A stretch of 64,000 nucleotides of DNA from Bacteroidales bacterium UBA4814. GTDB taxonomy: Bacteria; Bacteroidota; Bacteroidia; Bacteroidales; UBA7960. The notes below the pieces were generated by a model. It was not told where the DNA came from. It worked only from the letters and a program-made list of their open reading frames with translations, and made no database searches. The DNA lies in assembly GCA_002402465.1 (NCBI GenBank), contig DHFW01000002.1, forward strand, positions 39,027 through 103,026, given 5' to 3'. Below are positions 1-64,000 of this stretch, one piece after another. A program made the position numbers and the translations under genes. The number at the start of each line of letters is the position of its first letter. Positions within the stretch are counted from its first letter, which is position 1.

Positions 1-42
1 TCTGTATATTCCTGAAAAGCAAACCAAATAAAAATCCATATT

Positions 43-1242
43 ATGAGCAAAGTACTGATTATTGGAGCTGGTGGGGTAGGCAACGTGGTAACCCGCAAAT
101 GTGCTGCCGTGCCGGAGGTGTTTACCGACATTATGCTGGCCAGCCGCACCCTTGAGAAATGCGACCAGATAGCCCGCGACATTGGCGACGACCGGGTGAA
201 GACCGCGCAAGTGGATGCCGATAACGTGCCCGAGCTGGTGGAACTGATCAACAAGTTTAAGCCCGATATGGTTATCAACGTGGCTTTGCCATACCAGGAC
301 CTCACCATCATGGAGGCCTGCCTCGAAACCAAGACCCATTACCTGGACACCGCCAACTATGAACCCAAAGATGTGGCCAAGTTTGAATACAGCTGGCAGT
401 GGGCTTACCACGACCGGTTTAAAGATGCCGGACTGCTGGCCATTTTGGGTTGTGGCTTCGATCCCGGTGTTACCGGCGTTTTCACCGCCTATGCCGCCAA
501 GCATTACTTCGACGAGATTCACTACCTCGATATTGTGGATTGCAACGCCGGCGACCACGGAAAGGCCTTTGCCACCAACTTCAATCCCGAAATAAACATA
601 CGCGAGATTACCCAAAACGGCCGCTATTGGGAAAACGGAAAGTGGGTGGAAACCAAACCCCTGGAAATCAACAAGCCCATCGAATATCCCGAAATAGGAC
701 CACGCGATTCCTACCTGCTTTATCATGAAGAGCTGGAGTCGTTGGTGAGGCACTTCCCCACCATTAAAAGGGCACGCTTCTGGATGACTTTTGGCAAGCA
801 ATATATCAACTACCTCAACGTGCTGCAAGAGGTGGGTATGACCAGCATTAAGCCGGTCAATTTCAAGGGCATGGATATTGTGCCCCTCGAATTTTTGAAA
901 GCCGTGCTTCCTGAACCCTCTTCGCTGGGCGAGGGTTACAAGGGTCAGACCTCCATCGGTTGCCAGATTCGTGGCATAAAAGATGGCAAAGAACGCACTT
1001 ATTATGTTTGGAATAATACCGAGCATGCTGCTGCTTACCGCGATGTGAAAGCACAAGGCATCAGTTATACCACCGGTGTTCCGGCTATGATCGGCGCCAT
1101 GATGGGCCTCACCGGAAAATGGACCGGCAAAGGGGTATTCAACGTGGAACAGTTCGATCCTGATCCGTTTATGGAAGCCCTGCCGAAGTACGGACTGCCC
1201 TGGCACGAGCAAATTGATGAGCCACTACCCGTGGAAAAATAA
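43..1242 (+). CDS. carboxynorspermidine synthase/dehydrogenase (saccharopine dehydrogenase family)
   Basis: 399-aa ORF with ATG at 43. N-terminal Rossmann motif IIGAGGVGNVV and saccharopine-dehydrogenase-like sequence. Paired with carboxynorspermidine decarboxylase downstream, as in the alternative (nor)spermidine pathway. Confidence 0.8.
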   Translation: MSKVLIIGAGGVGNVVTRKCAAVPEVFTDIMLASRTLEKCDQIARDIGDDRVKTAQVDADNVPELVELINKFKPDMVINVALPYQDLTIMEACLETKTHYLDTANYEPKDVAKFEYSWQWAYHDRFKDAGLLAILGCGFDPGVTGVFTAYAAKHYFDEIHYLDIVDCNAGDHGKAFATNFNPEINIREITQNGRYWENGKWVETKPLEINKPIEYPEIGPRDSYLLYHEELESLVRHFPTIKRARFWMTFGKQYINYLNVLQEVGMTSIKPVNFKGMDIVPLEFLKAVLPEPSSLGEGYKGQTSIGCQIRGIKDGKERTYYVWNNTEHAAAYRDVKAQGISYTTGVPAMIGAMMGLTGKWTGKGVFNVEQFDPDPFMEALPKYGLPWHEQIDEPLPVEK

Positions 1243-1260
1243 GGGTTAGGGATTAGGGGT
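1239..1260. repeat. left arm of the imperfect inverted repeat bracketing the four-helix-bundle cassette
   Basis: ATAAGGGTTAGGGATTAGGGGT overlaps the stop codon of the upstream gene. It can pair with 1704-1726 (21 pairs including 2 G-U, one bulge, one mismatch; hand-aligned). Confidence 0.6.
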
Positions 1261-1323
1261 AAGTGATTAATAATTCATTAGCCCCTTGATTTGTTGTTTC
1301 TTGGTTTTCAAATTTTTGAAAAA

Positions 1324-1690
1324 ATGAAAGCTGGAGTGACAAAAACAAAAAGCCTTGAATTTGCAATCCGTTGTGTGGGTTTGTATCGCTTTCTCATTGA
1401 AAAAAAATGAATTTGTCATTTCAAAACAAATCCTGAGATCAGGTACTTCGATTGGTGCATTGGTGAGAGAAGCTGAATATGCAGAGAGTGGTCTGGATTT
1501 TATCCATAAATTGTCGATTGCACAAAAAGAATGCAACGAAACATTGTATTGGATCGAATTGTTGAATAAAACTGATTTTATTGATAAAAACTTGTTCGAC
1601 AGCCTTAACGATGATGCTGTGGAATTAATGCAACTGCTAACAGCAATTATTGTCAAAAGAAAACAAAACTTAAAGAAAAACAATCCTTAA
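1324..1690 (+). pseudogene. four-helix-bundle protein (23S rRNA intervening-sequence protein family), interrupted by a frameshift in an A8 run
   Basis: ATG 1324 gives MKAGVTKTKSLEFAIRCVGLYRFLIEKK, then TGA at 1408. The family-typical remainder NEFVISKQILRSGTSIGALVREAEYAESGLDFIHKLSIAQKECNETLYWIELL... continues in the +1 frame (track ORF 1355..1690, TTG start). The junction is the homopolymer A(8) at 1400-1407; one A fewer restores a single ORF. Confidence 0.7.
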
Positions 1691-1703
1691 AAAATTAAAA
1701 ATA

Positions 1704-1726
1704 ATCCTTAAACCCTAAACCCTTAT
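1704..1726. repeat. right arm of the imperfect inverted repeat bracketing the four-helix-bundle cassette
   Basis: ATCCTTAAACCCTAAACCCTTAT is complementary to 1239-1260 and ends 12 nt before the nspC ATG. AATCCTTAA also occurs at 1682-1690 and 1703-1711. Confidence 0.6.
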
Positions 1727-1737
1727 CACTAAAGAAA

Positions 1738-2889
1738 ATGAGCGTTGACTTTAACAAGGTTCCTTCTCCCTGTTTCGTGCTTGAAGAAACGCTGCTGCGT
1801 ATCAACCTGGAGATTCTGAAGCTGGTGCAGGAAGAGGCCGGCGTGGAGATTATTTGTGCCCTGAAGGGCTATTCGATGTGGGGTACTTTTCCGCTGCTGG
1901 CCAAATATCTGGAAGGAGCTACGGCCAGCTCGCTCAACGAGGCCCGCCTGATTTACGAGGAGATGGGCGTGAAGGCGCATACCTACTGCCCGGTGTTCCT
2001 GGAGGAGGAGTTCGACGAATTATTGTATTACAGCAGCCACATTTCGTTTAACTCCCTGAGCCAGTTCGAGCGCTTCAAGGACCGGGTGAAGAACCACCAT
2101 GAGCCTGTTTCCATGGGCCTGCGCATCAACCCGGAGTATTCGGAGGTGGAAACCGAGCTTTACAACCCCGCCATGCCCGGCTCACGCTTGGGCATCACTG
2201 CCGACCAGCTTGGCGACACGCTGCCCAAAGGCATTGATGGGCTGCACTTTCATGTGCTTTGCGAAAACGACAGCTTTGTGCTGGAACGCACCCTCGAAAA
2301 AGTGGAAGAGAAGTTCGGCCACCTGATTCGGCAGGCCAAATGGTTCAATATGGGCGGCGGTCACCATATCACCCGTAAGGATTATGATGTGAAACACCTG
2401 GTTTGCCTGCTAACCGAGTTTAAGGAGCGCTATCCCAACCTGCAAACAGTGATTTTGGAGCCCGGTGAAGCCATAGGCTGGCAAACAGGCTACCTGGTTT
2501 CCACCGTGCAGGATGTCATCGAAAACAAGGGCCTCCATATTGCCATGCTTGATGTGAGCTTCTCGGCCCACATGCCCGACTGCCTCGAAATGCCTTACAA
2601 GCCCAGGGTGCTGGGTGCTACCGATGCCATTGAGGGTAAACCCGTGTACCGCCTCGGCGGAGGAACCTGTCTGGCTGGTGATTACATGGGAATGGGAGAC
2701 TACAGCTTCGGCAATGACCTGAAAGTGGGCGACAAGGTGGTGTTTGACGACATGATACACTATACCATGGTCAAATCCACTTTCTTCAACGGGGTGAAGC
2801 ACCCATCCATTGGAATTTGGAAAGCCAACGGCGAATTTGTATTGCTGCGGCAGTTTGGATACGAAGACTACAAGGGAAAATTGTCGTAA
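1738..2889 (+). CDS. nspC: carboxynorspermidine decarboxylase
   Basis: 383-aa ORF. N-terminus PSPCFVLEETLLRINLEIL and the HFHVLCEN / MGGGHH blocks are typical of NspC (fold-type III PLP decarboxylase). Adjacent to the CANSDH-like gene. Confidence 0.88.
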   Translation: MSVDFNKVPSPCFVLEETLLRINLEILKLVQEEAGVEIICALKGYSMWGTFPLLAKYLEGATASSLNEARLIYEEMGVKAHTYCPVFLEEEFDELLYYSSHISFNSLSQFERFKDRVKNHHEPVSMGLRINPEYSEVETELYNPAMPGSRLGITADQLGDTLPKGIDGLHFHVLCENDSFVLERTLEKVEEKFGHLIRQAKWFNMGGGHHITRKDYDVKHLVCLLTEFKERYPNLQTVILEPGEAIGWQTGYLVSTVQDVIENKGLHIAMLDVSFSAHMPDCLEMPYKPRVLGATDAIEGKPVYRLGGGTCLAGDYMGMGDYSFGNDLKVGDKVVFDDMIHYTMVKSTFFNGVKHPSIGIWKANGEFVLLRQFGYEDYKGKLS

Positions 2890-2994
2890 AGCTATTTCAA
2901 GCCACTGGCTTTCATAAACTTAAAATCCGATGCGAAAGTTTCTTTTTCGGGAAGCTCCCGCATCTTTTTGTGAATGGTTTCCTCCCTTAATGTG

Positions 2995-3460
2995 TTATCG
3001 GCAGGCAGACTTGAGAGGGAAAGCTCCACATCTGGTCTTTGCCCAAAATCCTTGACTACTTACTCTCTGTTGGTGGCTCTGTAAGCCCGGCCAGCAGAGC
3101 CAGTTCGTGCCCGGTAAGTATATTACTTTTTCAAACTCGCTCACGCCCCTTTCATAATCCCGCCCAACAAAGGCCATTCGGCGTGCCATGGGGTAGTCAA
3201 CCAGGTTGATCACCAGTTCACCGGTTTAGCGGATGTTGAGTAGGGTATCCTTTTGCTTTCCGTCTCTAACCAGGGTGTTGGCCGAAAAAATCAGCACTGC
3301 TGAGAGCTGTTGAAAACGTTGAAAAAGCTGTAAGGAGCCAAGTTGGGCCGGCTGTTTTGGTCGATGATGCTGACAAAGGCTATGGGCCTGGGTACAATGC
3401 TGCCCAGCATGCAATGGTGCCCCTGCTGCGGCCTCAAACCGGAAGGGAAAAAGTTTTCAT
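2995..3460 (-). pseudogene. decayed flavin reductase-like (FMN-binding split-barrel) gene
   Basis: Hand translation of the minus strand gives family-typical pieces in different frames. MKTF.. comes from ATG 3460. The next pieces are FFPSGLRPQQGHHCMLGSIVPRPIAFVSIIDQNSRPNLAPYSFFNVF..., then SAVLIFSANTLVRDGKQKDTLLNIR followed by an in-frame TAA (3226-3228). After that come TGELVINLVDYPMARRMAFVGRDYERGVSEFEK and, in another frame, LAGLTEPPTESK. That is at least 3 frame changes plus 1 nonsense codon. Confidence 0.6.
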
Positions 3461-3531
3461 GTGGTCTAAAACAAAAGACTAAGCCCCCCTTGCAAAAGCA
3501 AATGGTAGGTTTTGCCTGAATAAACCATTAA

Positions 3532-3798
3532 CTATTCTTCAATATACTTAACGCCTTTTTCTTTCCTGGCTTCCTTTTTGGGTTTGCCAAGGCCGCGCAA
3601 ATATTTAAAAAGCCAACCAGAAAAGAAGCCTATTCCAAAAGTGACCAAAAAAACAATAAAGGACTTTCCTTCAACTTTAATTCCAAAGAAGTTGATGGTA
3701 ACAGACTGCCAGTTCTGAATAATAAAAACGGCAAATAAAACGAAAATAATTCCATAAAGAATCAAGAGGAAGGTACTGGTTTTCTTTTGTTTTTCCAT
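3532..3798 (-). CDS. small membrane protein, LapA-domain/DUF1049-like
   Basis: Two hydrophobic helices (FLLILYGIIFVLFAVFII, FIVFLVTFGIGFFSGWLF) and a basic tail. I prefer ATG 3798 (MEKQKK...) to the longer track start at 3843. Confidence 0.6.
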   Translation of the reverse strand: MEKQKKTSTFLLILYGIIFVLFAVFIIQNWQSVTINFFGIKVEGKSFIVFLVTFGIGFFSGWLFKYLRGLGKPKKEARKEKGVKYIEE

Positions 3799-3851
3799 AA
3801 CAGTCGTATTTTCTCCGAAAGGTATAAAAAAAATTTCATTCAATAAAAAAA

Positions 3852-5096
3852 TCAGCGCAGCAAGTAGGCAATGGTTACGCCCAGGTAGTTTCCAATGGCA
3901 TAGCCAATAATACCAATGGTCATGCCCGATACCACCACCTGGCGGTTGCCAATGGCGCCTGCAATGACCGGCACAAATGCGGGCGAGCAGATAAATGCCG
4001 TGGAGGTGATCATGGTAGTGTCGGCATCGATCTTGAAAATTTTACTGAAGAACATGTGCAGAAACAGCGAGCCGAAAACGGCCAGGGTAACATAGCCAAA
4101 CAGGCCGGGAGTGATGCCTGCAAAGTTGGGCACATCGGCCATGGAAGCCACCACGATGCTGAAGATCAGGATCAGGTACATGCCGGCCTCGAAGGTCTTC
4201 TCGATGCGGTTTATGCCCGGAATAAGCGATGCGATAATTCCCAGGGTAGTGATGGTAAGAATGACCACCACCATTTCGGCGCTTTTTGAAAACAAACTAC
4301 TTAGGCCAACAGCCGCACCAAAAATAATGATGGCGACTCCAAAAGCCTTGAGCAGAGGAAGCAGCGTTTCGCGCCGCAGCGAATGGAAAAAGGGAAGCTT
4401 GACAGTTTCCTCCGTTTGAATATCGGCCTGGGACATTACCGGGAATTTGGGCAAAAATTTATGGAAAGCCCTTTGCCCAACTGAGATCAGGAAAGCCAAA
4501 TAAAACAAGCCCACCACCAGGTCGTAGGTATGGGTAAGAATGTAAATCTCGGGGTCCACGTCAAGGGCCATTTTTATGGAAGCCAGGTTGGGAGTGCCTC
4601 CTGTATATACGCCAGTGAGCATGCCCGCCACCTTCCATAGGTCTTTGGTGCCGCTATCCTTGAAAACGTAGAACCCGGCCACAATTACGGTTACCACCGC
4701 CACAAGGCCAGTAATCAGCGAAACCAGGGTTTTGCCGGCTACTTTTTTCCATTGTTGGATATTGGTGGAGAAAAGCATAAGTGGAATGGCCAGCAAAATG
4801 GTAATGGACATGAGCAGGTCGCGCAGCTTATACACGCGAAATGCCAGCACGTCGCTGGCCGAGAGTTCGCCTCCGGCTTGCATAGCCTCAATCTCGGGCA
4901 GGCTAACTTTGGGTTGCGAAAGCATAACCTCGTTAAGCACAGCCCCCGGGCTGGGAATCAAACCCGTGTTGCCAAGAACCAGCCCAATGAAATAGGCAAT
5001 AATAACTGAACCAATGCGGTCGGCAGTGCGGTAACGGTAGGTCAGAAAGAGGATAAACAGGGGAGTCAAAACATAAAACAACGCCAGTAATACCAT
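3852..5096 (-). CDS. polytopic membrane protein, DUF819 family
   Basis: 414-aa ORF with ATG start and many TM segments. The N-terminus MVLLALFYVLTPLFILFLTYRY... resembles DUF819/YjcL-like proteins. Confidence 0.7.
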   Translation of the reverse strand: MVLLALFYVLTPLFILFLTYRYRTADRIGSVIIAYFIGLVLGNTGLIPSPGAVLNEVMLSQPKVSLPEIEAMQAGGELSASDVLAFRVYKLRDLLMSITILLAIPLMLFSTNIQQWKKVAGKTLVSLITGLVAVVTVIVAGFYVFKDSGTKDLWKVAGMLTGVYTGGTPNLASIKMALDVDPEIYILTHTYDLVVGLFYLAFLISVGQRAFHKFLPKFPVMSQADIQTEETVKLPFFHSLRRETLLPLLKAFGVAIIIFGAAVGLSSLFSKSAEMVVVILTITTLGIIASLIPGINRIEKTFEAGMYLILIFSIVVASMADVPNFAGITPGLFGYVTLAVFGSLFLHMFFSKIFKIDADTTMITSTAFICSPAFVPVIAGAIGNRQVVVSGMTIGIIGYAIGNYLGVTIAYLLR

Positions 5097-5235
5097 CTCC
5101 TTGTTTCTTTCATTTAAGTTTGACTTGGCGAAAATTCTAAAATAAAGGTAAGATTTTTTGAAACATTAAGCTTGCTGCAAAAGCGGCCAGGTAAAATATT
5201 TGGCTTTGAGCCAGTCCAGCCCCCTTATAATTTAG

Positions 5236-5243
5236 TAATTTTG
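5236..5243 (+). promoter_or_regulatory. candidate Bacteroidota -7 box TAATTTTG
   Basis: Matches TAnnTTTG, 40 nt upstream of ATG 5284. There is no well-spaced -33 TTTG. Confidence 0.3.
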
Positions 5244-5283
5244 AAGCCATAAGAAGTTTTACTCAAACCAAAACAATTAAACA

Positions 5284-6918
5284 ATGAAACGATTTTATTT
5301 ACTGGTGCTTTCGGGTTTTCTGGCCATGGGGGCCATTACCGGTTGTGCACCCAAAACCGACGAATACGCAGAAACTATGAAAGCCAATGTGGAAAAATTC
5401 AAAGAAGTTACCCTTACTACTGACTTGTCGTGGCTTAACGAGAACGAGCGCGAAATCATTCGCCTGTTGATGGAAGCCGCCGACATTATGGATGAGATTT
5501 TCTGGATGCAGGCCTATGGCGACAAGCAGGAGCTGCTGGATCAGATCGACAACGAGTATGCCCGTAAGTATGCCATGATTCATTACGGACCATGGGATCG
5601 ACTGGCAGGCAATGCACCTTTTGTGCCTGGTTTTGGCGACAAGCCTTTGGGTGCTAACTTTTACCCCACCGACATGACCAAAGAGGAATTTGATGCATGG
5701 AACGAACCTTCCAAAACCAGCCTTTATACCCTGATTCGGCGCAACGAGGCAGGAAATTTAATTGCAGTTCCTTATTCGCAAGCCTACCGCGAACAGCACG
5801 AAAAAGCCGCAGAACTCATGCGCCAGGCCGCCGAACTGGCCGAAGACGAGGGCCTTAAAAATTACCTGCTGGCCAGGATTGAAGCCCTGCTGACCGACGA
5901 TTACCAGCCCAGCGACTTTGCCTGGATGGCCATGAAAGAAAGTAATATTGATTTTATTGTCGGTCCCATTGAAAACTACGAAGACCGACTGTATGGTTAT
6001 AAAGCCGCCCACGAGGCATTTATCCTGGTAAAAGACCTGGAGTGGAGTGCCCAGCTGGATAAGTTTAATGCCATGCTTCCTGAGCTGCAAAAAGGCCTTC
6101 CTGTGGCTGAAGCCTACAAAGCCGAAACACCGGGCTCTGATTCAGACATCAATGTGTATTATGCCCTCTATTATGCCGGCGATTGCAATGCAGGCAGCAA
6201 AACCATAGCCATTAACCTGCCCAATGACAGCGAGGTGCAGCTCAAGGCAGGCAGCCGCAAGCTACAGTTGAAGAACTCCATGCAGGCAAAATTCGATAAC
6301 ATCCTGGTGCCTATCGCCAATATGCTAATCGACGAGAGCCAGCGCCACCACATCAAGTTCGATGCCTTTTTCGAAAACACCACCTTCCATGAAGTGGCCC
6401 ACGGCATGGGCATTAAAAATACCATCAATGGTCAGGGCCCCATGCGCGAAGCCCTGCGCGAATACTACAGCCCCATTGAAGAAGCCAAGGCCGACATCAT
6501 GGGCCTCTACCTGGTTACCAAACTTTATGAGATGGGCGAGATCACCAGTGGAGAAGTAATGGACAATTACGTAACTTTTTTTGCCGGCATTTTCCGCTCG
6601 AGCCGCTTTGGCGCCAGCAGTGCCCACGGACGGGCCAATATGCTTACGCTGAAGTACTTTGCTGACCGCGAGGCCTTCGTTTATCAGGACAATGGCACCT
6701 ATCTCGTCAACTTTGAACTCATGCGCGATGCCGTGTATTCGCTGCTGGCCGACATTCTTATGGTGCAGGGCGATGGCAACTACGAGGAAGCCAAACGCTG
6801 GGTCGATGCAGATGGCGTAATGACCGAGCAGTTGCACCAGGACCTCGAAATGGTAAATGCCGCCGGTATCCCTGTGGATATCGTGTTTAAGCAGGGCAAA
6901 GACGTGCTCGGATTGTAA
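5284..6918 (+). CDS. zinc metallopeptidase lipoprotein, DPP III (M49)-like
   Basis: Lipoprotein signal LAMGAITGC. HExxH motif FHEVAHGMG followed by EEAKAD, which resembles the second M49 motif EExxAE. Confidence 0.6.
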   Translation: MKRFYLLVLSGFLAMGAITGCAPKTDEYAETMKANVEKFKEVTLTTDLSWLNENEREIIRLLMEAADIMDEIFWMQAYGDKQELLDQIDNEYARKYAMIHYGPWDRLAGNAPFVPGFGDKPLGANFYPTDMTKEEFDAWNEPSKTSLYTLIRRNEAGNLIAVPYSQAYREQHEKAAELMRQAAELAEDEGLKNYLLARIEALLTDDYQPSDFAWMAMKESNIDFIVGPIENYEDRLYGYKAAHEAFILVKDLEWSAQLDKFNAMLPELQKGLPVAEAYKAETPGSDSDINVYYALYYAGDCNAGSKTIAINLPNDSEVQLKAGSRKLQLKNSMQAKFDNILVPIANMLIDESQRHHIKFDAFFENTTFHEVAHGMGIKNTINGQGPMREALREYYSPIEEAKADIMGLYLVTKLYEMGEITSGEVMDNYVTFFAGIFRSSRFGASSAHGRANMLTLKYFADREAFVYQDNGTYLVNFELMRDAVYSLLADILMVQGDGNYEEAKRWVDADGVMTEQLHQDLEMVNAAGIPVDIVFKQGKDVLGL

Positions 6919-6939
6919 GACGATTTGTTTAATACTTGG

Positions 6940-6985
6940 AGGCTGTTCCTTAAAAATGTTTTTCGGAACAGCCTTTTTCTTTTTC
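6940..6985 (+). terminator. rho-independent terminator-like hairpin
   Basis: Perfect 10-bp stem AGGCTGTTCC (6940-6949) / GGAACAGCCT (6965-6974), followed by TTTTTCTTTTTC. It ends 5 nt before the next ATG. Confidence 0.65.
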
Positions 6986-6989
6986 TATT

Positions 6990-7643
6990 ATGAGCAGAGA
7001 ACAAATAATTCGTAAAACGGCAGACTTTGCCAGAAAAACCCTTGCGGGTGATGGCAGCGGACACGACTGGTGGCATGTGTACCGGGTTTGGAAAACTGCT
7101 GTAAGGATAGGAAAGCTAGAGCAGGCCGATCTGTTTGTGGTGGAACTGGCAGCCTTGCTGTACGACATTGCCGACTGGAAGTTTCATGATGGTGATGAAC
7201 ATGCAGGCCCGAAGGCCGCCAGAACCTGGCTTGAAAGATTGAAGGTGGAAGAGGAAATCATTGCTCATGTTTGCGCTATTGTTGCAGGGGTTTCGTTTAA
7301 AGGGGCCGGAGTAACAACACCCATGCAAACCCTTGAAGGCATGGTGGTGCAGGATGCCGACCGCCTCGATGCCCTCGGTGCCATTGGCATTGCCAGGGCT
7401 TTTGCTTACGGCGGCAGCAAGGGGAGGGAGATGCACTCCCCCGATGAGAAACCAGTTCTGCATTCATCTTTCGAAGCATACAAAAAATCAAAAGGGCCCA
7501 CCATTAATCACTTTTACGAAAAGCTCCTTTTGCTTAAAGATCAGATGAATACCCCTGCCGCCAAAGAAATGGCACGGGAGCGGCACCACTATATGGAGCA
7601 GTTCCTTCAAAGATTTTTTGAAGAATGGGATGGTAAATGCTGA
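6990..7643 (+). CDS. HD-domain phosphohydrolase
   Basis: Motifs HDWWHVYRV and QDADRLDALGAIG; 217 aa. Confidence 0.8.
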   Translation: MSREQIIRKTADFARKTLAGDGSGHDWWHVYRVWKTAVRIGKLEQADLFVVELAALLYDIADWKFHDGDEHAGPKAARTWLERLKVEEEIIAHVCAIVAGVSFKGAGVTTPMQTLEGMVVQDADRLDALGAIGIARAFAYGGSKGREMHSPDEKPVLHSSFEAYKKSKGPTINHFYEKLLLLKDQMNTPAAKEMARERHHYMEQFLQRFFEEWDGKC

Positions 7644-7756
7644 GTATTTGAGAAAATTGCCTGTCCTTCTTTATTCAAAAAGCACTATTTTTACGCGTTG
7701 CGTTAAACCCTTTGGCTTCGGCGAAGTCACAATTTAAATAACTTAAACCGGTTTTC

Positions 7757-9430
7757 ATGAGAACTATAATAGTATTTGTTGCCCTGGCTTTTTTAACTCA
7801 AGCCCTTGTCGCCCAGCAACCATTCGATTTTTCTGAGCAAGCTGTTATTGAGCGTCTGCAAAAAGACATTTACACCCTGGCCTCCGACTCCTTGCAGGGG
7901 CGTGAAGCAGGCACCATTGGCGAACGCAAGGCGGCCGATTACCTTAAGGCCCGCATGCAGGAAGCCGGTCTAAAGCCTCTGTTCGGTGAGTCTTACTTTC
8001 AGGAAGTACCCTTCCCGGGGGAGTTTCTGGCTGGTCAGGACAATTTTTTGGTAATTGACGGTCAGGAGTATGAGTTTGAAAAAGATTTCTTTGCCATGCC
8101 CAACACAGGTAATGCCTCGGCCAATGCTCCCACGGTGTATGCAAGTTTTGGGCTGGAAGGCGTGGAAGGAATTGACAACTATAAGGAGCTTGGCAGTGTG
8201 GCCGGCAAGGTGGTGGTGCTCGAATATTATTCGCCTGAAGGCCTGGAAGAAAAGCTGGATATCAACTCGCGCGATGCCCTGTCCAACAAAATTGAACTTG
8301 CCATTAAAAAAGGTGCGGTAGGAATCGTTTTGGTCAATAGTCTTTCCTGGCGCACTGACCCGCGCATTAGCCTGCGCATGAACGTGCCCCGCGAAGACAT
8401 TCCGGTGGTTTTTGCCACCTCTGCAATTGCCGAAATATTAAAAGGACAGCCAGGGATAGAAATTTACTTATCGACTGAGCTCGAACGTGAGATGCACACC
8501 GGTATCAATGTGGCCGGCTACTGGGACAACAATGCACCCACAACCGTAATCATTGGCGGGCACTACGACCACCTTGGCTTCGGTGGTTCGGGATCGCGCA
8601 ACCCCGGCGAACGACTTATTCACCCCGGTGCCGACGACAACGCCAGTGGCACCGCCGGTGTTATTGAAGCTGCCCGATATCTTGTAAACTCCGACCTGAA
8701 GAAACACAACTATATTTTTATTGCCTTTACGGCAGAAGAAAAAGGCTTGCTGGGCAGCCGCTATTTTGCCGACAGCGATGCTTACGACATGAAGAAAGTG
8801 AATTACATGCTCAACTTCGACATGCTTGGCAGGCTCAACGATTACAGCCTGGCGCTGATCGGCACCGGCACCACGCCCATGTGGGAGGATCTCATCGACC
8901 GGGCAGCCCCTGAGCATTTCAACATTCGCAAAAGCTCTGGTGGCTTGGGTGGATCAGACCATACCGCATTTTACCTGAAAGACATCCCGGTGCTGTTCTT
9001 TTTTACTGGCATTCACGACGACTATCACCGCCCCGGAGATACCCCCGACAAGGTGAACTACAAGGGCACGCAGGAGATACTGAACTTTGCTTATGACTTG
9101 ATGCGACTAATTGAAAACGAAGACCGGCTGGCTTTCACACCCACACAAACAACCGATAGTCGCCGTCGTCGCTCCGATGGCGTTACTCTGGGGCTGATGC
9201 CCGACCATGCCTATGAAGCCCAGGGGCTGAGGATACAGGCCCTAATCGACGACCGCCCCGCACAAAAAGCTGGAATACAGAATGGCGATGTGATTGTTCG
9301 CATCGACAATGATGAAATTAAAGAGATACAGTCTTACATGCGTGCGCTCGAGAATCTGCAGGCAGGCCGCACCACCAGCATTACTGTGAAAAGAGGAGAG
9401 CAAGAGCTTACCTTTGAAGTGCAACTGTAA
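7757..9430 (+). CDS. secreted M28 family aminopeptidase with C-terminal PDZ domain
   Basis: Signal peptide. M28 metal-ligand blocks HYDHLG, GADDNASG, EEKGLLGS, NFDMLG, SDH. C-terminal PDZ-like GLRIQALIDDRPAQKAGIQNGDVIVRID. Confidence 0.8.
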   Translation: MRTIIVFVALAFLTQALVAQQPFDFSEQAVIERLQKDIYTLASDSLQGREAGTIGERKAADYLKARMQEAGLKPLFGESYFQEVPFPGEFLAGQDNFLVIDGQEYEFEKDFFAMPNTGNASANAPTVYASFGLEGVEGIDNYKELGSVAGKVVVLEYYSPEGLEEKLDINSRDALSNKIELAIKKGAVGIVLVNSLSWRTDPRISLRMNVPREDIPVVFATSAIAEILKGQPGIEIYLSTELEREMHTGINVAGYWDNNAPTTVIIGGHYDHLGFGGSGSRNPGERLIHPGADDNASGTAGVIEAARYLVNSDLKKHNYIFIAFTAEEKGLLGSRYFADSDAYDMKKVNYMLNFDMLGRLNDYSLALIGTGTTPMWEDLIDRAAPEHFNIRKSSGGLGGSDHTAFYLKDIPVLFFFTGIHDDYHRPGDTPDKVNYKGTQEILNFAYDLMRLIENEDRLAFTPTQTTDSRRRRSDGVTLGLMPDHAYEAQGLRIQALIDDRPAQKAGIQNGDVIVRIDNDEIKEIQSYMRALENLQAGRTTSITVKRGEQELTFEVQL

Positions 9431-9473
9431 AAGAAAGTCGTTCCTGCAAAAGCGTGATGGTTAGGTTTGTTGT

Positions 9474-9525
9474 TTCGAACCGGAATTTTTCGAAAAATGA
9501 CAATAAAATGGCATTTTTCGAAAAA
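9474..9525. promoter_or_regulatory. cluster of TTCGAA-centred palindromes (candidate operator) upstream of gpsA
   Basis: ATTTTTCGAAAAAT (9485-9498, perfect 14-bp palindrome), TTTTTCGAAAAA (9514-9525) and a TTCGAA core at 9474-9479. The 16-nt unit GG(A/C)ATTTTTCGAAAAA is repeated 28 bp apart. Confidence 0.4.
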
Positions 9526-9574
9526 ACAGTTGTAACTTTTCTGATCATTTGGTGGACACAAATTAGAAAAAACC

Positions 9575-10570
9575 TTGGCTGAAAAAAGAATTGCAGTGGT
9601 TGGCTCGGGGAGCTGGGCCACTGCCATTGTGAAAATTCTGCTCAACAATGTGGAGAAGCTCAACTGGTGGGTGCGGGAGCAGGAAATTGCCGAGCACCTG
9701 CTCATCTGGCAGCACAATCCCAAATATCTAAGTTCTGTAACCTTCGACACCAGTCGTTTGTTTGTTTCAAATGACATTGAAGAAGTGCTACAGCAATCAG
9801 AGGTGGTGCTGTTTTGCGTCCCGGCGGCGTTTCTGCACAGCTCCATGGGGCATGTGAAGCCTTCCCTGCTAAAGGATAAAATTGTGATAAGCGCCATTAA
9901 AGGCATTGTTCCCGAATTCAACAGCATTGTGCTCGATTACTTCAGGAAGCAATTCAAACTTCAACCACATAATTTTGTGGTGGTTAGCGGCCCCAGCCAT
10001 GCCGAAGAGGTAGCGGCCGAAAAACTTACCTACCTTACGGTGGCATCGCAAACACCGCGTCTGGCAGTGGTTATTGCCGGCCTTTTTTCCTGCAGGTATA
10101 TTTATGCTACTACTTCCGATGATATTTATGGAACGGAATATGGCCCGGTGCTTAAAAATATCGTTGCCATTGCCAGTGGCATTGCGACCAGCCTTGGCTA
10201 TGGCGACAACTTCCAGGCGGTACTTATAAGCAATGCCATACAGGAAATGGAGCGCTTTGTGAAAGCGGTGCATCCCATCGATCGCGACATTAAAAGCCCG
10301 GTGTATTTGGGCGACCTGCTGGTGACCTGCTACAGCCGCTTTAGCCGTAACCGAACCTTCGGAACCATGATTGGCAAAGGATACAGCGTGAAATTTGCAC
10401 AGGTGGAAATGGAAATGGTAGCCGAAGGTTATTATGCGGCAAAATGCATTAAGGAGATTAACGATGAACTGGGTGTGTACATGCCTATTTGCGAGTCGGT
10501 CTACAATATTTTGTATAAAAACCGCAAGCCTTCGGCCGAAATTGCCGAATTAACCGGGAAGCTTTCATGA
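9575..10570 (+). CDS. gpsA: NAD(P)H-dependent glycerol-3-phosphate dehydrogenase
   Basis: IAVVGSGSWATAI dinucleotide-binding N-terminus and typical GpsA length and sequence. The only in-frame start after the upstream TGA (9542) is TTG 9575. Confidence 0.85.
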   Translation: MAEKRIAVVGSGSWATAIVKILLNNVEKLNWWVREQEIAEHLLIWQHNPKYLSSVTFDTSRLFVSNDIEEVLQQSEVVLFCVPAAFLHSSMGHVKPSLLKDKIVISAIKGIVPEFNSIVLDYFRKQFKLQPHNFVVVSGPSHAEEVAAEKLTYLTVASQTPRLAVVIAGLFSCRYIYATTSDDIYGTEYGPVLKNIVAIASGIATSLGYGDNFQAVLISNAIQEMERFVKAVHPIDRDIKSPVYLGDLLVTCYSRFSRNRTFGTMIGKGYSVKFAQVEMEMVAEGYYAAKCIKEINDELGVYMPICESVYNILYKNRKPSAEIAELTGKLS

Positions 10571-10627
10571 AAAAAGCTCCGGAAAACCTAATGTTTCTCT
10601 GGGCTTTTTGTAAGACCGCAATTTGGC

Positions 10628-11089
10628 TTACTTAAATTCCATGTTGCTGCGGCGCGTAATTTTTTCGCAGAAGTGGCATTTCAGCCTCAGTTCTTCTTTC
10701 TCGACTACTGTAAATCTGGTGGTAACCTGTTCGTGATTGGTAACACAATTGGGGTTGAAACAACGCACGATACCGTTCACATGGTCAGGCGTTTCCACAA
10801 TTTTCTTGCTGCTTACCTGGAAATCTCTGATTTCGATAATGGAGGCGTGAGGTGCTACCAGGGCAATCTTGTTCAGTTCTTCTGGCAGGAAGAACTTGTT
10901 ACTCACCTTTATAAGGCCTTTGGTACCGTATTTTTTACTTTCGAGGTTGGTGGCAAAAAGCACCATGTTGTCGAAGCTGTCGAGCTTCAGAATGCGGATT
11001 ACCTGGAAAACAGCGTGAGAGGGAATATGGTCAATTACGGTTCCGTTTTCGATGGCCGAAACCTTCAGTTCTTTAATTTTTTCGCTCAT
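10628..11089 (-). CDS. pyrI: aspartate carbamoyltransferase regulatory subunit
   Basis: 153 aa. N-terminus LKVSAIENGTVIDHIP. C-terminal zinc motif CFNPNC...CHFCEK. Immediately downstream of pyrB. Confidence 0.9.
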   Translation of the reverse strand: MSEKIKELKVSAIENGTVIDHIPSHAVFQVIRILKLDSFDNMVLFATNLESKKYGTKGLIKVSNKFFLPEELNKIALVAPHASIIEIRDFQVSSKKIVETPDHVNGIVRCFNPNCVTNHEQVTTRFTVVEKEELRLKCHFCEKITRRSNMEFK

Positions 11090-11120
11090 TTCTTAATTCG
11101 TTTAAGTTTTTACCTGCAGT

Positions 11121-12032
11121 TTATTGGAGTAAGCCCAGTATGAGGGCCATAAGCGCCTGGCGCACGTACACCCCGTTCAGTGCTTGTTCAAAATAATAGG
11201 CCTTTGGGCTGGAGTCAACGTTTATGTCGATCTCATTAACTCTTGGCAGGGGGTGCAGTACCTTGAAATTATCCTTGGTATTGAGGATCATGTCGTGATG
11301 CAGATTATACGAATTTTTTATGCGCTCGTATTCCAGCGGGTCGCTGAAGCGCTCGCGCTGAATGCGGGTCATGTAAAACACGTCGGCATTCGGAATCACC
11401 TCTTCCATATCGGTGTACTGATGGTAAGTGAGGTTTTTCTCCTTAATGTGCATTTTTACCGAGCTGGGCAGTTTGAGCTCCAAAGGGGAAACCAGGTGAA
11501 AAGTAGTGTTGAAATTGCAAAGGGCGATAACCAGAGAGTGTACGGTGCGGCCGTACTTCAGGTCGCCCACAAAAGCCACGTGCAGGTTGTCGAGCGTGCC
11601 CTGGGTTTTCAGGATGCTGTAGAGGTCGAGCAGGGTCTGGGTGGGGTGCTGATTGGCGCCATCGCCGGCATTGATAATGGGCACCGGGCTGATCTCGGAG
11701 GCAAAACGCGCGCTGCCCTCAATAGGGTTTCGCATCACGATCAGGTCGGAATAATTGGCAATGGTCAGAATGGTGTCGCGCAACGACTCTCCTTTTTTCA
11801 CGGAAGTGTTGCTGGCCTCCGAAAAGCCAATCACCTTGCCGCCCAGGCGGTTTACGGCGCTCTCGAAGCTTAGCCGGGTGCGGGTGGAAGGCTCAAAAAA
11901 CAAGGAGGCCACCACGTAATCTTGCAGTATGGTTTGCACCGGGTTTTTCTCAAACTCGCGGGCAAGCTCCAGCACGCGCAACTGCTCTTCCTTGGTGTAA
12001 TCGTTAATGGAAACGAGGCTTTTGTTCTTCAT
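11121..12032 (-). CDS. pyrB: aspartate carbamoyltransferase catalytic subunit
   Basis: Motifs FFEPSTRTRLSFE, ANQHPTQ and VLHPLPRVNEI. Confidence 0.92.
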   Translation of the reverse strand: MKNKSLVSINDYTKEEQLRVLELAREFEKNPVQTILQDYVVASLFFEPSTRTRLSFESAVNRLGGKVIGFSEASNTSVKKGESLRDTILTIANYSDLIVMRNPIEGSARFASEISPVPIINAGDGANQHPTQTLLDLYSILKTQGTLDNLHVAFVGDLKYGRTVHSLVIALCNFNTTFHLVSPLELKLPSSVKMHIKEKNLTYHQYTDMEEVIPNADVFYMTRIQRERFSDPLEYERIKNSYNLHHDMILNTKDNFKVLHPLPRVNEIDINVDSSPKAYYFEQALNGVYVRQALMALILGLLQ

Positions 12033-12069
12033 GTGTCAGATGTTTACGGTTTGGGTTCTTAAATATAGG

Positions 12070-12098
12070 CAAAAAAAAAGGGGCAACAGCCCCTTTTA
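12070..12098 (-). terminator. rho-independent terminator
   Basis: Stem AAAAGGGGC / GCCCCTTTT (12076-12084 / 12089-12097) with loop AACA. On the minus strand it is followed by a T9 run. It lies just after the stop of the 12102..13460 gene. Confidence 0.75.
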
Positions 12099-12101
12099 AA
12101 A

Positions 12102-13460
12102 TTATTTACATCCGCAATCAGATTTGATCAACTGCTTGGACTTCAGGAAGTCGCAGACCAGCCCGCAGAAGGTTGGCGCTCCGATCTCCTGCAGTTCGTA
12201 ATCTACTTTCACGGTGGGCTTATTGATCTTTACAATGCGGGAAAGATCGATAGGGGTGGCAATAACCACTGCGTCGCAATCGGTATTGTTAATGGATTTT
12301 TCCAGGTCAGCTACCTGCTCATCGCCATATCCCATTGCTGGCAGCAAGGTGCCAATGTTGGGATAAATTTCGAAAGTCTCGGCCAGTCTGCCTACCACGA
12401 ATGGCCTGGGGTCAACAAGCTCGGCGGCACCATATTTTTTGGCTGCAACCGTGCCGGCACCAATCTTCATGTGGCCGTGGGTAAGGGTGGGGCCATCTTC
12501 TACTACCAGCACACGCTTGCCTTTGATCAGCTCGGGCTTGTCAACGGTAAGCGGTGAAGCACCATCAATTACAATAGCTTTGGGGTTTACCTTGGCAATA
12601 TTGTCGCGAACGATTTGTATGCCTTCGGGGCCGGCGCTGTCCATTTTGTTAATGACTACTATGTCGGCCATACGAAGGGTTACTTCGCCGGGATAGTAGT
12701 TCAGTTCGTGGCCCGGCCGGTGGGGATCTACTACGGTCACCATCAGATCAGGCTTATAAAAAGGGAAATCGTTGTTACCCCCATCCCAAAGGATCACATC
12801 TGCTTCTTTTTCTGCTTCGCGCAGAATGGCTTCATAGTCAACCCCTGCATAAATTACATTTCCGCGTACCACATGGGGTTCGTATTCTTCCATTTCTTCG
12901 ATGGTGCACTTGTGCTTATGAAGGTCTTCCACAGTGGCAAAACGCTGCACCTTCTGAGCAACCAAGTCGCCATAAGGCATGGGGTGACGAATGGCTACCA
13001 CCTTAATGCCATGCTCCATAAGCACTTCAATAATGCGGCGCGAGGTCTGGCTTTTGCCGCAACCGGTGCGAACTGCACCCACTGCAATCACGGGCTTGGT
13101 ACTCTCAATCATGGTTTCCTTGGGGCCGATAAGCAAAAAGTCTGCTCCGTTGGCATTTACAATGGCACTAACAGCCATTACTTGCTGGTAGGAAACGTCG
13201 CTGTAAGAAAATGCACAAATATCCACATCCAACTCCTTGATCAGGCGGGGAAGGTCTTCCTGGGCATAGATCGGAATCCCTTCAGGATACTGCGCACCGG
13301 CAAGTTCTGCGGGGTATTTGCGCCCGTCAATGTCAGGGATCTGCGCTGCAGTAAAGGCAACCACCTGGTAATGGTCATTTCCACGGTAATACGTGTTAAA
13401 GTTATGGAAGTCCCTTCCGGCAGCTCCAATAATGATTACATTTTTCCTGTTCTTAGACAT
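12102..13460 (-). CDS. P-loop protein, COG2403 / cyclic 2,3-diphosphoglycerate synthetase-like
   Basis: 452 aa. N-terminus VIIIGAAGRDFHNFNTYYRGN and Walker A GAVRTGCGKSQTS. The family assignment is from memory of COG2403-type 'predicted GTPase' sequences. Confidence 0.6.
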   Translation of the reverse strand: MSKNRKNVIIIGAAGRDFHNFNTYYRGNDHYQVVAFTAAQIPDIDGRKYPAELAGAQYPEGIPIYAQEDLPRLIKELDVDICAFSYSDVSYQQVMAVSAIVNANGADFLLIGPKETMIESTKPVIAVGAVRTGCGKSQTSRRIIEVLMEHGIKVVAIRHPMPYGDLVAQKVQRFATVEDLHKHKCTIEEMEEYEPHVVRGNVIYAGVDYEAILREAEKEADVILWDGGNNDFPFYKPDLMVTVVDPHRPGHELNYYPGEVTLRMADIVVINKMDSAGPEGIQIVRDNIAKVNPKAIVIDGASPLTVDKPELIKGKRVLVVEDGPTLTHGHMKIGAGTVAAKKYGAAELVDPRPFVVGRLAETFEIYPNIGTLLPAMGYGDEQVADLEKSINNTDCDAVVIATPIDLSRIVKINKPTVKVDYELQEIGAPTFCGLVCDFLKSKQLIKSDCGCK

Positions 13461-13674
13461 AAGTTGAATTTTTATGGTTTTATGATTTTGAGAATGATTG
13501 TCATTGTAAAAATCCCCACAAATTTACTTGTTTAAGTTTTTCCGCCAAGGCAATAAAAAATTTTTTTGCCGGATGATTCAACCATTGTCCCGGCCATAAA
13601 CCCAAAATGTTTATCCTAAACAGCAGCCACGGGGCTTTTCAGCAGATGAAACGGAAAGGGGTTGTACCGTGAAA

Positions 13675-13705
13675 TTTGCCAGCTTTTTTAATTCTTTTAT
13701 TTTTG
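13675..13705 (+). promoter_or_regulatory. candidate Bacteroidota promoter (-33 TTTG / -7 TATTTTTG)
   Basis: TTTG at 13675-13678 and TATTTTTG at 13698-13705, with a 19-nt spacer. It ends 43 nt upstream of ATG 13748. Confidence 0.5.
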
Positions 13706-13747
13706 TAAAATCCAATAAGTGCTAAAAATCAATCAATTTTAAAAATT

Positions 13748-15394
13748 ATGACAAAAAGTTTTATTCTTTCAGTGATAACTTTTGCAGGAATTTTTCTGCA
13801 ATCTTTTCAGGGTTTGGGTTGCACCAGTGTGCTTGTTTCGCGCGGCGCCAGTGCCGATGGCAGTGTCATGACCAGTTTTTTGTATGATGTGGCCGGTTTT
13901 GTGCAGCCGGTTCATTTCTATCCTGGCGGGACCTATGAGCCCGGCGACTCGCTCGATATTTTCGGCTTTCGCGAAGGCGAATACCTGGGCCGCATAAAGC
14001 AGGTGCCCAGCACCTATAAAGTCATTGGCAATATGAACGAGCACCAGGTGGCCATTGGTGAAACCACTTTTACCGGGCGTTCCGAGCTGCACGGCGGGCC
14101 CGGACTTTTCGACTATGGCAATCTTATCTGGACCACTTTGCAGCGCGCTCGCACCGCCCGCGAAGCCATCCTGATTCTCGACGACCTGGCACGAACTTAC
14201 GGCTACAAAGATACCGGCGAGACCTTTTTCTTTGCCGACAAGGAAGAGGTGTGGATCATGGATTTCATCGGGAAAGGATCGTATGGAAAAGGCGGTGTTT
14301 GGGTGGCTGCCCGCGTTCCCGATGGTTACATTGCCGCCCATGCCAACCAGTCGCGCATCAGAAAAGTTGATTGGAACGATACCGAAAACTGGATGTGGTC
14401 GGAAGATGTGGTAGACTTTGCCCGCGAAAGGGGCTGGTTTGAAGGCGATCGCGCCGATTTCAGCTTCCGCGAAGCTTATGATCCCATTTCACTGCGTTCG
14501 CTGCTGCTGTGTGAAAGCCGGGTGTGGAGCGTTTACAACCGGGCGGCACCTTCGCAACAATTTTCGGCCGACTATTGGCGCGGGGTGCCCGAAGCCGATC
14601 CTTATCCGCTGTTTATACGCCCCGATCAGAAAATCAGCGTAGAGGGCATGATTGCCCTGGTGCGCGATCATTTTCACGATACGCCCTATTATACCCGCGA
14701 GGGTTTTGCTGCCGGCCCCTACAAAAGCCCATATCGCTGGCGTCCCGTGGTATTCTCGCTCGAAGGTGACACCACTCAGTATTCCTGGGAGCGCCCTATT
14801 TCGCAGCCCCAAACAGCCTTTTCTTTCGTGACCCAGTCGCGCAACTGGTTGCCCGATGCCGTGGGTGGCATTTGCTGGTATTCGGTCGACGACACTTACT
14901 CTACCGTGTTTGTTCCGCTTTATATGGGCATGAACAGAATGCCCGTTTCCTATCGCACTGGCTCGCCCATTGAGTTCGACTGGAATTCGGCCTACTGGGT
15001 GTTCAATAAAGTGGCCAATCATGCCTACCCGCATTACAGCTTGATGATCCCCGAGATTCAAAAGGTTCAGCTCGAGCTTGAAACCCGTGCCCACGCCATG
15101 TCGCGGGCTGCCGATCAGGCCGCAAAGGCGCTTTTTGAAACCGATCCCCGAATGATGCACGAATACCTGAGCGATTTCAGCGTGAACCTGGCCGAAGGCG
15201 TGGTGGAGCGCTGGCGCCAACTGGGGTTTGATCTCTTTGTGAAATACAACGATGGCTACATCAGACCCACCGACTCAGTAAGCTCATGGCCCAAGGGAAT
15301 GGACTATCCAGACGACTTCAAGCAAAGAGCCATTGAAGAACGGCCCGGATATTACGATGTGAAGCACCGCAAGCCCGGCGAGCCTTTGAAGTAA
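13748..15394 (+). CDS. C69 family dipeptidase (secreted)
   Basis: Signal peptide followed by GCTSVLVSRGASADGSVM (N-terminal nucleophile Cys context typical of C69); 548 aa. Confidence 0.8.
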   Translation: MTKSFILSVITFAGIFLQSFQGLGCTSVLVSRGASADGSVMTSFLYDVAGFVQPVHFYPGGTYEPGDSLDIFGFREGEYLGRIKQVPSTYKVIGNMNEHQVAIGETTFTGRSELHGGPGLFDYGNLIWTTLQRARTAREAILILDDLARTYGYKDTGETFFFADKEEVWIMDFIGKGSYGKGGVWVAARVPDGYIAAHANQSRIRKVDWNDTENWMWSEDVVDFARERGWFEGDRADFSFREAYDPISLRSLLLCESRVWSVYNRAAPSQQFSADYWRGVPEADPYPLFIRPDQKISVEGMIALVRDHFHDTPYYTREGFAAGPYKSPYRWRPVVFSLEGDTTQYSWERPISQPQTAFSFVTQSRNWLPDAVGGICWYSVDDTYSTVFVPLYMGMNRMPVSYRTGSPIEFDWNSAYWVFNKVANHAYPHYSLMIPEIQKVQLELETRAHAMSRAADQAAKALFETDPRMMHEYLSDFSVNLAEGVVERWRQLGFDLFVKYNDGYIRPTDSVSSWPKGMDYPDDFKQRAIEERPGYYDVKHRKPGEPLK

Positions 15395-15415
15395 GATATT
15401 GCTTTTTATCAGTAA

Positions 15416-15450
15416 GGGAAGTTTCTGCCTGTCAGGAATTTCCCTTTTTT
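15416..15450 (+). terminator. rho-independent terminator
   Basis: 12-bp stem 15416-15427 / 15433-15444 (GGGAAGTTTCTG / CAGGAATTTCCC, 2 G-U pairs), followed by T6 (15445-15450). Confidence 0.65.
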
Positions 15451-15452
15451 AA

Positions 15453-15483
15453 TTGGAATCGGACTACATATTTACTAACTTTG
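15453..15483 (+). promoter_or_regulatory. candidate promoter (-33 ATTG / -7 TAACTTTG)
   Basis: TAACTTTG at 15476-15483 and TTG at 15453-15455, 20 nt upstream. ATG 15508 is 25 nt downstream. Confidence 0.45.
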
Positions 15484-15507
15484 TAAGTAAACCAAAAAAA
15501 CCATTGA

Positions 15508-15708
15508 ATGAAAAAACTATTTTTAATACTGCTGGTAGCGGGCTTTATGACAGCCTGTGCCGGACAAGGCGGCCGCCAGGCCGAAGATGCGCAGGCCCCT
15601 GTTGAGATGGAAGCCGAACTGGAAGAAGCACTGGAAAAAAACATTGAGCTGAACGAGCGCATTGAAGCCCTCGAAAGCGAACTCGACAGTTTGATAACCA
15701 ATCTTTAA
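15508..15708 (+). CDS. small acidic coiled-coil lipoprotein
   Basis: Lipobox LVAGFMTAC, then an E/L-rich heptad-like sequence EMEAELEEALEKNIELNERIEALESELDSL; 66 aa. Confidence 0.55.
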   Translation: MKKLFLILLVAGFMTACAGQGGRQAEDAQAPVEMEAELEEALEKNIELNERIEALESELDSLITNL

Positions 15709-15723
15709 AAAAGGAGAACGAAA

Positions 15724-16359
15724 ATGAAAAGGATATTTTTACTTGCTTGCTTAATGCTGGTATCGGTTGCATTGCTTGCCCAGAATCCCCGTTCGCAGCA
15801 GGGCCAGGGCAGGGAAAAGCAGGAAGAAGTAAAGGAGCAAGGTCAGCAGCGGGCTCAGCAAGGCCGTGAGCAAGCCGAACAAGCCACGGCCGGGGAACGC
15901 GCCCAGCAAGGTGTGGAGCAGGCCGAAAGGCAAGTGGAGCGTGCCGAACGGGGAGTGGAACGTGCCGAAGAAAACCTTGAGCGCGCAAAGGAAGAAAAAG
16001 AGCAGGTTGAAGGCCGCGGGCATGCCTATGGCCGCGATAAAGGTGGCCTGAGTGGCCGCGACTTCGGTCAGGCACGGGCCGCTGCTGCACGCACCAAAGA
16101 AGAAAAGGAAGAAGTAACGCGCGAAGTGGCCATTGAAGTGGAAGAAGGCGTACGCCGCACCAAAATACGGGTGGAAGAAGCCCGAGAAGTGCTGGAAGAA
16201 AGGGTGAAGAACCGCGAAATTTCTGAGGAAGAGTTCGAGAGAAGATCCCGCCGCATAGAAGAAATTGAAGAGGAAGTATTGCGCATTGAAGAAATGCGCA
16301 AAGAAACCGAACGGGTTATTCGTGAGCGTCTGCCTGAAGTAGAACGCCAGCGGCTTTAG
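15724..16359 (+). CDS. secreted E/R/Q-rich low-complexity coiled-coil protein
   Basis: Signal peptide MKRIFLLACLMLVSVALLAQ. Highly charged repeats (QAERQVERAERGVERAEENLERAKEEKE...) with a central GHAYGRDKGGLSGRDFGQARA block. Starts 15 nt after the previous gene. Confidence 0.6.
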   Translation: MKRIFLLACLMLVSVALLAQNPRSQQGQGREKQEEVKEQGQQRAQQGREQAEQATAGERAQQGVEQAERQVERAERGVERAEENLERAKEEKEQVEGRGHAYGRDKGGLSGRDFGQARAAAARTKEEKEEVTREVAIEVEEGVRRTKIRVEEAREVLEERVKNREISEEEFERRSRRIEEIEEEVLRIEEMRKETERVIRERLPEVERQRL

Positions 16360-16382
16360 CATTAGATAAAAATATAACGATT

Positions 16383-16413
16383 CCCCGGATTGCATTGCAG
16401 CCCGGGGTTTTTT
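16383..16413 (+). terminator. rho-independent terminator-like hairpin
   Basis: CCCCGG (16383-16388) / CCGGGG (16402-16407) with a 13-nt loop, followed by T6. It ends 10 nt before the next ATG. Confidence 0.5.
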
Positions 16414-16423
16414 CTGAAACGAT

Positions 16424-17023
16424 ATGGCAATGAAAGACTTTTGGGATCAGCGATATGCCGAGGAGGGCTTTGTGTATGGCCACGAACCCAACGAATTCTT
16501 TCGCAGGGAGATAGAAAAGCTCATACCCGGACGGCTTTTGCTACCCGGCGAAGGGGAGGGGCGCAATGCCGCCTTTGCCGCCTCATTGGGTTGGGAGGTT
16601 GTGGCATTTGATCAGAGTATTCAGGGCAAGAAGAAGGCCATGGAACTGGCAAAACGAAATACCGTAAGTTTTGACTATCAGGTGGCCGACATTGAAGCCT
16701 TCAGTGCCGAAGAAGAAACATTTGATTGCCTGGCGCTGGTCTTCGTCCATTTCCCCGAAAGGGAAAGAAAAAGACTGCACCAAAAGTTGCTTACTTTTTT
16801 AAAACCCGGCGGAACCTTTATAATGGAGGTTTTTTCGAAAGATCAACTTGGAAAAAGGTCGGGCGGGCCGCAACATCTGGATTTGCTTTACTCGACAGAT
16901 GACTTGGCTGAGGACTTTAAGAAAATGAAAGAATTGCAGATTACTGCCACTGAAACACAGCTGAAAGAAGGGCGTTACCACGAAGGAACGGCAGCAGTGA
17001 TAAGGCTTGCCGGAAGGAAGTAA
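16424..17023 (+). CDS. class I SAM-dependent methyltransferase
   Basis: Motif I-like LLLPGEGEGRNAAFAASLGWEVVAFD; 199 aa. Confidence 0.75.
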   Translation: MAMKDFWDQRYAEEGFVYGHEPNEFFRREIEKLIPGRLLLPGEGEGRNAAFAASLGWEVVAFDQSIQGKKKAMELAKRNTVSFDYQVADIEAFSAEEETFDCLALVFVHFPERERKRLHQKLLTFLKPGGTFIMEVFSKDQLGKRSGGPQHLDLLYSTDDLAEDFKKMKELQITATETQLKEGRYHEGTAAVIRLAGRK

Positions 17024-17041
17024 TTTTCCGCCAAATTTCCC

Positions 17042-17049
17042 TAATTTTG
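17042..17049 (+). promoter_or_regulatory. candidate -7 box TAATTTTG upstream of argS
   Basis: Perfect TAnnTTTG, 23 nt upstream of ATG 17073. No clear -33 element. Confidence 0.35.
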
Positions 17050-17072
17050 CAGCCTGAAAAATTGTACCACAC

Positions 17073-18866
17073 ATGAAGGTTGAAGAAAAGATTTTACTGG
17101 CTGTAGCCGAAATTATTAAGGAGCAATTTGGGCAGGAAGCCTCTGCCTCTACCCTTACCCTGCAAAAAACCCGCAAGGAATTCGAAGGGGATTTTTCCTT
17201 TGTGGTTTTTCCTTTTGTGAAAATGGCCCGCCGCTCGCCCGAGCAAATTGCCGAGGCCGTTGGCAGCGCATTGCTCGAAAAAGTGCCTGAAATAAGTTCC
17301 TTCAATGTTATAAAGGGTTTTCTGAACCTGAGCCTGGGCGGGCAGTACTGGCTCGATTTTCTCAGCCGCGAAATGAACAACACACGCTACGGCCTGCGCG
17401 AGCAACTGGGGGGGGCGCCCGTTGTAGTAGAATATTCTTCGCCCAACACCAACAAACCCCTGCATTTGGGGCACATCCGCAATAATTTGCTGGGGTATTC
17501 AGTGGCCTGTATTCTTGAAGCTGCCGGAAATAAAGTGTACAAAGTAAACCTGGTAAACGACCGTGGCATTCACATCTGCAAATCCATGCTGGCCTGGATG
17601 CGCTTTGGCAATGGCGAAACGCCGGCCTCTTCGGGTAAAAAGGGCGACAAACTCGTGGGCGAATATTATGTGCGCTTCGAAACCGAACTTCGTATCCAGG
17701 TGAAAAAAACGATGGAAGCCAGCGGACTAAGCGAAGAGGAAGCCCGCAAGACTGCCCCGCTTATGCTCGAAGCCCAGGAGTTGCTGCGCAAATGGGAGCT
17801 TCGCGACCCTGATACCATGGCCGTTTGGGAAAAGATGAATGGCTGGGTGTATGAAGGTTTTGACGCTACCTACAAAAGACTGGGCGTTGATTTCGACAAA
17901 GTGTATTATGAGTCGGAAACCTACCTTCTTGGAAAGGACCTGGTAAACGAAGGACTTGAAAAGGGCGTGTTCGTCAGGCGCGATGATGGCTCCGTTTGGG
18001 TCGATCTGACGACTGAAGGCTTGGACGAAAAACTGCTCCTTCGAGCCGATGGAACCTCGGTTTACATGACACAAGACCTTGGCACCGCCCAGCTTCGCTT
18101 CGATGACTTCAAGGCCGAAAAAATGATTTATGTGGTGGGCAATGAGCAGAACTACCACTTCGACGTGCTGCAAAAAGTATTGAAAAAACTGCAAAAACCT
18201 TACGCTGATGCCATTTTTCACCTGAGCTACGGCATGGTGGAGCTGCCCGAGGGCAAAATGAAATCGCGCGAAGGCACCGTGGTCGATGCCGACGATCTGA
18301 TGGACGAAATGGTGGAAACGGCCCGACGCACCACCGAAGAGTTGGGCAAGACCCAGGATTTCAACGAAGAGGAAAAAGCCAGGCTGTTTCATATTATTGG
18401 CCTGGGAGCGCTCAAGTATTTCATTCTTAAGGTCGATCCCAAAAAGAACATGCTCTTCAACCCGGCCGAATCCATCGATTTCAATGGCAACACCGGGCCA
18501 TTTATTCAATATACCTATGCCCGCATCCGTTCCATTTTGCGCACGGCAGGGCAGGAGCAGGTAGAAGCCATACAAATCAGTATGCCGGCCGATAAACTAA
18601 ACCTCCGCGAACGAAACCTGCTCCGAAGCCTCAATGAGTTTCCGCAGGTCGTGGCCGAAGCCGCCGCCGAACTCAGTCCGGCCCAGATTGCCAACTTTAC
18701 CTTCGAGCTTTGCAAGGAGTTCAACCAGTTTTACCACGAGCACAGTGTGCTCAACGAGCCCGACGAGCAGGTTAGCGACTTTCGCATTAAACTTTCGCAA
18801 CTAACCGCCATAACCATTAGCAATGCCATGGGCATGCTTGGCATCGAAGTGCCCGAACGTATGTAG
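17073..18866 (+). CDS. argS: arginine--tRNA ligase
   Basis: 597 aa. Class I signature SSPNTNKPLHLGHIRN and an MKSREG (KMSKS-like) block. The C-terminal anticodon-binding region is typical of ArgS. Confidence 0.92.
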   Translation: MKVEEKILLAVAEIIKEQFGQEASASTLTLQKTRKEFEGDFSFVVFPFVKMARRSPEQIAEAVGSALLEKVPEISSFNVIKGFLNLSLGGQYWLDFLSREMNNTRYGLREQLGGAPVVVEYSSPNTNKPLHLGHIRNNLLGYSVACILEAAGNKVYKVNLVNDRGIHICKSMLAWMRFGNGETPASSGKKGDKLVGEYYVRFETELRIQVKKTMEASGLSEEEARKTAPLMLEAQELLRKWELRDPDTMAVWEKMNGWVYEGFDATYKRLGVDFDKVYYESETYLLGKDLVNEGLEKGVFVRRDDGSVWVDLTTEGLDEKLLLRADGTSVYMTQDLGTAQLRFDDFKAEKMIYVVGNEQNYHFDVLQKVLKKLQKPYADAIFHLSYGMVELPEGKMKSREGTVVDADDLMDEMVETARRTTEELGKTQDFNEEEKARLFHIIGLGALKYFILKVDPKKNMLFNPAESIDFNGNTGPFIQYTYARIRSILRTAGQEQVEAIQISMPADKLNLRERNLLRSLNEFPQVVAEAAAELSPAQIANFTFELCKEFNQFYHEHSVLNEPDEQVSDFRIKLSQLTAITISNAMGMLGIEVPERM

Positions 18867-18949
18867 GTTTTTTACTATCATATATGCAGTTAATCTTTTT
18901 TCTTTCTTAGGGTCATGGCTTGCACGTTGCCTTCGTTGTCGGTCGAACG

Positions 18950-19300
18950 TCAAACCTGTTTGTTGCGGGCAGAGTCAACCACGATCCAGGCTTTTCTGAA
19001 TTGTGCCCCCTGCCCCCAGATAAATATAACCTCGCCGGTATTGTCCCAGCGAAAATCGCCGGTGTTGGTGGCATCGATCTGGGTAATGGCGCTGGAAAAA
19101 GTTTGCTGTCCGCGGCCATTGCCGTAAAAAACTATGGTGCCAGCGTTTTCTATCTTCGTTTCACTGCCGTTGGCAAATAAAACCTCATACTCTTCTATCA
19201 CCCATTCGCCTGCTATGCGCGAGGCCAGCTGACGGGCAGCACTGCACGATACCATGGCCAGCGTGGAAACCAGCAGAATAATCTTTGTCGTAGTTTTCAT
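18950..19300 (-). CDS. small lipoprotein, lipocalin-like (hypothetical)
   Basis: MKTTTKIILLVSTLAMVSCS lipobox. ATG 19300 is preferred to the TTG at 19309. Confidence 0.55.
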   Translation of the reverse strand: MKTTTKIILLVSTLAMVSCSAARQLASRIAGEWVIEEYEVLFANGSETKIENAGTIVFYGNGRGQQTFSSAITQIDATNTGDFRWDNTGEVIFIWGQGAQFRKAWIVVDSARNKQV

Positions 19301-19392
19301 ATAGGTCAAATTTTTAAAATTGAATTAAAAGTTTATTTTATTAAAGATATTAAAGAAATATGAGGATAAGTAGTTTAAAAGAAAGAAAAACA

Positions 19393-19430
19393 GCCCGGCA
19401 AGTTCCAGATTAATATCAGACTTGCCGGGC
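19393..19430 (-). terminator. rho-independent terminator downstream of the AbgT-family gene
   Basis: Perfect 11-bp stem GCCCGGCAAGT / ACTTGCCGGGC. There are T-rich tracts on both strands (minus: TGTTTTTCTTTC). Confidence 0.7.
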
Positions 19431-19461
19431 AGTTTTTAACATCAGGGTGAAGCCAAACTTG

Positions 19462-21009
19462 TTAATTCATAAAAATGGGGCCATCGGGGCCAAGCGGAAT
19501 GCCAAGAAGTATCCATATCACCAGCATTGCTACCCAGAATAGGGTAAGCATTACCGTATAGGGAATCATGGTGGAAATAATGGTGCCAATGCCGTATTTT
19601 TCATCGTATTTCTGGGCAAAGGTTACAATTAGTGCAAAATAACTCATCATGGGGGTAATGAGGTTTGTTACCGAATCGCCAATGCGGAATGCTGCCTGGG
19701 TAAGGCCCGGGTGATAGGGTGGGTCGATAAGCATAAGCATGGGGATAAACACCGGTGCCATAATGGCCCATTTGGCCGATGCACTTCCCATAAACATATT
19801 GATAAATGCCGAAAGTATAACAAAGGCTACAATCAGGGTAACCCCGGTGAGCCCTATGTTCTGCAGCCCCTGCGCACCCTTAATGGCCACAATAATACCC
19901 AGGTTGCTGTAGTTGAAGAAATACACGAACTGGGCCGCGAAGAACACCAGCACGATGTACCCGCCCATGCCGGCCATCGACTGGGTAATGTGCTTGGCCA
20001 CGTGCTTGTCGTTTTTAATGGTGCCCACCACAATACCGTAAATAAGGCCCGGGATAAAGAACATGAGCAGAATGCCAATGATAATGCCCTGGAAAAAGGG
20101 AGAGTGCAGCACTGAGCCGGTTTGCGGATCGCGGAAGATTCCCCAGGAGGGAACCACACTGAGCGCAAGCAGCGCCAAGGTAACCAACAAACCGTAACCA
20201 GCCCAGCGAAGACCTTTCTTTTCGATAGGGGTAAGTTGTTCAATGGGCAGTTTTTCGGCGTTGCCGGTATATTTACCCAGACGGGGCTCCACAATTTTCT
20301 CTGTTACCCAGGTGCCGATAATAATCACCAGGAAGCTGGAGAAAAACATGAAGTAATAGTTCACCGCAGGGTTTACCACCATATTGGGGATGATCATTCT
20401 TGCTGCCGACTCGCTGATACCAGCCAATATGGGGTCGATGGAGCCAATAAAGAAGTTGGCCCCGAAGCCCCCGCTCACGCCACAAAAAGCGGCCGCGAGG
20501 CCCGCCATGGGGTGGCGTCCCAGGGCATGAAAGATCATTGCGCCCAGTGGAATCAGCACCACATAGCCTGCTTCAGAAGCCAGATGCGAGATCAAACCAG
20601 CTGTTACAATGGCACCTGTGACCAGCTTGGGCGGAGAGCTTAATACCAGCGAACGGATCATGACCGTAAAAAGGCCCGAGCCTTCTGCTACCCCGATGCC
20701 TACCATCACCACAAGCACATAGCCCAGTGGCGGGAATTTCAGGAAGTTGACAATAATGTTAGTGTAGATCCACCTGAAACCATCGCCGCTGATCAGGTTG
20801 TTTACAGTGATAATGGTGCCATCCACCGGATGCTCAGCACTTACTCCAAATACAGCAGAAAACCACGAAAGGATCATTACTGCAACAGCAAGCAGAAAAA
20901 ACAGGGTGGCGGGGTGGGGCAGCTTGTTGCCCACAATCTCGATAAAGTCGAGCGATTTGGCAAAGGCCCGCGAAGAGAAACGTTTAATAGCTTTTAAAAA
21001 GTCCTTCAT
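19462..21009 (-). CDS. AbgT family transporter (p-aminobenzoyl-glutamate/dipeptide-type)
   Basis: 515-aa polytopic membrane ORF. The N-terminus LDFIEIVGNKLPHPATLFFLLA is typical of AbgT. Confidence 0.8.
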   Translation of the reverse strand: MKDFLKAIKRFSSRAFAKSLDFIEIVGNKLPHPATLFFLLAVAVMILSWFSAVFGVSAEHPVDGTIITVNNLISGDGFRWIYTNIIVNFLKFPPLGYVLVVMVGIGVAEGSGLFTVMIRSLVLSSPPKLVTGAIVTAGLISHLASEAGYVVLIPLGAMIFHALGRHPMAGLAAAFCGVSGGFGANFFIGSIDPILAGISESAARMIIPNMVVNPAVNYYFMFFSSFLVIIIGTWVTEKIVEPRLGKYTGNAEKLPIEQLTPIEKKGLRWAGYGLLVTLALLALSVVPSWGIFRDPQTGSVLHSPFFQGIIIGILLMFFIPGLIYGIVVGTIKNDKHVAKHITQSMAGMGGYIVLVFFAAQFVYFFNYSNLGIIVAIKGAQGLQNIGLTGVTLIVAFVILSAFINMFMGSASAKWAIMAPVFIPMLMLIDPPYHPGLTQAAFRIGDSVTNLITPMMSYFALIVTFAQKYDEKYGIGTIISTMIPYTVMLTLFWVAMLVIWILLGIPLGPDGPIFMN

Positions 21010-21058
21010 TCGAGTGATGTTTATAGATTACTGCCCCTGGGGCGAATTTTCCGGCCAG

Positions 21059-21088
21059 GAGGGCATACAGCCTTGGTTGTATGCCCTC
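21059..21088. other. perfect 11-bp stem-loop without a U-tract
   Basis: GAGGGCATACA (21059-21069) / TGTATGCCCTC (21078-21088), 8-nt loop. It lies between the S9 peptidase stop and the AbgT start. Confidence 0.5.
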
Positions 21089-21136
21089 TGCTAAGCTATT
21101 GCCGGCAAAGATAAAATATTTGTTTTGATTCCGGGA

Positions 21137-23164
21137 CTAAAAGCCTAAGTCGGGATATTTTTCGGGCAATTCATCCCCGCTTTTTCCTTCTTTAAGAAAA
21201 TGATCGAACCACTGCATGGTGCGCACAATATAGTCGAGCCGGTGGGTGTTGCGGCGGTTGCCATGGCCTTCGCCCTTATACCAGATTAGCCTGACGGGTG
21301 TTTCGGTGTGCATCTTGATGGCCCGGTAAAGCTCGAGGCTTTGCTGGGGATGAACCCGTGGGTCGGAATCTCCGTGCAGAATCAGGATGGGCGTTTTGGC
21401 CTCATGGGCATATTTTATGGGACTGGAAGCGTACACCCTGTCCACGTCTTCATGATTCCAAAAACCCCAGTGCACATAGTAATCTTCCCAGGGAATGTCG
21501 GTGGTATGGCGTTTGGAAACCTGGTTGCTGATGCCTACAAACATCACGGCGGCGGCAAATCGTTCGGTATGGCGCGTGGCCGACCAAGCGCTGAAATACC
21601 CGCCATAAGAGCCTCCGCCAATGCCCACCCGGTTGCGGTCCACATATCCGATGTTGATCAGGTGATCTATGCCATCGAGCACATCGTCATATTCCACTCC
21701 GGCGAGGTCGCCATAGCCTACCATGGTGAAATCTACTCCGCGTCCGGAACTGGCGCGATAGTTTGGTGCAAACACAAAGTATCCGCGTGCAGCAGCCACC
21801 TGTCCCCAGGTGCCGTAGCCGGTAAACCAGCCATTTTGCACAGCGGCTTCAGGTCCTCCGTGGATATAGGTGATGAGCGGATATTGTTTTCCGGCTTCAT
21901 AATCGAGGGGATAAATCAAAACCCCTTCAATGCGCATGCCATCGCGGGCATTGTATTCGAGCTTTTCCTGGCGGGCGAGCCTTATGCCTGCCAGCCAGTC
22001 GTTGTGATTGGTATGGCGGGTGAGGGTTTTGCGGCGCATTTCGAGCGTGAACAGCTCTGCCGGATGCTGTGGGGTATGCCCGGCAAAAGCTACCATGCCA
22101 TCCACAAAACTGAAACCGCGAAATATCAGTTGGCCGGGCTCAATGAGCAGGTTACGCGCACCGCGGTCCACGCGCTGCTCGCTCAGGGTAATATCAACGC
22201 CTTCTTCGGCGGCAAACAATACCGTGTTGTTGTCTTTCCAGGTGTGGCTTATTACCGACAGCTCCATGCCTTCCACCAGGTTGCGCAATTCGCTGAACTG
22301 CTTTTGGGTGGGCACATCCATTACAAAAAGGCTTCCAACCACCGCATCTTCCAGCTTGCTGGCAGATTGGAATGCAATCTTTTTCCCATCGGGGCTCCAG
22401 GCCATGCTACCCAGCTTGCCGGGATTCTCCATCAGCAGGGTGGTCTCCCCCGTTTGCATATTCACCAGGTGAATGCGCTTAAACATATAGCTGTCGTCTA
22501 CCAGGTTTTGCGGGGCAATGGCTGCGGCCGCCCATTTCTTGTCAGGGCTGAGGGCGAAGTCGAACACGGTGCCGTTGCTGGTAACCTGCCTTGCTTCGTG
22601 GGTGTTGGTGTTATAAACGTAGAGGTTAATGTGGCGCCACTCTTCTTCGAACACTTCAATGTCCATGCCTTTTCGGCGATAGTTGGCAATGGCCTGATCG
22701 GCGGGCCCTGTGGCAGTAATGGCCAGGGTGTTGGCATCCATAAATTCGTAGGCATTTACGCCCAGCGGGTGGCGTGTAATGGCAAAGGCTTCACCGCCCC
22801 GGAGGCTGATGCCATACACCTGGGTGCCGGGCTGATCGGGAAAATTTGCCCTGAAGGTGATGGTTTCACCGTCAGGCGCCCAGCCTATGCCAAACAAAGT
22901 GCGTTTTCCGGTAATGAACGGCCGGGTTTGCTGGGTAAGCACATTGTAAACATACAACTCGCGGTAATCACCCCCCGGAGCATCTGTAAAGGGTCTGGGC
23001 ACATTTACCGTGAAGGCAATTTGGTTTTTGTCGGGCGAGAGGGCAACCTCGGCCACCGATTTCACATCAAAAATATTGTGCGTGGTCAGCACTTCCTGGC
23101 TGAAAGTTTTCCCCGAAAGGGAGAAAAAAACAAGCAGCAGGACAAAAAGTCTGTATTTCTGCAT
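21137..23164 (-). CDS. S9 family serine peptidase (beta-propeller + alpha/beta hydrolase)
   Basis: Signal peptide. Catalytic serine context GIGGGSYGGYFS and C-terminal ILHGDSDPRV / GEGHG blocks; 675 aa. Confidence 0.85.
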   Translation of the reverse strand: MQKYRLFVLLLVFFSLSGKTFSQEVLTTHNIFDVKSVAEVALSPDKNQIAFTVNVPRPFTDAPGGDYRELYVYNVLTQQTRPFITGKRTLFGIGWAPDGETITFRANFPDQPGTQVYGISLRGGEAFAITRHPLGVNAYEFMDANTLAITATGPADQAIANYRRKGMDIEVFEEEWRHINLYVYNTNTHEARQVTSNGTVFDFALSPDKKWAAAAIAPQNLVDDSYMFKRIHLVNMQTGETTLLMENPGKLGSMAWSPDGKKIAFQSASKLEDAVVGSLFVMDVPTQKQFSELRNLVEGMELSVISHTWKDNNTVLFAAEEGVDITLSEQRVDRGARNLLIEPGQLIFRGFSFVDGMVAFAGHTPQHPAELFTLEMRRKTLTRHTNHNDWLAGIRLARQEKLEYNARDGMRIEGVLIYPLDYEAGKQYPLITYIHGGPEAAVQNGWFTGYGTWGQVAAARGYFVFAPNYRASSGRGVDFTMVGYGDLAGVEYDDVLDGIDHLINIGYVDRNRVGIGGGSYGGYFSAWSATRHTERFAAAVMFVGISNQVSKRHTTDIPWEDYYVHWGFWNHEDVDRVYASSPIKYAHEAKTPILILHGDSDPRVHPQQSLELYRAIKMHTETPVRLIWYKGEGHGNRRNTHRLDYIVRTMQWFDHFLKEGKSGDELPEKYPDLGF

Positions 23165-23283
23165 GGTGACTTGATTTGGTTTGTTGTAATTGGTTTTTTG
23201 GTGGTAAAAATAAAAAAATCCTCAGAAAGCCATGAAATTCTTTGACTTCTGAAGACCGAAAGTTGTTTTTGGCAGACAGATGA

Positions 23284-24105
23284 TCAGTTTAACTCTTCGT
23301 GCCAGATAAAACTGTCGTGAAATGCCTGTTTAAGGTTTTCTGCCGGTTTTTTTTCGAACAAACCGAATATGGCCGAGCCACTTCCGCTCATAGCTGCATA
23401 AATTGCACCCTGGCTGTAAAGTTTCGTTTTAATTTTCCCCAAAAGGGGATGTTTTGAGAAAAGGCTTTCTTCAAAGTCGTTTTTTAGTTCGTTTTTCCAG
23501 GTGTGCAATGGCTGTGCCAGAATTTCAGCTACTGAGCTGGCGGGCTGTGCTGGTTTAACTCCTGCATAGGCTTTGGCGGTGCTGATGTGCAGCCTGGGCC
23601 TTATAAGCAACAGGTGCAATCCTTTCAGCGAAAGCGAAATGGGTTGCAATATTTCGCCCCTGCCTGTGGCCAGCATGGGTTCATTGCGGATGAAAAATGG
23701 GCAGTCGCTGCCCAGTTGAGCGGCCAGGAGCTCCAGGTCTGAGGAGTTCAACCCCAGCGAGAATTTTTCGTTGAGCATTTTAAGGGTGAAGGCGGCATCG
23801 GCGCTTCCTCCGCCCAGGCCCGAACCCGCCGGAACAACCTTGTGCAGGTGAAGGTGGACTTGGGGAATACGAAACTCTTGGTGCATCAGCCAAAAAGCCT
23901 GCTCGCAGAGGTTGGGCTTACCATCGGATGGAATTTGAATCCCACTTGATGAAAAGGCATATTTACCGTCGGGCGCTTCGATTAATTCCAGTCTATCTGA
24001 CAGTCCGATGGGAAACAGCACCGATTCAATGTTGTGAAACCCGTCGGTGCGGCGGTTCAGGATGTGCAGGCCCAGGTTGATTTTTGCATTCGGAAAGGCG
24101 ATCAT
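23284..24105 (-). CDS. ispE: 4-(cytidine 5'-diphospho)-2-C-methyl-D-erythritol kinase
   Basis: GHMP-kinase motif VPAGSGLGGGSADAA. N-terminus AFPNAKINLGLHIL. Confidence 0.88.
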   Translation of the reverse strand: MIAFPNAKINLGLHILNRRTDGFHNIESVLFPIGLSDRLELIEAPDGKYAFSSSGIQIPSDGKPNLCEQAFWLMHQEFRIPQVHLHLHKVVPAGSGLGGGSADAAFTLKMLNEKFSLGLNSSDLELLAAQLGSDCPFFIRNEPMLATGRGEILQPISLSLKGLHLLLIRPRLHISTAKAYAGVKPAQPASSVAEILAQPLHTWKNELKNDFEESLFSKHPLLGKIKTKLYSQGAIYAAMSGSGSAIFGLFEKKPAENLKQAFHDSFIWHEELN

Positions 24106-24125
24106 AGAAAGGTAATTTTGGCAAA

Positions 24126-26726
24126 TCAGGGTCCGTTTTCATCCCATTCAATTTCGAAGCGGGTATTGGTTCTTTTGTTGCGGCGGGTATTTTCGCGTGT
24201 ATCGGGTTCGTTTAAATTCGCGGGTTCTTCTGGTTGCTGGTTTCCGCCAAACTCGCGCCGGAAGGCATCGCGCAAATTTTGTCCCTCGCGCCTGAGGTTG
24301 TCGCGCATTTTTTCACGCACGCCCTGGGTGTCGTAACGGAAAACGGGCTCGTCGGTGGTGCCGGTAAGGCGCAGAAACAGGGTGGTGCGGCCCAGACCAT
24401 CGTCAATAATGTCGCCATATTGCTCCTGTGGATTTCGGCTCTGGCGGTTTTTGCGCGAGAGGATATCGCTGAGCAGTATTTGCAGGCGGTAGTCAATTTC
24501 ATTTTCGAAGGTATGCTCGCCCGAGAGTTTCAGGTTTAGCGCGCTGGAGCTAATCTCCATGTCGGGGATGAAAATTCTCTGATCTTTGATCCGGATCTGG
24601 TTTTCGAGGGTAGAAAAAGTCACCCTGTCCAAATCGTCCACTCTCAGGAATCGCGAGAGGGCCAGCATGGGTTCAAAGTCGATCAGGGCGCCTTGCTCCA
24701 CCCGCATATTGGCAATGGTTTCTATGCTTGCGTAATCCACATCGAGGGTTGGCGTCCAGCGGCCCGAAAACTGCACATCGGCGGTCATCTTTCCGAAAAT
24801 ATGCTCATCGGTAATGCTTTCTTGCCCGAAATTGCCCATTTGATAAAACAACTTGTTAATATCCACCCCGTTAATCCTGGCTTCGCAGCCCACGGTAAAG
24901 TAGTCGTTGCGAATTCCGTCGATGTATCCAGAAGCCCTGATCTGCCCATCCATGGCACGGAAGGCCACATCCTGGGCCAGGAAGCGTTTGTTTTGCAGGC
25001 TGGCGCGGCCCATTACGTGGGTTGCCTCAAACTTCTTAAAGGTAAGATGCACCACGTTGGCTTCGAGGTTAAAGCCCAGCCGGTCGGAAAAGCTCAGGCG
25101 GTAGGTGGTGTCGGTGCCGCTTACGCTGTATTTTAGCAACTCGTTAAAGTTGAGGTTGTTGCTGTAGAGGCTTGTAACGATATTCAGCTTTTCGTTTTCA
25201 AGAAAAAGAAAGGGCAGCACATTGCTAAAATAGCCTTTCAGTTCAAAATCGCTGCTTCCGGCGTGTCCGCTGAAATTTTCGATGACCAGGTCGTTGTTGT
25301 TGAAAAGGAATGCCCCGTTAAATTCGCGAAACGCCAGGGGATTCTCCTTAATTTCGAATGATAAATTCTCGTAGCTGAATGTGCCTGTAGCCCTGGCCGA
25401 TACAAAATCCTGCCCTGTGAAGCGGTTTTTCTCGCTCATGCCGCCCTTGAAGTTCAGGTCCATATGTATGCGGCCCTTTGCCTTGCTGATAGTGTCGATG
25501 CGGAACAGCTTGACCAGGTCGCCGGCATCGGCATCGGCAAACATTTTAAAGTCGAGCCTGGGCTTGGTAAAGTCGAACAGGGTAAAGTTGCCGCGCAGCA
25601 CCCCCTTGTTGATGGTGGTATGGAAATCGGAAAACGAAAGGGTGGAGGTCGAAAGCTTGTTTGCCGTTCCGTTGTCGAAGTTGCCGTCGAAATCCATCTT
25701 GCGAAGATCGAGGCCGCTGCCCCTGTGTTGCAACTCCCCACCCGATACTTTGAAGACAAGACTGATATGCGGGTTTTCTGATTTACTCAGCAGGCCTTTT
25801 ATTTCAGCCTCCGCTTTTAGGATACCTTTGCCGCGATAACCCTCCACATAGGGCAAAAGAGCTTCTGGGAGGTCGCCCAGCAACTGCCCCAGCTGAAGCT
25901 GGTTTCCGGCAATATAGGTGTCGAAAAACAAGCCTTCTTCAAGGTTGTTCATGCTGCCTGTTACATCAAAGACATTTTGGTTGATTTTTAGATTGCCTTT
26001 CTTGAAAACAAACTCGCGATAGTTGGTAACCTCCATTATCATATCGAGCTCCACAGGCCTCTCCCTGATAATTACGGCCGAATCGATGGCCAGCATATGT
26101 GCCATGAGGTTTCCCCGGGCGGTAAGCTGGAAAAAATCATTGCGGAAATTTCCGCTCATGTTGGCTCTGTCAATGTCGAGGTCTACAAGGTGGTTTCCGG
26201 CAATGTCATGATAAACGAAGTGAACGCCATTGAGCAACACTTTTCTCAGGTCGAAGGCAAATTCACCCTCACCTTCACCTTCTTCTTTCTGCCAGATTTC
26301 GTAATTGGGTTTGCCTTCTTTGCTGATTTCCAGGTTCAGTTGTGCCCTGTTTATCTCTACTTCGCGAATGGTATAGTTGCCAAGCAAAAGGCTCCAGAGG
26401 TTAAACTTAAGGTATATCCGGCTGGCTTCAAGCAAATTATTCTCGCTTAAGGGCTGCCCTGGCTCTGCTACTTTTATTCCTGAAAAGGTAACCGAAGCCA
26501 GCGGAAAGCGCCGGATCAGGTCAAGTTTAATATTGTCAACCGCAACCTCGGTGGTGAGGTTGCGGTTGATGTTTTCCACCACAAGTTCTTTGATCCTGTT
26601 TTGGAATATCAGGGCCATCAGACTCAGGATCAGAAAAAGGGCTGCAATAAACAATCCGCCTGATATTCCTGCAATTTTCAGAAATTTCAGCGTCAACTGT
26701 TTTTTATTGAGCCCTGTCTGCTCCAT
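24126..26726 (-). CDS. AsmA-like family membrane-anchored protein
   Basis: 866 aa. N-terminal TM anchor, then a long beta-rich region with an AsmA-like N-terminus (IKELVVENINRNLTTEVAVDNIKLDLIRRFPLASVTFSGIKV). Confidence 0.7.
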   Translation of the reverse strand: MEQTGLNKKQLTLKFLKIAGISGGLFIAALFLILSLMALIFQNRIKELVVENINRNLTTEVAVDNIKLDLIRRFPLASVTFSGIKVAEPGQPLSENNLLEASRIYLKFNLWSLLLGNYTIREVEINRAQLNLEISKEGKPNYEIWQKEEGEGEGEFAFDLRKVLLNGVHFVYHDIAGNHLVDLDIDRANMSGNFRNDFFQLTARGNLMAHMLAIDSAVIIRERPVELDMIMEVTNYREFVFKKGNLKINQNVFDVTGSMNNLEEGLFFDTYIAGNQLQLGQLLGDLPEALLPYVEGYRGKGILKAEAEIKGLLSKSENPHISLVFKVSGGELQHRGSGLDLRKMDFDGNFDNGTANKLSTSTLSFSDFHTTINKGVLRGNFTLFDFTKPRLDFKMFADADAGDLVKLFRIDTISKAKGRIHMDLNFKGGMSEKNRFTGQDFVSARATGTFSYENLSFEIKENPLAFREFNGAFLFNNNDLVIENFSGHAGSSDFELKGYFSNVLPFLFLENEKLNIVTSLYSNNLNFNELLKYSVSGTDTTYRLSFSDRLGFNLEANVVHLTFKKFEATHVMGRASLQNKRFLAQDVAFRAMDGQIRASGYIDGIRNDYFTVGCEARINGVDINKLFYQMGNFGQESITDEHIFGKMTADVQFSGRWTPTLDVDYASIETIANMRVEQGALIDFEPMLALSRFLRVDDLDRVTFSTLENQIRIKDQRIFIPDMEISSSALNLKLSGEHTFENEIDYRLQILLSDILSRKNRQSRNPQEQYGDIIDDGLGRTTLFLRLTGTTDEPVFRYDTQGVREKMRDNLRREGQNLRDAFRREFGGNQQPEEPANLNEPDTRENTRRNKRTNTRFEIEWDENGP

Positions 26727-26744
26727 AGGTTTATTTCTGTGTTT

Positions 26745-28001
26745 TTACCCAAGCATTCTCAGGTAGTTAACTTCTTTTTCGGTTAGGAAACGCCACTTTC
26801 CGCGGGGCAGGTCTTTTTTTGTCAGGCCTGCAAAAACCACGCGATCGAGTTTTGTTACCTTGTAGCCAAACTGTTCGAAGAGGCGCCTTACCACGCGGTT
26901 CTGACCCGAGTGCAATTCAATGCCTACTTCTTTCTTTGTTTCGGCCTTATCAATATATGATACGGCATCTGGCACCACAAGGTTATCGTCAATCTTCACT
27001 CCATTGGCAATTTGTTCCAGATCGGCTTTGGTAACGGCCTGGTCGAGATGCACGTGGTAAAGTTTTCTTACGCCATGACGCGGGTGGGTGAGTTTTTTGG
27101 CTAGTTCGCCATCGTTGGTAAGCAGCAGCAGTCCGGTAGTGTTGCGGTCGAGCCTTCCCACGGGATACACGCGCTCGCGGCCAGCATTTCTGATCAATTC
27201 CAGCACGGTTTTACGGTGCTGTGGGTCGTCGGAAGTGGTTATATAATCTTTTGGCTTGTTGAGCAGGATATATACTTTCTTTTCGTTCACCAGTCGCTGG
27301 GTGCCATACATCACTACGTCGCCGGGCATTACTTTTACGCCCATCTCGGTCACGATTTTGCCGTTTACGGTAATGGCGCCGTTTTTTATAAGCATGTCGG
27401 CTTCGCGCCTGGAGCATACGCCGGCATTGGCAATGTATTTATTCAGCCTGCTGCTGTCGTCGAGTATTTTGCGTGGCTCTCTGCTGCTTCGGCCGGGTTT
27501 GCCTTTGGCATAAGGGCGTTTGGAAGCCGGTCGATCTTTCGAGTAGCTGCGTTCGCTACGTTCTGGTCGGTCACTTGAATAGAGCCTGTCAGATGAGTAG
27601 CTGCGTTCGCCCCTGCCGCTGCGATGGGCAGAGGAAGGTCTGTCAGGAGATTGCCTGCGATTGCCAGTCTGTGGGCGGTCCTTTGAAAAAGGTTTTTCCC
27701 TGGAGAATTTGCGATCGCCGGTTTCTGGTCTGTCTTTCGAAAAGGGTCTTTCCCTGGAAAATTTACGGTCGCCAGCACTTGGGCGATCTTTCGAAAAGGG
27801 TTTGTCTTTGGAGAATTTACGGTCGCCCGATTCGGGTCGATCTTTCGAAAAAGGGCGGTCTTTTTTGTAAGGTCGGCCTTCGGTGCGGGGCCTGTCGGAA
27901 CGGGCCTCACGGCCGGTGCTTTTTCCGGTGGTTTTTGAGCCAGGGCGGCCCGGACGTGCGTTACGCCGGTCTCCACCGGGCCTGGCAGATGTGTTTCTCA
28001 T
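26745..28001 (-). CDS. RluB-like pseudouridine synthase with an N-terminal basic low-complexity extension
   Basis: S4 domain LNKYIANAGVCSRREADMLIKNGAITVNG and catalytic block VYPVGRLDRNTTGLLLLTNDG. About 190 N-terminal residues are R/S/D/K/P-rich. Confidence 0.85.
   Translation of the reverse strand: MRNTSARPGGDRRNARPGRPGSKTTGKSTGREARSDRPRTEGRPYKKDRPFSKDRPESGDRKFSKDKPFSKDRPSAGDRKFSRERPFSKDRPETGDRKFSREKPFSKDRPQTGNRRQSPDRPSSAHRSGRGERSYSSDRLYSSDRPERSERSYSKDRPASKRPYAKGKPGRSSREPRKILDDSSRLNKYIANAGVCSRREADMLIKNGAITVNGKIVTEMGVKVMPGDVVMYGTQRLVNEKKVYILLNKPKDYITTSDDPQHRKTVLELIRNAGRERVYPVGRLDRNTTGLLLLTNDGELAKKLTHPRHGVRKLYHVHLDQAVTKADLEQIANGVKIDDNLVVPDAVSYIDKAETKKEVGIELHSGQNRVVRRLFEQFGYKVTKLDRVVFAGLTKKDLPRGKWRFLTEKEVNYLRMLG
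27679..27870. repeat. 54-nt coding tandem repeat (about 3.5 copies)
   Basis: Units begin at 27679, 27733, 27787 and 27841 (partial). On the gene strand they encode PFSKDRPxxGDRKFS(K/R)(D/E)(K/R). The periodicity also shows in the plus-strand shadow ORF (SFEKGLSLENLRSPxxGR x3). Confidence 0.85.
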
Positions 28002-28043
28002 TCGTTTCTAAAATTGAGGTGTTTAAATTCAACGGTAAATCCG

Positions 28044-28724
28044 TTAAAAAAGTGTCAGGTTTGGATCCTGCCATGGTTTAATTAATTCAGGAGTGTTCAG
28101 TGCCGCGCTGTTCACTTTGGGCGACACTCTGTAGCATTCCATTTCCCCGGAAGGGTATGGAATAAAAAGTTTGTTAAGTTTGCCGGGATCGGATTCGCTG
28201 AGCCAAGTCCGGATGTTTTCTTGGTTGAGGATTACCGGCATACGATCGTGAATGCCTTGTACCAACTCGTTGGCACTGGTGGTAATAATGGTAAAAGCAT
28301 TGGCGGTGGTACCATCGGGTTGCTGTACCTGGTCAAAAAGTCCGGCAAAGGCAAACAGTCCCTCGTTTTTTATCACAAAGCGCCAGGGTTGCCGTGTTTT
28401 CCCCAGCTTTTCCCACTCAAAAAAACCATCGGCGGGAATAAGGCAACGCTTTTGCCGAAGCAGACCTGAGAACATTTTTTTCTGGTGCAACGATTCCGAT
28501 CGGGCATTCATTAACAGGGGTGGCGTTGAGCCCTTGCTTTCCCATGGTGGTTGCAGCCCCCAGCGAAAATGCAGCAGCCTGTCGGGCTGGTTCATTGCGA
28601 TAACCGGCAGCCACTGGGTTGGGGCAGCATTGTAAAGCCCGCCTTCAAAGGCCGCAGGAATGGTAACGCTGAAATGATCGCCAATTTCCCTGGCTTTTTT
28701 ACTTATCGAATATCGGCCACACAT
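28044..28724 (-). CDS. SOS response-associated peptidase (SRAP/YedK family)
   Basis: N-terminal MCGRY with catalytic Cys2; 226 aa; typical SRAP length. Confidence 0.85.
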   Translation of the reverse strand: MCGRYSISKKAREIGDHFSVTIPAAFEGGLYNAAPTQWLPVIAMNQPDRLLHFRWGLQPPWESKGSTPPLLMNARSESLHQKKMFSGLLRQKRCLIPADGFFEWEKLGKTRQPWRFVIKNEGLFAFAGLFDQVQQPDGTTANAFTIITTSANELVQGIHDRMPVILNQENIRTWLSESDPGKLNKLFIPYPSGEMECYRVSPKVNSAALNTPELIKPWQDPNLTLF

Positions 28725-28740
28725 AAAAGCTGGTTTCTAC

Positions 28741-28765
28741 AAAAAAAGGCGCTGGAAGCGCCTTT
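28741..28765 (-). terminator. rho-independent terminator
   Basis: AAAGGCGC / GCGCCTTT stem with loop TGGAA. On the minus strand it is followed by a T7 run. It lies directly after the stop of the 93-aa gene. Confidence 0.7.
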
Positions 28766-28788
28766 ATAACTTTTCGGAATGCCAGGGC

Positions 28789-29070
28789 TCAGCCGGCTAT
28801 TTTGTTCAGTTTGTCAAAAGCGCCATTCACTTTCTCGAGCAATTCATCAAACAGGGCCCGGTAGTAGTTTTTCAGGCTCTGACCGTTTTCATTCACCTCA
28901 GGATTGTTGATGCGGGTGATAAGACTCTCGCGGTACTCGATCATCTCGTTTATGATCTGATCCAGTTCTTCTTGCTTGTCCTGCTGGGTGTACTGGTGAA
29001 TCATGCAAGTACCGATCACTTCGTCGATCAGGTAGTTCAGGTCTTTCTTAAGGTTTTTGATGCTTGCCAT
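28789..29070 (-). CDS. hypothetical small helical protein
   Basis: 93-aa ORF with ATG start and its own terminator. A CAAAATTA box (TAATTTTG on the minus strand) at 29092-29099 lies 21 nt upstream. Confidence 0.55.
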   Translation of the reverse strand: MASIKNLKKDLNYLIDEVIGTCMIHQYTQQDKQEELDQIINEMIEYRESLITRINNPEVNENGQSLKNYYRALFDELLEKVNGAFDKLNKIAG

Positions 29071-29091
29071 TGTAATGTATCATTTTGGCTG

Positions 29092-29099
29092 CAAAATTA
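29092..29099 (-). promoter_or_regulatory. candidate -7 box TAATTTTG
   Basis: Perfect TAnnTTTG on the minus strand upstream of ATG 29070. Confidence 0.35.
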
Positions 29100-29148
29100 A
29101 CAATTGTTTTTGAGCCTTTGCAGAAAAAATTTCTAAAACTTAAGATTA

Positions 29149-29616
29149 TTAAAAATCTATTAATTCGATTTCGTAAACCAGATTGGCATTTGGTGGAATG
29201 TTGAAGTAGCCGTTTGGGCCATAGGCCAGTCCGGAGGGGACAATCAGGATGCCAGTGCTGCCTTTGTCGAATAGTGGGATGCCGTAACGGAATCCAAGGA
29301 TGTTGTTTTGCAGGTTAAACATGGTGTTGTCTTGCCCTCCAAGGTCCTTCCCGCTGAGCAGTTTAAAAGAGTAGTTCAAAGTTACGGTGGAATTTTCGGT
29401 TGGGAAATTTCCGCTTCCTTCCCTGGTTATCAAATAAAACACGCCCGATTCGTGCTCAATGGCATCGATATTGTTTTTCTGGAGGTATTCGATAATTTTT
29501 TCACGGTCTTTTGCTGCCTGTTTTTCGGGGTCGTCGGAGCCACAGGCTGCTACCAGGGCAGCGATTGCAAGCAGGGCCAGCCATTTTACCGGGCTTTTAA
29601 TGCTGTAATTTTTCAT
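29149..29616 (-). CDS. FKBP-type peptidyl-prolyl cis-trans isomerase lipoprotein
   Basis: Lipobox LVAACG. C-terminal FKBP block ILIVPSGLAYGPNG...IPPNANLVYEIELIDF. Confidence 0.8.
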   Translation of the reverse strand: MKNYSIKSPVKWLALLAIAALVAACGSDDPEKQAAKDREKIIEYLQKNNIDAIEHESGVFYLITREGSGNFPTENSTVTLNYSFKLLSGKDLGGQDNTMFNLQNNILGFRYGIPLFDKGSTGILIVPSGLAYGPNGYFNIPPNANLVYEIELIDF

Positions 29617-29683
29617 TGAGTTTAATTGGTTCTGATACTTTTTATTAGTTGCAAATTTACGAAGAAAAGTTGAGCGACAGATT

Positions 29684-29712
29684 TAAAAAAGAAAAAGCCG
29701 GACGAGCCGGCC
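29684..29712 (-). terminator. weak terminator-like hairpin downstream of ftsZ
   Basis: GCCGG / CCGGC 5-bp GC stem (29697-29711). On the minus strand it is followed by TTTTTCTTTTTT. Confidence 0.4.
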
Positions 29713-29778
29713 TTTTCTGAGAAAACAAAACCAAAAGAACACTGAACAAAGGTAAAAAAAAGGAAACTGGTTGGGGTG

Positions 29779-31311
29779 TTAGTCCACATTATCGTGGAGG
29801 AACGAATTATTCGATTTGATCTGTGTGGTGTTGTCGTCGCCTTCGTTGAGGGTGTATCTCGAAACTTGCGATTCTGAGCTAAGCGGTGTATTGTTCAGCA
29901 CTACGTTTCGCCTTACGAAAGCGGGTTGTTTTTCAAGGTCTTGCAGGCCTTCAGGCGTTTTGAGCTTCATGCTGAGTTCGCGCAGGCGTTGTTCACGTTC
30001 CATCATTTTGCGCTTCAGCTCGGCTTCAGAAACCGGGCTTGCTGAGGGTTCGCCCTCGTATGGTGTTTCGCGGGCAGGCCTTTCATAGCTTTGCATCCGG
30101 GTTTCGGGTGTGGCTGGGTTCTGGTTGTTTTCAGAAACCGGGAATTCGAAGGTTACCGGAGCAGGCTCGGGCCTGGTTTCGGTTTTGCTTTCGGCAGGCA
30201 TGTCGGCAGGGGCAGGTGGTTTAATGAACGGCAAGCCGGGTTTATTCTCCTGTTGCATCGGCTGCTGGCTTGCGGCTTGGGTTTGCTCAGACAGGTTCAC
30301 CACCCTTTTTTCTGGAAGTTGTTCGGTTTGAAAAGCGGTGCTTGAAGAGAAACCTGTTGCCACAAGGGTTACGTTGATCTTGGCGCCGAGCGACTCATCC
30401 TTTCCAAGGCCCCAAATAATTTCGGCGGTGCTACCCGATTCCTCCTGGATGTAATCGGTGATCTCGCTGATCTCGTCCATAAGGATTTCTTCGGTTCCGC
30501 TGGTAATGTTGAGAAGAATGTTTTTGGCACCCCTGATGTGGTTGTCGTTGAGCAGGGGCGAAGAGAGGGCCATTTCAATGGCTTGTATGGCGCGGTTTTC
30601 GCCTTCGGCGCTTCCGCTTCCCATAATGGCTACGCCGCTGTTCGACATTACCGTGCGCACATCGGCAAAGTCAACGTTTATATTTCCCGTAAGGGTAATG
30701 ATTTCGGCAATGCCTTTGGCCGCGGTGGTGAGCACATTGTCGGCCCGGGCGAATGCCTCGCTGACCGAAAGGTTACCGTAAAGCTCTCGCAAGCGGTCGT
30801 TGCAAATTACCAGCAGGGTGTCTACATGTTCCTGTAGCTGTTTAATGCCTTCTTCAGCTTGCTGGCGGCGCTTTCGGCCTTCGAACATAAAGGGGATGGT
30901 TACAATACCTACGGTGAGAACGCCCATTTCCTTTGAGGCTTCTGCAATAACGGGTGCGGCCCCGGTGCCGGTACCTCCGCCCATGCCGGCGGTGATAAAC
31001 AACATTTTTGTGCCTTTTTCCAACACCTCCTTGATGCGGTCCAGGTCTTCAATAGCGGCGTTCTTTCCCACTTCGGGAAGGCTGCCTGCTCCGCGGCCAT
31101 CGGTAAGGCTTACGCCCAGCTGAATTTTGTTGGGAACGGGACTCATGTCGAGTGCCTGGCTGTCGGTATTGCACACTAGAAAGTCAACACCTTCAATACC
31201 TTGCTTGAACATATGGTTCACGGCATTGCTGCCACCGCCGCCTACTCCCAGCACTTTAATAATGGAAGACTGGTTTTTTGGCAGGTCGAATTTGATCATG
31301 TCTTTGGTCAT
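29779..31311 (-). CDS. ftsZ: cell division GTPase FtsZ
   Basis: Tubulin signature GMGGGTGTGAAPVIA. Long P/E/Q-rich linker and a PAFVRR C-terminal peptide region. Confidence 0.95.
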   Translation of the reverse strand: MTKDMIKFDLPKNQSSIIKVLGVGGGGSNAVNHMFKQGIEGVDFLVCNTDSQALDMSPVPNKIQLGVSLTDGRGAGSLPEVGKNAAIEDLDRIKEVLEKGTKMLFITAGMGGGTGTGAAPVIAEASKEMGVLTVGIVTIPFMFEGRKRRQQAEEGIKQLQEHVDTLLVICNDRLRELYGNLSVSEAFARADNVLTTAAKGIAEIITLTGNINVDFADVRTVMSNSGVAIMGSGSAEGENRAIQAIEMALSSPLLNDNHIRGAKNILLNITSGTEEILMDEISEITDYIQEESGSTAEIIWGLGKDESLGAKINVTLVATGFSSSTAFQTEQLPEKRVVNLSEQTQAASQQPMQQENKPGLPFIKPPAPADMPAESKTETRPEPAPVTFEFPVSENNQNPATPETRMQSYERPARETPYEGEPSASPVSEAELKRKMMEREQRLRELSMKLKTPEGLQDLEKQPAFVRRNVVLNNTPLSSESQVSRYTLNEGDDNTTQIKSNNSFLHDNVD

Positions 31312-31411
31312 AATTTTCAGGGTTGAAGGTAAATATTTTAAGTAAAAAGGCTTAGCAGAAATTTGTTATTTTATTAACAGATTTTTCCGTCTTATTGTTA
31401 ATAAGATCGGA

Positions 31412-32680
31412 CTAAATGGGTTGGTCTTTTTCAAAGAATTCCATACCTTGATCAAATAACCTCGAGAAGATATTGGTTTTAACCTGGGGCTTGGGTTTTC
31501 TTGTATTGTTTCCTGGCTTCCTAACCTCCTTGCTGTCAAGACCTTTAATTACCAAACCTATGCCGGTGGCATGCATTGGACTTCCGCTTTCGCCCGAAAG
31601 GGTTTTGGCCAGGTGCTCATTGGGATAGCCAATGCGCGTATCCATGCCTGTGATAAACTCGGTGAGCTGGGCGGCGTGGCGCAACTGGCTGCCACCGCCT
31701 GTGAGCACAATGCCTGCAATGAGTTTTTTCTCAAAGCCCGAGTTTTTTATTTCGTACAACACGTGTTCAATAATTTCTTCCATCCGGGCCTGGATGATAT
31801 GGGCCAGGTTCTTGCGCGAAATTTCCTTGGCACCGCGTCCCCTGATTCCCGGAATGGAGATAATTTCCTCGTCCTTGTTTTCGCTGGCCAGGGCTGAACC
31901 GAACATTTTTTTCAGCTCCTCGGCCTGGCTGCGAATAATGGAGCAGCCCTCCTTCACATCGTCGGTAATTACGTTTCCGCCCAGTGGAATTACCGCGGTA
32001 TGCCGAATTATGTCGTCCTGGAAAATGGCAATGTCGGTGGTGCCACCGCCCATATCGACCAGTGCCACCCCAGCTTCTTTTTCTTCGCTGCTGAGTACCG
32101 ATTCAGCCGAAGCCAGGGGCTCGAGGATCATGCTTGAAATCTCGAGGCCGGCCTTCTTTACGCACTTTTCAATGTTTTTTGCGGCCGCCACCTGCCCGGT
32201 AATAATGTGGAAATTGGCTTCCAGGCAAATGCCCGACATGCCAAGGGGCTTGCGCGTGCGTTGCTGATTGTCGATGATAAAATCCTGCGGGATGGCGTGG
32301 ATGATCTCTTCACCCGGAGGCAGCACCAGTTTGTACATGTTTTCGATGAGGTTGTTCACGTCGTCCTGGTTGATCTCATCTTCAAGGCTGTTGCGCATAA
32401 TGTTGCCACGGTGCTGCAAGCTGCGGATATGCTGCCCGGCAATGCCCACGTTTACCAGCTTTATGTCGATGTCAGAGGCTTTGCTGGCTTCATTTACCGC
32501 CTTTATAATTGAGTCAACCGTGTCCTGTATGTTCTCAACCACCCCACGGTTAACTCCCAGGGAGTCGGATCGGCCGAGCCCTAAAATCTCCACCTTTCCG
32601 TATTCGTTTTTTCGGCCAACGATGCAAGCGATCTTGGTTGACCCTATGTCTAATCCGGCGACAATTTCTGATTGTGTCAT
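31412..32680 (-). CDS. ftsA: cell division protein FtsA
   Basis: Actin-like ATPase motifs GLDIGSTKIACIVG and VDMGGGTTDIAIF. Located upstream of ftsZ. Confidence 0.93.
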   Translation of the reverse strand: MTQSEIVAGLDIGSTKIACIVGRKNEYGKVEILGLGRSDSLGVNRGVVENIQDTVDSIIKAVNEASKASDIDIKLVNVGIAGQHIRSLQHRGNIMRNSLEDEINQDDVNNLIENMYKLVLPPGEEIIHAIPQDFIIDNQQRTRKPLGMSGICLEANFHIITGQVAAAKNIEKCVKKAGLEISSMILEPLASAESVLSSEEKEAGVALVDMGGGTTDIAIFQDDIIRHTAVIPLGGNVITDDVKEGCSIIRSQAEELKKMFGSALASENKDEEIISIPGIRGRGAKEISRKNLAHIIQARMEEIIEHVLYEIKNSGFEKKLIAGIVLTGGGSQLRHAAQLTEFITGMDTRIGYPNEHLAKTLSGESGSPMHATGIGLVIKGLDSKEVRKPGNNTRKPKPQVKTNIFSRLFDQGMEFFEKDQPI

Positions 32681-32687
32681 AACAATT

Positions 32688-33479
32688 CTATTTTGAACAA
32701 ATTACCTGGTTACTATACTTCACGTTTATTCTTCTGTAATGGTTCCATCCTGTTCGGGTCAGGCCGTTTTGATAAAAAACCATCAGTTTTTTGAATTTAT
32801 GTTCCATTTGGTCTATGCCTCCAAACTCCACGATATGTCCTCCGTATTTCGGGGTGAGTTCGAATTGTCCGCTTGGGGTTACATAAATGTGATCGATAAA
32901 GGCATTCCAGAAGGGATCGTTTTCGATAAAAGTTGCCATCCGGTGCAAGTCTCTGAGCCTTTGCTCGTTCGAAGATATTTCTTTCGGGTCCTTTTTTTCA
33001 AGCAAATCGGTCAGGGGCGAATACCCGGCATTGATATGGCCGGTGGCAATCAGCACTCTGGCAGTGTAATCGTCGCTCAGGGGCATCATGCGGCCGGCCC
33101 GGTCGATGTAGAAACTATGGTTGTGGGCATTGATTACCCTAAGTATGGGCTGACGTTGTGTAATATCTATGTGCAACTCGCCATTGATATTGCGAAAGAC
33201 GCTGGCCTTCTGCACATAGGGTATGCCCTGAACCACCGATTCAATCTGCCTTAATTTACCGTCGGCAATGGGCTTGCCTTCAATTTCGCTGGTAGCATTC
33301 AGCACCTTGGCTTTTACGGCTTCGGCTTCAATGAAGTGATGCCCGCAGTGGTAATCGATGCTTACCTGCAAAGGGCTGCTGGGAAGCTGACGGTTTTGTT
33401 CCACGGCAAATCCCAGCAAAAGGAACAGACCTGCCGGAATGGCAATCAGAAGCAATATGTTGAGTATTTTTCTGATCAT
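32688..33479 (-). CDS. ftsQ: cell division protein FtsQ-like
   Basis: Single N-terminal TM followed by a POTRA-like region. Located between murC and ftsA. Its ATG overlaps the murC stop (ATGA). Confidence 0.75.
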   Translation of the reverse strand: MIRKILNILLLIAIPAGLFLLLGFAVEQNRQLPSSPLQVSIDYHCGHHFIEAEAVKAKVLNATSEIEGKPIADGKLRQIESVVQGIPYVQKASVFRNINGELHIDITQRQPILRVINAHNHSFYIDRAGRMMPLSDDYTARVLIATGHINAGYSPLTDLLEKKDPKEISSNEQRLRDLHRMATFIENDPFWNAFIDHIYVTPSGQFELTPKYGGHIVEFGGIDQMEHKFKKLMVFYQNGLTRTGWNHYRRINVKYSNQVICSK

Positions 33480-34834
33480 AATCCTTTATTTTTCAAAAAC
33501 ATGACAATTTCGGGCACCAGCCGGTCAATATCGCCGGCTCCCATAGTAAGCAAAACTTCAGGGGGATGTGTCTCCAATTCTGAAATAATTTCTTCTTTTT
33601 TCAACAATTTCTTTTGGGGCAATTCAATTTTTTCGAGTAGCATAGCCGAGGTGATCCCTTCAATGGGCAATTCCCTTGCGGGATAAATGTCGAGCAGCAG
33701 AAGGCGATCTGCCAAAGCCAGGCTTTCGGCAAATTGTTTGGCCAGGTCACGGGTGCGGCTGTAGAGGTGGGGCTGGAAAACGGCCGTAATTTCCCTTCCG
33801 GGGAATAATTCTCTGGCAGCCCCAATGCAAGCCCTGATCTCTTCGGGGTGGTGAGCGTAGTCATCAATAAATACGGTTTTCGGTCCCTGGTGGCAGGTTT
33901 CGAAGCGGCGCTTCACTCCTTTAAAGGTGGAAAGGGCCCGTGCTACCACCTCGGGGGCAATGCCCACAGACCAGGCAATGGCTGCGGCACCCAGCGCATT
34001 TTCAAGGTTGTGGCGGCCCGGCATGCCAAGGGCAAATTGACTGGTTTGCAATAAGCCGTCGATTGCTGTAAAATACTGGCCGTTCTTCACTTCCGTATTT
34101 TTAGACATAAAGTCGGCATTTTCTCCGGTGTAGTAAGTAAGGGTGCGGCCTTTAAAAGCCTGCCCTGCGTGCAGACCTTTCTTTATCACCAGTGTTCCAT
34201 CAGGGTTTATGCGGGCAGCAAATTCGGCAAAGCTGTTTTGCAGGGCTTCTTCCGTGCCGTAAATGTCGAGGTGGTCGGCATCGGTGGAGCTTATAAGGGC
34301 CATGGCCGGCCTGAGGCTCAGGAAGGAGCGATCGAACTCATCGGCTTCCACTACCATCCACCGCGGGTTTTCATCGTCCAGATAGTTTGTCTGATAGTTG
34401 GTGCTGATGCCTCCAAGGAAGGCCATGGTTTTTATGCCGGCGGTTTTCAGTATGTGAGCCACCATGGTGCTGATGGTGGTCTTCCCGTGTGTGCCGGCAA
34501 TGGCAATGGTGGGCAACTGGCCCGAGATCAGTCCAAGCAGTTCGGCTCGTTTTATCACCGGTACGCTTTTCGCACAAAGCGAAGTCAACAAAAAGGAGTT
34601 TTTGGGAATTGCCGGGGTGTAAACAGCCAGGTCGATCTGGGAGGGCAGCACACTCGCCTGTTCGTCAAACCAAACGTTTATGCCTTCGTTTTGCAAAGCC
34701 TCCGTTACGGGTGAAGGGGTTCTGTCGTAACCGCTCACATTTACTCCCCGGGCATTGAAGTAGCGTGCAAGGGCGCTCATGCCAATGCCGCCAATACCCA
34801 GGAAAAAGATGTTATGTAAGCGGTTCATATCCAT
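33476..34834 (-). CDS. murC: UDP-N-acetylmuramate--L-alanine ligase
   Basis: N-terminus FFLGIGGIGMSALARYF, ATP site GTHGKTT, dcw position. Confidence 0.92.
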   Translation of the reverse strand: MDMNRLHNIFFLGIGGIGMSALARYFNARGVNVSGYDRTPSPVTEALQNEGINVWFDEQASVLPSQIDLAVYTPAIPKNSFLLTSLCAKSVPVIKRAELLGLISGQLPTIAIAGTHGKTTISTMVAHILKTAGIKTMAFLGGISTNYQTNYLDDENPRWMVVEADEFDRSFLSLRPAMALISSTDADHLDIYGTEEALQNSFAEFAARINPDGTLVIKKGLHAGQAFKGRTLTYYTGENADFMSKNTEVKNGQYFTAIDGLLQTSQFALGMPGRHNLENALGAAAIAWSVGIAPEVVARALSTFKGVKRRFETCHQGPKTVFIDDYAHHPEEIRACIGAARELFPGREITAVFQPHLYSRTRDLAKQFAESLALADRLLLLDIYPARELPIEGITSAMLLEKIELPQKKLLKKEEIISELETHPPEVLLTMGAGDIDRLVPEIVMFLKNKGL

Positions 34835-34835
34835 T

Positions 34836-35960
34836 TTATTTTGTTTTTACCAGACTGAGTGCTACGCCAGCAATTACATCGGCTGCATCGCGAAACGATA
34901 GCCCTACCAAGCGTTCCTTCAGTCTGAATTTCTTTTCTTCGTCCTTCATGAGGTCGAGCACTACCGGCCCTAGTTTTTTGGTGGCTTCGTTGTCTTTAAT
35001 CAGTATAGCAGCATGATGATTGACCAGGGCCAGGGCATTTTTTGTTTGGTGATCTTCGGCCACGTTGGGCGAAGGGATGAGAATAGCTGGTTTTTGCACG
35101 GTGCAAATTTCGGAAACGGCTATGGCGCCTGCCCGGCTCACCACCACATCGGCTGCGGCATAGGCCAAATCCATGTGGTCGATAAACCGGGTTACATACA
35201 CGCCTTTATCATAGCCTTTGGCCTGCTCAAGAGCCTGCTGGTAATAGATGGTTCCAGTTTGCCATATCACCTGTATGCCGTTTTGCATAAAAAGCGAAAG
35301 GTTTTTGCTGATGCTTTCGTTTATGGTGCGCGCCCCCAGGCTGCCGCCGGTAACAAAAAGTACTGGCTTGTCTGGAGTAAAACCAAAGAAATCCATGGCT
35401 TTTTCGTATTTCCCTTCCATGCTCACAATGTCCTGCCGCACGGGGTTCCCTGTAAGGAACAGCTTTGACTTGTCGAAGAAGCGTTCCATGCCATCGTAGG
35501 CCACACAAATTTTGTCGGCTTTTTTGCCCAGTATTCGGTTGGTAAGGCCCGGAAAAGAATTTTGTTCCTGGATCAAGATAGGTACCCCTTGCTTTGCTGC
35601 CGCCCTTACCAGTGGTCCGCTGGCATAGCCTCCCACGCCGATCACCACATCGGGTTTGAATCGTTTTACGATGTTTCTGGCCCTTAGCATGCTGTCGCAC
35701 AGCTTAAAGGGTACTTGCAGGTTTTTCCAGGTGAGCCTGCGTTGCAAGCCCGAAATATTGAGCCCGATAATATGGAAACCTGCCGCCGGAACCTTTTTCA
35801 TTTCCATACGGCCCTTTGCCCCAACAAAAAGAATCTTGGCATTGTACACCTTCTTTTTGATGGCCAGGGCAATGGCAATGGCCGGGAACACATGACCCCC
35901 GGTACCTCCGCCGGCAATAATTACCCGCAGCGCCTCAGCTTGTTGTAATTGGTCTTCCAT
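34836..35960 (-). CDS. murG: undecaprenyldiphospho-muramoylpentapeptide beta-N-acetylglucosaminyltransferase
   Basis: IIAGGGTGGHVFPAIA N-terminal motif, dcw position. Confidence 0.92.
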   Translation of the reverse strand: MEDQLQQAEALRVIIAGGGTGGHVFPAIAIALAIKKKVYNAKILFVGAKGRMEMKKVPAAGFHIIGLNISGLQRRLTWKNLQVPFKLCDSMLRARNIVKRFKPDVVIGVGGYASGPLVRAAAKQGVPILIQEQNSFPGLTNRILGKKADKICVAYDGMERFFDKSKLFLTGNPVRQDIVSMEGKYEKAMDFFGFTPDKPVLFVTGGSLGARTINESISKNLSLFMQNGIQVIWQTGTIYYQQALEQAKGYDKGVYVTRFIDHMDLAYAAADVVVSRAGAIAVSEICTVQKPAILIPSPNVAEDHQTKNALALVNHHAAILIKDNEATKKLGPVVLDLMKDEEKKFRLKERLVGLSFRDAADVIAGVALSLVKTK

Positions 35961-37086
35961 TTATTTCGTCTTCTTCAATCTTCCTGCTAACACTTAAAAT
36001 GATACCTATGGCCAGGCTCGAGAACCACAGCGAAGTACCGCCCATGCTGATCAATGGCAGGGGCTGGCCCGTCACGGGAAAAAGATCTACGGAAACAGCC
36101 ATGTTGATCATGGCCTGAAATACCAGGCTGAAACTTAATCCAGCCGCCAGCAGTGCCCCGAAAGTTCCGGGACTTTGTTTGGAGATTTTTATGGCCCGGT
36201 AAAAAAGAATGAGATACAGCAGCAACACAAAAAACCCTCCGGCAATGCCGTATTCTTCAATAATAATGGCATAGATAAAATCGGAATATGCATGTGGCAG
36301 GAAGTTGCGCTGGGTTGATTTTCCAGGCATCTTTCCTATAATGCCACCCGAGGCAATGGCAATCTTGGCTTGCCGCACCTGGTAGGTGTCGCCCGATTTT
36401 GTAAAAAAGGTTGTAATACGTGTACCCCATACCGAAACACGGCTTTCGGGCATTTTTGATGCCACAAAAACAAACAGCATTAGGCTTAACACTCCAATAC
36501 CGGCAAAGGCAGCCAGGTATTTTAGGTTAACCCCCCCGATATACATCAGTATGATGCAGGTGGCAAAGAGTATGGCAGCCGTGGAAAGGTTGGCCGGAAG
36601 AATAAGCAACGTTATGATTAACACAGGGATAAGTATAGGCACAAATGCCTCCTTAAAGTCTTTGATGCTATCCTGCTTTTTAGTAAGCATACGGGCCACG
36701 TACATAATCAGTGCCAGTTTGGCAAAGTCGGAGCTTTGAAAGCTGATGTTGATGATAGGCAGGGTAAGCCAGCGGCTGGCTTCGTTGATATTGGTCCCTT
36801 TTACCAGAGTAAACAGCAGCAATGGCACCGCCACCCACAAAGCCAGTTGCGATATGCGTGAGTAGTAGGTATACTTAATTCGGCTGGCCAGCCACATAAG
36901 CCCAAGGCCAAGCAGCATAATAACAAAGTGCTTGATGATGTAATATTCGGTATTTCCCGAACGGTATTTGTAGGCCAGTGACCCTGTAGAGCTGTATACA
37001 GCCAGCAGCGAGAAGATGGATAGAAATATCACCACCATCCAAATGGCCCTGTCGCCTTTTATTTTTTCCAGCACTTTATTCATCAT
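35935..37086 (-). CDS. ftsW: FtsW (SEDS family peptidoglycan glycosyltransferase)
   Basis: Polytopic FtsW/RodA/SpoVE-like protein between murD and murG. Confidence 0.88.
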   Translation of the reverse strand: MMNKVLEKIKGDRAIWMVVIFLSIFSLLAVYSSTGSLAYKYRSGNTEYYIIKHFVIMLLGLGLMWLASRIKYTYYSRISQLALWVAVPLLLFTLVKGTNINEASRWLTLPIINISFQSSDFAKLALIMYVARMLTKKQDSIKDFKEAFVPILIPVLIITLLILPANLSTAAILFATCIILMYIGGVNLKYLAAFAGIGVLSLMLFVFVASKMPESRVSVWGTRITTFFTKSGDTYQVRQAKIAIASGGIIGKMPGKSTQRNFLPHAYSDFIYAIIIEEYGIAGGFFVLLLYLILFYRAIKISKQSPGTFGALLAAGLSFSLVFQAMINMAVSVDLFPVTGQPLPLISMGGTSLWFSSLAIGIILSVSRKIEEDEINGRPITTS

Positions 37087-37095
37087 TTGGTTTTT

Positions 37096-38436
37096 TTACA
37101 AATCATAAACAGCCTGTTTAAACTGTCGTCCGCGGTCTTCAAAATTTTCGAAGAGGTCGAAGCTGGCGCAAGCTGGCGAAAGCAACACCACGTCGCCCGG
37201 TACACCAGCCAGATAGGCTGCTTTTACGGCATCGCGTGCGGTGCGCGTTTCGAAAATAGCCGGAACAATGGCTCCAAACACTTCTTTTATGCGGCTGTTC
37301 TCCTTGCCAAGGCAAACAATGGCCTTTACCTTTTTTTCAACCAGCTCGAGCAGGCCGCTGTAGTCGTTGCCTTTGTCCTGGCCGCCAACCACCCATATTA
37401 CGGGCTTATTCATCGACTCCAGGGCGTACCAGGTAGAGTTTACGTTGGTGGCCTTGCTGTCGTTAATAAATTCAATGCCGCGCACAAAGCCAAGGGGTTC
37501 AAGCCTGTGCTCCACGTTCTGGAAGTCGCTCAGCCCTTCGCGTATCACTTCTTTGCGGATGTCGAGCAGGCGGGCGGCAATGCCGCTTGCCATACTGTTG
37601 TAAATGTTGTGTCGTCCCTTCAGGCTCAGCTCAAGGATATCCATCTTGAATTCTTCAGTATTTAGGTTAATATTCAATTTTTCGTTCTTGTCGGTCCAGG
37701 CTCCTTCCTTTAAAACTTGTTTGGTGCTGAAAGGAATCAGCCGTGGCCCATCTGTTTTTTGCACCAACCTTGCTTGCAGCACGGGGTCGTCAGCACAGAA
37801 AATGCAGTGCTGCCGCGGTGTCTGGTTTTGCATAATGCGCAGTTTCGATGCAATGTATTTTTCAAAGCTGTGGTCGTATCGGTCGAGGTGATCGTGCGTA
37901 ATGTTTAGCAGCACGGCAATATCGGCCTTGAATTTCTCCATTCCATCGAGCTGAAAAGAAGAAATTTCGAGCACATACACCCCATGCTTTTGCTCAGCCA
38001 CCTGCCAGGCAAAACTGCTTCCCACATTGCCTGCAATGCCAACGTTTAAGCCGGCCTTTTTCAGGATGTGGCCTGTGAGCAGGGTAGTGGTAGTTTTGCC
38101 GTTGCTGCCGGTGATGCAAATGGTTGGTGCCTGGTTGTACCTTCCGGCAAACTCAATTTCAGAAACCACTGGTATGCCCTTGGCTCGAATGGTTTTTACC
38201 ACTGGTGCCCAATCGGGAATGCCTGGGCTTTTCATAACCTCATCGGCATTCAGAATCAACGCCTCCGAATGCTTCGCCTCTTCCCAGCTTATTTCATGAT
38301 GTAAAAGAGCGTCCTTGTATTGTTTTTTTATGGACTGCAGGTCAGAAACAAACACTTCCCAGCCTTTTTTCCGGGCCAAAATGGCCGTTCCTGTTCCGCT
38401 TTCTCCCGCTCCCAGTATGACCAGCCGCCCGCCCAT
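37096..38436 (-). CDS. murD: UDP-N-acetylmuramoylalanine--D-glutamate ligase
   Basis: LGAGESGTG N-terminus, GSNGKTTT ATP site, dcw position. Confidence 0.92.
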   Translation of the reverse strand: MGGRLVILGAGESGTGTAILARKKGWEVFVSDLQSIKKQYKDALLHHEISWEEAKHSEALILNADEVMKSPGIPDWAPVVKTIRAKGIPVVSEIEFAGRYNQAPTICITGSNGKTTTTLLTGHILKKAGLNVGIAGNVGSSFAWQVAEQKHGVYVLEISSFQLDGMEKFKADIAVLLNITHDHLDRYDHSFEKYIASKLRIMQNQTPRQHCIFCADDPVLQARLVQKTDGPRLIPFSTKQVLKEGAWTDKNEKLNINLNTEEFKMDILELSLKGRHNIYNSMASGIAARLLDIRKEVIREGLSDFQNVEHRLEPLGFVRGIEFINDSKATNVNSTWYALESMNKPVIWVVGGQDKGNDYSGLLELVEKKVKAIVCLGKENSRIKEVFGAIVPAIFETRTARDAVKAAYLAGVPGDVVLLSPACASFDLFENFEDRGRQFKQAVYDL

Positions 38437-38441
38437 TTATT

Positions 38442-39698
38442 TTATCTCAATTTCAGGGTTATCACACTGAACACCGCCAGAATGATGCCCACAATTAAAA
38501 AGCGCTGCACAATCTTGGCCTCGTGGTAACCCAACAACTGATAGTGGTGGTGCAGGGGGGCCATTTTAAAAATTCGCCTTCCTTCGCCAAAACGCTTTTT
38601 GGTGTATTTGAACCAGCTCACCTGCATAACCACCGAAAGGTTTTCTATGAAAAACACCCCGCAAAGCACCGGAATGAGCAACTCCTTGCGTATTACAATG
38701 GCAAACACGGCAATGATGCCACCCAGGGCCAGGCTGCCTGTGTCGCCCATAAAGACCTGTGCCGGGTAGGTGTTGTACCATAAAAAACCTATGCAGGCTC
38801 CCACAAAGGCGGCAATGAAAATAACCAGCTCGCCTGTCATGGGTATATACATGATGTTGAGGTAGTTGGCAAAAACGGTATTGCCCGAAACATAAGCCAA
38901 CACCCCCAGGGTTGCCCCGATGATGGCCGAAGTGCCTGTGGCCAGGCCATCGAGCCCATCGGTAATATTGGCTCCGTTCGATACCGCCGTAATAATGAGT
39001 ATAACAATGGGAATAAAGATCAGAAAGGCCCATTTGGTATAGCCTTCGCCCAGCCACTTCAGCAGCACAGCGTAGTCTAACTCATTGTTTTTGAAAAAAG
39101 GTATGGTGGTCTTGGTCGATTTTACCGACTCTCTCGAAAATGCTGCACCAGGGCTTTTGGCATCATCAATGATTAGTATTTCGCTGGTGGTTTCAAAAGC
39201 AAAGCTCTCCTGGCCTTTTTCGCGAATCACCACCGAGTCGTTAAAATAAAGAGTGGCCCCCACTACAATGCCCAGGGTAATCTGCCCCAAAATTTTAAAT
39301 TTCCCGTGAAGGCCTTTTTTGTTCTTTTTGAAAACCTTGATATAATCGTCAATAAAGCCAATAATTCCAAGCCAAATGGTTGAAACCAGCATCAGAATTA
39401 TATAAATGTTGTCAATTCGGGCAAACAGCAGGGTGGGTATAACAATGGCGGCAATAATAATGATTCCACCCATGGTTGGGGTTCCCTGCTTTTTCATTTG
39501 CCCTTCCAGCCCCAGGTTTCTTACTACCTCGCCCACCTGCTTTTTCTGTAGGAAACGAATGATGCTGCGGCCCGAGATCATGGTGATAAAGAGTGAAAAG
39601 ATCACTGCCATACCTGCCCTGAACGAGATATACTGGAATACTCCCGTTCCGGGTATGTCAAAGGCTTTATCCAGGTATTCGAACAAATAATACAGCAT
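38442..39698 (-). CDS. mraY: phospho-N-acetylmuramoyl-pentapeptide transferase
   Basis: Polytopic protein with MraY blocks ([30 protein letters not shown]). Confidence 0.93.
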
Positions 39699-39726
39699 CT
39701 GCAGCTCTTTTAAAATTTTCAGTTTC

Positions 39727-41178
39727 TCAGGCCAGGTATTCCATTAAAATTTCTTTATCGTCAAAGGGGTGTTTCACCCCTTTTATTTCCTGGTATTTTT
39801 CATGTCCTTTTCCGGCCACCAGAACAATGTCGCCGGGGTTTGCCATGGCGCAGGCCGCATTAATGGCATCGCGGCGGTTTATCACAGTCACCGTATGGCG
39901 TTTGCTCATGGGGTCGAGGCCGGTTTTCATATCTTCAATAATTTTTTCCGGTTCTTCAAAGCGGGGGTTGTCGCTGGTGAGTATCACCTTGTTGCTTAGC
40001 CTTGCGGCGATGGCTGCCATGGCTGGCCTTTTTGCAGCGTCGCGGTTGCCGCCGCATCCCACTACTGTAATGAGCTTCTCGGAGCCGGTGCGAAGGCTGG
40101 CAATAGTGCTCAGCACGTTTTCCAGGGCATCGGGGGTATGGGCATAGTCGATAATGCCAATCCTGTTTTCCCTTCCGGGGAAAAAGTCGAAGCGGCCTTC
40201 GGCAGGGCGGCAGCTGCTCAGGGGGGTAAGCACCTCTTCAGGCTCAAGCCCCAGCATGCGGGCCGCAGAATATACAGCCAGCAAGTTGTAAGCGTTAAAC
40301 TCGCCCACCAGCTTGCACCAAACTTCCCGTCCTTCAATCAATAGTTGTAAGCCAGCAAATCCATTTTCGAGCACTTTGCCCTTGAAGTCGGCCATGGCAC
40401 GCAGGCTGTATGTTTTTTTTATTGCCCGGGTATTTTGTAGCATTACCCAGCCATTCTTGTCGTCGGTGTTGGTTATGGCGAAAGCCTGCGCATCGAGTTG
40501 GTCGAAGAACGTTTTTTTCGCTTTCAGGTATTCGCTGAAGGTTTTGTGGAAATCCAGGTGGTCGTGGGTCAGGTTGGTAAAAATGCCACCGGCAAAATGT
40601 AGCCCTGCAATGCGCTGCTGGGCCACAGCATGTGAACTCACTTCCATAAAAGCAAACTCGCAGCCTGCCTCCACCATTTGCCTGAGCAAGTCGTTTAGCT
40701 GAACCGGGTCGGGAGTGGTGTAAGTGGCTGGAATCTCCTTTTGTCCAACCAGGTTCCGAACCGTGGAGATCATTCCGCAAGCGTATCCCAAACGGGTAAA
40801 CAGGTCGTGAAGCAAGGTTACTACCGTTGTTTTGCCGTTGGTGCCGGTTACTCCAATCAGACGAATCTTTTCGGAAGGATTTCCAAAGATGTTCGCTGCA
40901 ACAACTCCCAGGGCATGGGCCGAATCTTTAACCCTGATAATGGTGGCTTCTTTGCTGATTTTTTCTGGTATTTCCTGGCAAACGATGGCCACCGCACCAC
41001 TTTGAACCGCCTTTTCAATAAAAAGATGGCCATCGGTGGTAAGCCCTTTTATGGCTACAAACAGTGTTCCTGGCTTAACCTTACGCGAGTCGAACTCTAC
41101 AGCCAGCACTTCCCTGTCGAGCACCCCGTGGGTTTCGAGCAGTTCGGCCTTGTATAATATGTCGCGTAAGTTTCCCAC
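39727..41178 (-). CDS. murE: UDP-N-acetylmuramoyl-L-alanyl-D-glutamate--2,6-diaminopimelate ligase
   Basis: [10 protein letters not shown], the [10 protein letters not shown] (DNPR) motif, GTG start at 41178. Confidence 0.9.
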
Positions 41179-41188
41179 TTTTTTAAAA

Positions 41189-43288
41189 TCAATTTAATTC
41201 AATGTAAATCTGGTTTCCCGGACTAAACCTTACGCCGGGCTGCAGGCTTTGCCGCTTTACGACACCTCGTCCGCTGAATCGAACCCTCAGGCCTGCGTTT
41301 TCAAGAACAAAAAAGGCATCTTTTAGTCCCATGCCTACCACGTCGGGAACCAGGTTGTCAATAAAATTCTTTTCCCAGAAGCTCACTGTGTCGTTTTTGG
41401 CCACGGTGGTTGCCCAGGCGGTTTGAATATTATCGATGAGCTTGCAGTCGAAGGCCGAATAAATGGTGCGGAAATCGTCGGCATTTCCGTTTTTAAACGA
41501 AGGCAGCGAAGTCAGCAGGTTGTCGAAGCCGGGCTGGGGATAATTTATCTGGGTGGCAAATATTTTATCGGAAATTTCCTTAAAAACAGGCGCCGCCAGT
41601 TGTCCGCCGCTATACAAAACCCCTCTGGGGTTGTGAATGACCACAATGATACTGTAGGCAGGTTGGTCGGCAGGGAAATAGCCTACAAACGAGGAGCGGT
41701 AAGAAGTGCGGCCATGCACGTTGCGGTATCCCTGGCTGGTGTTGGCCACCTGTGCGGTACCGGTTTTCCCGGCAATGGGGTAAAGGGAGCTATAAATGTT
41801 TTTCGCCGTGCCATTCTCCACTACTCCAATGAGCATCTCATGAATGGTTTCGAGGGTAGAACTGCTGGCAATGCTTCTGTTTATTACCTGCGGCTGAAAT
41901 CGCTGTATTGTTTTTCCTGTTTGCCTGATTTCTTCCACAAACATGGGCTTCATCATGCGGCCTTTGTTTGCCACCGCATTGTAAAACGAAAGGGTTTGCA
42001 AGGGTGTAAGAGAAACGCCATACCCTATCGACATCCAAGGAAGTGAAACGCCCGACCAGGAAGGGCTTTTGGGATCGGTGATCATGGGCTGCCCCTCTCC
42101 GGTAATTTCCAGTTCCAGGGGTTTGTCGAGGCCCATAGCCTTGAGCTTGTCAACAAATTGCTGGGGCTTGTCCTTATAGGCTTTTACCACCAGTTGCGAG
42201 ATGCCCACGTTTGACGATACTTCGAATGCACGCCTGGCTGTAATGCTCCCGAAGCCGCCCTCTTTGGCATCGCGCATTACCTGGTCGGCGTAGGCAATGC
42301 TTCCGTTGCCGGTGTGCACCATCTCTTCGGGCTTAACCTTTCCGTCTTCAAGCAGGGCAATCATGCTGGCAAGCTTAAAGGTGGAGCCAGGCTCTGTGCT
42401 TTCGCCCACGGCGTAATTGAAGGTTTCTTCATAGTTTCCCGAGGGGCGGCGGGTCAGGTTGGAGATGGCCTTGATCTTTCCGGTCGAAACCTCCATAACC
42501 ACCGCTGTGCCAAACTCTGCTTTCGACCTTTGAAGCTGCCTTAAAAGGGCGTTTTCTACAATATCCTGCATGCTAATGTTAATGGTGGTGATCAGGTCCT
42601 TGCCGTTTTCGGGCTGAATTTCGTTGTCGTCGTTTATGGGTACCCAGCTGCCGCCCCCGGCGCGTAGCATAAGCCTTTTTCCCTGGATACCTTCGAGTTC
42701 CTTTCTGTAAGCTCCTTCCAGACCCACATAAACGCCCTCGCGCTCATAACCGATGGTACGCTGGGCCATGGTGCGGTAAGGCATTTCGCGGCGCGAACGC
42801 TCAATAGGCAGAAACCCTCCGCGGAATCTCCCCAGCCTGAAAATGGGGAAAGTACGCAGGGCCTGCAACTGATGGTAAGAAACGTTGCGTTTTACCAGAA
42901 AATAGCGGTCTTGGTTTTTTCGGGCTGTGTTCAGGTCAGCAAGATAACCGGCTTTCGACCGGTCGCCAAAAAGTTGTGAAAGCAGCAGGGCCAGAGAGTC
43001 AATGCCTTGATTGTAAACCTCATCCGATACTACCTGGTTGCTGAGGTCCATCCTGATTTCATAAACAGGCACGCTGGTAGCCAGCAAGCGGCCATCGTCG
43101 GCGCAAATGTCGCCTCTTATGGCATCGATGTTTTCGATGCGCATGCTGGATATCCTGGCCATCTCGCGCCATTTTTCGCCCTCAACAGCCTGAATATAAA
43201 TAACCCTGAACAGGATAGCCATGCCCAGCAGCACCATGGCAAAATAAACCAGGTAAAGGCGTTGTATTATGTGCTTTTTGTCGTCCAT
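41189..43288 (-). CDS. ftsI: penicillin-binding protein (FtsI/PBP3-type transpeptidase) with C-terminal PASTA domain
   Basis: SxxK GSTFKL, SSN (SSNVG), KTG (GKTGTA). C-terminal PASTA-like VPDVVGMGLKDAFFVLENAGLRV. Confidence 0.9.
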   Translation of the reverse strand: MDDKKHIIQRLYLVYFAMVLLGMAILFRVIYIQAVEGEKWREMARISSMRIENIDAIRGDICADDGRLLATSVPVYEIRMDLSNQVVSDEVYNQGIDSLALLLSQLFGDRSKAGYLADLNTARKNQDRYFLVKRNVSYHQLQALRTFPIFRLGRFRGGFLPIERSRREMPYRTMAQRTIGYEREGVYVGLEGAYRKELEGIQGKRLMLRAGGGSWVPINDDNEIQPENGKDLITTINISMQDIVENALLRQLQRSKAEFGTAVVMEVSTGKIKAISNLTRRPSGNYEETFNYAVGESTEPGSTFKLASMIALLEDGKVKPEEMVHTGNGSIAYADQVMRDAKEGGFGSITARRAFEVSSNVGISQLVVKAYKDKPQQFVDKLKAMGLDKPLELEITGEGQPMITDPKSPSWSGVSLPWMSIGYGVSLTPLQTLSFYNAVANKGRMMKPMFVEEIRQTGKTIQRFQPQVINRSIASSSTLETIHEMLIGVVENGTAKNIYSSLYPIAGKTGTAQVANTSQGYRNVHGRTSYRSSFVGYFPADQPAYSIIVVIHNPRGVLYSGGQLAAPVFKEISDKIFATQINYPQPGFDNLLTSLPSFKNGNADDFRTIYSAFDCKLIDNIQTAWATTVAKNDTVSFWEKNFIDNLVPDVVGMGLKDAFFVLENAGLRVRFSGRGVVKRQSLQPGVRFSPGNQIYIELN

Positions 43289-43313
43289 TGTGGGCTTGCC
43301 TGTTGCTGTGTGC

Positions 43314-43715
43314 TTAGTTCAACCACCTATTTAAAATATTTGCTTTTTTTCTTTCATCCGAAATTTGCAGGGGAGGGACGGTCGACTCTACAAAGCCCCT
43401 GCTTTGCAACCTGCGGGCAATCTCGGACTGATTACTCAGATACATAAGCTCCGACTTGGTGAGGGTGTGCCGGGTGCGCAGTTCCACTATTTCCTTTCGC
43501 AGGGCTTCCACCTCCCGTGCCTGCCTTTCGGCGTAATAAGTGTTTGAAATGAAAAAAAGGCCCAACCCGGCCAGGAAAAAGAAAAAAGGCATAGATGAAG
43601 CCACTTTGTCGCGTGCCAGCATGCTGCCATCGAGCATCGATTGGATGAAACGCGAAACCGCTCCCTTTCTGGTTGCTGTTTTTTTCACCTTTTTTTTGTA
43701 ACTGTTTCCCCCCAT
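43314..43715 (-). CDS. FtsL-like cell division protein
   Basis: Basic N-terminus, one TM (MPFFFFLAGLGLFFISN), then a coiled coil. Located between rsmH and ftsI. Confidence 0.65.
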   Translation of the reverse strand: MGGNSYKKKVKKTATRKGAVSRFIQSMLDGSMLARDKVASSMPFFFFLAGLGLFFISNTYYAERQAREVEALRKEIVELRTRHTLTKSELMYLSNQSEIARRLQSRGFVESTVPPLQISDERKKANILNRWLN

Positions 43716-43730
43716 TTGTTAAACCCGTAT

Positions 43731-44630
43731 TTATTCTCTTTTTTCTGCTATTCGTAGCCTTGCACTTCGTGCCCGGCTGTTGCGCTCCATTTCTTCGGGC
43801 GCAGGCATTATGGTTTTGCCAACTGCAACCAGGGGTGTGAGCGGGTTGCCAAAAAAATCCTTTTCAATTTCTCCCCTGAAGTTGCCCGACCTCATAAAGT
43901 GCTTTACCAGCCTGTCTTCGAGCGAATGGTATGAGATAACTACCAATCTTCCTCCGGGCCTTAGTACCTCGGCACTCTGTACAAGGAACTCCCTGAGGGC
44001 ATCCAACTCCTGGTTCACTTCAATGCGCAGGGCCTGAAAAACCTGTGCAAAGAATTTGTTTTCCTTTCCCCTGGGTGCCAGTTTGTTCAACAGGGCAGTG
44101 AGCTGTGTGGTGGTGTTGATGGGCGCCACCTTACGCTGCTTGTCAATGGCTCCGGCAATCTTGTAGGCGTTTCGCAATTCACCGTAAAGGAAAAACACGT
44201 CGGCAAGTTTCTCGCTTGGGTATTCATTTACCACATCTCTTGCTGTGAGGCCTGCTTCGCGATTCATTCGCATGTCGAGCGGCCCTTCAAACCGGGTAGA
44301 AAAGCCCCTTTCGGCTTGGTCGAACTGATGCGAAGACACGCCCAGATCGGCCAATATGCCATCAACTGGCAGCAGGCCGTAAAGCTTCAGGAAGTTTCTC
44401 ATATACCTGAAGTTCTGGTTCAGAAATAGAATGCGATAATCGTCGGGCACGTTGGCTGCAGCATCCTTGTCCTGGTCTATGGCAATGAGTTTTCCCTGCT
44501 GAAGCTTTTCGAGTATGAGTGCCGAATGCCCGCCCCCGCCGTAGGTAGCGTCGACGTAGCGACCGCCGGGGAGGACGTTCAGGCCTTCAACGGCAGCTTC
44601 AGCCAGTACCGGGTCATGATAGGTTTTCAT
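43731..44630 (-). CDS. rsmH: 16S rRNA (cytosine1402-N4)-methyltransferase
   Basis: DATYGGGGHS motif, dcw position after mraZ. Confidence 0.92.
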   Translation of the reverse strand: MKTYHDPVLAEAAVEGLNVLPGGRYVDATYGGGGHSALILEKLQQGKLIAIDQDKDAAANVPDDYRILFLNQNFRYMRNFLKLYGLLPVDGILADLGVSSHQFDQAERGFSTRFEGPLDMRMNREAGLTARDVVNEYPSEKLADVFFLYGELRNAYKIAGAIDKQRKVAPINTTTQLTALLNKLAPRGKENKFFAQVFQALRIEVNQELDALREFLVQSAEVLRPGGRLVVISYHSLEDRLVKHFMRSGNFRGEIEKDFFGNPLTPLVAVGKTIMPAPEEMERNSRARSARLRIAEKRE

Positions 44631-45090
44631 CGCCGGATTGATTACTTATCTTACCCATAACATCCTCTGCCAAAGAGGAGAAGTCTTCCGGTTCGTTGTT
44701 CATCATTGCCTCATAAACCGCTTTTGCCCAGATTTCCACCCTTTGTCCGTATGCAAAAAGAACGATTTCCTTATCAATGACCGCATAGTCGAGCAGGGTC
44801 TTGGGCAACAAAAGCCTGCTGGCTGCGTCCAGGGCAATCTCGGAGGCGCCCCTGAAGAAATAGCGTACAAATTCGCGGTTCTTCTTGTTATAAAGATTCA
44901 GCGAGTTTACTTCACGCGAAATCTTCTGCCACTCGCTTTGCGGGTAAAGCGTAAGGTTTCTTTCAAAACCGCGGTTAATGACAAAACGCTCCTGGTCGTC
45001 TTCCGAAAGTTGCTTTTTCAAGCCGGAAGGCAACATGAAGCGGCCTTTGGAATCGACCTTACAATCAAATTCTCCAAGCAGATAGGTCAT
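44614..45090 (-). CDS. mraZ: transcriptional regulator MraZ
   Basis: Two SpoVT/AbrB-type DxxGR-like motifs (VDSKGRFMLP, LDAASRLLLP). I prefer ATG 45090 (MTYLLGEFDCKVD) to the track start at 45129. Confidence 0.88.
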   Translation of the reverse strand: MTYLLGEFDCKVDSKGRFMLPSGLKKQLSEDDQERFVINRGFERNLTLYPQSEWQKISREVNSLNLYNKKNREFVRYFFRGASEIALDAASRLLLPKTLLDYAVIDKEIVLFAYGQRVEIWAKAVYEAMMNNEPEDFSSLAEDVMGKISNQSGDENLS

Positions 45091-45129
45091 TCTCCCACGG
45101 TTTGGTTTTAGTTTGTAAATATAAGGCAA

Positions 45130-45159
45130 TTTTTACCACTTTTTACCACTTTTTACCAC
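45130..45159 (-). promoter_or_regulatory. candidate MraZ operator: three perfect 10-bp direct repeats
   Basis: Plus strand TTTTTACCAC x3, which is GTGGTAAAAA x3 on the gene strand (AAAGTGG boxes with TAA spacers). Located 40-70 nt upstream of the mraZ ATG. A TATATTTA -7-like box sits at 45116-45123. Confidence 0.7.
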
Positions 45160-45320
45160 ATTGTTAATAACTTTTTGCCTCATAAAGCCGCTGATTTAAA
45201 GAATAACTCTGTAAACCACTGATAACCAGGATAAAATGCATTTAATGCATTAATGTGAAAAACACATGTTTTTGAAATACAGATTCTTAACTATTGCAGT
45301 ATTTTTTATTGAATTATCCT

Positions 45321-45328
45321 TAATTTTG
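45321..45328 (+). promoter_or_regulatory. candidate -7 box TAATTTTG
   Basis: Perfect TAnnTTTG, 83 nt upstream of ATG 45411. The -33 element is poor. Confidence 0.3.
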
Positions 45329-45410
45329 TGAATGTAGTGCTTGTTCTGCCGGTGGGGCTCTCCGGACTGTTCGGGTTCTTTTCAGGTATTATTTTATTTT
45401 TTTTAAATCT

Positions 45411-46274
45411 ATGACAGACAGTCAAATAGCCAGAGAATCAGGGGAAATCAGGGATTTCATAAATGTGGACAGTGTTTTCAGGAAAAAAGGAGGGAATATC
45501 TATCCATACATTCCGGGTTTTGTTATTCGTTATATTGAACATATTGTGCATCAGGACGAACTGAACGCGGCATTGAAGCGTTTGCATCATAAAAAGAATT
45601 TGGAATTTCTGGAAGAGGTTCTTTTGAATGAGTTTGGGGTAGAGATTGAAGCCAGGAACCTGGAAAATATACCCGATCAGGGCAGGTTTATTATAGCGGG
45701 CAACCATCCGCTTGGCGGTATGGATGGTATGGCATTGATGCACGTGGTGGGTAAGAAACACCCTAATTTAAAATTTCTGGCCAACGATATTTTGCTTGAA
45801 ATTCCGAACCTGCGCGAGTTGTTTGTGCCGGTAAACAAGCACGGGCGCAGCACCCACGAAACGGTTCGCATTATGGATGAGCTTTTCAACTCGGATGATG
45901 TGGTGCTGGTGTTTCCGGCGGGCCTGGTTTCGCGCAAGCAAAAGGGAGGTATTTCCGACCTCGAGTGGAAAAAGACCTTCATTACCAAGGCCATCAAATA
46001 CCAGCGCGACATACTACCCGTGCACATTGATGGTGAGAACTCAAATTTTTTCTACAATCTGGCCCGCTGGCGCAAAAGGCTCAGGATAAAGGCAAACATT
46101 GAAATGCTTTACCTGCCCAACGAAATGTTCAAACAGAAAAACAAAAAAATTACGATTACCTTTGGTGAGCCTGTATCCTATACTACCTTTAACCGGGAGT
46201 TAACGCATCAGCAGTGGGCTGACCGACTGAAGGCGCATGTTTACGGTATTCCTGGCGGACACCTGCAGTTTTAA
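45411..46274 (+). CDS. lysophospholipid/1-acyl-glycerol-3-phosphate-type O-acyltransferase (GlsA/OlsA-like)
   Basis: HX4D acyltransferase motif GNHPLGGMDG; 287 aa. Adjacent to a hemolysin-like GNAT N-acyltransferase. Confidence 0.65.
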   Translation: MTDSQIARESGEIRDFINVDSVFRKKGGNIYPYIPGFVIRYIEHIVHQDELNAALKRLHHKKNLEFLEEVLLNEFGVEIEARNLENIPDQGRFIIAGNHPLGGMDGMALMHVVGKKHPNLKFLANDILLEIPNLRELFVPVNKHGRSTHETVRIMDELFNSDDVVLVFPAGLVSRKQKGGISDLEWKKTFITKAIKYQRDILPVHIDGENSNFFYNLARWRKRLRIKANIEMLYLPNEMFKQKNKKITITFGEPVSYTTFNRELTHQQWADRLKAHVYGIPGGHLQF

Positions 46275-46302
46275 TATTAATGGTTCCAAACATGAAAGAA
46301 AT

Positions 46303-47250
46303 ATGAAGGAGCAGGAAGAAGGACTGATCCCACCCGTAAGCAGGGATTTGTTGAAAGCAGAACTAACAAGGGAGCGATTTTTGCGAAATACCAACAATGC
46401 TTCCAACGAGATATACGTGGTCAATGCCAATAATTCGCCCAATGTTATGCGTGAAATCGGCAGGCTGCGTGAACTGTCGTTTCGTACGGCCGGAGGGGGT
46501 ACTGGCAAAGCCCTCGATATTGACCATTACGATACCGGTGCCAACCCTTATGAGCAGCTCATCGTTTGGGATCCGGCAGCCGAGGAAATACTGGGAGGCT
46601 ACCGCTATATCTTATGTAAAGATGCACCCATCGACAGCCTTGGGGTTCCAAAACTGGCCACCTCAGAATTGTTTCGCTTCTCCGAGAAGTTTCTTTCCGA
46701 ATATATGCCCTATACCATCGAACTGGGGCGGTCTTTTGTGCAGCCTGCCTATCAGCCGGCACGCGAAAACCGCAAAAGCATTTACTCACTCGATAATTTA
46801 TGGGATGGTCTGGGTGCGCTGATGGTCGATTACCCTGAAATGCGTTATTTTTTCGGAAAAGTAACCATGTACACCCATTTCAATATATACGCCCGCGATC
46901 TTATTTTGTATTTCCTGGGCCGGTTTTTCCCCGACCCCGACAAACTAGTTTTTCCCATTAATCCGATTCAACTAAAAACGCCGGTTGAAATACTGGAAAA
47001 GGTTTTTACTGCCGAAACCCTGGAGGACAACTACAAGCTTTTATCAAAAGAAGTAAGAAAACTCAAGGAGAACATACCGCCACTCATCAGCGCTTACAGT
47101 GCCCTGAGCTCCACCATGAAAACCTTTGGCACCGCTATTAACGAAGGATTCGGTGGCGTGGAAGAAACCGGAATACTGGTTACCTTGGGCGATATTTATG
47201 AGGGTAAAAAAGAGCGTTATGTCAGGAGTTATATCGAGTCGAAAAAATAG
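46303..47250 (+). CDS. GNAT-fold hemolysin-like N-acyltransferase (GlsB/OlsB-like)
   Basis: Start chosen at ATG 46303 (MKEQEEGLIPPV...). The sequence block GRLRELSFRTAGGGTGKALDIDHYD resembles OlsB-type amino-acid N-acyltransferases. Confidence 0.6.
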   Translation: MKEQEEGLIPPVSRDLLKAELTRERFLRNTNNASNEIYVVNANNSPNVMREIGRLRELSFRTAGGGTGKALDIDHYDTGANPYEQLIVWDPAAEEILGGYRYILCKDAPIDSLGVPKLATSELFRFSEKFLSEYMPYTIELGRSFVQPAYQPARENRKSIYSLDNLWDGLGALMVDYPEMRYFFGKVTMYTHFNIYARDLILYFLGRFFPDPDKLVFPINPIQLKTPVEILEKVFTAETLEDNYKLLSKEVRKLKENIPPLISAYSALSSTMKTFGTAINEGFGGVEETGILVTLGDIYEGKKERYVRSYIESKK

Positions 47251-47300
47251 AGCCAGGTTCTGATTGTTTGCCATCTGCCCCGCATTTTAATTGTTTTGAA

Positions 47301-47915
47301 ATGGTTATCCGCAAGGCCGAATTTATCAAAAGTTCACCTTCCATAAATGAATGTCCGGAAACGACTTTTCCGGAATATGCATTTATTGGTAGGTCTAATG
47401 TGGGCAAATCTTCGCTCATCAACATGATTACTGGCCATGGTAAACTGGCCAAAACCTCAGGCACACCGGGCAAAACCCAGCTCATCAATCATTTTCTGAT
47501 CAACGAATCCTGGTATCTGGCCGATCTGCCTGGTTTTGGCTTTGCCAAGGTGCCCTTAAGGATTAAGCGCAAGTGGGACAACATGATTCGCAACTTTTTG
47601 CTGAAACGTTCCAACTTGGTGTGCTCGTTTTTGCTTATCGACATCAGGCACGAACCCCTGGAAAACGACCTGGAGTTTATGGCCTGGATGGGCAGCCGGC
47701 AAATACCCTTTTACCTTGTTTTTACCAAGGCAGACAAGCTTACGCACAATAAGCGCCAGTCGGCCATTGCGCTATACATGAAAGTTTTGGCTGAACAATG
47801 GGAGCCTCTCCCCCCGTTTATTGTTACCAGCAGCGAGGCCGGCATTGGCCGCGGAGAGCTGCTCGCTCTGATCGAATCCTTTAACGGGGGTTTTGTGGCC
47901 GAGGGCCTGGGTTGA
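47301..47915 (+). CDS. engB: ribosome biogenesis GTP-binding protein YsxC/EngB
   Basis: G1 motif GRSNVGKSSLIN, G3 DLPGFG, G4 TKADK. ATG 47301 is preferred to the TTG at 47268. Confidence 0.88.
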   Translation: MVIRKAEFIKSSPSINECPETTFPEYAFIGRSNVGKSSLINMITGHGKLAKTSGTPGKTQLINHFLINESWYLADLPGFGFAKVPLRIKRKWDNMIRNFLLKRSNLVCSFLLIDIRHEPLENDLEFMAWMGSRQIPFYLVFTKADKLTHNKRQSAIALYMKVLAEQWEPLPPFIVTSSEAGIGRGELLALIESFNGGFVAEGLG

Positions 47916-48935
47916 TCAGGGCCTGAAACCAGAACGGTTCAGAATCTTCTGCGAATCATTTTCTCTTAACAAATCCTGCAGCCGCAATTCGGGGTTTCTT
48001 TTCATATATTCCCTTACTATTTGCCATCCAATAAAGGCCGCAGTTCGTGGTGGGGCATTTCGCGTGAATGGTGCCGTAAACGGGGCATCGCCAATAAACT
48101 TTATGATGATCTGGCGGTCGCTCGAATACAGCATTTCGTTTTCGATAAAATACGACCACACCCTACCAAGGTTGGCCTTAAGCCAGCGAAACTGTTCGCT
48201 GTTGTAAGCGATCTTCAGGGTGTCATGGTGCTGCGGCAGCATGCAGTCAAGAAAATACAACACCTTCCCTTCGTAAATCATAAAATCGAGAAAGTGCTCA
48301 GGCATGGCAGTAACCTCTTGTAAGTGCCGTTCGCCCAGCATTTTCATTACGTCGATGGCCACAAAAGGAGGCTGCATGCCAAAAGTCTGGTAAGCTGGTA
48401 CGCCAACTTTTGGATAATAATGATAGTCCTGACCAAGGTACATGTCGAGGCCTATTACCATGGTATTGTCGTAATACTTCACCGGGTAGTTGTAATCGAG
48501 CCCCGAGATGTAAGTGAAAATTGCAGGCAGGGGTTCACCAGGGTAATGATACCTGTAGTACCTGAAGGCCGTGGTAAGCTCTTTCTCCAGGTTTTCCACA
48601 TCGGGCCAAACCTCCTTTGTGTCGAGGTATAGTTCGCGGGTTTGCGGGTCGGTAATGTAATCGAACAATTGCTGCTGACCGGCTTCGGTGTTTATTTCAT
48701 CACCCAGGAAAATATAAAACTGGTCAATGTAAGGGTCAATATCGTCGCGCAGATTGTATGGGTTGAGGTTGAAAAGAACTTCCTCATATCGCCCAATAGA
48801 AACAGGATCGATGCTGATGTCCGATATATCGGCCTGGTAGTGAGGTTTTTTCCTAAAACCGCCACACGAGGAGAGGCCCAGGATTATTATTAACAAAAAG
48901 GTAAAAAGTGAGAGAAAGCGAGCTTTGATTTTCAT
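47916..48935 (-). CDS. gldB: gliding motility lipoprotein GldB-like
   Basis: Lipobox LGLSSCGG. The blocks ENEMLYSSD...FIGDAPFT and AAFIGWQIVREYMKRNP match my recollection of Flavobacterium johnsoniae GldB. Confidence 0.65.
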   Translation of the reverse strand: MKIKARFLSLFTFLLIIILGLSSCGGFRKKPHYQADISDISIDPVSIGRYEEVLFNLNPYNLRDDIDPYIDQFYIFLGDEINTEAGQQQLFDYITDPQTRELYLDTKEVWPDVENLEKELTTAFRYYRYHYPGEPLPAIFTYISGLDYNYPVKYYDNTMVIGLDMYLGQDYHYYPKVGVPAYQTFGMQPPFVAIDVMKMLGERHLQEVTAMPEHFLDFMIYEGKVLYFLDCMLPQHHDTLKIAYNSEQFRWLKANLGRVWSYFIENEMLYSSDRQIIIKFIGDAPFTAPFTRNAPPRTAAFIGWQIVREYMKRNPELRLQDLLRENDSQKILNRSGFRP

Positions 48936-49039
48936 GCTGGTAAATGGATGGTTGGTTTAAATGCCAAAACTAGTGTTTTGAAAGCGCAAAAAATAAAAAA
49001 TAATGGGTAATATTGTATGTAATTATAAATGTCAAAATT

Positions 49040-49708
49040 ATGAAAAAAATACTTTTAGCGATTTTATTGTTAGCTTTGCTGGCCCCAGCTGCCCTGGCTT
49101 TAGATATGGGAGGGTTTCGTTTTGGTTTGAAAGCATCGCCATCGCTGGCCTGGATGCGTCCGGAAACCAGTGGATATGAGCGGGATGGCATGCGTTTGGG
49201 CTTCTCATACGGCTTTATGAGCGATATTGAATTAGGCGATTTTTATGCCTTTTCAACCGGGTTGAATATTAATCTGATTGGTGGAAAACTTGAGTATGAA
49301 GACTTCAGAAATGACGACCGGGTATTAATTTCTCCCAGAAATTACAACCTGCAATACCTTGAAATTCCATTAACCCTAAAAATGCATACCCAGGAAATTG
49401 GTTACCTGACCTATTATGGCCGGTTTGGTTTTGGGGCCGGGATGAATCTTCGTTCAAAAGCCAAAGACAGTTACAATAATATTACCGAAGAACTGGACGA
49501 CATAAAAGGCGAAACCCGGTTTTTGCGTATTTCGCTTATTGTAGGTCTTGGAATAGAGTATTCGCTGGGTGGCAGTACTGCCCTGGTAGGCGGCCTTACT
49601 TTCAACAATGGCTTTACCAATGTGCTTAAAGGTACCAACGAAGCACTGAACCGCAAGCCCAGTGCTCTCAGCAATTTTCTGGAGCTTACCCTCGGTATAA
49701 TGTTTTAA
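49040..49708 (+). CDS. outer-membrane beta-barrel protein (PorT/OmpA-barrel-like family)
   Basis: Signal peptide MKKILLAILLLALLAPAALA, alternating beta-strand pattern, C-terminal aromatic residue (..LGIMF). ATG 49040 preferred. Confidence 0.65.
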   Translation: MKKILLAILLLALLAPAALALDMGGFRFGLKASPSLAWMRPETSGYERDGMRLGFSYGFMSDIELGDFYAFSTGLNINLIGGKLEYEDFRNDDRVLISPRNYNLQYLEIPLTLKMHTQEIGYLTYYGRFGFGAGMNLRSKAKDSYNNITEELDDIKGETRFLRISLIVGLGIEYSLGGSTALVGGLTFNNGFTNVLKGTNEALNRKPSALSNFLELTLGIMF

Positions 49709-49720
49709 AAATCTTTCCGG

Positions 49721-51367
49721 ATGAAAATAGCCCTAGCCCAGCTAAATTACATTATAGGGCATTTTGAGCATAATACAGGTTTAATGATCGATGCCCTGGC
49801 CCACGCTAAAAGCCGGGGCGTTGACTTAGTAGTGTTTTCTGAACTGTCGGTGTGTGGCTATCCGCCACGCGACTTGCTCGAAATGGACCTTTTTATTGAT
49901 TACTGCCAGGAGGCCGTTCAACAGGTTGCAGCTCACTGCCAGGGTGTTGCCGCCATTGTGGGCGCTCCCAGCCGCAATCCGGAATCATTTGGCAAGAGGC
50001 TGCTGAACTCGGCATTTCTTATAAACAATGGCACAGTGGAGGGGGTTTATCACAAAGGACTTCTGCCTACCTACGATGTGTTCGACGAATACCGCTACTT
50101 CGAGCCTGCCACTACTTTCAAAACCATCCCCTTTCGGGGAAAAAAAATTGCCCTGACCATTTGCGAAGACTTGTGGAACATCGAAGCGCCCCAGCTATAC
50201 CGCATAAGCCCAATGGATGAGCTTATGAAAGATAAGCCTGATTTAATGATCAATATCTCGGCCTCGCCTTTTGCCTGGAGCCACCTGGCTGATCGGCATT
50301 TTACCTTCAGCGAAAATGCCCGCAAATACCGTTTGCCCCTGTTTGTTTCCAACCAAATGGGTGGTCATACCGAACTGCTGTTCGACGGCAGGTCGGCCGC
50401 CTACAATCCGCAGGGTGGCATGGTGGGATGCATCGATTCCTTTGCCGGGGGGATTAAAGTTTTTGATCTGGATGAGGTAACAAAAAGCAATCTGCCGGCA
50501 ACGGTCTTGTCTTTAAGTGAAAGCGAAATAAACGACATCATTTTCCGGGCCCTGGTGTTTGGCATCAAGGAGTATTTTGGCAAGCTGGGGCTGAAAAAAG
50601 CCATCCTCGGTTTGTCGGGCGGGCTCGATTCGGCCCTAACCCTGGTGCTGGCTGCCGAGGCCCTTGGCCCTGAAAACTGCCGGGCGGTGCTGCTCCCGGG
50701 GCCATACAGCAGTGAGCATTCGGTGGCCGATGCCGAACATCTTGCGCGAAACCTGGGCGTTCTCTACCATACGATTTCAATTAACAAAACGGTGGATGCC
50801 CTGCAGCAATCGCTCGCCCCGCATTTTAAGGGAACCCAGCCCGGAATTGCCGAAGAAAACCTGCAGGCCAGGGCCAGGGCGGTCATCCTTATGGGGTTGG
50901 CCAATAAGTTTGGCTGCGTATTGCTCAATACCTCAAACAAAAGCGAAGCCGCCGTGGGTTATGGCACCCTTTACGGCGATATGTGCGGCGGGCTTGCCGT
51001 GATCGGCGATATTTACAAAACCGAAGCTTACAGCCTGGCGCGGTACATCAACCGCGAAAGGGAGGTGATTCCCGCAAATACCATCAACAAGCCCCCTTCG
51101 GCAGAGCTCAAGCCCGATCAGCGCGATACCGACTCCCTGCCACCTTACGAGATTCTGGATGATATCCTTCAAAAGTATATTGAGAAAAGAATGTCAGCTA
51201 CGCAGATTGCTGCCAGCGGACATGACCCTGAACTGGTAAAAAAGGTTTTGCGCATGGTTAATAATAACGAATACAAGCGGCATCAAACCCCGCCCATACT
51301 GCGGGTATCGAAAAAGGCATTTGGCAGCGGCCGCAAAATGCCATTGGTGGCCAGATTCCCGGAATAA
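49721..51367 (+). CDS. nadE: glutamine-dependent NAD+ synthase
   Basis: N-terminal CN-hydrolase domain (MKIALAQLN..., ICEDLW) and a PP-loop GLSGGLDSAL; 548 aa. Confidence 0.92.
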   Translation: MKIALAQLNYIIGHFEHNTGLMIDALAHAKSRGVDLVVFSELSVCGYPPRDLLEMDLFIDYCQEAVQQVAAHCQGVAAIVGAPSRNPESFGKRLLNSAFLINNGTVEGVYHKGLLPTYDVFDEYRYFEPATTFKTIPFRGKKIALTICEDLWNIEAPQLYRISPMDELMKDKPDLMINISASPFAWSHLADRHFTFSENARKYRLPLFVSNQMGGHTELLFDGRSAAYNPQGGMVGCIDSFAGGIKVFDLDEVTKSNLPATVLSLSESEINDIIFRALVFGIKEYFGKLGLKKAILGLSGGLDSALTLVLAAEALGPENCRAVLLPGPYSSEHSVADAEHLARNLGVLYHTISINKTVDALQQSLAPHFKGTQPGIAEENLQARARAVILMGLANKFGCVLLNTSNKSEAAVGYGTLYGDMCGGLAVIGDIYKTEAYSLARYINREREVIPANTINKPPSAELKPDQRDTDSLPPYEILDDILQKYIEKRMSATQIAASGHDPELVKKVLRMVNNNEYKRHQTPPILRVSKKAFGSGRKMPLVARFPE

Positions 51368-51368
51368 T

Positions 51369-51408
51369 AAGAGAGGCTGAAAGCACAAACTTTCAGCCTC
51401 TCTTTTAC
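51369..51408. terminator. bidirectional rho-independent terminator between convergent genes
   Basis: Perfect 15-bp stem AAGAGAGGCTGAAAG (51369-51383) / CTTTCAGCCTCTCTT (51390-51404), followed by a T-rich tail. Confidence 0.8.
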
Positions 51409-51420
51409 AGTTTCTAGTGC

Positions 51421-51660
51421 CTATACGGCTTCCACGCCCCTGATTTCGGGGATGGCCTTTTTCATGGCTTGTTCCACGCCGGTTTTCAGGGTCATAGTGC
51501 TCATGGGGCAGGAGCCGCATGCACCAAGCAATTCTACATTTACTACATTGTCTTCGGTTAATTCAACAAAGCGGATGTTGCCACCATCGGCCTGCAGATA
51601 AGGACGAATCTGGTCAATTACATTTTCCACTTTTTTAATCAATTCAGCATTCTGGTTCAT
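51421..51660 (-). CDS. NifU-family Fe-S cluster protein (NifU C-terminal domain)
   Basis: 79 aa with the GACGSCPMS CxxC motif. Confidence 0.85.
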   Translation of the reverse strand: MNQNAELIKKVENVIDQIRPYLQADGGNIRFVELTEDNVVNVELLGACGSCPMSTMTLKTGVEQAMKKAIPEIRGVEAV

Positions 51661-51696
51661 GGAAACGGGTTTTTTAATGGTTTATGAGATTTTTTT

Positions 51697-52794
51697 CTAA
51701 TGGGTTTTGTCAGGCTGCAAATCTTCTTTTTTCGCATTGGAAATGGAGATTTGCTGTGCCAGTCTTTGGGCCAACTGGTCAAAATAAGGTTTTGCCAGGC
51801 TTTGGTCGTTGAGGACTTCGGGCTTTCCGTTGTCGCCGGCTTCGCGAACCGATTGTATGAGGGGTATTTGCCCCAGCAATGGCAGGTTCATGGCTTCCGC
51901 CATTTTTTTCCCGCCTTCTTTTCCAAAAATGTAATACTTGTTCTCGGGTAGTTCGGCCGGAGTAAACCAGGCCATGTTTTCCACCACGCCCAGCACGGGA
52001 ACATTGATGTTTTCGTTTACAAACATACTTACCGCTTTGCGTGCATCGGCCAAGGCCACTTCCTGCGGTGTGGTAACGATTATGGCTCCGGTAAGTGGCA
52101 CGGTTTGCACCAGCGAAAGGTGTATGTCGCCCGTGCCCGGCGGCAAGTCAATGATCATGTAGTCGAGCTCGCCCCAGTCGGCATCGGTAAATAGTTGCTT
52201 CAATGCGCCCGAGGCCATGGGCCCGCGCCAAATTAGCGCCCGCGAAGCATCTACTAAGAAGCCAATGGAAAGCAGGGCCACACCGTATTTTTTTAGCGGA
52301 ACCACTTTGGTTTGCCCGCCCAGTTCCATTACTGAAAGTTGTTCATTCTGGGCTTCGAACATCAATGGAACGGAGGGCCCGTAAATGTCGGCATCCACCA
52401 GGGCGGTTTTCGCTCCGCTGCGAGCCAGGGTAATGGCCAGGTTGGCTGCAATGGTCGATTTACCCACGCCGCCCTTGCCGCTGGCCACCGCTACAATGTT
52501 TTTCACACCTTTTAGCAGGGGCTCCTCATTTTTGCGCGCACTGGTAACCTTGGCGGTGAGGTTCACAGAAACTTCTGCTTCCTTGCTAACCAGCTCGTGC
52601 ACGGCGCGGATGCAGGCATTCTTAATGCTCTCCTTTAGCGGGCAGGCCGGGGTGGTTAATACCACCGAGAAACGTACCTTGTTTCCTTCAATTTCCAGGT
52701 CGCGTATCATTCCAAGGCTTACCAGGTCTTTCTTAAGGTCGGGCTCAATAACCTGACTCAGTGCATTTAATACTTGTTCCGTAGTGATTTTCAC
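51697..52794 (-). CDS. Mrp/NBP35 (ApbC-type) iron-sulfur cluster carrier ATPase
   Basis: N-terminal DUF59-like domain, deviant Walker A ASGKGGVGKST, GTG start at 52794. Confidence 0.88.
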   Translation of the reverse strand: MKITTEQVLNALSQVIEPDLKKDLVSLGMIRDLEIEGNKVRFSVVLTTPACPLKESIKNACIRAVHELVSKEAEVSVNLTAKVTSARKNEEPLLKGVKNIVAVASGKGGVGKSTIAANLAITLARSGAKTALVDADIYGPSVPLMFEAQNEQLSVMELGGQTKVVPLKKYGVALLSIGFLVDASRALIWRGPMASGALKQLFTDADWGELDYMIIDLPPGTGDIHLSLVQTVPLTGAIIVTTPQEVALADARKAVSMFVNENINVPVLGVVENMAWFTPAELPENKYYIFGKEGGKKMAEAMNLPLLGQIPLIQSVREAGDNGKPEVLNDQSLAKPYFDQLAQRLAQQISISNAKKEDLQPDKTH

Positions 52795-52870
52795 GGTTAT
52801 CTTTATTTAGACTGTGTAAAAGTAATGCTTTTTTTGCGGCTGGGCAGAAAATGGGGGCAAAAAACGTACT

Positions 52871-53206
52871 TCAATACTTTAATTCGGAGGCAGGGTCCCA
52901 AAAGTGCTTTTTAAACTCCACGATTGTGTTGTTTTCCACCTTGATGCCTTCCGATTCCAGCAGTTGCTTCATTACGTTGGGCCCGCCAAAATGGTGTTTG
53001 CCGGTAAGTGTGCCGTTGCGGTTTACCACCCGGTGGGCCGGAATGTAATTTTTGTGGCTGTGAGAACTATTCATGGCCCATCCAACCATGCGCGAAGAGC
53101 CTGCGCTGCCCAGGTAACGGGCAATGGCACCATAGGAGGTAACTCGCCCGCAGGGAATCTGCCTTACTACCTCGTACACTTTTTCAAAAAAGGAAGGGTC
53201 AGCCAT
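52871..53206 (-). CDS. MGMT-family DNA-binding protein, alkyltransferase-like (active-site Cys replaced by Ala)
   Basis: 111 aa. Helix-turn-helix region VPCGRVTSYGAIARYLG. The motif IPAHRVV stands where methyltransferases have IPCHRVV. Confidence 0.75.
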   Translation of the reverse strand: MADPSFFEKVYEVVRQIPCGRVTSYGAIARYLGSAGSSRMVGWAMNSSHSHKNYIPAHRVVNRNGTLTGKHHFGGPNVMKQLLESEGIKVENNTIVEFKKHFWDPASELKY

Positions 53207-53885
53207 TTTGTTTGCTATTGAGCGAAAAACGGAGGTATTTTATGGGAATGCCCTTTGCCCGGTAAATGCTTTCGTAGTGCGTCTGTGTTTCCTTGATCAG
53301 GGGCTCATCTATATTGCCTTTTTCGTAAAGATCGGACGTATGGTAAATAAGCTGGTGGCCAAGTTGGTCAATAATTTCCAGGGTGTATTCAAACAGTTCG
53401 GTACTGTCAGTCTTTAAATGAATAGGGCTTCCCGGAGCCATTATGCGTTCGTAACGTTCAAGGAATTTTGGAGAAGTGAGCCGCTTCTTCTCTCGCGACT
53501 GCCTGAGCTGGGGGTCTGGAAAAGTAATCCAGATACCGGAAATCTCGTTTTGATCAAAAAAATAATTTATTCTTTCGGCCTGGATTCGCAAAAAAGTTGC
53601 ATTGGGAATTACTTCTTCCAGTGCTTGCCTGGCACCTTTCCAAAGGCGCTCACCCTTGATGTCGATACCAATAAAATTAATATTTGGAAACTTGCGGGCC
53701 AGCGCCACGGTGTATTCTCCTTTGCCGCAGCCTATTTCGAGCACAATGGGGTGCTGGTTTTTAAAATACGAAAGGTTCCACTTGCCCTTAAATGAATGAT
53801 CTTCGACCGGGTAACGGTCGTTGGGCTGAATCACGTTCGCAAAGGTTTCGATCTCAGCAAAGCGTTTCAGTTTCTTTTTTCCCAC
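53199..53885 (-). CDS. trmB: tRNA (guanine46-N7)-methyltransferase
   Basis: SAM motif VLEIGCGKGEY. N-terminus GKKKLKRFAEIETFANV. Probable GTG start at 53885 (the track uses TTG 53894). Confidence 0.85.
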   Translation of the reverse strand: MGKKKLKRFAEIETFANVIQPNDRYPVEDHSFKGKWNLSYFKNQHPIVLEIGCGKGEYTVALARKFPNINFIGIDIKGERLWKGARQALEEVIPNATFLRIQAERINYFFDQNEISGIWITFPDPQLRQSREKKRLTSPKFLERYERIMAPGSPIHLKTDSTELFEYTLEIIDQLGHQLIYHTSDLYEKGNIDEPLIKETQTHYESIYRAKGIPIKYLRFSLNSKQNG

Positions 53886-53913
53886 AGCAAACAAAAAAAG
53901 ATTTTATCAGCAA

Positions 53914-55062
53914 TTAGCGTGGAAGGATCCATGCGGTTGAATTGACTTCCTGCTGCACGCGCGGCAGGGCGGCTTCGGCCTCGGCCAAATCGTAATAAAA
54001 AGCATAGCTTACGCGGTGAAAGCCAGTGTTTGTTTTCATGAACACGCTTGCCTGGCTTGCGCCTTTGCCCCGGAGTTCCTCAACAAACCGGTTTGCCTGG
54101 GCTTCGTTCTGAAAAGCGCCCACCACAATGTGATAGGCTCTGCGGCCGGCCTCGGGCTGAGCGGGTGCTGCAGTAGTTGGCTGAGGAGTACTTGCCGGTT
54201 GGGAAACGGTTGCTGAAATGGCAGCCTCTTCTGTTTCGGGGCTTTGAGGCGGGGCCTCGGCGGGTTGCTCCTGGGCTGGAGCTGGTGCTGCGGTTTCAGT
54301 TTGTGGCCGGGCAGCCGGAGTCTGGCTCTTTTTTCCAAAGATAAAATTCCAGTTGAAGGCGAGGATGATCAGTATAACCAAAAAGGGAATGATAACCCAT
54401 GCCAGCCATTTGATGGCGGGGGGCAGTTCCTGCTTTACTGGTTCCTGGGCAGCTGGGACCGGGGCCGCAGGTTTGTTCGTTTCTTTTGTGGGTTTGGGCG
54501 CCGGCTCTGGAACAGCAGTTTGGGTCACCTCTTCCTTTACTTCGGGCTCGGGCTCCTCTGTTACCGGCTCGGGTGAAGGCGTTTCCATAATGGCGGGCTC
54601 TTCGGGCACTGGCGAGACCGGGGGTGGGGGCGAAGCCACCGGGCTAACCTTAGGAGGCTCGCTAATGGCACCCATGCCAACCGATTCGGCAAGATAGTTA
54701 ATTGATTTGTCGGCCTGGAAAGCAAACTGTCCTTCGGCATCCAGGCTGAAAACGCCAACCTTCTCCAGTTCCACTTGCTGACCCGAGTTAAGGGTTTCCC
54801 GAATCTCTGAAACAAACTCGTCAACGAACTTTTTAACATCTTCGGTATCCTTGTGCTCTTTTGCGGCAATATGCCCGATCAGGGGGGTGTCGCCTTCCTT
54901 TTTTGCGGCATCAAAGGCTATGATTTTCGAGGGAGATTCAATTTTTTTCTCTTCCGGGATAAAACGCGCCGGAATGTATTTTGTAGAAAACTCGCCAAAT
55001 CCTGGAAGGATCACATGTTCGTGGTCGAAAAGCAATTCGCTGATGTAGGTTCCGATTTTCAT
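53914..55062 (-). CDS. HU-like N-terminal domain / proline-rich linker / TM / C-terminal SPOR domain protein
   Basis: N-terminus ISELLFDHEHVILPGFGEFSTKY (HU-CCDC81-like), a P/E/A-rich linker, a TM (LAWVIIPFLVILIILAF), and a C-terminal SPOR-like YHIVVGAFQNEAQANRFVEELRGKG. Confidence 0.7.
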   Translation of the reverse strand: MKIGTYISELLFDHEHVILPGFGEFSTKYIPARFIPEEKKIESPSKIIAFDAAKKEGDTPLIGHIAAKEHKDTEDVKKFVDEFVSEIRETLNSGQQVELEKVGVFSLDAEGQFAFQADKSINYLAESVGMGAISEPPKVSPVASPPPPVSPVPEEPAIMETPSPEPVTEEPEPEVKEEVTQTAVPEPAPKPTKETNKPAAPVPAAQEPVKQELPPAIKWLAWVIIPFLVILIILAFNWNFIFGKKSQTPAARPQTETAAPAPAQEQPAEAPPQSPETEEAAISATVSQPASTPQPTTAAPAQPEAGRRAYHIVVGAFQNEAQANRFVEELRGKGASQASVFMKTNTGFHRVSYAFYYDLAEAEAALPRVQQEVNSTAWILPR

Positions 55063-55102
55063 AGGTGTGTTTTTTTCTGCTGTTACCAGTTTTTGCGGTT
55101 TT

Positions 55103-55147
55103 TGAAAAAACAGACTGGTTTACCTTCACGGCCCTTTGTAAACCAGT
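55103..55147 (-). terminator. rho-independent terminator downstream of kdsB
   Basis: Perfect 10-bp stem ACTGGTTTAC (55114-55123) / GTAAACCAGT (55138-55147). On the minus strand it is followed by CTGTTTTTTC. Confidence 0.7.
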
Positions 55148-55252
55148 TCTTTCATAAAACAGACAATGCGTTTTTTTAAAGGTCTAAATTAAGAAAAACT
55201 ATTTACAATATATAGATTCTACGCAAAATTGCAGGTAAAGTTACCCGGTATT

Positions 55253-56005
55253 TTACACCCATCCCGGGGGGACTTTTTTCAGGTCGTCGGGTGTATCAAT
55301 GCCTGGCGACAGGTGGTCGGTTTCGGCCAGCCTGATCTTAAAGCCGTTTTCGAGCCATCGGAGCTGCTCGAGCGATTCAGCTTTTTCGAGCGGACTCAGG
55401 GCCAGGCCAGCCAGCTGTTTTAAAACGCCGAAGCGGTAACCGTACATACCCACGTGACGGAAGTAGGTGTGGGCTTCGAACCAGTCTTCTTGCTGCCGCC
55501 CTCTTACATAGGGGAGAGGCCAACGGCTGAAATAAAGAGCCTGGCCATGCCGGTCGAAAACCACCTTCACAATGTTGTGATTAAAAAGATCGTGAGGGTC
55601 TTCAATTTTTTTCACCAGGGTTCCAATGCTGGTGCCGGTATCTCTGAACAGGAGAGCCAGGCGATCAATCTGTTCGGGCTGAATAAAGGGCTCATCGCCC
55701 TGGATGTTGATAATTACGTCTGCCGGGTCGGGTTCCAAGTTTCCGGGGAGCAATTTGGAGGCCTCCAGGCACCGGTCGGTGCCGCTTTGGTGGTGACTGC
55801 CCGTCATTACAGCCAAGCCAAAGCCTTGCACATGATCGAGAATTCGGGCATCGTCGGTGGCTACCACCACCTGGCTAAGCAAGGAGCATTTCGAGGCCTG
55901 CTCGTAAACCCGCTGTATCATCGTTTTGTTGCCGATCATGGCCAGGGGCTTGCCCGGGAAACGGGTGGAGGCGTAGCGGGCAGGTATGATGCCAAAAAAC
56001 TTCAT
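55253..56005 (-). CDS. kdsB: 3-deoxy-manno-octulosonate cytidylyltransferase
   Basis: N-terminus GIIPARYASTRFPGKPL, typical of KdsB; 250 aa. Confidence 0.9.
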   Translation of the reverse strand: MKFFGIIPARYASTRFPGKPLAMIGNKTMIQRVYEQASKCSLLSQVVVATDDARILDHVQGFGLAVMTGSHHQSGTDRCLEASKLLPGNLEPDPADVIINIQGDEPFIQPEQIDRLALLFRDTGTSIGTLVKKIEDPHDLFNHNIVKVVFDRHGQALYFSRWPLPYVRGRQQEDWFEAHTYFRHVGMYGYRFGVLKQLAGLALSPLEKAESLEQLRWLENGFKIRLAETDHLSPGIDTPDDLKKVPPGWV

Positions 56006-56016
56006 GCCCGTTCGTA

Positions 56017-56631
56017 TTAAAACAAGCCGTGAATCTCTGCGTCTATACGCTGAACGATATGACCCAGGTCGTCGGGATTCTCGCTGAATTTAATGGTGTC
56101 AACATTTACGATCAGCAGTTTTCCCAGGTCGTAGCTACTTATCCACTCCTCGTATCGTTCGTTGAGGCTTTTCAGGTAGTCGAGCCGGATGGAGTTTTCG
56201 TAATCGCGCCCCCGCTTCTGAATCTGGCTCACCAGGGTGCCCACGCTGGCTTTGAGGTATATGAGCAGGTCGGGTGGCTGAATAAAAGAACTCATGAGAT
56301 CGAACAGGCTTTTGTAATTGTCGAAATCGCGCGACGACATCAGGCCCATGGCGTGAAGGTTGGGCGCAAAAATGTTGGCATCTTCATAAATGGTGCGGTC
56401 TTGTATCACCGTTTTGGTTCCCTTGCGAATGTCGACAATCTGTCTGAAGCGGCTGTTTAGGAAATAAATCTGCAGATTGAACGACCAGCGCTGCATGTCT
56501 TCATAAAAGTTATTCAGGTATGGGTTGGTGTCCACATCTTCATAATGGGCTTCCCAGCCGTAATGTTTCGAAAGCAATGCTGCGAGCGTTGTTTTTCCTG
56601 AACCAATGTTTCCGGCAATGGCAATGTGCAT
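56017..56631 (-). CDS. deoxynucleoside kinase
   Basis: P-loop IAIAGNIGSGKTTLA directly after ATG 56631. That start removes the overlap implied by the longer track ORF. dNK-like DR..YED region. Confidence 0.85.
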   Translation of the reverse strand: MHIAIAGNIGSGKTTLAALLSKHYGWEAHYEDVDTNPYLNNFYEDMQRWSFNLQIYFLNSRFRQIVDIRKGTKTVIQDRTIYEDANIFAPNLHAMGLMSSRDFDNYKSLFDLMSSFIQPPDLLIYLKASVGTLVSQIQKRGRDYENSIRLDYLKSLNERYEEWISSYDLGKLLIVNVDTIKFSENPDDLGHIVQRIDAEIHGLF

Positions 56632-56657
56632 GTCAATTGATTTTCTTTGGTTAAAAA

Positions 56658-57482
56658 CTAAAACAGCCTGCCGGCTGCCTCGTACAAGCGGATGGCGTTC
56701 GCGGTCTGAACCCATATTGCTGAGCCCCGCACGAGCCCCGATCTGATGTTTTCTTCAGGTAACAAAAATACGGTTTCCTTATGAAGCACAAAATCAAAAA
56801 CGACCAATTCTTTCCCGGTAAACCACATAAGCTGGTTTCCCTTAACCTGAAATCTTTCTATCCCCTGTTTTTCAATCGTAAAAAGATAATTGCCGAAACT
56901 GTCGAACACCGCTATTCCTGCCTCAGGATCACTAATATATACCCGGTTGTCGGATTCAGCAATAAACGCGGGCTCGCCAAATGCCGGCAGTATCTCGAAA
57001 AAAGGCAGGCTTTGTGCCTGAAGGCGAAAGCTCTGGCTGAAAAGCTGCAGGCGCATTTGGTGGGGTGCAAACACCCAGAACCCGCCCTGGGCCGAGCTGC
57101 AAATAGCCCCGGGGAAGCCTGCCAGCATGCTGGAGGCTGTTTGCGGAGTTTCCTTTACGGCCAGGTTGCGGTCGAGCCAAACAATGTGCATAAAATCGCG
57201 GTGATAAACCATCACGTTCAGCGGGTCGCTGGCATCGACTAAATGTATTTGCCCGAAGCGCGGATTGGAATAATGCAGGTAAGTTTTGCTGGCGGGCTCA
57301 TATTTGGTGAGTCCCTCCCGGTTGGTCCAGTAAAGGTTGCCCAGAGGATCGACGGTAAAAAAATCGCTGTTGGCTGCAATGCTTTCCACCAGGGTTAGGG
57401 CGGGGCTTGATTGGGCCAAAGTTCCCTGGCCTGCCATTAACCCTAAGAAGGTAAAGAAAATATAAACGGTTAACGATCTCAA
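56658..57482 (-). CDS. hypothetical secreted protein (beta-propeller-like repeats)
   Basis: Signal peptide MRSLTVYIFFTFLGLMAGQGTLAQ. The TTG start at 57482 overlaps the GH3 stop (TTGA). No family recognised. Confidence 0.55.
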   Translation of the reverse strand: MRSLTVYIFFTFLGLMAGQGTLAQSSPALTLVESIAANSDFFTVDPLGNLYWTNREGLTKYEPASKTYLHYSNPRFGQIHLVDASDPLNVMVYHRDFMHIVWLDRNLAVKETPQTASSMLAGFPGAICSSAQGGFWVFAPHQMRLQLFSQSFRLQAQSLPFFEILPAFGEPAFIAESDNRVYISDPEAGIAVFDSFGNYLFTIEKQGIERFQVKGNQLMWFTGKELVVFDFVLHKETVFLLPEENIRSGLVRGSAIWVQTANAIRLYEAAGRLF

Positions 57483-58993
57483 TCGTTTATGAATTTAAGG
57501 ATCTCGTCAACGTATTTGCGCTCATTGTAAAGGCGCGGTACTTTGTTCTGCCCGCCAATTTTGCCCTTCGATTTGAGCCAGCGGAAAAAGGTGTCGCGGG
57601 GCACGCTGTGCACCACCGGCAACTTCAGCATCAGGTTGGAGCTGCGCTTGGCTTCATAGTCAGAGTTGAGGCCTTGCAGCTCCTGGTCGAGCACTTTAGT
57701 AAACTTTTCAAGGCTATCGGGCTCCACTTCAAATTCGATGAGGTATTCGTGGGCAGCCGATTCGTTGTCTTTCAGATAAATCGGTGCTGCCGTATATTCA
57801 GAAAGGATGGCCCCGGTGGCCTGGCAAGCTGCTTCCAGCGCCTTATCCGAATTGTCAACAATCACTTCTTCACCAAAAGCGTTGATAAAGTTTTTGGTGC
57901 GTCCACTGATTTTAATGCGGTAGGGCGAAAGGTTTGTAAACCGTATGGTGTCGCCGATCATATAACGCCACAGGCCGCCGTTGGTGGTAATTACCAGGGC
58001 ATAGTTGGTTTCGGTATCCACGCCATCGAGCGTTACCACTTTGGGGTTGGGCTTGCCAAACTCTTCCATGGGGATAAACTCATAGAAAATGCCATAGTCG
58101 AGCATCAGCAGCATTTCGTCGGAGCAAGCCCGATCCTGAATGCCAAAGAAACCTTCGGAGGCGTTGTAGGTTTCCAGGTAATACATTCGCTTTGAAGGGA
58201 TTATCTTCTGGAATTGCTCGCGGTAGGGGATAAAGCTTACTCCACCATGGTTGAAAAGCTCCAGGTTTGGCCAAACCTCCAGTATGTTGTTTCGACCGGT
58301 GATCTCCAGGATTTTTTTTAGCAGCACCAGGTTCCACGAAGGCACCCCGCTAATGCTGGTTACGTTTTCAGTAATGGTGGCTTGGGCAATCTTGCCGAGT
58401 TTCACCTCCCAGTCGTCGAGCAGTGCCAGTGAAAGGTCGGGGGTGCGAAAAAACTCGCCCCATGAGGGGAAGTTCTGCAGCAAAATGGCGGAGAGGTCGC
58501 CAGAATAGGCCCTGTTGTTGAATTCGCTGACCTTATGGCTGCCGCCCAGTACCAGGCCCTTGCCGTTGAAAACCTTGTTTTCGGGTCGGTTGTGGCAGTA
58601 AATTGCCATCACGTCTTTACCTCCCTTCAGGTGGCAGTCCTCCAAAGCTTCGTCGCTCACGGGAATAAACTTGCTTTTGTCGCTGGTGGTGCCGCTCGAT
58701 TTGGCAAACCACCGAATTTCGGTGGGCCAGATCAGGTTGTTTTCGCCCTTGCGCAATCGCTCAATGTAGGGTTTTACATCCTCATAGTCCTGAAGCGGTA
58801 CTCTTTCTTTAAAGTCTTTGTAACTGCGCATACTCGCAAAGCCGTACTTCTTTCCCCATTCGGTATCTTCCGAAAAGGTAATGAGCTTATTCAGCAAATC
58901 TTCCTGTACTTCGTGGGGGTTATCCATAAAGTATTCGATTTGCGAAATTCGCTTCTTCAGGTACCAGGAAATAACGCTGTTAATAAAGGGCAT
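57479..58993 (-). CDS. GH3 family (auxin-responsive-promoter-type acyl acid amido synthetase-like) protein
   Basis: 504 aa. N-terminus INSVISWYLKKRISQIEYFMDNPHEVQEDLLNKLI and the SSGTTSDKSKFIP adenylation-type motif are typical of bacterial GH3 proteins. Confidence 0.75.
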   Translation of the reverse strand: MPFINSVISWYLKKRISQIEYFMDNPHEVQEDLLNKLITFSEDTEWGKKYGFASMRSYKDFKERVPLQDYEDVKPYIERLRKGENNLIWPTEIRWFAKSSGTTSDKSKFIPVSDEALEDCHLKGGKDVMAIYCHNRPENKVFNGKGLVLGGSHKVSEFNNRAYSGDLSAILLQNFPSWGEFFRTPDLSLALLDDWEVKLGKIAQATITENVTSISGVPSWNLVLLKKILEITGRNNILEVWPNLELFNHGGVSFIPYREQFQKIIPSKRMYYLETYNASEGFFGIQDRACSDEMLLMLDYGIFYEFIPMEEFGKPNPKVVTLDGVDTETNYALVITTNGGLWRYMIGDTIRFTNLSPYRIKISGRTKNFINAFGEEVIVDNSDKALEAACQATGAILSEYTAAPIYLKDNESAAHEYLIEFEVEPDSLEKFTKVLDQELQGLNSDYEAKRSSNLMLKLPVVHSVPRDTFFRWLKSKGKIGGQNKVPRLYNERKYVDEILKFIND

Positions 58994-59126
58994 AAGCTAA
59001 GTTTTCAGGTTTCGGGCCAACATGCAAAAATAAGGATTTAGCTGCATAATGCACCCAAAGCAGCTATTTTAAAGTAGAATTTATTGGTAGTTATTTTCAT
59101 TTCGCATTCCTTAAGGGTAAAAGTTT

Positions 59127-59134
59127 TATATTTG
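59127..59134 (+). promoter_or_regulatory. candidate -7 box TATATTTG
   Basis: Perfect TAnnTTTG, 37 nt upstream of ATG 59171. Confidence 0.35.
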
Positions 59135-59170
59135 ATAAACCACAAGCCTTTGTCAAAATACCAAGCGGAT

Positions 59171-60049
59171 ATGGATTATATTAAAACGTTTTGTTATGAC
59201 CCCGGGCGGCCTCTGGCAGATTATGAAACTGATTTCACAGGCCCTTTCCGAAAGAAAAAAGATGCCAATGAGATTTTTCAGGAAGGCATTTTGCGCTTGC
59301 GCGAATTGCAAAGCATGATGTATGCCCAGGGCAAGCACGGGATGCTGATCATATTGCAAGCCCTTGATGCAGCGGGTAAAGATGGCATTATTAAGCATGT
59401 GATGAGCGGGGTAAACCCCCAGGGTTGCCAGGTAAAGAGTTTTAAAACCCCTTCGAGCGAAGAGCTGGCGCATGATTTTATGTGGCGCTGCCTCAAGGCT
59501 TTGCCTGAAAGGGGTAATATTGGCATTTTTAACCGCTCGTATTACGAAGAGGTGTTGGTAGTGCGCGTGCATCCTAACTTTTTGCTCAGGCAGAATATCC
59601 CGGGGCTCGAACATGTGGAGCAGGCCGACCAGGCTTTCTGGGAAACCCGCTTTCGGGATATTTCCAATTTTGAACGCTATTTTTCCAACAATGGCTACCT
59701 TGTGCTCAAGTTTTTCCTGAATGTGTCGCGCAAGGAACAGAAAAAACGCTTCCTTTCGCGCATCAACGAGCCTTCAAAAAACTGGAAGTTTACCATGGCC
59801 GATGTGAATGAGCGCCAGCATTTTGACCAGTACCAGCATGCCATCGAAGATATGCTAAGGAATACCAGCCACAGCTTTGCTCCATGGTATGTGGTTCCGG
59901 CTGATAAAAAATGGTTCATGCGCACTGCCGTTTGCCGCATTATTGTGGAGCATATGGAAAAACTTGGCCCGGCATACCCCGATGCAGGCCCAGCCCACCT
60001 GCAGGATATTGAAAAGGCGCGCATAATGCTTGAAAATGAGAAGGAGTAA
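59171..60049 (+). CDS. polyphosphate kinase 2 family (polyphosphate:nucleotide phosphotransferase)
   Basis: Walker A QALDAAGKDG and a PPK2-type lid region. ATG 59171 (MDYIKTF...) is preferred to the track start at 59084. Confidence 0.82.
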   Translation: MDYIKTFCYDPGRPLADYETDFTGPFRKKKDANEIFQEGILRLRELQSMMYAQGKHGMLIILQALDAAGKDGIIKHVMSGVNPQGCQVKSFKTPSSEELAHDFMWRCLKALPERGNIGIFNRSYYEEVLVVRVHPNFLLRQNIPGLEHVEQADQAFWETRFRDISNFERYFSNNGYLVLKFFLNVSRKEQKKRFLSRINEPSKNWKFTMADVNERQHFDQYQHAIEDMLRNTSHSFAPWYVVPADKKWFMRTAVCRIIVEHMEKLGPAYPDAGPAHLQDIEKARIMLENEKE

Positions 60050-60098
60050 ATACTAACTTCTGATAATAATCGTTTAATTTGCATATATCCCCTTCCCA

Positions 60099-61640
60099 TT
60101 GAACTTTTTCCGTAGCATAGCCGGTTTGGAAATTTACTCGAGCAAACAGCGCTGGAAGCTGTTTTTGCTTGTATTTGCCGCACTGATTGTAATCGTTTCC
60201 CTTTATTTTACCGACATCCTGGTAAAGAAAGTGGCCGAAGACGAGCGACAGAAAGTGCTGCTCTGGGCCGATGCGGTGCAGCGACAGGCCAACCTTGTGG
60301 TATATACCGAAGAGCTGTTCGAGAGTATTAAGGACGAAGAGCGCAAGCGAGTGGAGCTCTGGGCCATGGCCAACCAAAAGGTATGGGAACCCACCACCGA
60401 AAATGTCGATAATTTCTTTCTGGAAATACTGGAATCGAACACAACCATTCCGGTGCTGGCAACCGACGATGGCGGAAACGTGATTACCCACCGCAACCTC
60501 GACCCCGCATTTGGCGATCCAAGGGTGTTCGATGAGGCCTTAAAAGATTATTTTTCTGTCTACGATCCGATCCCAATCACCTATTATTCAGGCATATCAT
60601 ACGAAACCCTCTACATTTATTACCAGGATTCTCATGTCTTTACCCAGCTTCAAAGCCTTTTCGAAGACCTGATAGAATCCTTTATCTCGGAGGTGGTGGT
60701 AAACTCTGCCAATGTGCCGGTTATTATTGTTGACAATGCCAGGAGAAAAATTATTGCGGCAGGCAATATTGATCAGCCCGAGCCCGATGACAGCCTTAGT
60801 GTGAGGCAGGTAATACAGTCGCTGGCCGAAAAAAACACGCCCATCACCATTCAGTTGCCTATGTATGGCACCTGTCATGTGTTTTATTCCAACTCCTTTC
60901 TGCTTACACAACTTAAATATTATCCCATTGCACAGCTTCTGATCATTGGCATATTTCTGATTGTGGCCTATATCCTTTTCAGCACCTCGCGCAATGCTGA
61001 ACAAAACCAGGTTTGGGTAGGCATGTCGAAAGAAACGGCCCACCAGTTGGGCACTCCATTGTCGTCGCTGGTGGGCTGGCTCGAAATTCTCAAGATGAAA
61101 GGCGTGGATAAGGGTACAATTTCAGAAATTTCGAAAGATGTGAAAAGGCTGGAAAATATTACCGAGCGTTTCTCTAAAATCGGTTCTCCAGCCAAGCTGG
61201 TGCCCGTTGATATTATTGAAACCACCCGCGGGGCAGTGGAATACATGAAAAACCGCACTTCCAAAAAAGTGAAATTCAAAATTCTCTCTTCCGACAAGGA
61301 GGTGATGGTGCCGCTCAACACCAACCTTTACGAGTGGGTCATTGAAAATATTTGCAAAAATGCGGTAGATGCCATGGACGGGGTTGGAAACCTTACCATC
61401 GAAATTGAAGACCAGCCAAGGAATGTAATCATTGACATTACCGATACCGGGAAAGGCATTGTGGCATCAAAGCACAAAACCGTTTTCACGCCCGGTTACA
61501 CCAGCAAGCAAAGGGGCTGGGGCCTCGGACTGTCGCTCAGCAAGCGTATTATCGAAAACTACCATAAAGGAAAACTCTTTGTGAAAAGGTCAGAGGTAAA
61601 CAAAGGAACCACTTTCCGGATTATACTGAATAAGCAATAA
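60099..61640 (+). CDS. sensor histidine kinase (orphan; no adjacent response regulator)
   Basis: Two TM segments flank a roughly 240-aa extracytoplasmic region. H-box ETAHQLGTPLSSL, N-box ENICKNAVDA, G-boxes DTGKGI / GWGLGLS. TTG start. Confidence 0.85.
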   Translation: MNFFRSIAGLEIYSSKQRWKLFLLVFAALIVIVSLYFTDILVKKVAEDERQKVLLWADAVQRQANLVVYTEELFESIKDEERKRVELWAMANQKVWEPTTENVDNFFLEILESNTTIPVLATDDGGNVITHRNLDPAFGDPRVFDEALKDYFSVYDPIPITYYSGISYETLYIYYQDSHVFTQLQSLFEDLIESFISEVVVNSANVPVIIVDNARRKIIAAGNIDQPEPDDSLSVRQVIQSLAEKNTPITIQLPMYGTCHVFYSNSFLLTQLKYYPIAQLLIIGIFLIVAYILFSTSRNAEQNQVWVGMSKETAHQLGTPLSSLVGWLEILKMKGVDKGTISEISKDVKRLENITERFSKIGSPAKLVPVDIIETTRGAVEYMKNRTSKKVKFKILSSDKEVMVPLNTNLYEWVIENICKNAVDAMDGVGNLTIEIEDQPRNVIIDITDTGKGIVASKHKTVFTPGYTSKQRGWGLGLSLSKRIIENYHKGKLFVKRSEVNKGTTFRIILNKQ

Positions 61641-61731
61641 GCGCGAAAGCCATTGGGCTTGGCCCTTTCGTAAGAGTTTTTCGGTACCATCTTGTTTTTT
61701 TTTCTCAACTTTGTTGGATCAAAAAATTACC

Positions 61732-62442
61732 ATGAAACACAAAGTCATTCTTCTGCTTTTGCTGGGTTTTTCACTTTTTGCCGTTGGGTTTCGTTATCTG
61801 AGTGTCGACCGCATTATGCTGCAAATGCACAGTCAGAGCCTGCACAAAGGGAAAAGGGCCGATGTGAATGCCAATCTTTTTTACCAGTCGCTTGATGGCA
61901 GGCTTGTTACCCGATATACTGAGCCGGTAGATCAGGTAATGATCACCAACAACAAAGGCGAAATGGCCATATACAACGAAAAGGACAACACCGTTTATCG
62001 CACCCAGAGCCTGGAATACAGTTCCGAAAACAACCTGATTTATTTTTTCCTGCAAGGCCAAACCAGCGATCTTGGCCTTGGCCAGCTTGGATTTCAGCTA
62101 ATGGAAACCCTTTTTGAAGATGGCCTGGTTATTACCCGATGGTTTCCTCCTTCGGGCATGTATCACCTCTTTAGCCATGTAGAACTGGTACACGAAAATT
62201 ACCTGCCCATTTACACCGGATATTATGATGTAAATAAAAAACTGGTAAAAAAAGTTTTTTACACTGATTACCGCGATTTTCCCGAAATATCCCTTCCGCT
62301 AACCATTACTGAATTCAATTACCTGCCGGAAGGCGATTCCATTGTGAACAGGGTGAAGTTTTCCAACGTGCAGATAAACCATCGTGCCGTGAGTTCGTGG
62401 TTTAATTTTAAGATTCCTAATGACGCAAAAATCATTGAATAG
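61732..62442 (+). CDS. exported LolA-like protein (hypothetical)
   Basis: Signal/anchor MKHKVILLLLLGFSLFAV. The pattern ANLFYQSLDGRLVTRYTEPVDQVMITNNKGEMAIYNEKDNTVY and the ending FNFKIPNDAKII resemble LolA/LolA-like folds. This is a weak assignment by eye. Confidence 0.45.
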   Translation: MKHKVILLLLLGFSLFAVGFRYLSVDRIMLQMHSQSLHKGKRADVNANLFYQSLDGRLVTRYTEPVDQVMITNNKGEMAIYNEKDNTVYRTQSLEYSSENNLIYFFLQGQTSDLGLGQLGFQLMETLFEDGLVITRWFPPSGMYHLFSHVELVHENYLPIYTGYYDVNKKLVKKVFYTDYRDFPEISLPLTITEFNYLPEGDSIVNRVKFSNVQINHRAVSSWFNFKIPNDAKIIE

Positions 62443-62899
62443 AATTGCCGGCTTCATTTTTTTGTTGCTCCTGCTGGTTGTTGTCCAGGTTACTCCGGGT
62501 TATGGTCAGGTGGTCCGTTCTGATGTTGAACTGCTTTCGGAGAATATTTGCCCGGGTTGTAATCATAGTTCGCATGGCCATGTTGGCCTGCTTCAAACAC
62601 GGTCGGGCTCGTGGCTGGCCCGAAACAATCCGGTATCGCTTACTTTCACGGGTTTAATGTTTGTTTATCAGCGGTATATTTCTCCCCAATTGCCTTCGGA
62701 GTGCCTGTATGAAACATCTTGTTCGCACTTCAGTAAAAATCTGATCAGCGAACACGGCCTGATAAGGGGGATTGTTTTTACGGCCGACCGCCTTACGCGT
62801 TGCAACCGGGTTGCGGCCATCGATGTAAACCCCGTTGTTATTGGCCAGGAGTCGGGCAAGATACAGGAGTCTGTCGAAATCTACAAGTTGGAAAAATGA
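62420..62899 (+). CDS. YidD-family (DUF37 'haemolytic domain') protein with N-terminal extension
   Basis: The core FVYQRYISPQLPSECLYETSCSHFSKNLISEHGLIRGIVFTADRLTRCN aligns with the E. coli YidD pattern VYQR.ISP....C...TCS......G..G.....R...C. About 60 extra N-terminal residues carry a signal/TM and CPGCNHSSHGH. It overlaps the upstream gene by 23 nt. Confidence 0.7.
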   Translation: MTQKSLNRIAGFIFLLLLLVVVQVTPGYGQVVRSDVELLSENICPGCNHSSHGHVGLLQTRSGSWLARNNPVSLTFTGLMFVYQRYISPQLPSECLYETSCSHFSKNLISEHGLIRGIVFTADRLTRCNRVAAIDVNPVVIGQESGKIQESVEIYKLEK

Positions 62900-63753
62900 T
62901 CAGGGCCTTTGTTTTTGTCTGCTGTGCGCTTTTTTTTCTGAATACCTCAGCCCAGGAATCCGTGCGGCGTGAACTCGCCTTTGTCCGTCATTTGTTGAGC
63001 CGCAACGAGTTGAAGGAGAGCCTGTTTGTGCTGGAAAGGCTGCAGGCAAAAGAAACCTCACTGATAGATTCGGTTAATTATTATCACGGCTGGATTCGTT
63101 ATCAGGAAAAAGACTTGTTGCCCTCGGCAGCCTTTCTGCTTCAGGTTTCCTCCGAAAGCCCCCAGTTTGTGAAGTCACGGCTTTTCGCCTCTTACAATAT
63201 GGCACACGCAGGCCTTGTCGATACAGCTGATTCTGTTCTGGCCCGCCTTCATTTGGGCGACTCCCCAGTGCTGCAGGCTTTAACTAATTTTGAAAGGGCA
63301 GGGGTTGCCTTGCTTGGCAGGAATTATGACGAATTTTCTGAGAGGTCCCGCGATTTCTCAGGCGACTGGAATGCCTTTGCCCTGCAGGAAAGAAACCTGG
63401 TAGAATATGCCCTGACATTGAAGCAGCAGCCCGGGCGGTCGCCCGCAGTGGCTGGTCTGCTCTCGGCGGCAGTGCCAGGCTTGGGAAAAATTTATGCAGG
63501 AAAAACCGCCGAGGGAATAGCCGGATTTTTGTATGTGGGGGCCATGGCCCTTGCTTCCTGGGATTTTTACCGCAAACTGGGCTCCTCAAACGGGCTTTTT
63601 ATTGTATCTGCTTCAATAACAGGAGTTTTCTACCTCGGTAATATCTGGGGCAGTGCGGTGGCTGTGAGACGGCTGCGTAATGAGTTTAATCATGAAATGG
63701 ATCAACGCATTTTGTTTGATATGCATATTCCTTTGCGCAACATTTTTCAATAA
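62896..63753 (+). CDS. hypothetical envelope protein: signal peptide, helical-repeat region, C-terminal TM pair
   Basis: ATG 62896 overlaps the YidD-like stop (ATGA). MIRAFVFVCCALFFLNTSAQ signal. The C-terminal hydrophobic block SAAVPGLGKIYAGKTAEGIAGFLYVGAMALASW...LFIVSASITGVFYLGNIWG is DUF5683/TM2-like by eye. Confidence 0.55.
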   Translation: MIRAFVFVCCALFFLNTSAQESVRRELAFVRHLLSRNELKESLFVLERLQAKETSLIDSVNYYHGWIRYQEKDLLPSAAFLLQVSSESPQFVKSRLFASYNMAHAGLVDTADSVLARLHLGDSPVLQALTNFERAGVALLGRNYDEFSERSRDFSGDWNAFALQERNLVEYALTLKQQPGRSPAVAGLLSAAVPGLGKIYAGKTAEGIAGFLYVGAMALASWDFYRKLGSSNGLFIVSASITGVFYLGNIWGSAVAVRRLRNEFNHEMDQRILFDMHIPLRNIFQ

Positions 63754-64000
63754 AGAAAAAGTTTTTGCACAGGACAGCGAATTACAGCAGGGCGACAGTT
63801 TGTTTGCCCAAGGTAACTTTTTCGAAGCGGCCATTGCTTATGAGCGCGTGTATTTTTTATCTCCAAGTGCTGAAGAAAGAGTGGTTGCCAACCTGCGCAA
63901 AGCTGCCGCCCTAAAACAACAGGGCGAGTTTGTAAGGGTGGTGAGCGATCTTCAAAGGTCACTGCCTCATGCCGGCAATGAATCCACGCAGATCGAAATT
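63692..64000 (+). CDS. partial CDS (runs off the window): signal peptide + TPR-like protein
   Basis: Hand-translated open frame of 103 codons from ATG 63692 to the window end: MKWINAFCLICIFLCATFFNKEKVFAQDSELQQGDSLFAQGNFFEAAIAYERVYFLSPSAEERVVANLRKAAALKQQGEF... It overlaps the upstream gene by 62 nt. It is absent from the supplied track because it has no stop. Confidence 0.5.
   Translation, partial: MKWINAFCLICIFLCATFFNKEKVFAQDSELQQGDSLFAQGNFFEAAIAYERVYFLSPSAEERVVANLRKAAALKQQGEFVRVVSDLQRSLPHAGNESTQIEI

Follow-up and report, generated by a model that had tools for sequence, protein, structure and literature searches.

So far, ORF-containing intervening sequences (IVSs) of rRNA have been regarded as peculiarities of a small number of pathogens, and their origin is unexplained. 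In the helix-45 IVS of Coxiella burnetii, (GACAGAT)3-4 heptamers whose unit number varies between strains are found just before the ATG, and RNase III cuts were mapped within a 28-bp terminal stem (PMC4990558), i.e. a stem of four heptamer units. The protein family concerned, PF05635, has a four-helix-bundle (4HB) fold that is homologous to the pentameric bundle of the diversity-generating retroelement (DGR) accessory protein Avd (PMC10053308). Heptanucleotide repeats are also over-represented in bacteria, examples being the G-quadruplex repeats GGGAATC in Xanthomonas and GGGGATT in Nostoc, the cyanobacterial STRR (short tandemly repeated repetitive) sequences and TAACTGA in Beggiatoa and Bacteroidetes. 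X. campestris has 70 convergent, i.e. inverted, heptamer pairs (PMC4692102). A full-text literature collection with few subscription journals yielded no paper that connects 4HB proteins with heptamer arrays, the single Coxiella observation excepted. A further point of comparison is the RAYT/REPIN system, in which a single-copy gene is flanked by inverted short repeats that are also dispersed as ORF-less inverted pairs, and which is vertically inherited and long-persisting.

The window, i.e. the whole stretch of 64,000 nucleotides that was analysed, has an insert at 1243-1737, between the CANSDH and nspC genes (Table 1). The CANSDH stop codon (TAA, 1240-1242) and the nspC start lie where a previous sequence-only reading had placed them, and the AT-rich character of the roughly 0.5-kb insert is evident, with a GC content of 0.29-0.37 over 1201-1800 versus 0.50-0.58 in the flanks. 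The nspC product scored 521 bits with TIGR01047 (cutoff 409); the CANSDH product scored 430 bits with the NCBIfam carboxynorspermidine synthase model, short of its strict cutoff (800). A tool that does not cover Bacteroidota promoters predicted neither a sigma-70 promoter nor an intrinsic terminator in the insert. The Rfam scan gave no rRNA match in the region and only chance-level miRNA matches (E ~0.5) in the insert, and PHROGs and PADLOC gave no matches. Whereas rRNA IVSs are located inside a 23S or 16S rRNA helix, this insert sits between two protein-coding genes; its structure is that of an IVS, i.e. terminal inverted repeats form an enclosing stem with a sense-oriented ORF in the loop.

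Table 1. Coordinates of the features at the CANSDH-nspC junction of the window.
Feature	Position	Strand	Evidence
CANSDH (carboxynorspermidine synthase/dehydrogenase), upstream flanking gene	43..1242	+	ORF list; Pfam Sacchrp_dh_NADP + Sacchrp_dh_C
Left arm, 5 heptamer units	1240..1274	+	sequence, heptamer parsing, TRF, inverted-repeat pairs
Long-range stem closing the cassette	1242..1716	+	partition function, minimum-energy and centroid folds, duplex energy
Local hairpin AGGGGU...AGCCCCU	1255..1286	+	minimum-energy and centroid structures
4HB N-terminal fragment, frame 1 (MKAGVTKTKSLEFAIRCVGLYRFLIEKK*)	1324..1410	+	ORF list; tblastn of repaired protein
A8 run bearing +1 frameshift	1400..1407	+	sequence, ORF list, relatives
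4HB C-terminal part, frame 2 (...NEFVISKQILRSGTSIGALVREAEYAES...KKNNP, stop TAA 1688-1690)	1400..1690	+	tblastn, profiles
Right arm, 7 heptamer units	1682..1730	+	heptamer parsing, TRF, direct repeat
nspC (carboxynorspermidine decarboxylase), downstream flanking gene	1738..2889	+	ORF list; TIGR01047

The only ORF of the insert had been described as a 4HB protein. It is indeed the sole ORF and a member of the family, but it is not intact, as a frameshift had been missed: the frame opened by the ATG at 1324 runs into a TGA at 1408-1410, whereas intact relatives read GAGAAGAAT or GAAAAGAAC at the position of the A8 run. Deleting one A of this run gives a full-length protein of 121 amino acids, of which residues 1-28 map to 1324-1407 and residues 17-121 to 1382-1687 (tblastn), so that the last codons fall within the right heptamer array. 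The repaired product is covered over its full length by both family profiles, with E = 3.5e-24 and 85.5 bits for PF05635 (cutoff 33.8; positions 7-105 of the 106 in the profile) and 93 bits for TIGR02436 (cutoff 24). The family profile A1 matched PDB entry 2RLD of Bacteroides thetaiotaomicron (E = 2.9e-54, positions 1-116) and, weakly, 2GSC, i.e. XCC0516 (E = 0.011); since no other chain was matched at E <= 10, no Avd chain was detected by sequence. Four independent samples share exactly this A8 frameshift (ERZ27315071, SRR30850184, SRR32030934 and SRR1313285), and the 4HB of the window is a gene remnant of the PF05635/TIGR02436 family unless slippage in the A8 run rescues the frame. The dN/dS values of the 4HB genes, including the comparison of the repaired window copy with L081, are 0.04-0.08, over a dS that is saturated; the protein is shown to have been under strong purifying selection until the recent +1 slip in the A8 run. 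That an ORF present in single copy and inherited vertically is under such selection suggests a selectable activity of the protein. We note that a purely selfish, neutral picture does not predict it.

The arms of the insert had been called telomere-like G3/C3 units. This is not what they are: both are degenerate tandem arrays of heptamers, placed in inverted orientation. The units of the left arm, from 1240, are TAAGGGT, TAGGGAT, TAGGGGT, AAGTGAT and TAATAAT, with no C on the sense strand and a period-14 TRF match at 1243-1269; the CANSDH stop codon provides the first three bases of the array, i.e. the arm does start within the upstream gene as proposed. The units of the right arm, from 1682, are AATCCTT, AAAAAAT, TAAAAAT, AATCCTT, AAACCCT, AAACCCT and TATCACT. 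They are of the reverse-complement type of the left units and without G on the sense strand; TRF finds TAAACCC 2.1 times at 1709-1723, and the last unit ends 7 nt before the nspC ATG. The repeat finder also returned the duplication of AATCCTTAA that had been noticed earlier, as copies at 1676-1696 and 1697-1717, 21 nt apart, and the 21-nt duplication equals three heptamer units. The window shows the features by which the class described below is recognised, i.e. a period-7 array at most about 25 nt before the ATG, a reverse-complement array from the stop codon and a C-poor upstream arm. Its arrays are degenerate and remain under the automatic array-score threshold, and relatives with the cassette at the same site have long, clear arrays (about 15 units in L081).

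An imperfect inverted repeat was recovered at the arms as the pairs 1239-1254/1711-1726, 1243-1258/1706-1721 and 1248-1269/1702-1723, and the earlier hand pairing could be re-derived from the sequence, with 21 pairs, two of them G-U, one A-A mismatch and one bulged A. The duplex energy of the two arms is -29.4 kcal/mol versus -14.3 +/- 3.1 kcal/mol for 500 shuffles of the right arm, none of which was as good, and the fold of 1225-1745 has z = -2.4 (0 of 100 shuffles as good). The long-range stem that had been predicted to loop out the cassette is present in both the minimum-energy and the centroid fold, but its pairing register is ambiguous, with at least two registers 7 nt apart. The dominant register, 1242-1255/1702-1716, has about 14 bp in the ensemble calculated within 1150-1800, with pairing probabilities mostly of 0.77-0.85; positions 1246-1247 (about 0.55) and 1255 (0.44) are lower. 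The alternative, shifted by one heptamer, pairs 1239-1260 with 1704-1726, and the outermost pairs of the original proposal (1239-1241 with 1724-1726) have a probability of only about 0.12-0.15. The third G-tract, GGGG at 1256-1259, is drawn away from the long-range stem by local pairing with CCCC at 1282-1285, the probability that 1256-1260 pairs with the right arm being about 0. The stem of the window is short (about 14-22 bp, register-ambiguous) in comparison to the 28-35 bp that are typical of the class, and its length is marginal for RNase III.

The orthologous junction was compared among related genomes. A cassette at exactly the CANSDH-nspC junction is found in a monophyletic group (the window, L081, L086, L089 and L001), whereas the close relatives L002 and L004 have an empty site in which stop and start overlap (GAAAAATGAG), which bears out the discrete inserted module of the sequence-only reading; L008 has a 20-nt spacer. 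The empty alleles nest within the cassette-bearing clade with 84% bootstrap. The branch lengths of this tree are approximate, since a protein-type distance correction was applied to aligned nucleotides. The closest 4HB homologues (P0001, P0002, P0004 and P0005) are all at this junction, where the ORF has decayed repeatedly: it is frameshifted in the window, has multiple stops in L001 and an in-frame TAG in L005, and is deleted in L003. The arms of the relatives keep their complementarity while their sequence and length change, e.g. those of L081 have 54 paired nt and -70.7 kcal/mol and those of L005 are entirely different (GAGAGTA/TCTCT). The window cassette may be flanked by a direct repeat, with GAAAAAT(AA) to its left, GAAAAT(GA) to its right and GAAAAATGA at the empty site; the A-rich context before the start codon confounds it, and the repeat is degenerate in L081, L086 and L001. 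As judged from these junctions, the cassette is shown to have been inserted in one piece, as a discrete stretch of DNA, where the stop and start of two translationally coupled genes overlap, and it lies in sense orientation in the window. The window insert is best explained as a copy of a heptamers-4HB-heptamers cassette that has been passed on vertically and has partly decayed.

The arms are a property of the class, although the heptamer sequence differs between cassettes: a period-7 array directly adjoins the ORF on at least one side in 75 of the 90 non-redundant 4HB loci (83%). Where arrays are present on both sides, the upstream and downstream units are reverse complements of each other; in 34 of 44 loci at least 6 of the 7 positions agree, versus 12% for mismatched partners. 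Lag-7 self-identity is 0.70 upstream and 0.65 downstream (0.42 and 0.43 in control flanks), reaching at least 0.64 in 70% and 58% of the cassette flanks and in 2% of the control segments. The flank duplexes have a median energy of -57.9, compared to -41.5 for mismatched partners (p = 1e-10). The insert is hardly an ordinary AT-rich spacer with a normal small gene and a chance inverted repeat. The short, imperfect stem and the fact that neither another 4HB copy nor another heptamer array occurs elsewhere within the 64-kb window agree with such a spacer; the shuffled arm duplexes, the architecture shared by 83% of the 90 independent loci versus 2% of control segments, and the relatives with overlapping stop and start contradict it already, and we regard it as extremely improbable. 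The evidence supports a discrete, inverted-repeat-bounded cassette of the IVS type.

Arrays have a median length of about 4.5 units, the unit numbers of the two sides are correlated (r = 0.78), and heptamer similarity follows protein identity. Within two pairs of loci, L106/L115 (84% protein identity) and L137/L144 (80%), the DNA is homologous from one array through the ORF to the other array and no further than the outer array borders, beyond which the flanks are unrelated. The ORF is co-directional with both neighbours in 58 loci and opposed in 5 (p = 2e-12), the gaps to the neighbours are about 30-40 nt, and the C content of the upstream units is 4%. None of 96 related loci has rRNA flanks and only 3 of 96 have ORF-poor flanks. 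In Xanthomonas, accB and accC are separated by the 4HB gene XCC0516, which has GGGAATC ... GATTCCC arrays on its two sides, and the order accB-4HB-accC is long conserved across Xanthomonas, Dyella and Lysobacter; other cassettes lie between RimB-like and RimK genes or between cmr3 and cmr2 (PMC3936711). Inverted heptamer hairpins without an ORF are more frequent near cassettes (12.4 per 100 kb) than in control loci (3.3), and their unit is often that of the cassette. No recent transposition was caught for P0131, P0164, P0180, P0176 and P0086, each of which is found in a single context, although P0131, P0164 and P0086 occur on many contigs. The window locus is one member of a widespread gene-plus-repeat cassette, of which we found no description as a class in the literature.

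Three possible designs of the heptamers were rejected. Units with a sense stop make up 87% versus the 82% that composition predicts (P = 0.19), i.e. the units are not designed for stops in all three frames; ATG is not a built-in feature (24% observed, 23% expected); and GG is found in only 15% of the upstream units, which argues against the G-quadruplex as a class-wide denominator. For the GGG-type arms of the window's own clade a G-quadruplex is possible.

The explanation that we favour, and that as a whole we consider rather probable, is a decayed cassette that is transcribed by read-through and closed by an RNase III-type stem of its arms. The plan of such a cassette would be about 4-5 tandem heptamers, a promoterless 4HB gene (PF05635/TIGR02436) and about 4-5 reverse-complement heptamers, all transcribed only by read-through from the operon. 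The 58:5 bias towards co-directional neighbours, the short gaps to them, the C-poor upstream units and the lack of a predicted promoter or terminator in the insert speak for such read-through and for a strand polarity of the cassette. Within this transcript the arms would zip into a stem, the three-letter alphabet of each arm preventing it from folding on itself, and the stem would loop out the ORF and bring the CANSDH stop next to the nspC start. It would then be an RNase III substrate, as in the 4HB-containing 23S rRNA IVSs, and cleavage would release the 4HB mRNA. Because it would also leave the flanking cistrons functional, the insertion is proposed to be nearly harmless to the host. We infer RNase III processing at the arms solely from the analogy with these IVSs. 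The heptamer period of 7, we note, is not explained by RNase III processing.

The mismatches of the arms were counted in the 41 loci in which the arms could be aligned. The numbers, 28 G:T mismatches, which the sense RNA could pair as G-U, versus 32 A:C, give no support for a signal at the level of the RNA strand, and a two-fold G-U preference looks excluded because its probability is roughly p = 0.001 according to our own arithmetic on these counts. Arm complementarity is probably kept by DNA-level processes, i.e. slippage and copying between the arms, rather than by pair-by-pair selection on the RNA. This apparently Watson-Crick complementarity without G-U bias also speaks for a DNA-level mobile or recombination element, in which the inverted arrays would be the functional ends (transposase or recombinase sites, ssDNA hairpins, cruciforms), RNA pairing would be a by-product, and the cassette would be moved or copied by a factor that might be the 4HB pentamer. 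Several of the observations above point in the same direction, namely the precise end of cassette homology at the arrays, the coexistence of filled sites and nested empty alleles (84% bootstrap), the possible GAAAAAT...GAAAAT repeat around the window cassette, the excess of ORF-less hairpins (12.4 vs 3.3 per 100 kb) and the co-varying unit numbers (r = 0.78). However, the gene and Pfam list of L082/L083, which covers about 1.7 kb upstream and 3 kb downstream and contains Mg-chelatase-like, GGACT, CANSDH, nspC, LapA_dom and DUF819 genes, has no transposase, recombinase or reverse transcriptase, and the cassette has neither a transposase nor many near-identical copies as a MITE or transposon would, the 4HB being its sole ORF and present once in the 64-kb window. 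Moreover, an element acting on double-stranded DNA predicts neither the 58:5 sense bias nor the C-free upstream arms, every exact protein sequence that was checked is at a single locus, and the target-site duplication is unconvincing in relatives. We consider this explanation unlikely, though less so than the one that follows.

The cassette could also be a host-domesticated regulatory module, in which the 4HB is a useful small protein (e.g. an RNA-binding regulator) and the heptamer hairpin a tunable intercistronic element that sets the expression ratio of the partner genes, its length being altered by slippage as in other simple sequence repeats. The dN/dS of 0.04-0.08 over saturated dS agrees with this, and so do the conservation of accB-4HB-accC over three genera, the recurrence of cassettes between functional partners (CANSDH/nspC, accB/accC, RimB-like/RimK, cmr3/cmr2; PMC3936711) and the strain-variable unit number, which resembles phase-variable simple sequence repeats (PMC4990558). 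Against it, the ORF was repeatedly lost or broken at the CANSDH-nspC junction (the window, L001, L005, L003 and L002/L004) with the operon unchanged, the host operons are functionally unrelated, and the same type of cassette is found inside rRNA (PMC4990558). On balance a domesticated module appears quite improbable.

The findings on the window and its roughly 100 relatives show that the cassette lives mainly between co-transcribed protein genes, with sharp ends and in strict sense orientation (58 vs 5). They connect the orphan PF05635/Avd-like family with the origin of IVSs and with the unexplained excess of heptanucleotides. A wider, tentative reading, which we hold to be doubtful rather than likely, unites the 4HB (PF05635, Avd-like) genes and the inverted heptanucleotide arrays in one widespread genetic element of two parts, whose recognition as a class we did not find in the literature. 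The ORF-bearing cassettes would be its 'autonomous' form, and the ORF-less arrays (Xanthomonas GGGAATC, cyanobacterial STRR, Bacteroidales intergenic heptamers) would, by analogy with RAYT/REPIN, be derivatives; the pentameric protein would recognise or maintain a cognate array of about 5 units, and the 23S rRNA IVSs would be the special case of a cassette that landed in rRNA. If true, an orphan family of 30 years' standing would gain a function, and the ORF-containing IVSs as well as the bacterial 7-mer excess would gain an origin. Xanthomonas is a tractable subject, with rnc genetics, a protein crystal structure and the defined accB-4HB-accC locus. The cassettes also matter for annotation, as they split operons, yield pseudogene calls and break assemblies at repeats.

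In comparison to the known systems, the cassette resembles the Avd locus of DGRs in that a small gene lies between repeated sequences. It differs in having inverted 7-mer arrays instead of direct repeats of about 130 nt; neither a reverse transcriptase nor a template/variable repeat pair was found near the window cassette, and the direct repeats found in 1100-1900 are short two-copy ones of 10-21 nt, with none of the long template/variable type. Unlike RAYT, the 4HB is a helical bundle of 120 amino acids without a nuclease or transposase fold, and the repeats of the cassette are tandem 7-mers whereas REPs are palindromes; that the 4HB protein disperses ORF-less arrays is entirely conjectural. 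The described bacterial heptanucleotide repeats are similar to the arms as intergenic tandem 7-mers near start and stop codons, often in inverted pairs and of strain-variable length, but the papers, in which the 4HB family goes unmentioned, treat them as stand-alone simple sequence repeats with roles in G-quadruplexes or translation, and most arrays have no ORF between them. The 23S rRNA IVSs (Coxiella S23p, also Leptospira) differ in that the host transcript of the window is a protein-coding operon, in that RNase III excision is demonstrated for them and proposed by analogy for the window, and in that the window stem is shorter and more degenerate. In common are the PF05635 protein, the sense ORF in the loop of the inverted-repeat stem, the tendency of the ORF to decay while the RNA element persists, and the size of about 0.43-0.5 kb (PMC4990558). 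The likeness to the rRNA IVS geometry that had been proposed is upheld by the Coxiella 23S IVS (PMC4990558), and from this shared anatomy the window insert is therefore read as an IVS-type cassette in an mRNA operon.

The AT-richer insert that the sequence-only reading placed between the genes for CANSDH (carboxynorspermidine synthase/dehydrogenase) and nspC (carboxynorspermidine decarboxylase) is evident from its composition, i.e. the GC content falls from 0.50-0.58 in the flanks to 0.29-0.37 in the spacer. An Rfam family, a sigma-70 promoter and an intrinsic terminator were all looked for in the insert and none was detected.

Features of the window and of the other loci discussed in the text
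Locus	Feature	Coordinates	Remarks
Window	CANSDH ORF	43-1242	TAA stop 1240-1242; both saccharopine-dehydrogenase domains; best NCBIfam match carboxynorspermidine synthase
Window	Left flank, GAAAAAT(AA)	1233-1242	
Window	4HB ORF, first part	from ATG 1324	28 codons, then TGA 1408-1410
Window	A8 run	1400-1407	
Window	4HB ORF, remainder	up to 1690	next frame
Window	Right flank, GAAAAT(GA)	1730-1740	
Window	nspC	start 1738	above its NCBIfam equivalog cutoff
Window	54-nt tandem repeat	27658-27854	3.6 copies, 76% matches; unrelated to the cassette; probably an 18-residue protein repeat
Window	(TTTTTACCAC)x3	45130-45183	perfect tandem repeat within a 22-nt-period array
L005	4HB ORF with in-frame TAG	3062-3420	
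L003	Heptamer hairpin without ORF	3249-3500	CANSDH-nspC junction
L006	Heptamer hairpin without ORF	2189-2312	CANSDH-nspC junction
L175	Heptamer hairpin without ORF	4482-4537	
L010	Heptamer hairpin without ORF	4698-4769	nspC control locus
L151	Tandem 4HB copies	1-960	
L156	DUF805b RNA motif	1338-1371	Rfam RF02914, 40.6 bits
L182	Two 4HB cassettes	2380-3760	IMG/VR contig
L194-L204	4HB cassette, accB/accC	~1924-2440	Xanthomonas, Dyella, Lysobacter
L205-L212	4HB cassette, RimB-like/rimK	2467-2895	

The inverted arms claimed at the borders of the insert were recovered by a repeat finder, and both are tandem heptamers: the left array has five units, the first at the CANSDH stop codon, and the right array has seven, the first inside the last codons of the four-helix-bundle (4HB) ORF. 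The duplicated copies of AATCCTTAA are three heptamer units apart. The hand pairing (21 pairs with 2 G-U, one mismatch and one bulge) is arithmetically correct, the arm-arm duplex reaches -29.4 kcal/mol as compared to -14.3 +/- 3.1 for 500 shuffles (0/500 as good), and when 1225-1745 is folded, both the minimum-energy and the centroid structure contain the long-range stem (z = -2.4). The arms are able to close the cassette. Since they are repeats, they can pair in more than one register: in a wider context the one a heptamer away from the hand pairing dominates (mostly p 0.77-0.85), whereas the outermost pairs of the original register have p 0.12-0.15. The third G-tract of the left arm is taken by a local hairpin.

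The assignment of the ORF to the 4HB family was confirmed, but it is not a single ORF, as the frame is broken at an A8 run. With one A fewer in this run the product is a protein of 121 aa, matching PF05635 and TIGR02436 from end to end; the solved structure 2RLD is hit by the family profile with E = 2.9e-54. Intact relatives have GAGAAGAAT or GAAAAGAAC at this position. The identical frameshift is found in four independent samples, and is therefore a real, fixed mutation. Between the repaired ORF and that of L081, a relative with a cassette at the same junction, dN/dS is 0.05 at dS = 1.1, so the slip is either very recent or bypassed via slippage at the A-run. The A8 run that holds the +1 frameshift is a classic motif for slippage, whether during transcription or on the ribosome. 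With dN/dS still this low, either the window frame may be rescued in part or the mutation may have arisen very recently. The 4HB protein is under purifying selection, the frameshift is recent and the window copy is a decaying member of its class. The related locus L001 is also frameshifted at the same A-run.

Orthologous junctions in relatives were located by an nspC scan of genome contigs. In L002 and L004 there is no spacer and the stop and start codons overlap (GAAAAATGAG), and in L008 the spacer is 20 nt. Where stop and start overlap, the cassette was inserted as a discrete unit, in sense orientation. In a database of 5.8 billion sequences, the four nearest 4HB homologues are all encoded at this junction. 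Loci with arms of the GGGNTTA type (window, L081, L086, L089, L001) group as one clade in the CANSDH tree. Arm length within it is very variable and complementarity is kept; L081 has ~15 left units and 54 paired nt (-70.7 kcal/mol), and in L001 the ORF is decayed and the left arm truncated. The sister clade shows three states. L005 has a 4HB ORF with an in-frame TAG (…VISR*IMRSG…), which is another independent inactivation at this junction, and arms (GAGAGTA/TCTCT) quite unlike the GGGNTTA type; L003 lacks the ORF, its arms being homologous to those of L005; L002 and L004 are empty. That the empty sites are nested within this clade (84% bootstrap) implies clean loss or allele replacement. L006 has a heptamer hairpin without an ORF. 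The short A-rich sequences flanking the cassette (empty sites: GAAAAATGA) might represent a target-site duplication of 6-9 bp or just reflect the A-rich surroundings of a start codon.

By protein patterns alone, 104 further 4HB loci were gathered from metagenomes and viral contigs, 96 of them with usable flanks. The median duplex energy between upstream and downstream flanks is -57.9, as compared to -41.5 with the flanks of other loci (p = 1e-10) and -40.0 with the own partner reversed (p = 4e-14). Inspection revealed inverted tandem 7-mers directly beside the ORF on both sides, the unit differing from locus to locus. At a lag of 7 the upstream flanks have a best-window self-identity of 0.70 and the downstream flanks one of 0.65 (control gene flanks 0.42/0.43; other lags ~0.40), and 70% of upstream and 58% of downstream flanks pass the array threshold, versus 2% of control segments. 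After clustering at 90% identity, 75/90 loci have at least one array. The upstream consensus is the reverse complement of the downstream one at no fewer than 6/7 positions in 34 of the 44 two-array loci; mismatched partners reach this in 12% of comparisons. Arrays have a median of ~4.5 units (IQR 4-6), with ~10 nt separating the upstream one from the ATG; the downstream one starts at the stop codon. Unit numbers on the two sides are correlated (r = 0.78). Upstream units are C-poor on the sense strand (A 42%, T 36%, G 19%, C 4%). The array-ORF-array architecture characterises the protein family; other 4HB ORFs do have such arms. L182 has two cassettes ~550 nt apart with units CGTAATT and CTATAAC; the upstream arm of the second contains C and is an exception to the C-poor rule.

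The cassettes are preferentially located within operons. In 58 loci both neighbours share the orientation of the 4HB gene and in 5 both are opposite to it (p = 2e-12), and the gaps are ~30-40 nt, meaning that the arrays fill the intergenic space. Recurrent host sites are pairs of partner genes: CANSDH/nspC, RimB-like/RimK, accB/accC and cmr3/cmr2, the last in Pleurocapsa (PMC3936711). At RimB-like/rimK the gaps (33 and 31 nt) are made of GGTTAAT/CCATTAA-type heptamers, in a context identical in all samples read. In the locus pairs L106/L115 and L137/L144 the DNA similarity spans array-ORF-array and ends at the outer array borders, the adjoining genes being unrelated; together with the empty sites, this bears out the view of a discrete inserted module rather than ordinary spacer. 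Heptamer similarity drops as protein divergence grows. The density of period-7 arrays without an ORF is 12.4 per 100 kb near cassettes and 3.3 per 100 kb in nspC control loci, and those near cassettes often carry the unit of the nearby cassette.

In Bacteroidales, heptamer hairpins seem to be frequent at the ends of genes (see the table); in L010 and several other control loci arrays are directly downstream of nspC. In L151 there are three tandem 4HB copies, the two truncated ones each ending in a CAATGTA/CAATTAA array, which suggests recombination or template switching at arrays. Downstream of the L156 cassette, the region of the RNA motif holds three long AATTTTC arrays.

The sequence-only interpretation is essentially right and the finding real. 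The cassette would be transcribed by read-through, its arms would pair in the transcript and RNase III would cleave them by analogy with rRNA IVSs (intervening sequences), leaving the insertion near-neutral for the host operon. Each arm is composed of three letters and cannot fold stably on itself, which would suit a role in single-strand pairing. Nevertheless, G:T and A:C arm mismatches are equally common (28 and 32), which counts against an RNA-selected stem and suggests that slippage and copying between the arms homogenise them at the DNA level. Binding of the pentameric 4HB protein to the arrays is an attractive idea, given arrays of ~5 units and homology to Avd.

The window copy is of value mainly because it reveals a cassette class that is general and sharply defined. 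No statement of a general 4HB-heptamer association was found in the full-text literature searched, the coverage of which is incomplete. The 428-nt Coxiella 23S IVS has the same anatomy as the window cassette, which makes the label "23S-IVS-type" apt: a 28-bp terminal stem cut by RNase III, three or four tandem GACAGAT units (strain-variable in number) just before the S23p (PF05635) start, and a decaying ORF (PMC4990558). PF05635 has been recognised as Avd-like (PMC10053308), and MacGregor described TAACTGA heptamers beside start and stop codons (PMC4679880). Rehm et al. found GGGAATC and GGGGATT heptamers to be abundant, unexplained and G-quadruplex-forming, with 70 convergent pairs in X. campestris and the 4HB gene unmentioned (PMC4692102); the GGGAATC ... 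GATTCCC arrays flanking the XCC0516-type 4HB gene at accB/accC are of this very type. Through the cassette class, rRNA IVSs with an ORF are connected with an orphan protein family that is Avd-like and with the heptanucleotide repeats of bacteria.

Follow-up and report, generated by a model that had tools for sequence, protein, structure and literature searches.

What is the role of three perfect 10-bp repeats that lie immediately upstream of mraZ in this Bacteroidales genome? The first-pass annotation of the locus had read them as a likely MraZ operator for the whole dcw cluster, and we followed up this proposal in the window (the whole 64-kb stretch of DNA that was analysed) and in related loci. 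On the minus strand, GTGGTAAAAA occurs three times in tandem between 45159 and 45130, as perfect copies at 45159-45150, 45149-45140 and 45139-45130. The array is preceded by caaT and followed by ttgcc, the wider minus-strand context being ...aaaaagttattaacaaT-GTGGTAAAAA-GTGGTAAAAA-GTGGTAAAAA-ttgccTTATATTTAcaaactaaaaccaaaccGTGGgagaATG. Each unit consists of a GTGG core and a TAAAAA spacer, and we refer to the units as box 1 (45150-45159, core 45159-45156), box 2 (45140-45149, core 45149-45146) and box 3 (45130-45139, core 45139-45136). Tandem Repeats Finder (TRF) reports 3.0 copies of period 10 with 100% matches at 45130-45159. Exact GTGGTAAAAA is found five times in the window, three of which form the array, and the pattern GTGK-N6-GTGK-N6-GTGK is found once in the 64 kb, both strands included, where 0.07 occurrences are expected from shuffles. 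The coordinates of the three repeats had thus been given correctly, and both TRF and the shuffles place the array well beyond chance. It lies 69-40 nt upstream of the mraZ ATG (45090), in agreement with the 40-70 nt first noted. Searching the window and 410 kb of loci for more double GTGG boxes returned only chance or coding-sequence matches. A further ACCAC at 45215-45219, which the first-pass annotation had described as in phase, is indeed present, at a distance of 60 bp from box 1. The closest relatives (L001-L004) lack it, however, and it is not conserved. We therefore treated it as a chance match and rejected it as a fifth in-phase box.

The array is conserved across Bacteroidota. A scan by MraZ alignment, with one genome per species, gave 80 loci, all from Bacteroidales or Sphingobacteriales-type MAGs, with MraZ identities of 64-94%. 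The comparison set comprised 78 sources with at least 120 nt of upstream sequence, namely the window and 77 loci. GTGK is present three times at exact 10-bp spacing upstream of mraZ in 77 of the 78, and exact GTGG-N6-GTGG-N6-GTGG in 69; the sole exception, L045, has no recognisable operator in the 480 nt upstream of its mraZ. Box 1 reads GTG[G/T] in 77/78 orthologous upstream regions, while box 2 is the most conserved, its GTGG being nearly invariant, and box 3 is likewise assigned from sequence and conservation. GTGT variants of box 1 or box 3 occur in several loci (L008, L013, L037, L040, L043, L052, L062 and L064), and two (L011 and L016) carry four perfect units instead of three. The spacers drift yet remain A-rich (TAAAAA, GAAAAA, TAAAAT, TAAATT), which gives a lineage box consensus of GTGG[T/G]AAAA[A/T], near the AAAGTG[T/G] of Mollicutes. 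When the sequences were aligned on the array, conservation set in 17 nt before box 1 and reached about 52 nt beyond it; upstream of position -18 of this alignment there was none. Ten further loci were fetched via individual proteins and included Solitalea canadensis, Anseongella ginsenosidimutans, Saprospiraceae and Vicingaceae MAGs and a TARA scaffold, among others. Nine of these ten have the exact triple array, and the remaining one has two boxes and ATGG. Alignment of the regions upstream of mraZ orthologues, the check proposed together with the original claim, thus came out in its favour in both sets.

We then consider the gene that follows the array. mraZ (44614-45090, minus strand) encodes a 158-aa protein (Pfam PF02381, 1e-28), the presumed cognate regulator. 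It heads a 13-gene dcw cluster with ftsZ at its end, the rest of which (29779-44630, minus strand) consists of rsmH, ftsL-like, ftsI, murE, mraY, murD, ftsW, murG, murC, an ftsQ-like ORF, ftsA and ftsZ. The ftsL-like gene is of the Bacteroidetes type, and the ftsQ position is held by an ftsQ-sized ORF. All genes are co-directional and tightly packed, from which it is plausible that the array would serve as operator for the whole dcw cluster. Such clusters commonly contain internal promoters. Among PDB entries, the window MraZ matches 1n0e and 9qlr with E values of 1e-18 to 1e-19, its residues 4-142 aligning with the M. genitalium and M. pneumoniae structures. In this alignment, window D13, K15, R17, D88 and R92 correspond to M. 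genitalium D11, K13, R15, D82 and R86. The five residues are invariant in 19 relatives and both DXXXR motifs are kept (D13-x-K15-x-R17 and D88-xxx-R92), indicating that the head that reads GTG(G/T) is intact.

MraZ boxes are known from Mycoplasma, B. subtilis, E. coli and Burkholderia. A box consists of GTG(G/T) and a 6-nt spacer and is present in three to four copies, a definition backed by EMSA, reporter assays and cryo-EM (PMC12957436; bioRxiv 10.1101/2022.02.09.479790; PMC7761207). The published descriptions give three boxes for most bacteria and four for some mycoplasmas, and present MraZ binding as cooperative (PMC12957436). In the window, three GTG(G/T) direct repeats with a 10-bp period are found in the promoter region at the head of the dcw cluster, together with the reading residues and a phylogenetic footprint. 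The array is very probably an MraZ binding site of the kind already known in other bacteria. We give a probability of roughly 0.8 to the three GTGGTAAAAA units being the operator of the MraZ encoded just downstream, with autorepression as its most likely function. The operator proposal of the first-pass annotation is thereby supported by the MraZ gene downstream, the 77/78 conservation and the nine further loci, the match to the published box, the invariant reading residues and the fixed offset of the -7-like box described below.

How would such an operator act on the promoter? The primary sigma factor of Bacteroidota recognizes TAnnTTTG at -7 and TTTG near -33 (PMC7366714). Downstream of the array, TATATTTA (45116-45123, minus strand) matches TAnnTTTG at 7/8 positions and is the sole forward TAnnTTT-like motif in the conserved block. 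Its position had been correctly noted at first reading, and Bacteroidales-type loci keep the box as TATATTTAC, at a constant 16 nt from box 3; in Sphingobacteriales-type loci it reads TAATTTTAC, 14 nt from box 3. TATATTTA is without the final G of the consensus and no TTTG -33 motif is visible before it, so the promoter assignment is a prediction. From the position of this box, transcription is predicted to start at 45109-45113 (minus strand), 4-8 nt past TATATTTA(C) and some 20 nt ahead of the ATG. If TATATTTA is the -7 box, then boxes 1, 2 and 3 would lie at about -47, -37 and -27, which would put box 2 at about -37 to -34. The predicted -7 box (45123-45116) at its fixed offset is the sole sequence pointer to a possible overlap between operator and core promoter. 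A sigma-70 scan of 44900-45500, with a model that is not relevant to Bacteroidota promoters, gave weak matches near 45390-45440 only, and an Rfam scan of 44900-45600 gave zero matches. No usable mraZ TSS entry was found in the B. thetaiotaomicron dRNA-seq supplements.

Another GTGG, which we call box 4, lies in the 5' leader (45095-45098, minus strand), 41 nt from box 3, that is about four helical turns away and on the same face. Of 65 distinct Bacteroidales-type regions, 41 have GTG[G/T] at +41/42 from box 3, where 0.2 are expected from composition shuffles, which gave 2 at most. Between the -7 box and the ATG, no GTGK was found outside +40 to +45. Box 4 is 61-62 bp from box 1, which corresponds to six steps of about 10.3 bp. 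The flanks of box 4 differ widely, and between 7 and 12 nt separate it from the ATG. Since this spacing is variable while the offset from box 3 is fixed, box 4 is tied to the register of the operator and promoter, not to the start codon. It would lie at about +15 of the predicted start, and a single MraZ oligomer, if extended, could conceivably span the distance to it and so enclose the core promoter.

We compared this arrangement with the known MraZ operators. The M. genitalium operator (PMC12957436) has four GTG(T/G) boxes with 6-nt spacers and a TSS inside box 1. In the cryo-EM structure described there, the subunits of an opened octamer each put a K13/R15/R86 'cradle' into a TG(T/G) major groove, and the box consensus of Mollicutes is AAAGTG[T/G] (PMC12957436). 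The two operators share the GTGG/GTGT core, the 10-bp register, A-rich spacers and the location of the direct repeats just upstream of mraZ, and K13, R15 and R86 correspond to window K15, R17 and R92. They differ in that M. genitalium has four boxes where three are contiguous here, and in that its TSS lies in box 1 whereas the boxes of the window are predicted upstream of the -7 box. The +41/42 box and the 17-nt element described below are features of the window for which the available text of PMC12957436 holds no mention in M. genitalium. In B. subtilis, three MBRs of sequence GTGG[A/T]G with 4-nt spacers are needed for repression of the mra operon (bioRxiv 10.1101/2022.02.09.479790). Three GTGG at a 10-bp period are common to both, the triple being unique in the genome there and in the window here. 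The B. subtilis promoter has sigma-A -35/-10 elements as opposed to Bacteroidota -33/-7 elements, and its repeats read GTGG[A/T]G as opposed to GTGG[T/G]A.

In the two proteobacterial cases the boxes are placed differently. The E. coli K-12 site, read from the genome sequence, is TTGACA-N17-TAAACT-cctttca-GTGGGaaattGTGGGgcaaaGTGGG, so that the E. coli core is also GTGG. As in the window, the repeats (GTGGG, three times) have exact 10-bp spacing and lie upstream of mraZ. The E. coli boxes, however, come after the -10 box and extend over the start, an arrangement suggestive of a roadblock, whereas here the triple array comes before the -7 box and only box 4 lies in the leader. Eraso et al. 2014 reportedly described the MraZ boxes of E. 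coli Pmra and MraZ as an autorepressor of the dcw operon. B. cenocepacia has four 7-nt repeats with 3-nt spacers, and MraZ shifts the fragment in EMSA (PMC7761207). These repeats also contain GTG, have a 10-bp period and lie upstream of mraZ, but the four are contiguous, downstream of the -10 box and over the TSS, with a 100-nt leader (PMC7761207). In a literature coverage that was incomplete, we found no published work on a Bacteroidota MraZ or on the site that it binds.

With this placement, autorepression would come about by promoter occlusion. MraZ is a SpoVT/AbrB-type regulator and, by analogy with the M. genitalium complex, the subunits of its oligomer would place their K15/R17/R92 cradles in successive major grooves, in which GTGG would recur with every helical turn on the same face of the DNA. 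With boxes at about -47 to -24, bound MraZ would occupy the -33 region used by the primary sigma factor, and box 4 at about +15 (45098-45095) would probably extend the complex across the core promoter. The most likely outcome would be repression of mraZ itself and, at a minimum, of the promoter-proximal dcw genes.

Activation may be considered as the main alternative to autorepression, and sequence alone cannot decide between the two. In this reading MraZ at -47 to -24, together with curved, phased A5 tracts, would act positively or architecturally to recruit or stabilise RNA polymerase at a weak promoter and activate dcw. An activator, too, could work from boxes centred upstream of -24, and those of the window precede the predicted -7 box instead of covering it or the start, whereas in E. 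coli and B. cenocepacia they come after the -10 box. The -7 box TATATTTA is moreover sub-consensus with its -33 TTTG absent, and the A-tracts in the spacers are conserved, one per helical turn. An M. genitalium study notes that FtsZ levels were raised when MraZ was overexpressed in M. gallisepticum (PMC8475190), so the sign of MraZ regulation may differ between species. Nevertheless, in E. coli, B. subtilis and M. genitalium alike, MraZ acts through the same type of box to repress the operon to which it belongs. Box 2 lies where the -33 contact is expected, and a conserved box 4 at about +15 is a better fit to a roadblock or a promoter-enveloping complex. We consider activation improbable.

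A different feature of the conserved block is a 17-nt element, AAAAAGTTATTAACAAT (consensus AAAAAGTTATYAACAAT), that directly adjoins box 1 (45160-45176, minus strand). Across 59 Bacteroidales-type loci its information content equals that of the boxes. It does not occur elsewhere in the window and is found only twice outside the mraZ upstream regions in 410 kb of loci, as chance or coding-sequence matches, and in the four-unit arrays it still adjoins the first box. Sphingobacteriales-type loci carry it in the same place as the exact reverse complement (GTTGAWAACTTTTT; CATGTTGAWAACTTTTT-GTGG). The loci named with this observation are L066-L080, L082, L086, L088 and L090. In Solitalea and Anseongella, the flipped element is GTGGAAAACTTTT(T), with GTGG replacing GTTG, which hints that it could be an auxiliary MraZ box. 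More generally, the element may be an auxiliary operator element or the site of a partner protein; as it is no less conserved than the boxes, another factor may share the site. The distal box and the 17-nt element are two accessories that have apparently been undescribed so far. We propose tentatively, as a possibility that we regard as doubtful, a composite operator in which the 17-nt element, in either orientation, is joined with box 4, and an MraZ oligomer, or MraZ and a partner, would coat the entire core promoter, about -65 to +18.

The orientation of the element tracks the direction of the upstream gene, a correlation that is confounded with phylogeny: the upstream gene is divergent in about 65 loci (Bacteroidales, Saprospiraceae-like and Vicingaceae-like) and co-directional in Sphingobacteriales-type loci. 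In the window the divergent gene upstream of mraZ belongs to Acyltransf_2 (45411-46274, plus strand) and is followed by an Acetyltransf_5 gene (46237-47250, plus strand), the second of the acyltransferase operon. The pair resembles the glycine-lipid/commendamide synthesis pair. Acyltransf_2 orthologues lie upstream and divergent in 60 related loci, separated from mraZ by 270-575 bp; the same divergent acyltransferase-mraZ arrangement is seen in Saprospiraceae-like L083, L089 and L091, and Vicingaceae-like loci have a hydrolase as the divergent gene instead. We considered the 17-nt element, which reads TAACTTTT on the bottom strand, as a -7 box for the acyltransferase operon, and rejected this role. 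The acyltransferase gene has its own perfect TAnnTTTG, TAATTTTG (45321-45328, plus strand), about 60-90 nt before the ATG in the window and in most relatives; conservation of this box makes a divergent-promoter role of the element unlikely. In the acyltransferase leader itself (45334-45410, plus strand, roughly 80 nt), a hairpin precedes a long U-rich tract, which lies immediately ahead of the ATG. The hairpin has a dG of -16.8 kcal/mol and a z of -1.9, with no match in Rfam, and the leader could be attenuator-like.

The 17-nt element also bears on whether a protein other than MraZ mainly binds the repeats and this element as a composite, be it IHF/HU-like, DnaA-like or some other Bacteroidota regulator, with MraZ incidental. 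The element is conserved like the boxes and always adjoins box 1. Its TTATYAACA matches 8/9 positions of the DnaA-box consensus TTWTNCACA, and its TATCAA-N4-GTG resembles the IHF consensus WATCAA-N4-TTR. These matches are partial and imperfect at critical consensus positions, and we set aside the element as a DnaA box or an IHF site. The core, spacing and copy number of the repeats, on the other hand, agree exactly with the MraZ box as defined by experiment, the array is always found together with mraZ, and the true GTGG in the flipped element of Solitalea and Anseongella points to MraZ. Binding mainly by another protein therefore seems very improbable to us.

Finally, a functionless tandem duplication, arising by replication slippage in A+T-rich intergenic DNA, or an N-terminally extended mraZ frame would account for three perfectly identical units, for a copy number that varies (four units in L011 and L016) and for database calls that extend mraZ through the array (such as P0082, 187 aa, and P0119), but the comparative data effectively refute both: GTGG cores keep their exact spacing across two orders and other Bacteroidota lineages while the spacers drift and the flanks are unalignable, the conserved N-terminus (M-T/A-x-L-x-G-E) begins at ATG 45090, and the longest ORF of the window (44614-45129, 171 aa) starts at 45129, downstream of the array. 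The TTG at 45129 was rejected as the start for the same reason, the conserved N-terminus lying at the ATG. Many MraZ entries in databases are 170-190 aa long (P0082, P0119, P0022 and P0028, among others), because gene callers run the ORF upstream through the operator; one over-extended N-terminus, ...KSGKKWEKSLYIYTFKP, is the GTGG array and the -7 box in translation. Elsewhere in the window, an ORF (26745-28001, minus strand) with a pseudouridine synthase (RluB/RluF-like) as its C-terminal part contains a tandem repeat of 54 bp at 27658-27854 (3.6 copies, 76% matches, TRF score 198). This repeat would encode an 18-aa repeat in an N-terminal extension of the pseudouridine synthase ORF.

These results overturn no known biology, and a specialist would not be surprised by them. 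They provide a comparatively validated MraZ box for Bacteroidota, (A)AAA-GTGG at a 10-bp period, and with this definition, gene calls in which mraZ is mistakenly extended across its operator can be recognised. The array offers ready probes and mutations for EMSA or reporter work, and the distal box and the 17-nt element are cheap leads. If the composite operator with a partner protein were true, the expression of division genes could be coupled through this partner to a further signal. Mollicutes, Firmicutes and Proteobacteria have the same box core and the same residues to read it, while the placement of the boxes relative to the promoter differs.

Follow-up and report, generated by a model that had tools for sequence, protein, structure and literature searches.

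The window analysed here, a stretch of 64,000 nucleotides of contig DHFW01000002.1 from Bacteroidales bacterium UBA4814, ends within a run of four chained same-strand genes, which encode a LolA-like protein (ORF1), a YidD-like protein (ORF2) and two TPR-like anchor proteins (ORF3 and ORF4), and which lie downstream of a gene for a sensor histidine kinase (Table 1). This layout was first described in a sequence-only reading of the window, and an ORF check found every coordinate given there to be correct, including the overlap of 23 nt between ORF1 and ORF2, the ATGA at 62896-62899 shared by the ORF2 stop and the ORF3 start, and the overlap of 62 nt between ORF3 and ORF4. The same starts of ORF1-4 are picked by the gene caller in public copies of the contig, and the alternative downstream starts that would remove the overlaps would cost conserved signal peptides. 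The unit goes on beyond the window end, as had been expected: in the contig extended past 64000, ORF4 reaches its full length of 297 aa at window-equivalent position 64585 (L001:10797-11690; same contig), and a fifth gene with a helical product follows the module, decayed to a pseudogene in this genome. An RHS-core fragment lies 0.7 kb downstream; it is not conserved in relatives, and an intact fifth gene stands in its place at locus L007. Scans for sigma-70 promoters and intrinsic terminators around the operon stayed at chance level; the promoter models are not those of Bacteroidota, and the scans are thus uninformative on co-transcription with the kinase.

Table 1. Genes of the module and the upstream kinase gene, in window positions
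Feature	Position	Strand	Product and start
Sensor histidine kinase	60099..61640	+	513 aa
ORF1, LolA-like	61732..62442	+	236 aa, ATG at 61732
ORF2, YidD-like	62420..62899	+	159 aa
ORF3, TPR-anchor A	62896..63753	+	285 aa
ORF4, TPR-anchor B	63692..64000	+	N-terminal 103 aa inside window, ATG at 63692

The assignment of ORF2 to YidD, already made from its motifs, is upheld by both curated profiles, whose cutoffs are exceeded (PF01809, 59.6 bits with a cutoff of 27, E 2.6e-16; TIGR00278, 61.5 bits with a cutoff of 40). The YidD core spans residues 76-139 (window 62645-62836) and is followed by a short C-terminal tail. Over the whole 64-aa core, ORF2 shares 31% identity with a canonical Bacteroidales YidD, with whose cysteines its own align, and C95, C101 and C128 are invariant in an alignment of 24 family members. 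Ahead of the core, residues 1-30 form a predicted signal peptide (...TPGYG|Q) and residues 31-70 a variable linker in which an SD.ELL motif is conserved. An N-terminal extension of about 60 residues had been proposed for this protein; the extension with its hydrophobic segment is borne out, and its length is to be corrected to ~75 aa before the YidD match. The CPGCNHSSHGH Cys/His patch that had been singled out as a feature of the extension lies in the variable linker and is not conserved in the family alignment, and a metal-binding role for it was rejected on this ground. A Cys3-His zinc site in the YidD core was also dropped, because a canonical Bacteroidales YidD has SCGP, not RCHP. Among ~8000 YidD-like clusters formed at 50% identity, 156 belong to the ORF2 subfamily at E<=1e-30, and the family is, by this measure of sequence relatedness, a distinct YidD subfamily.

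Canonical YidD, the membrane protein insertion efficiency factor, is a small (~70-100 aa) protein of one domain that lacks an export signal; it is encoded in E. coli within the rpmH-rnpA-yidD-yidC-trmE cluster, and its molecular role is poorly defined; work attributed to Yu et al. in 2011 reportedly has it act from the cytoplasmic side. In the ORF2 family, a strong hydrophobic h-region is found in 148 of the 165 representatives with an N-terminal extension, K/R precedes the h-region in 135 of them, and a small-x-small|Q cleavage-type site is present in 64. The extension is predicted to be a Sec signal peptide and a family-wide trait, and ORF2, a paralogue of the housekeeping YidD, would be an exported one ('sYidD'), with a localisation that is likewise a prediction. 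If ORF2 is exported, its YidD domain would face the periplasm and so lie across the membrane from canonical YidD.

A different topology can be drawn, in which ORF2 keeps its N-terminal hydrophobic segment as an uncleaved anchor that leaves the YidD core at the cytoplasmic face, where ORF2 would serve as a longer YidD together with YidC/Sec. The intact core with its three cysteines would suit such a role, as would the work of canonical YidD in membrane-protein insertion at the cytoplasmic membrane (PMC8082313, citing Yu et al. 2011). However, the K/R before the h-region fits an orientation with the N terminus inside and the C-terminal part outside, the hydropathy of ORF2 shows no second hydrophobic window of TM strength, and small-x-small|Q sites are frequent in the family. 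The genomic setting also argues against an uncleaved anchor, with neither rnpA nor yidC called within 10 kb of the module and no other YidD-like ORF in the 64-kb window. A canonical short yidD, for which a check elsewhere in the genome had been advised, is seen in the relative L063 as a separate 73-aa gene overlapping rnpA, ~4 kb from the module. We regard the uncleaved anchor as very improbable.

ORF1 starts with a predicted signal peptide or anchor (residues 1-25) without a clear signal-peptidase site. Its AF2 model (pLDDT 91.3) was compared with the PDB by Foldseek, and the top matches, with E 3.5e-11 to 1.6e-10 and TM 0.44-0.61, were 3buu, LolA of several species, 4z48 and P. gingivalis LolA3 (9tp6). 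There were 91 PDB matches at E<=0.001, of which the best-ranked 36 are all LolA, LolB or LolA-like, with ependymin-related proteins and RseB (E ~4e-6, TM 0.3-0.4) lower in the ranking. At the level of sequence profiles, Pfam LolA_like PF17131 gives 17.7 bits on ORF1 (cutoff 30) and is matched by 35 of 42 family members at E<=0.01 (best E 3.7e-7), PF03548 is matched by one of the 42, and the LolA equivalog TIGR00547 gives 19.4 bits, where the cutoff is 112, over residues 205-235 only. A profile search of PDB sequences with the ORF1 family returned nothing significant and no LolA. The description of ORF1 as LolA-like, made in the sequence-only reading, holds for the fold, with a model of pLDDT 91 and Foldseek E values of ~1e-11 to 1e-10, and fails for LolA proper, as the TIGR00547 score indicates. 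ORF1 is predicted to be exported and, going by the model, has a LolA-superfamily fold; it is not a canonical LolA.

Behind its signal peptide (...NTSA|QE), ORF3 consists of a helical, TPR-like ectodomain at about residues 25-177 and a C-terminal part with the motif SAAVPGLGKIYAGK, hydrophobic helices and a conserved basic/amphipathic tail; two Gly/Ala-rich hydrophobic helices are placed by hydropathy at ~204-228 and 233-256, and the AF2 model is all-helical (pLDDT 94.5). In ORF4, the signal peptide (...KVFA|QD) is followed by a TPR-like domain, and the motif STFMPGAGQIYSGS by a hydrophobic hairpin. The signal peptide, helical region and C-terminal hydrophobic helices of ORF3 and the TPR-like character of ORF4 had all been recognised before; the paralogy of the two and their common architecture had gone unmentioned. 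A Foldseek search with the ORF3 model gave generic TPR matches only (probability ~1.0, E ~0.1), the best geometric match being YfgM 8zht_B (TMt 0.71, rmsd 3.6 over 174 columns), and a profile search of PDB sequences with the ORF3 family returned nothing significant. No Pfam family was matched by ORF3, ORF4 or the fifth-gene product; among 52 ORF3 family members, TPR-type profiles reached E ~8e-4 at best (ANAPC3 in four, TPR_16 in three), and ORF4 gave 21.3 bits with TPR_2 (cutoff 27), 14.1 with TPR_21 (cutoff 25.5) and a weak match to DUF5683. ORF3 and ORF4 share 27% identity over 197 aa (E 4e-7) and are paralogues, each with a signal peptide, a TPR-like domain and, at the C terminus, a membrane hairpin rich in Gly. 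Their C-terminal helices are only moderately hydrophobic (Kyte-Doolittle maximum ~1.7) and may form two or three membrane segments. The signal peptides of ORF2, ORF3 and ORF4 end in small-x-small|Q, the pattern of the Bacteroidetes Q-rule for signal peptidase I substrates (PMC5837995, PMC10653852), and all four products are predicted to carry N-terminal export signals.

The order LolA-like, YidD-like, TPR-anchor A, TPR-anchor B recurs at ~80 loci in species-level Bacteroidota genomes, from Bacteroidales, Marinilabiliales and Cytophagales to genomes labelled Chitinophaga, Sphingobacteriales and Lentimicrobiaceae. Loss of this order in relatives had been named beforehand as a possible refutation; the order is kept in essentially all of 80 related loci, and the arrangement is far beyond chance. 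The overlaps recur as well: that of ORF1 and ORF2 measures 20 or 23 nt at 59 of 79 loci, that of ORF2 and ORF3 measures 4 or 1 nt at 43 of 81, and ORF3 and ORF4 overlap in all 77 of 77 (range 35-77 nt; 53-77 nt in 75 and 62 nt in 42). A second, divergent copy of the whole module is present at L013, L014, L062 and L069, complete in the first three, while the L069 contig stops within the fourth gene. Together, the four genes make up the core of an envelope operon that is conserved and has so far been seen only in Bacteroidota. The cluster is, going by the literature searched, previously undescribed.

Beside the module, in 68 of 81 loci, lies a gene for a TM2-domain protein (PF05154, 44.3 bits with a cutoff of 27.9), which the sequence-only reading had missed. 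It takes three arrangements, since it can follow the module in convergent orientation, precede it in the same direction, or lie co-directionally behind the second copy, and it is a near-universal neighbour and conserved partner. Bacterial TM2 proteins are known as YozV/COG2314, and we know of no function for any of them. Homology of the ORF3/ORF4 anchors to TM2 is not claimed, as the ORF3 anchor scores 14.5 bits with PF05154, below the cutoff, and an hhalign comparison of the ORF3 family with the neighbouring TM2 family is not significant (P 0.044 over 27 columns).

These might simply be envelope genes that are transcribed together and whose products have separate functions and form no complex, their overlaps reflecting a compact operon, which would agree with the commonness of short overlaps in bacterial operons and with each protein belonging to or resembling a different family. 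However, the four genes travel together across order-level divergence, the set has been duplicated as one at four loci, the ~62 nt overlap of ORF3 and ORF4, a pair that overlaps wherever it was measured, is unusual, and the TM2 gene has stayed linked through three different rearrangements. Separate functions are, in our judgement, rather improbable.

The Pfam YidD family was formerly named Haemolytic domain, and this name, together with the RHS-core fragment downstream in this genome, could point to a toxin or defence-type system in which an exported membrane-active effector is accompanied by accessory or immunity proteins. A PADLOC defence-system search of the module gave no match and no relatives of the module proteins were found in the viral contigs searched, and a defence or phage origin was rejected on these grounds. 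The RHS fragment itself is not conserved, the intact fifth gene being found there at L007, and synteny with housekeeping genes is stable, without signs of mobile elements, all of which makes an effector system exceedingly improbable.

The upstream kinase has two TM segments (~residues 17-46 and 272-298 by hydropathy), which flank a periplasmic region of ~225 aa and are followed by HisKA and HATPase_c domains. Its HATPase_c domain is clear (E 1.5e-19), and its HisKA match is weaker (E 1.6e-05; 25.3 bits, just below the cutoff of 26.9). It had been described as an orphan kinase upstream of the module; the position stands, and the kinase is not merely upstream: its gene directly precedes ORF1 in the same orientation at 49 of 81 loci and abuts or overlaps the ORF1 start at L021, L031, L045, L047 and L050. 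The histidine kinase is a clade-specific operon member, which heads the operon in this clade. At the 32 other loci, which include all Arcicella, Marinilabilia, Alkaliflexus and Chitinophaga-labelled genomes, the core and the TM2 gene are present without a kinase. Neighbours beyond the core are unrelated housekeeping genes, also upstream of these kinase-less loci, and extra conserved partners there were rejected on this ground.

The intimate position of the kinase and its large periplasmic region raise the possibility that the module is a sensory input device for it, with ORF1 acting like RseB or NlpE in detecting mislocalised lipid or lipoprotein in the periplasm and the TPR anchors and ORF2 relaying or gating the signal. 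The presence of RseB among the fold matches of ORF1 is consistent with such a device. However, the RseB matches are far weaker than those to LolA-type proteins, no response regulator was found within 10 kb, and 32 of 81 loci retain the core and the TM2 gene without the kinase. We consider a sensory device unlikely.

The explanation we prefer, at a little short of an even chance, is that ORF1-4, probably with the TM2 protein, form a periplasm-facing envelope platform that handles hydrophobic or lipidated cargo; both the complex and its cargo are deduced from gene neighbourhood and domain content, and the kinase linkage at 49 loci could as well indicate a part in signalling. The likely place of assembly of the module proteins is the outer face of the cell membrane. 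The TPR domains of ORF3 and ORF4 would project into the periplasm, and the two proteins, probably joined by the TM2 protein, would build a hetero-oligomeric platform in the cytoplasmic membrane. The exported YidD-like ORF2 would dock on this platform and, by analogy with YidD, lie on the membrane surface and contact hydrophobic segments, while the LolA-fold ORF1 would dock there to receive or deliver lipidated or hydrophobic cargo at the periplasmic face, candidates being a lipoprotein, a lipid or a nascent membrane segment. The conserved overlaps may couple translation and thereby match the amounts of the subunits. That ORF1-4 make up a stoichiometric complex for envelope insertion or lipoprotein handling, as had been suggested from the tight coupling of the genes, is a reasonable hypothesis.

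A more specific version, which we hold to be possible and rather doubtful, is that ORF3, ORF4 and the TM2 partner are three TM2-type hairpin proteins that form the platform together and position the exported YidD and the LolA-fold carrier on the periplasmic side for a step of membrane exit or entry. If true, the module would be a new envelope machine of Bacteroidota, with a step for lipidated or hydrophobic cargo without a counterpart in the E. coli paradigm, and would give the first functional context for bacterial TM2 domains and for a non-cytoplasmic YidD.

The YidD and TM2 domains are both widespread, with molecular functions that are essentially unknown, and TM2D proteins are of relevance to Notch signalling and Alzheimer genetics. 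In this operon an exported YidD paralogue is linked with a LolA-fold carrier, a pair of TPR anchors and a TM2 protein, which provides a concrete partner set. The module may also bear on the open question of lipoprotein trafficking: Flavobacterium johnsoniae without any LolA/LolB homologue survives and still localises surface lipoproteins (PMC11885536), implying alternative routes for lipoproteins or hydrophobic cargo.

Compared with known systems, ORF1 resembles LolA, LolB and PF17131 proteins (structures 3buu, 3bk5, 4z48 and 9tp6) in its predicted export and in being, by its model, an unclosed antiparallel beta-barrel with internal helices (a helical lid), and this predicted fold is the open half-barrel of LolA-type carriers of hydrophobic ligands. 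Its family size of ~230-240 aa is that of the larger LolA-like proteins and of LolA3 (PMC13103446). However, identity to all solved LolA-type relatives is only 9-16%, the gene is not encoded with lolCDE, a LolB-type partner is not evident, and paralogues of the LolA3 type have no known function themselves (PMC11885536, PMC13103446).

ORF2 keeps the three family cysteines and the YQ..ISP motif of canonical YidD. It differs in length (159 aa vs ~73-85 aa), in its predicted Sec signal peptide and ~45 aa linker, in the replacement of the C-terminal GG.DPVP motif, and in a gene that does not adjoin rnpA or yidC and, in L063, coexists with a canonical yidD.

The predicted membrane-anchored, periplasm-facing TPR-like domains of ORF3 and ORF4 recall YfgM-PpiD, a periplasmic pair of TPR protein and chaperone ancillary to the SecYEG translocon, in which YfgM is a periplasmic TPR protein associated with the Sec translocon, and their link with an insertion-factor-like protein is likewise reminiscent of translocon accessory factors (PMC8082313). 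TPR_21, the YfgM family, finds a faint match in ORF4. However, the sequence similarity to YfgM is not significant (E 0.04-0.1), the module has no PpiD-like partner, and ORF3 and ORF4 are anchored by a hairpin at the C terminus, their signal peptide being cleaved, whereas the anchor of YfgM is an N-terminal TM segment. The ORF3/ORF4 anchors share with TM2 proteins a similar G.G..Y.G entry motif, and several family members are labelled TM2/YozV in IMG. The module brings together several such proteins, as do metazoa, whose three TM2D genes (TM2D1-3) have phenotypes in common (PMC8714088).

The four ORFs at the end of the window very probably form a real, conserved envelope module that includes an exported paralogue of YidD. 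The sequence-only reading had described a LolA-like, a YidD-like, a membrane-protein and a TPR-like gene on one strand, chained by overlaps; these positions and overlaps were reproduced exactly (see table), and a gene caller picked identical starts where exact-sequence matching located this contig in public assemblies (e.g., a 223-kb ENA contig, locus L001; adding 52895 to an L001 position gives the window coordinate). The unit was also thought to run past the window end, and L001 indeed holds the remainder of ORF4 and further genes. The gene overlaps permit translational coupling. At 63692-63753, the same DNA is read in two frames, one giving the C-terminal tail of ORF3, EMDQRILFDMHIPLRNIFQ, which is highly conserved, and the other the ORF4 signal peptide; this overlap of ~62 nt is unusually long and stable among bacterial gene overlaps.

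Coordinates of the module genes, their neighbours and related features in other loci (L-numbers)
Feature	Locus coordinates	Window or window-equivalent coordinates	Strand	Remarks
GH3-family protein		within 57479-60049	-	504 aa; upstream of kinase
PPK2 polyphosphate kinase		59084-60049	+	upstream of kinase
ORF1		ATG 61732 to stop 62442	+	236 aa
ORF2		62420-62899	+	159 aa; overlaps ORF1 by 23 nt
ORF3		62896-63753	+	285 aa; ATGA common to ORF2 stop and ORF3 start
ORF4	stop at L001:11690	from ATG 63692, past window end	+	297 aa in full; overlaps ORF3 by 62 nt
Fifth-gene pseudogene	L001:11715-11984	64610-64879		in-frame stops
RHS-core fragment	L001:12377-12850	65272-65745		157 aa; TIGR03696 31.9 bits (cutoff 32.5)
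TM2-domain gene	L001:13035-13454	65930-66349	-	139 aa; PF05154 44.3 bits (cutoff 27.9)
Intact fifth gene	L007:8138-9097			319-aa helical protein
Second module copy	L013:5322-8006		-	complete
Second module copy	L014:7838-10528		-	complete
Second module copy	L062:9149-12390		+	complete
Second module copy	L069:9733-11733		+	contig stops within fourth gene
ORF directly upstream of ORF1	L062:4786-5238			overlaps ORF1 start
ORF directly upstream of ORF1	L084:4703-5185
Canonical yidD overlapping rnpA	L063:679-1279		-	yidD 73 aa

Relatives were sought in one genome per species (GTDB), which yielded 126 relatives of ORF2; the 80 loci that were retrieved belong without exception to Bacteroidota (Bacteroidales MAGs, Marinilabilia, Alkaliflexus, Arcicella, Flectobacillus, and Chitinophaga-, Sphingobacteriales- and Lentimicrobiaceae-labelled genomes). 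Iterated HMM searches of the locus ORFs found the order O1-O2-O3-O4 (the families of ORF1 to ORF4) wherever the contig allows; conservation of this order across the phylum had been suggested as a check. The overlaps recur as well: 20 or 23 nt between O1 and O2 in 59/79 loci, 4 or 1 nt between O2 and O3 in 43/81, and an O3/O4 overlap in all 77 loci (53-77 nt in 75 of these). The module is conserved, and it is also duplicated as a set: four loci carry a second, divergent copy that points to an old duplication. The YidD-like protein of this copy is shorter (134-139 aa) and retains the signal peptide; its YidD core lies nearer to canonical YidD (CVFAPSCSEYA).

ORF2 is a genuine YidD-domain protein, as had been proposed, its residues 76-139 matching PF01809 (E 2.6e-16) and TIGR00278 (61.5 bits vs. 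a cutoff of 40). Its relatives, each of 150-160 aa, group tightly into one family, in which C95, C101, C128 and an NP pair just ahead of the core are invariant. The CPGCNHSSHGH patch, earlier singled out as a feature of this protein, belongs to a variable linker and shows no conservation among relatives. An exhaustive HMM search for YidD-like proteins in 1.84 billion representatives gave ~8000 clusters at E ≤ 1e-3 and only 156, the extended subfamily, at E ≤ 1e-30. Among 172 representatives having the core motif, 165 possess an N-terminal extension of at least 45 aa, with a strongly hydrophobic h-region in 148 of the 165, K/R ahead of it in 135 and a small-x-small↓Q site in 64. This Q-rule, the Bacteroidetes pattern for signal peptidase I substrates (PMC5837995, PMC10653852), is also followed by ORF2 (GYG↓Q), ORF3 (TSA↓QE) and ORF4 (VFA↓QD). 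N-terminal export signals are present on all module products. Because no second segment of TM strength follows the signal peptide of ORF2, its YidD domain is predicted to be periplasmic. Yu et al. in 2011 reportedly placed canonical YidD on the cytoplasmic side of the membrane. One review lists YidD only as a putative SecYEG-associated insertion factor (PMC8082313). A canonical short yidD, suggested as a check, was not found anywhere in the 64-kb window; in one Bacteroidales MAG (L063), such a gene overlaps rnpA at a distance of ~4 kb from the module, so that both types occur in one genome and the module YidD is an additional paralogue.

The LolA-like label of ORF1 stood for the fold and not for LolA proper. 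Its AF2 model is confident (pLDDT 91.3) and matches LolA-superfamily structures (3buu, several LolA proteins, 4z48, and P. gingivalis LolA3 and LolB; E 3.5e-11 to 1e-7, TM up to 0.61), while its profile scores stay below the cutoffs (LolA_like, 17.7 bits vs. 30; LolA, 19.4 vs. 112), indicating a LolA-type fold, as modelled, but not LolA itself. LolA_like is matched by 35/42 ORF1 relatives at E ≤ 0.01.

ORF3 and ORF4 are paralogues, as their 27% identity over 197 aa (E 4e-7) indicates, and share one architecture, with STFMPGAGQIYSGS followed by hydrophobic helices at the C-terminus of ORF4 and the motif SAAVPGLGKIYAGK... in ORF3. ORF3 matched no Pfam family. Any homology between the ORF3/ORF4 hairpin and the TM2 domain or DUF5683 is no more than suggestive.

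Downstream, ORF4 is followed by 340 nt in which a fifth gene has decayed; the part at L001:11715-11984 is 47% identical to residues 23-110 of the intact protein in L007, the closest relative (81% DNA identity). The fifth gene is intact in ~30 relatives, being placed divergently upstream of ORF1 in L063 and L066. An RHS-core fragment, missing there in L007, sits between the remnant and the TM2 gene. All-against-all clustering revealed this TM2 gene, encoding a signal peptide, ~60 aa, a TM2 hairpin and the conserved C-terminus DDISKYxDNPKFFMW, as one further conserved neighbour in 68/81 loci; the 13 others include several contigs ending just past the module. In most cases it is convergent and follows the module immediately (median gap 55 nt), but it is co-directional upstream of ORF1 in Marinilabilia and Alkaliflexus and co-directional downstream of the second copy in L013 and L014. 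This linkage, kept through rearrangement, argues for a functional tie with the module.

A sensor histidine kinase gene is co-directional and upstream in 49/81 loci, sometimes overlapping ORF1, and the main competing explanation is that the module serves as a sensory accessory of this kinase. However, the kinase is absent in 32 loci, mostly with unrelated housekeeping genes upstream instead (in a few, the contig end is too near ORF1 to tell what precedes), and such an accessory role is improbable. GH3 and PPK2 genes are syntenic in close relatives only (28 and 22 loci) and lie outside the module core. In L062 and L084, ORFs of 150-160 aa without a Pfam match, downstream of proline dehydrogenase, directly precede ORF1 and may be a clade-specific extra component.

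In the module, a LolA-fold protein and a YidD domain come together with a pair of paralogous TPR-plus-hairpin proteins, and a TM2 protein is linked to them. A role as a defence or toxin system is unlikely for it. A tentative but quite possible model is a cargo-handling platform, in which ORF3 and ORF4, perhaps joined by the TM2 protein, would build a membrane base whose periplasmic TPR domains would keep the LolA-fold protein and the exported YidD-like protein in place, and hydrophobic or lipidated cargo would be handled at the periplasmic face.

Literature searches found no description of this gene cluster, and recent studies of Bacteroidota LolA/LolB paralogues do not treat it (PMC11885536, PMC13103446). 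No earlier description appears to exist of the exported YidD variant, of the ORF3/4/5 families or of the whole assembly; that the module is a genuinely new envelope machine is conceivable, if rather doubtful. Each of its parts is a member of a known family or resembles one. For ORF3, whose AF2 model is all-helical (pLDDT 94.5), the PDB matches are generic TPR proteins (E ~0.1), and YfgM, from the PpiD-YfgM translocon-accessory complex, gives the best geometric match (TMt 0.71).
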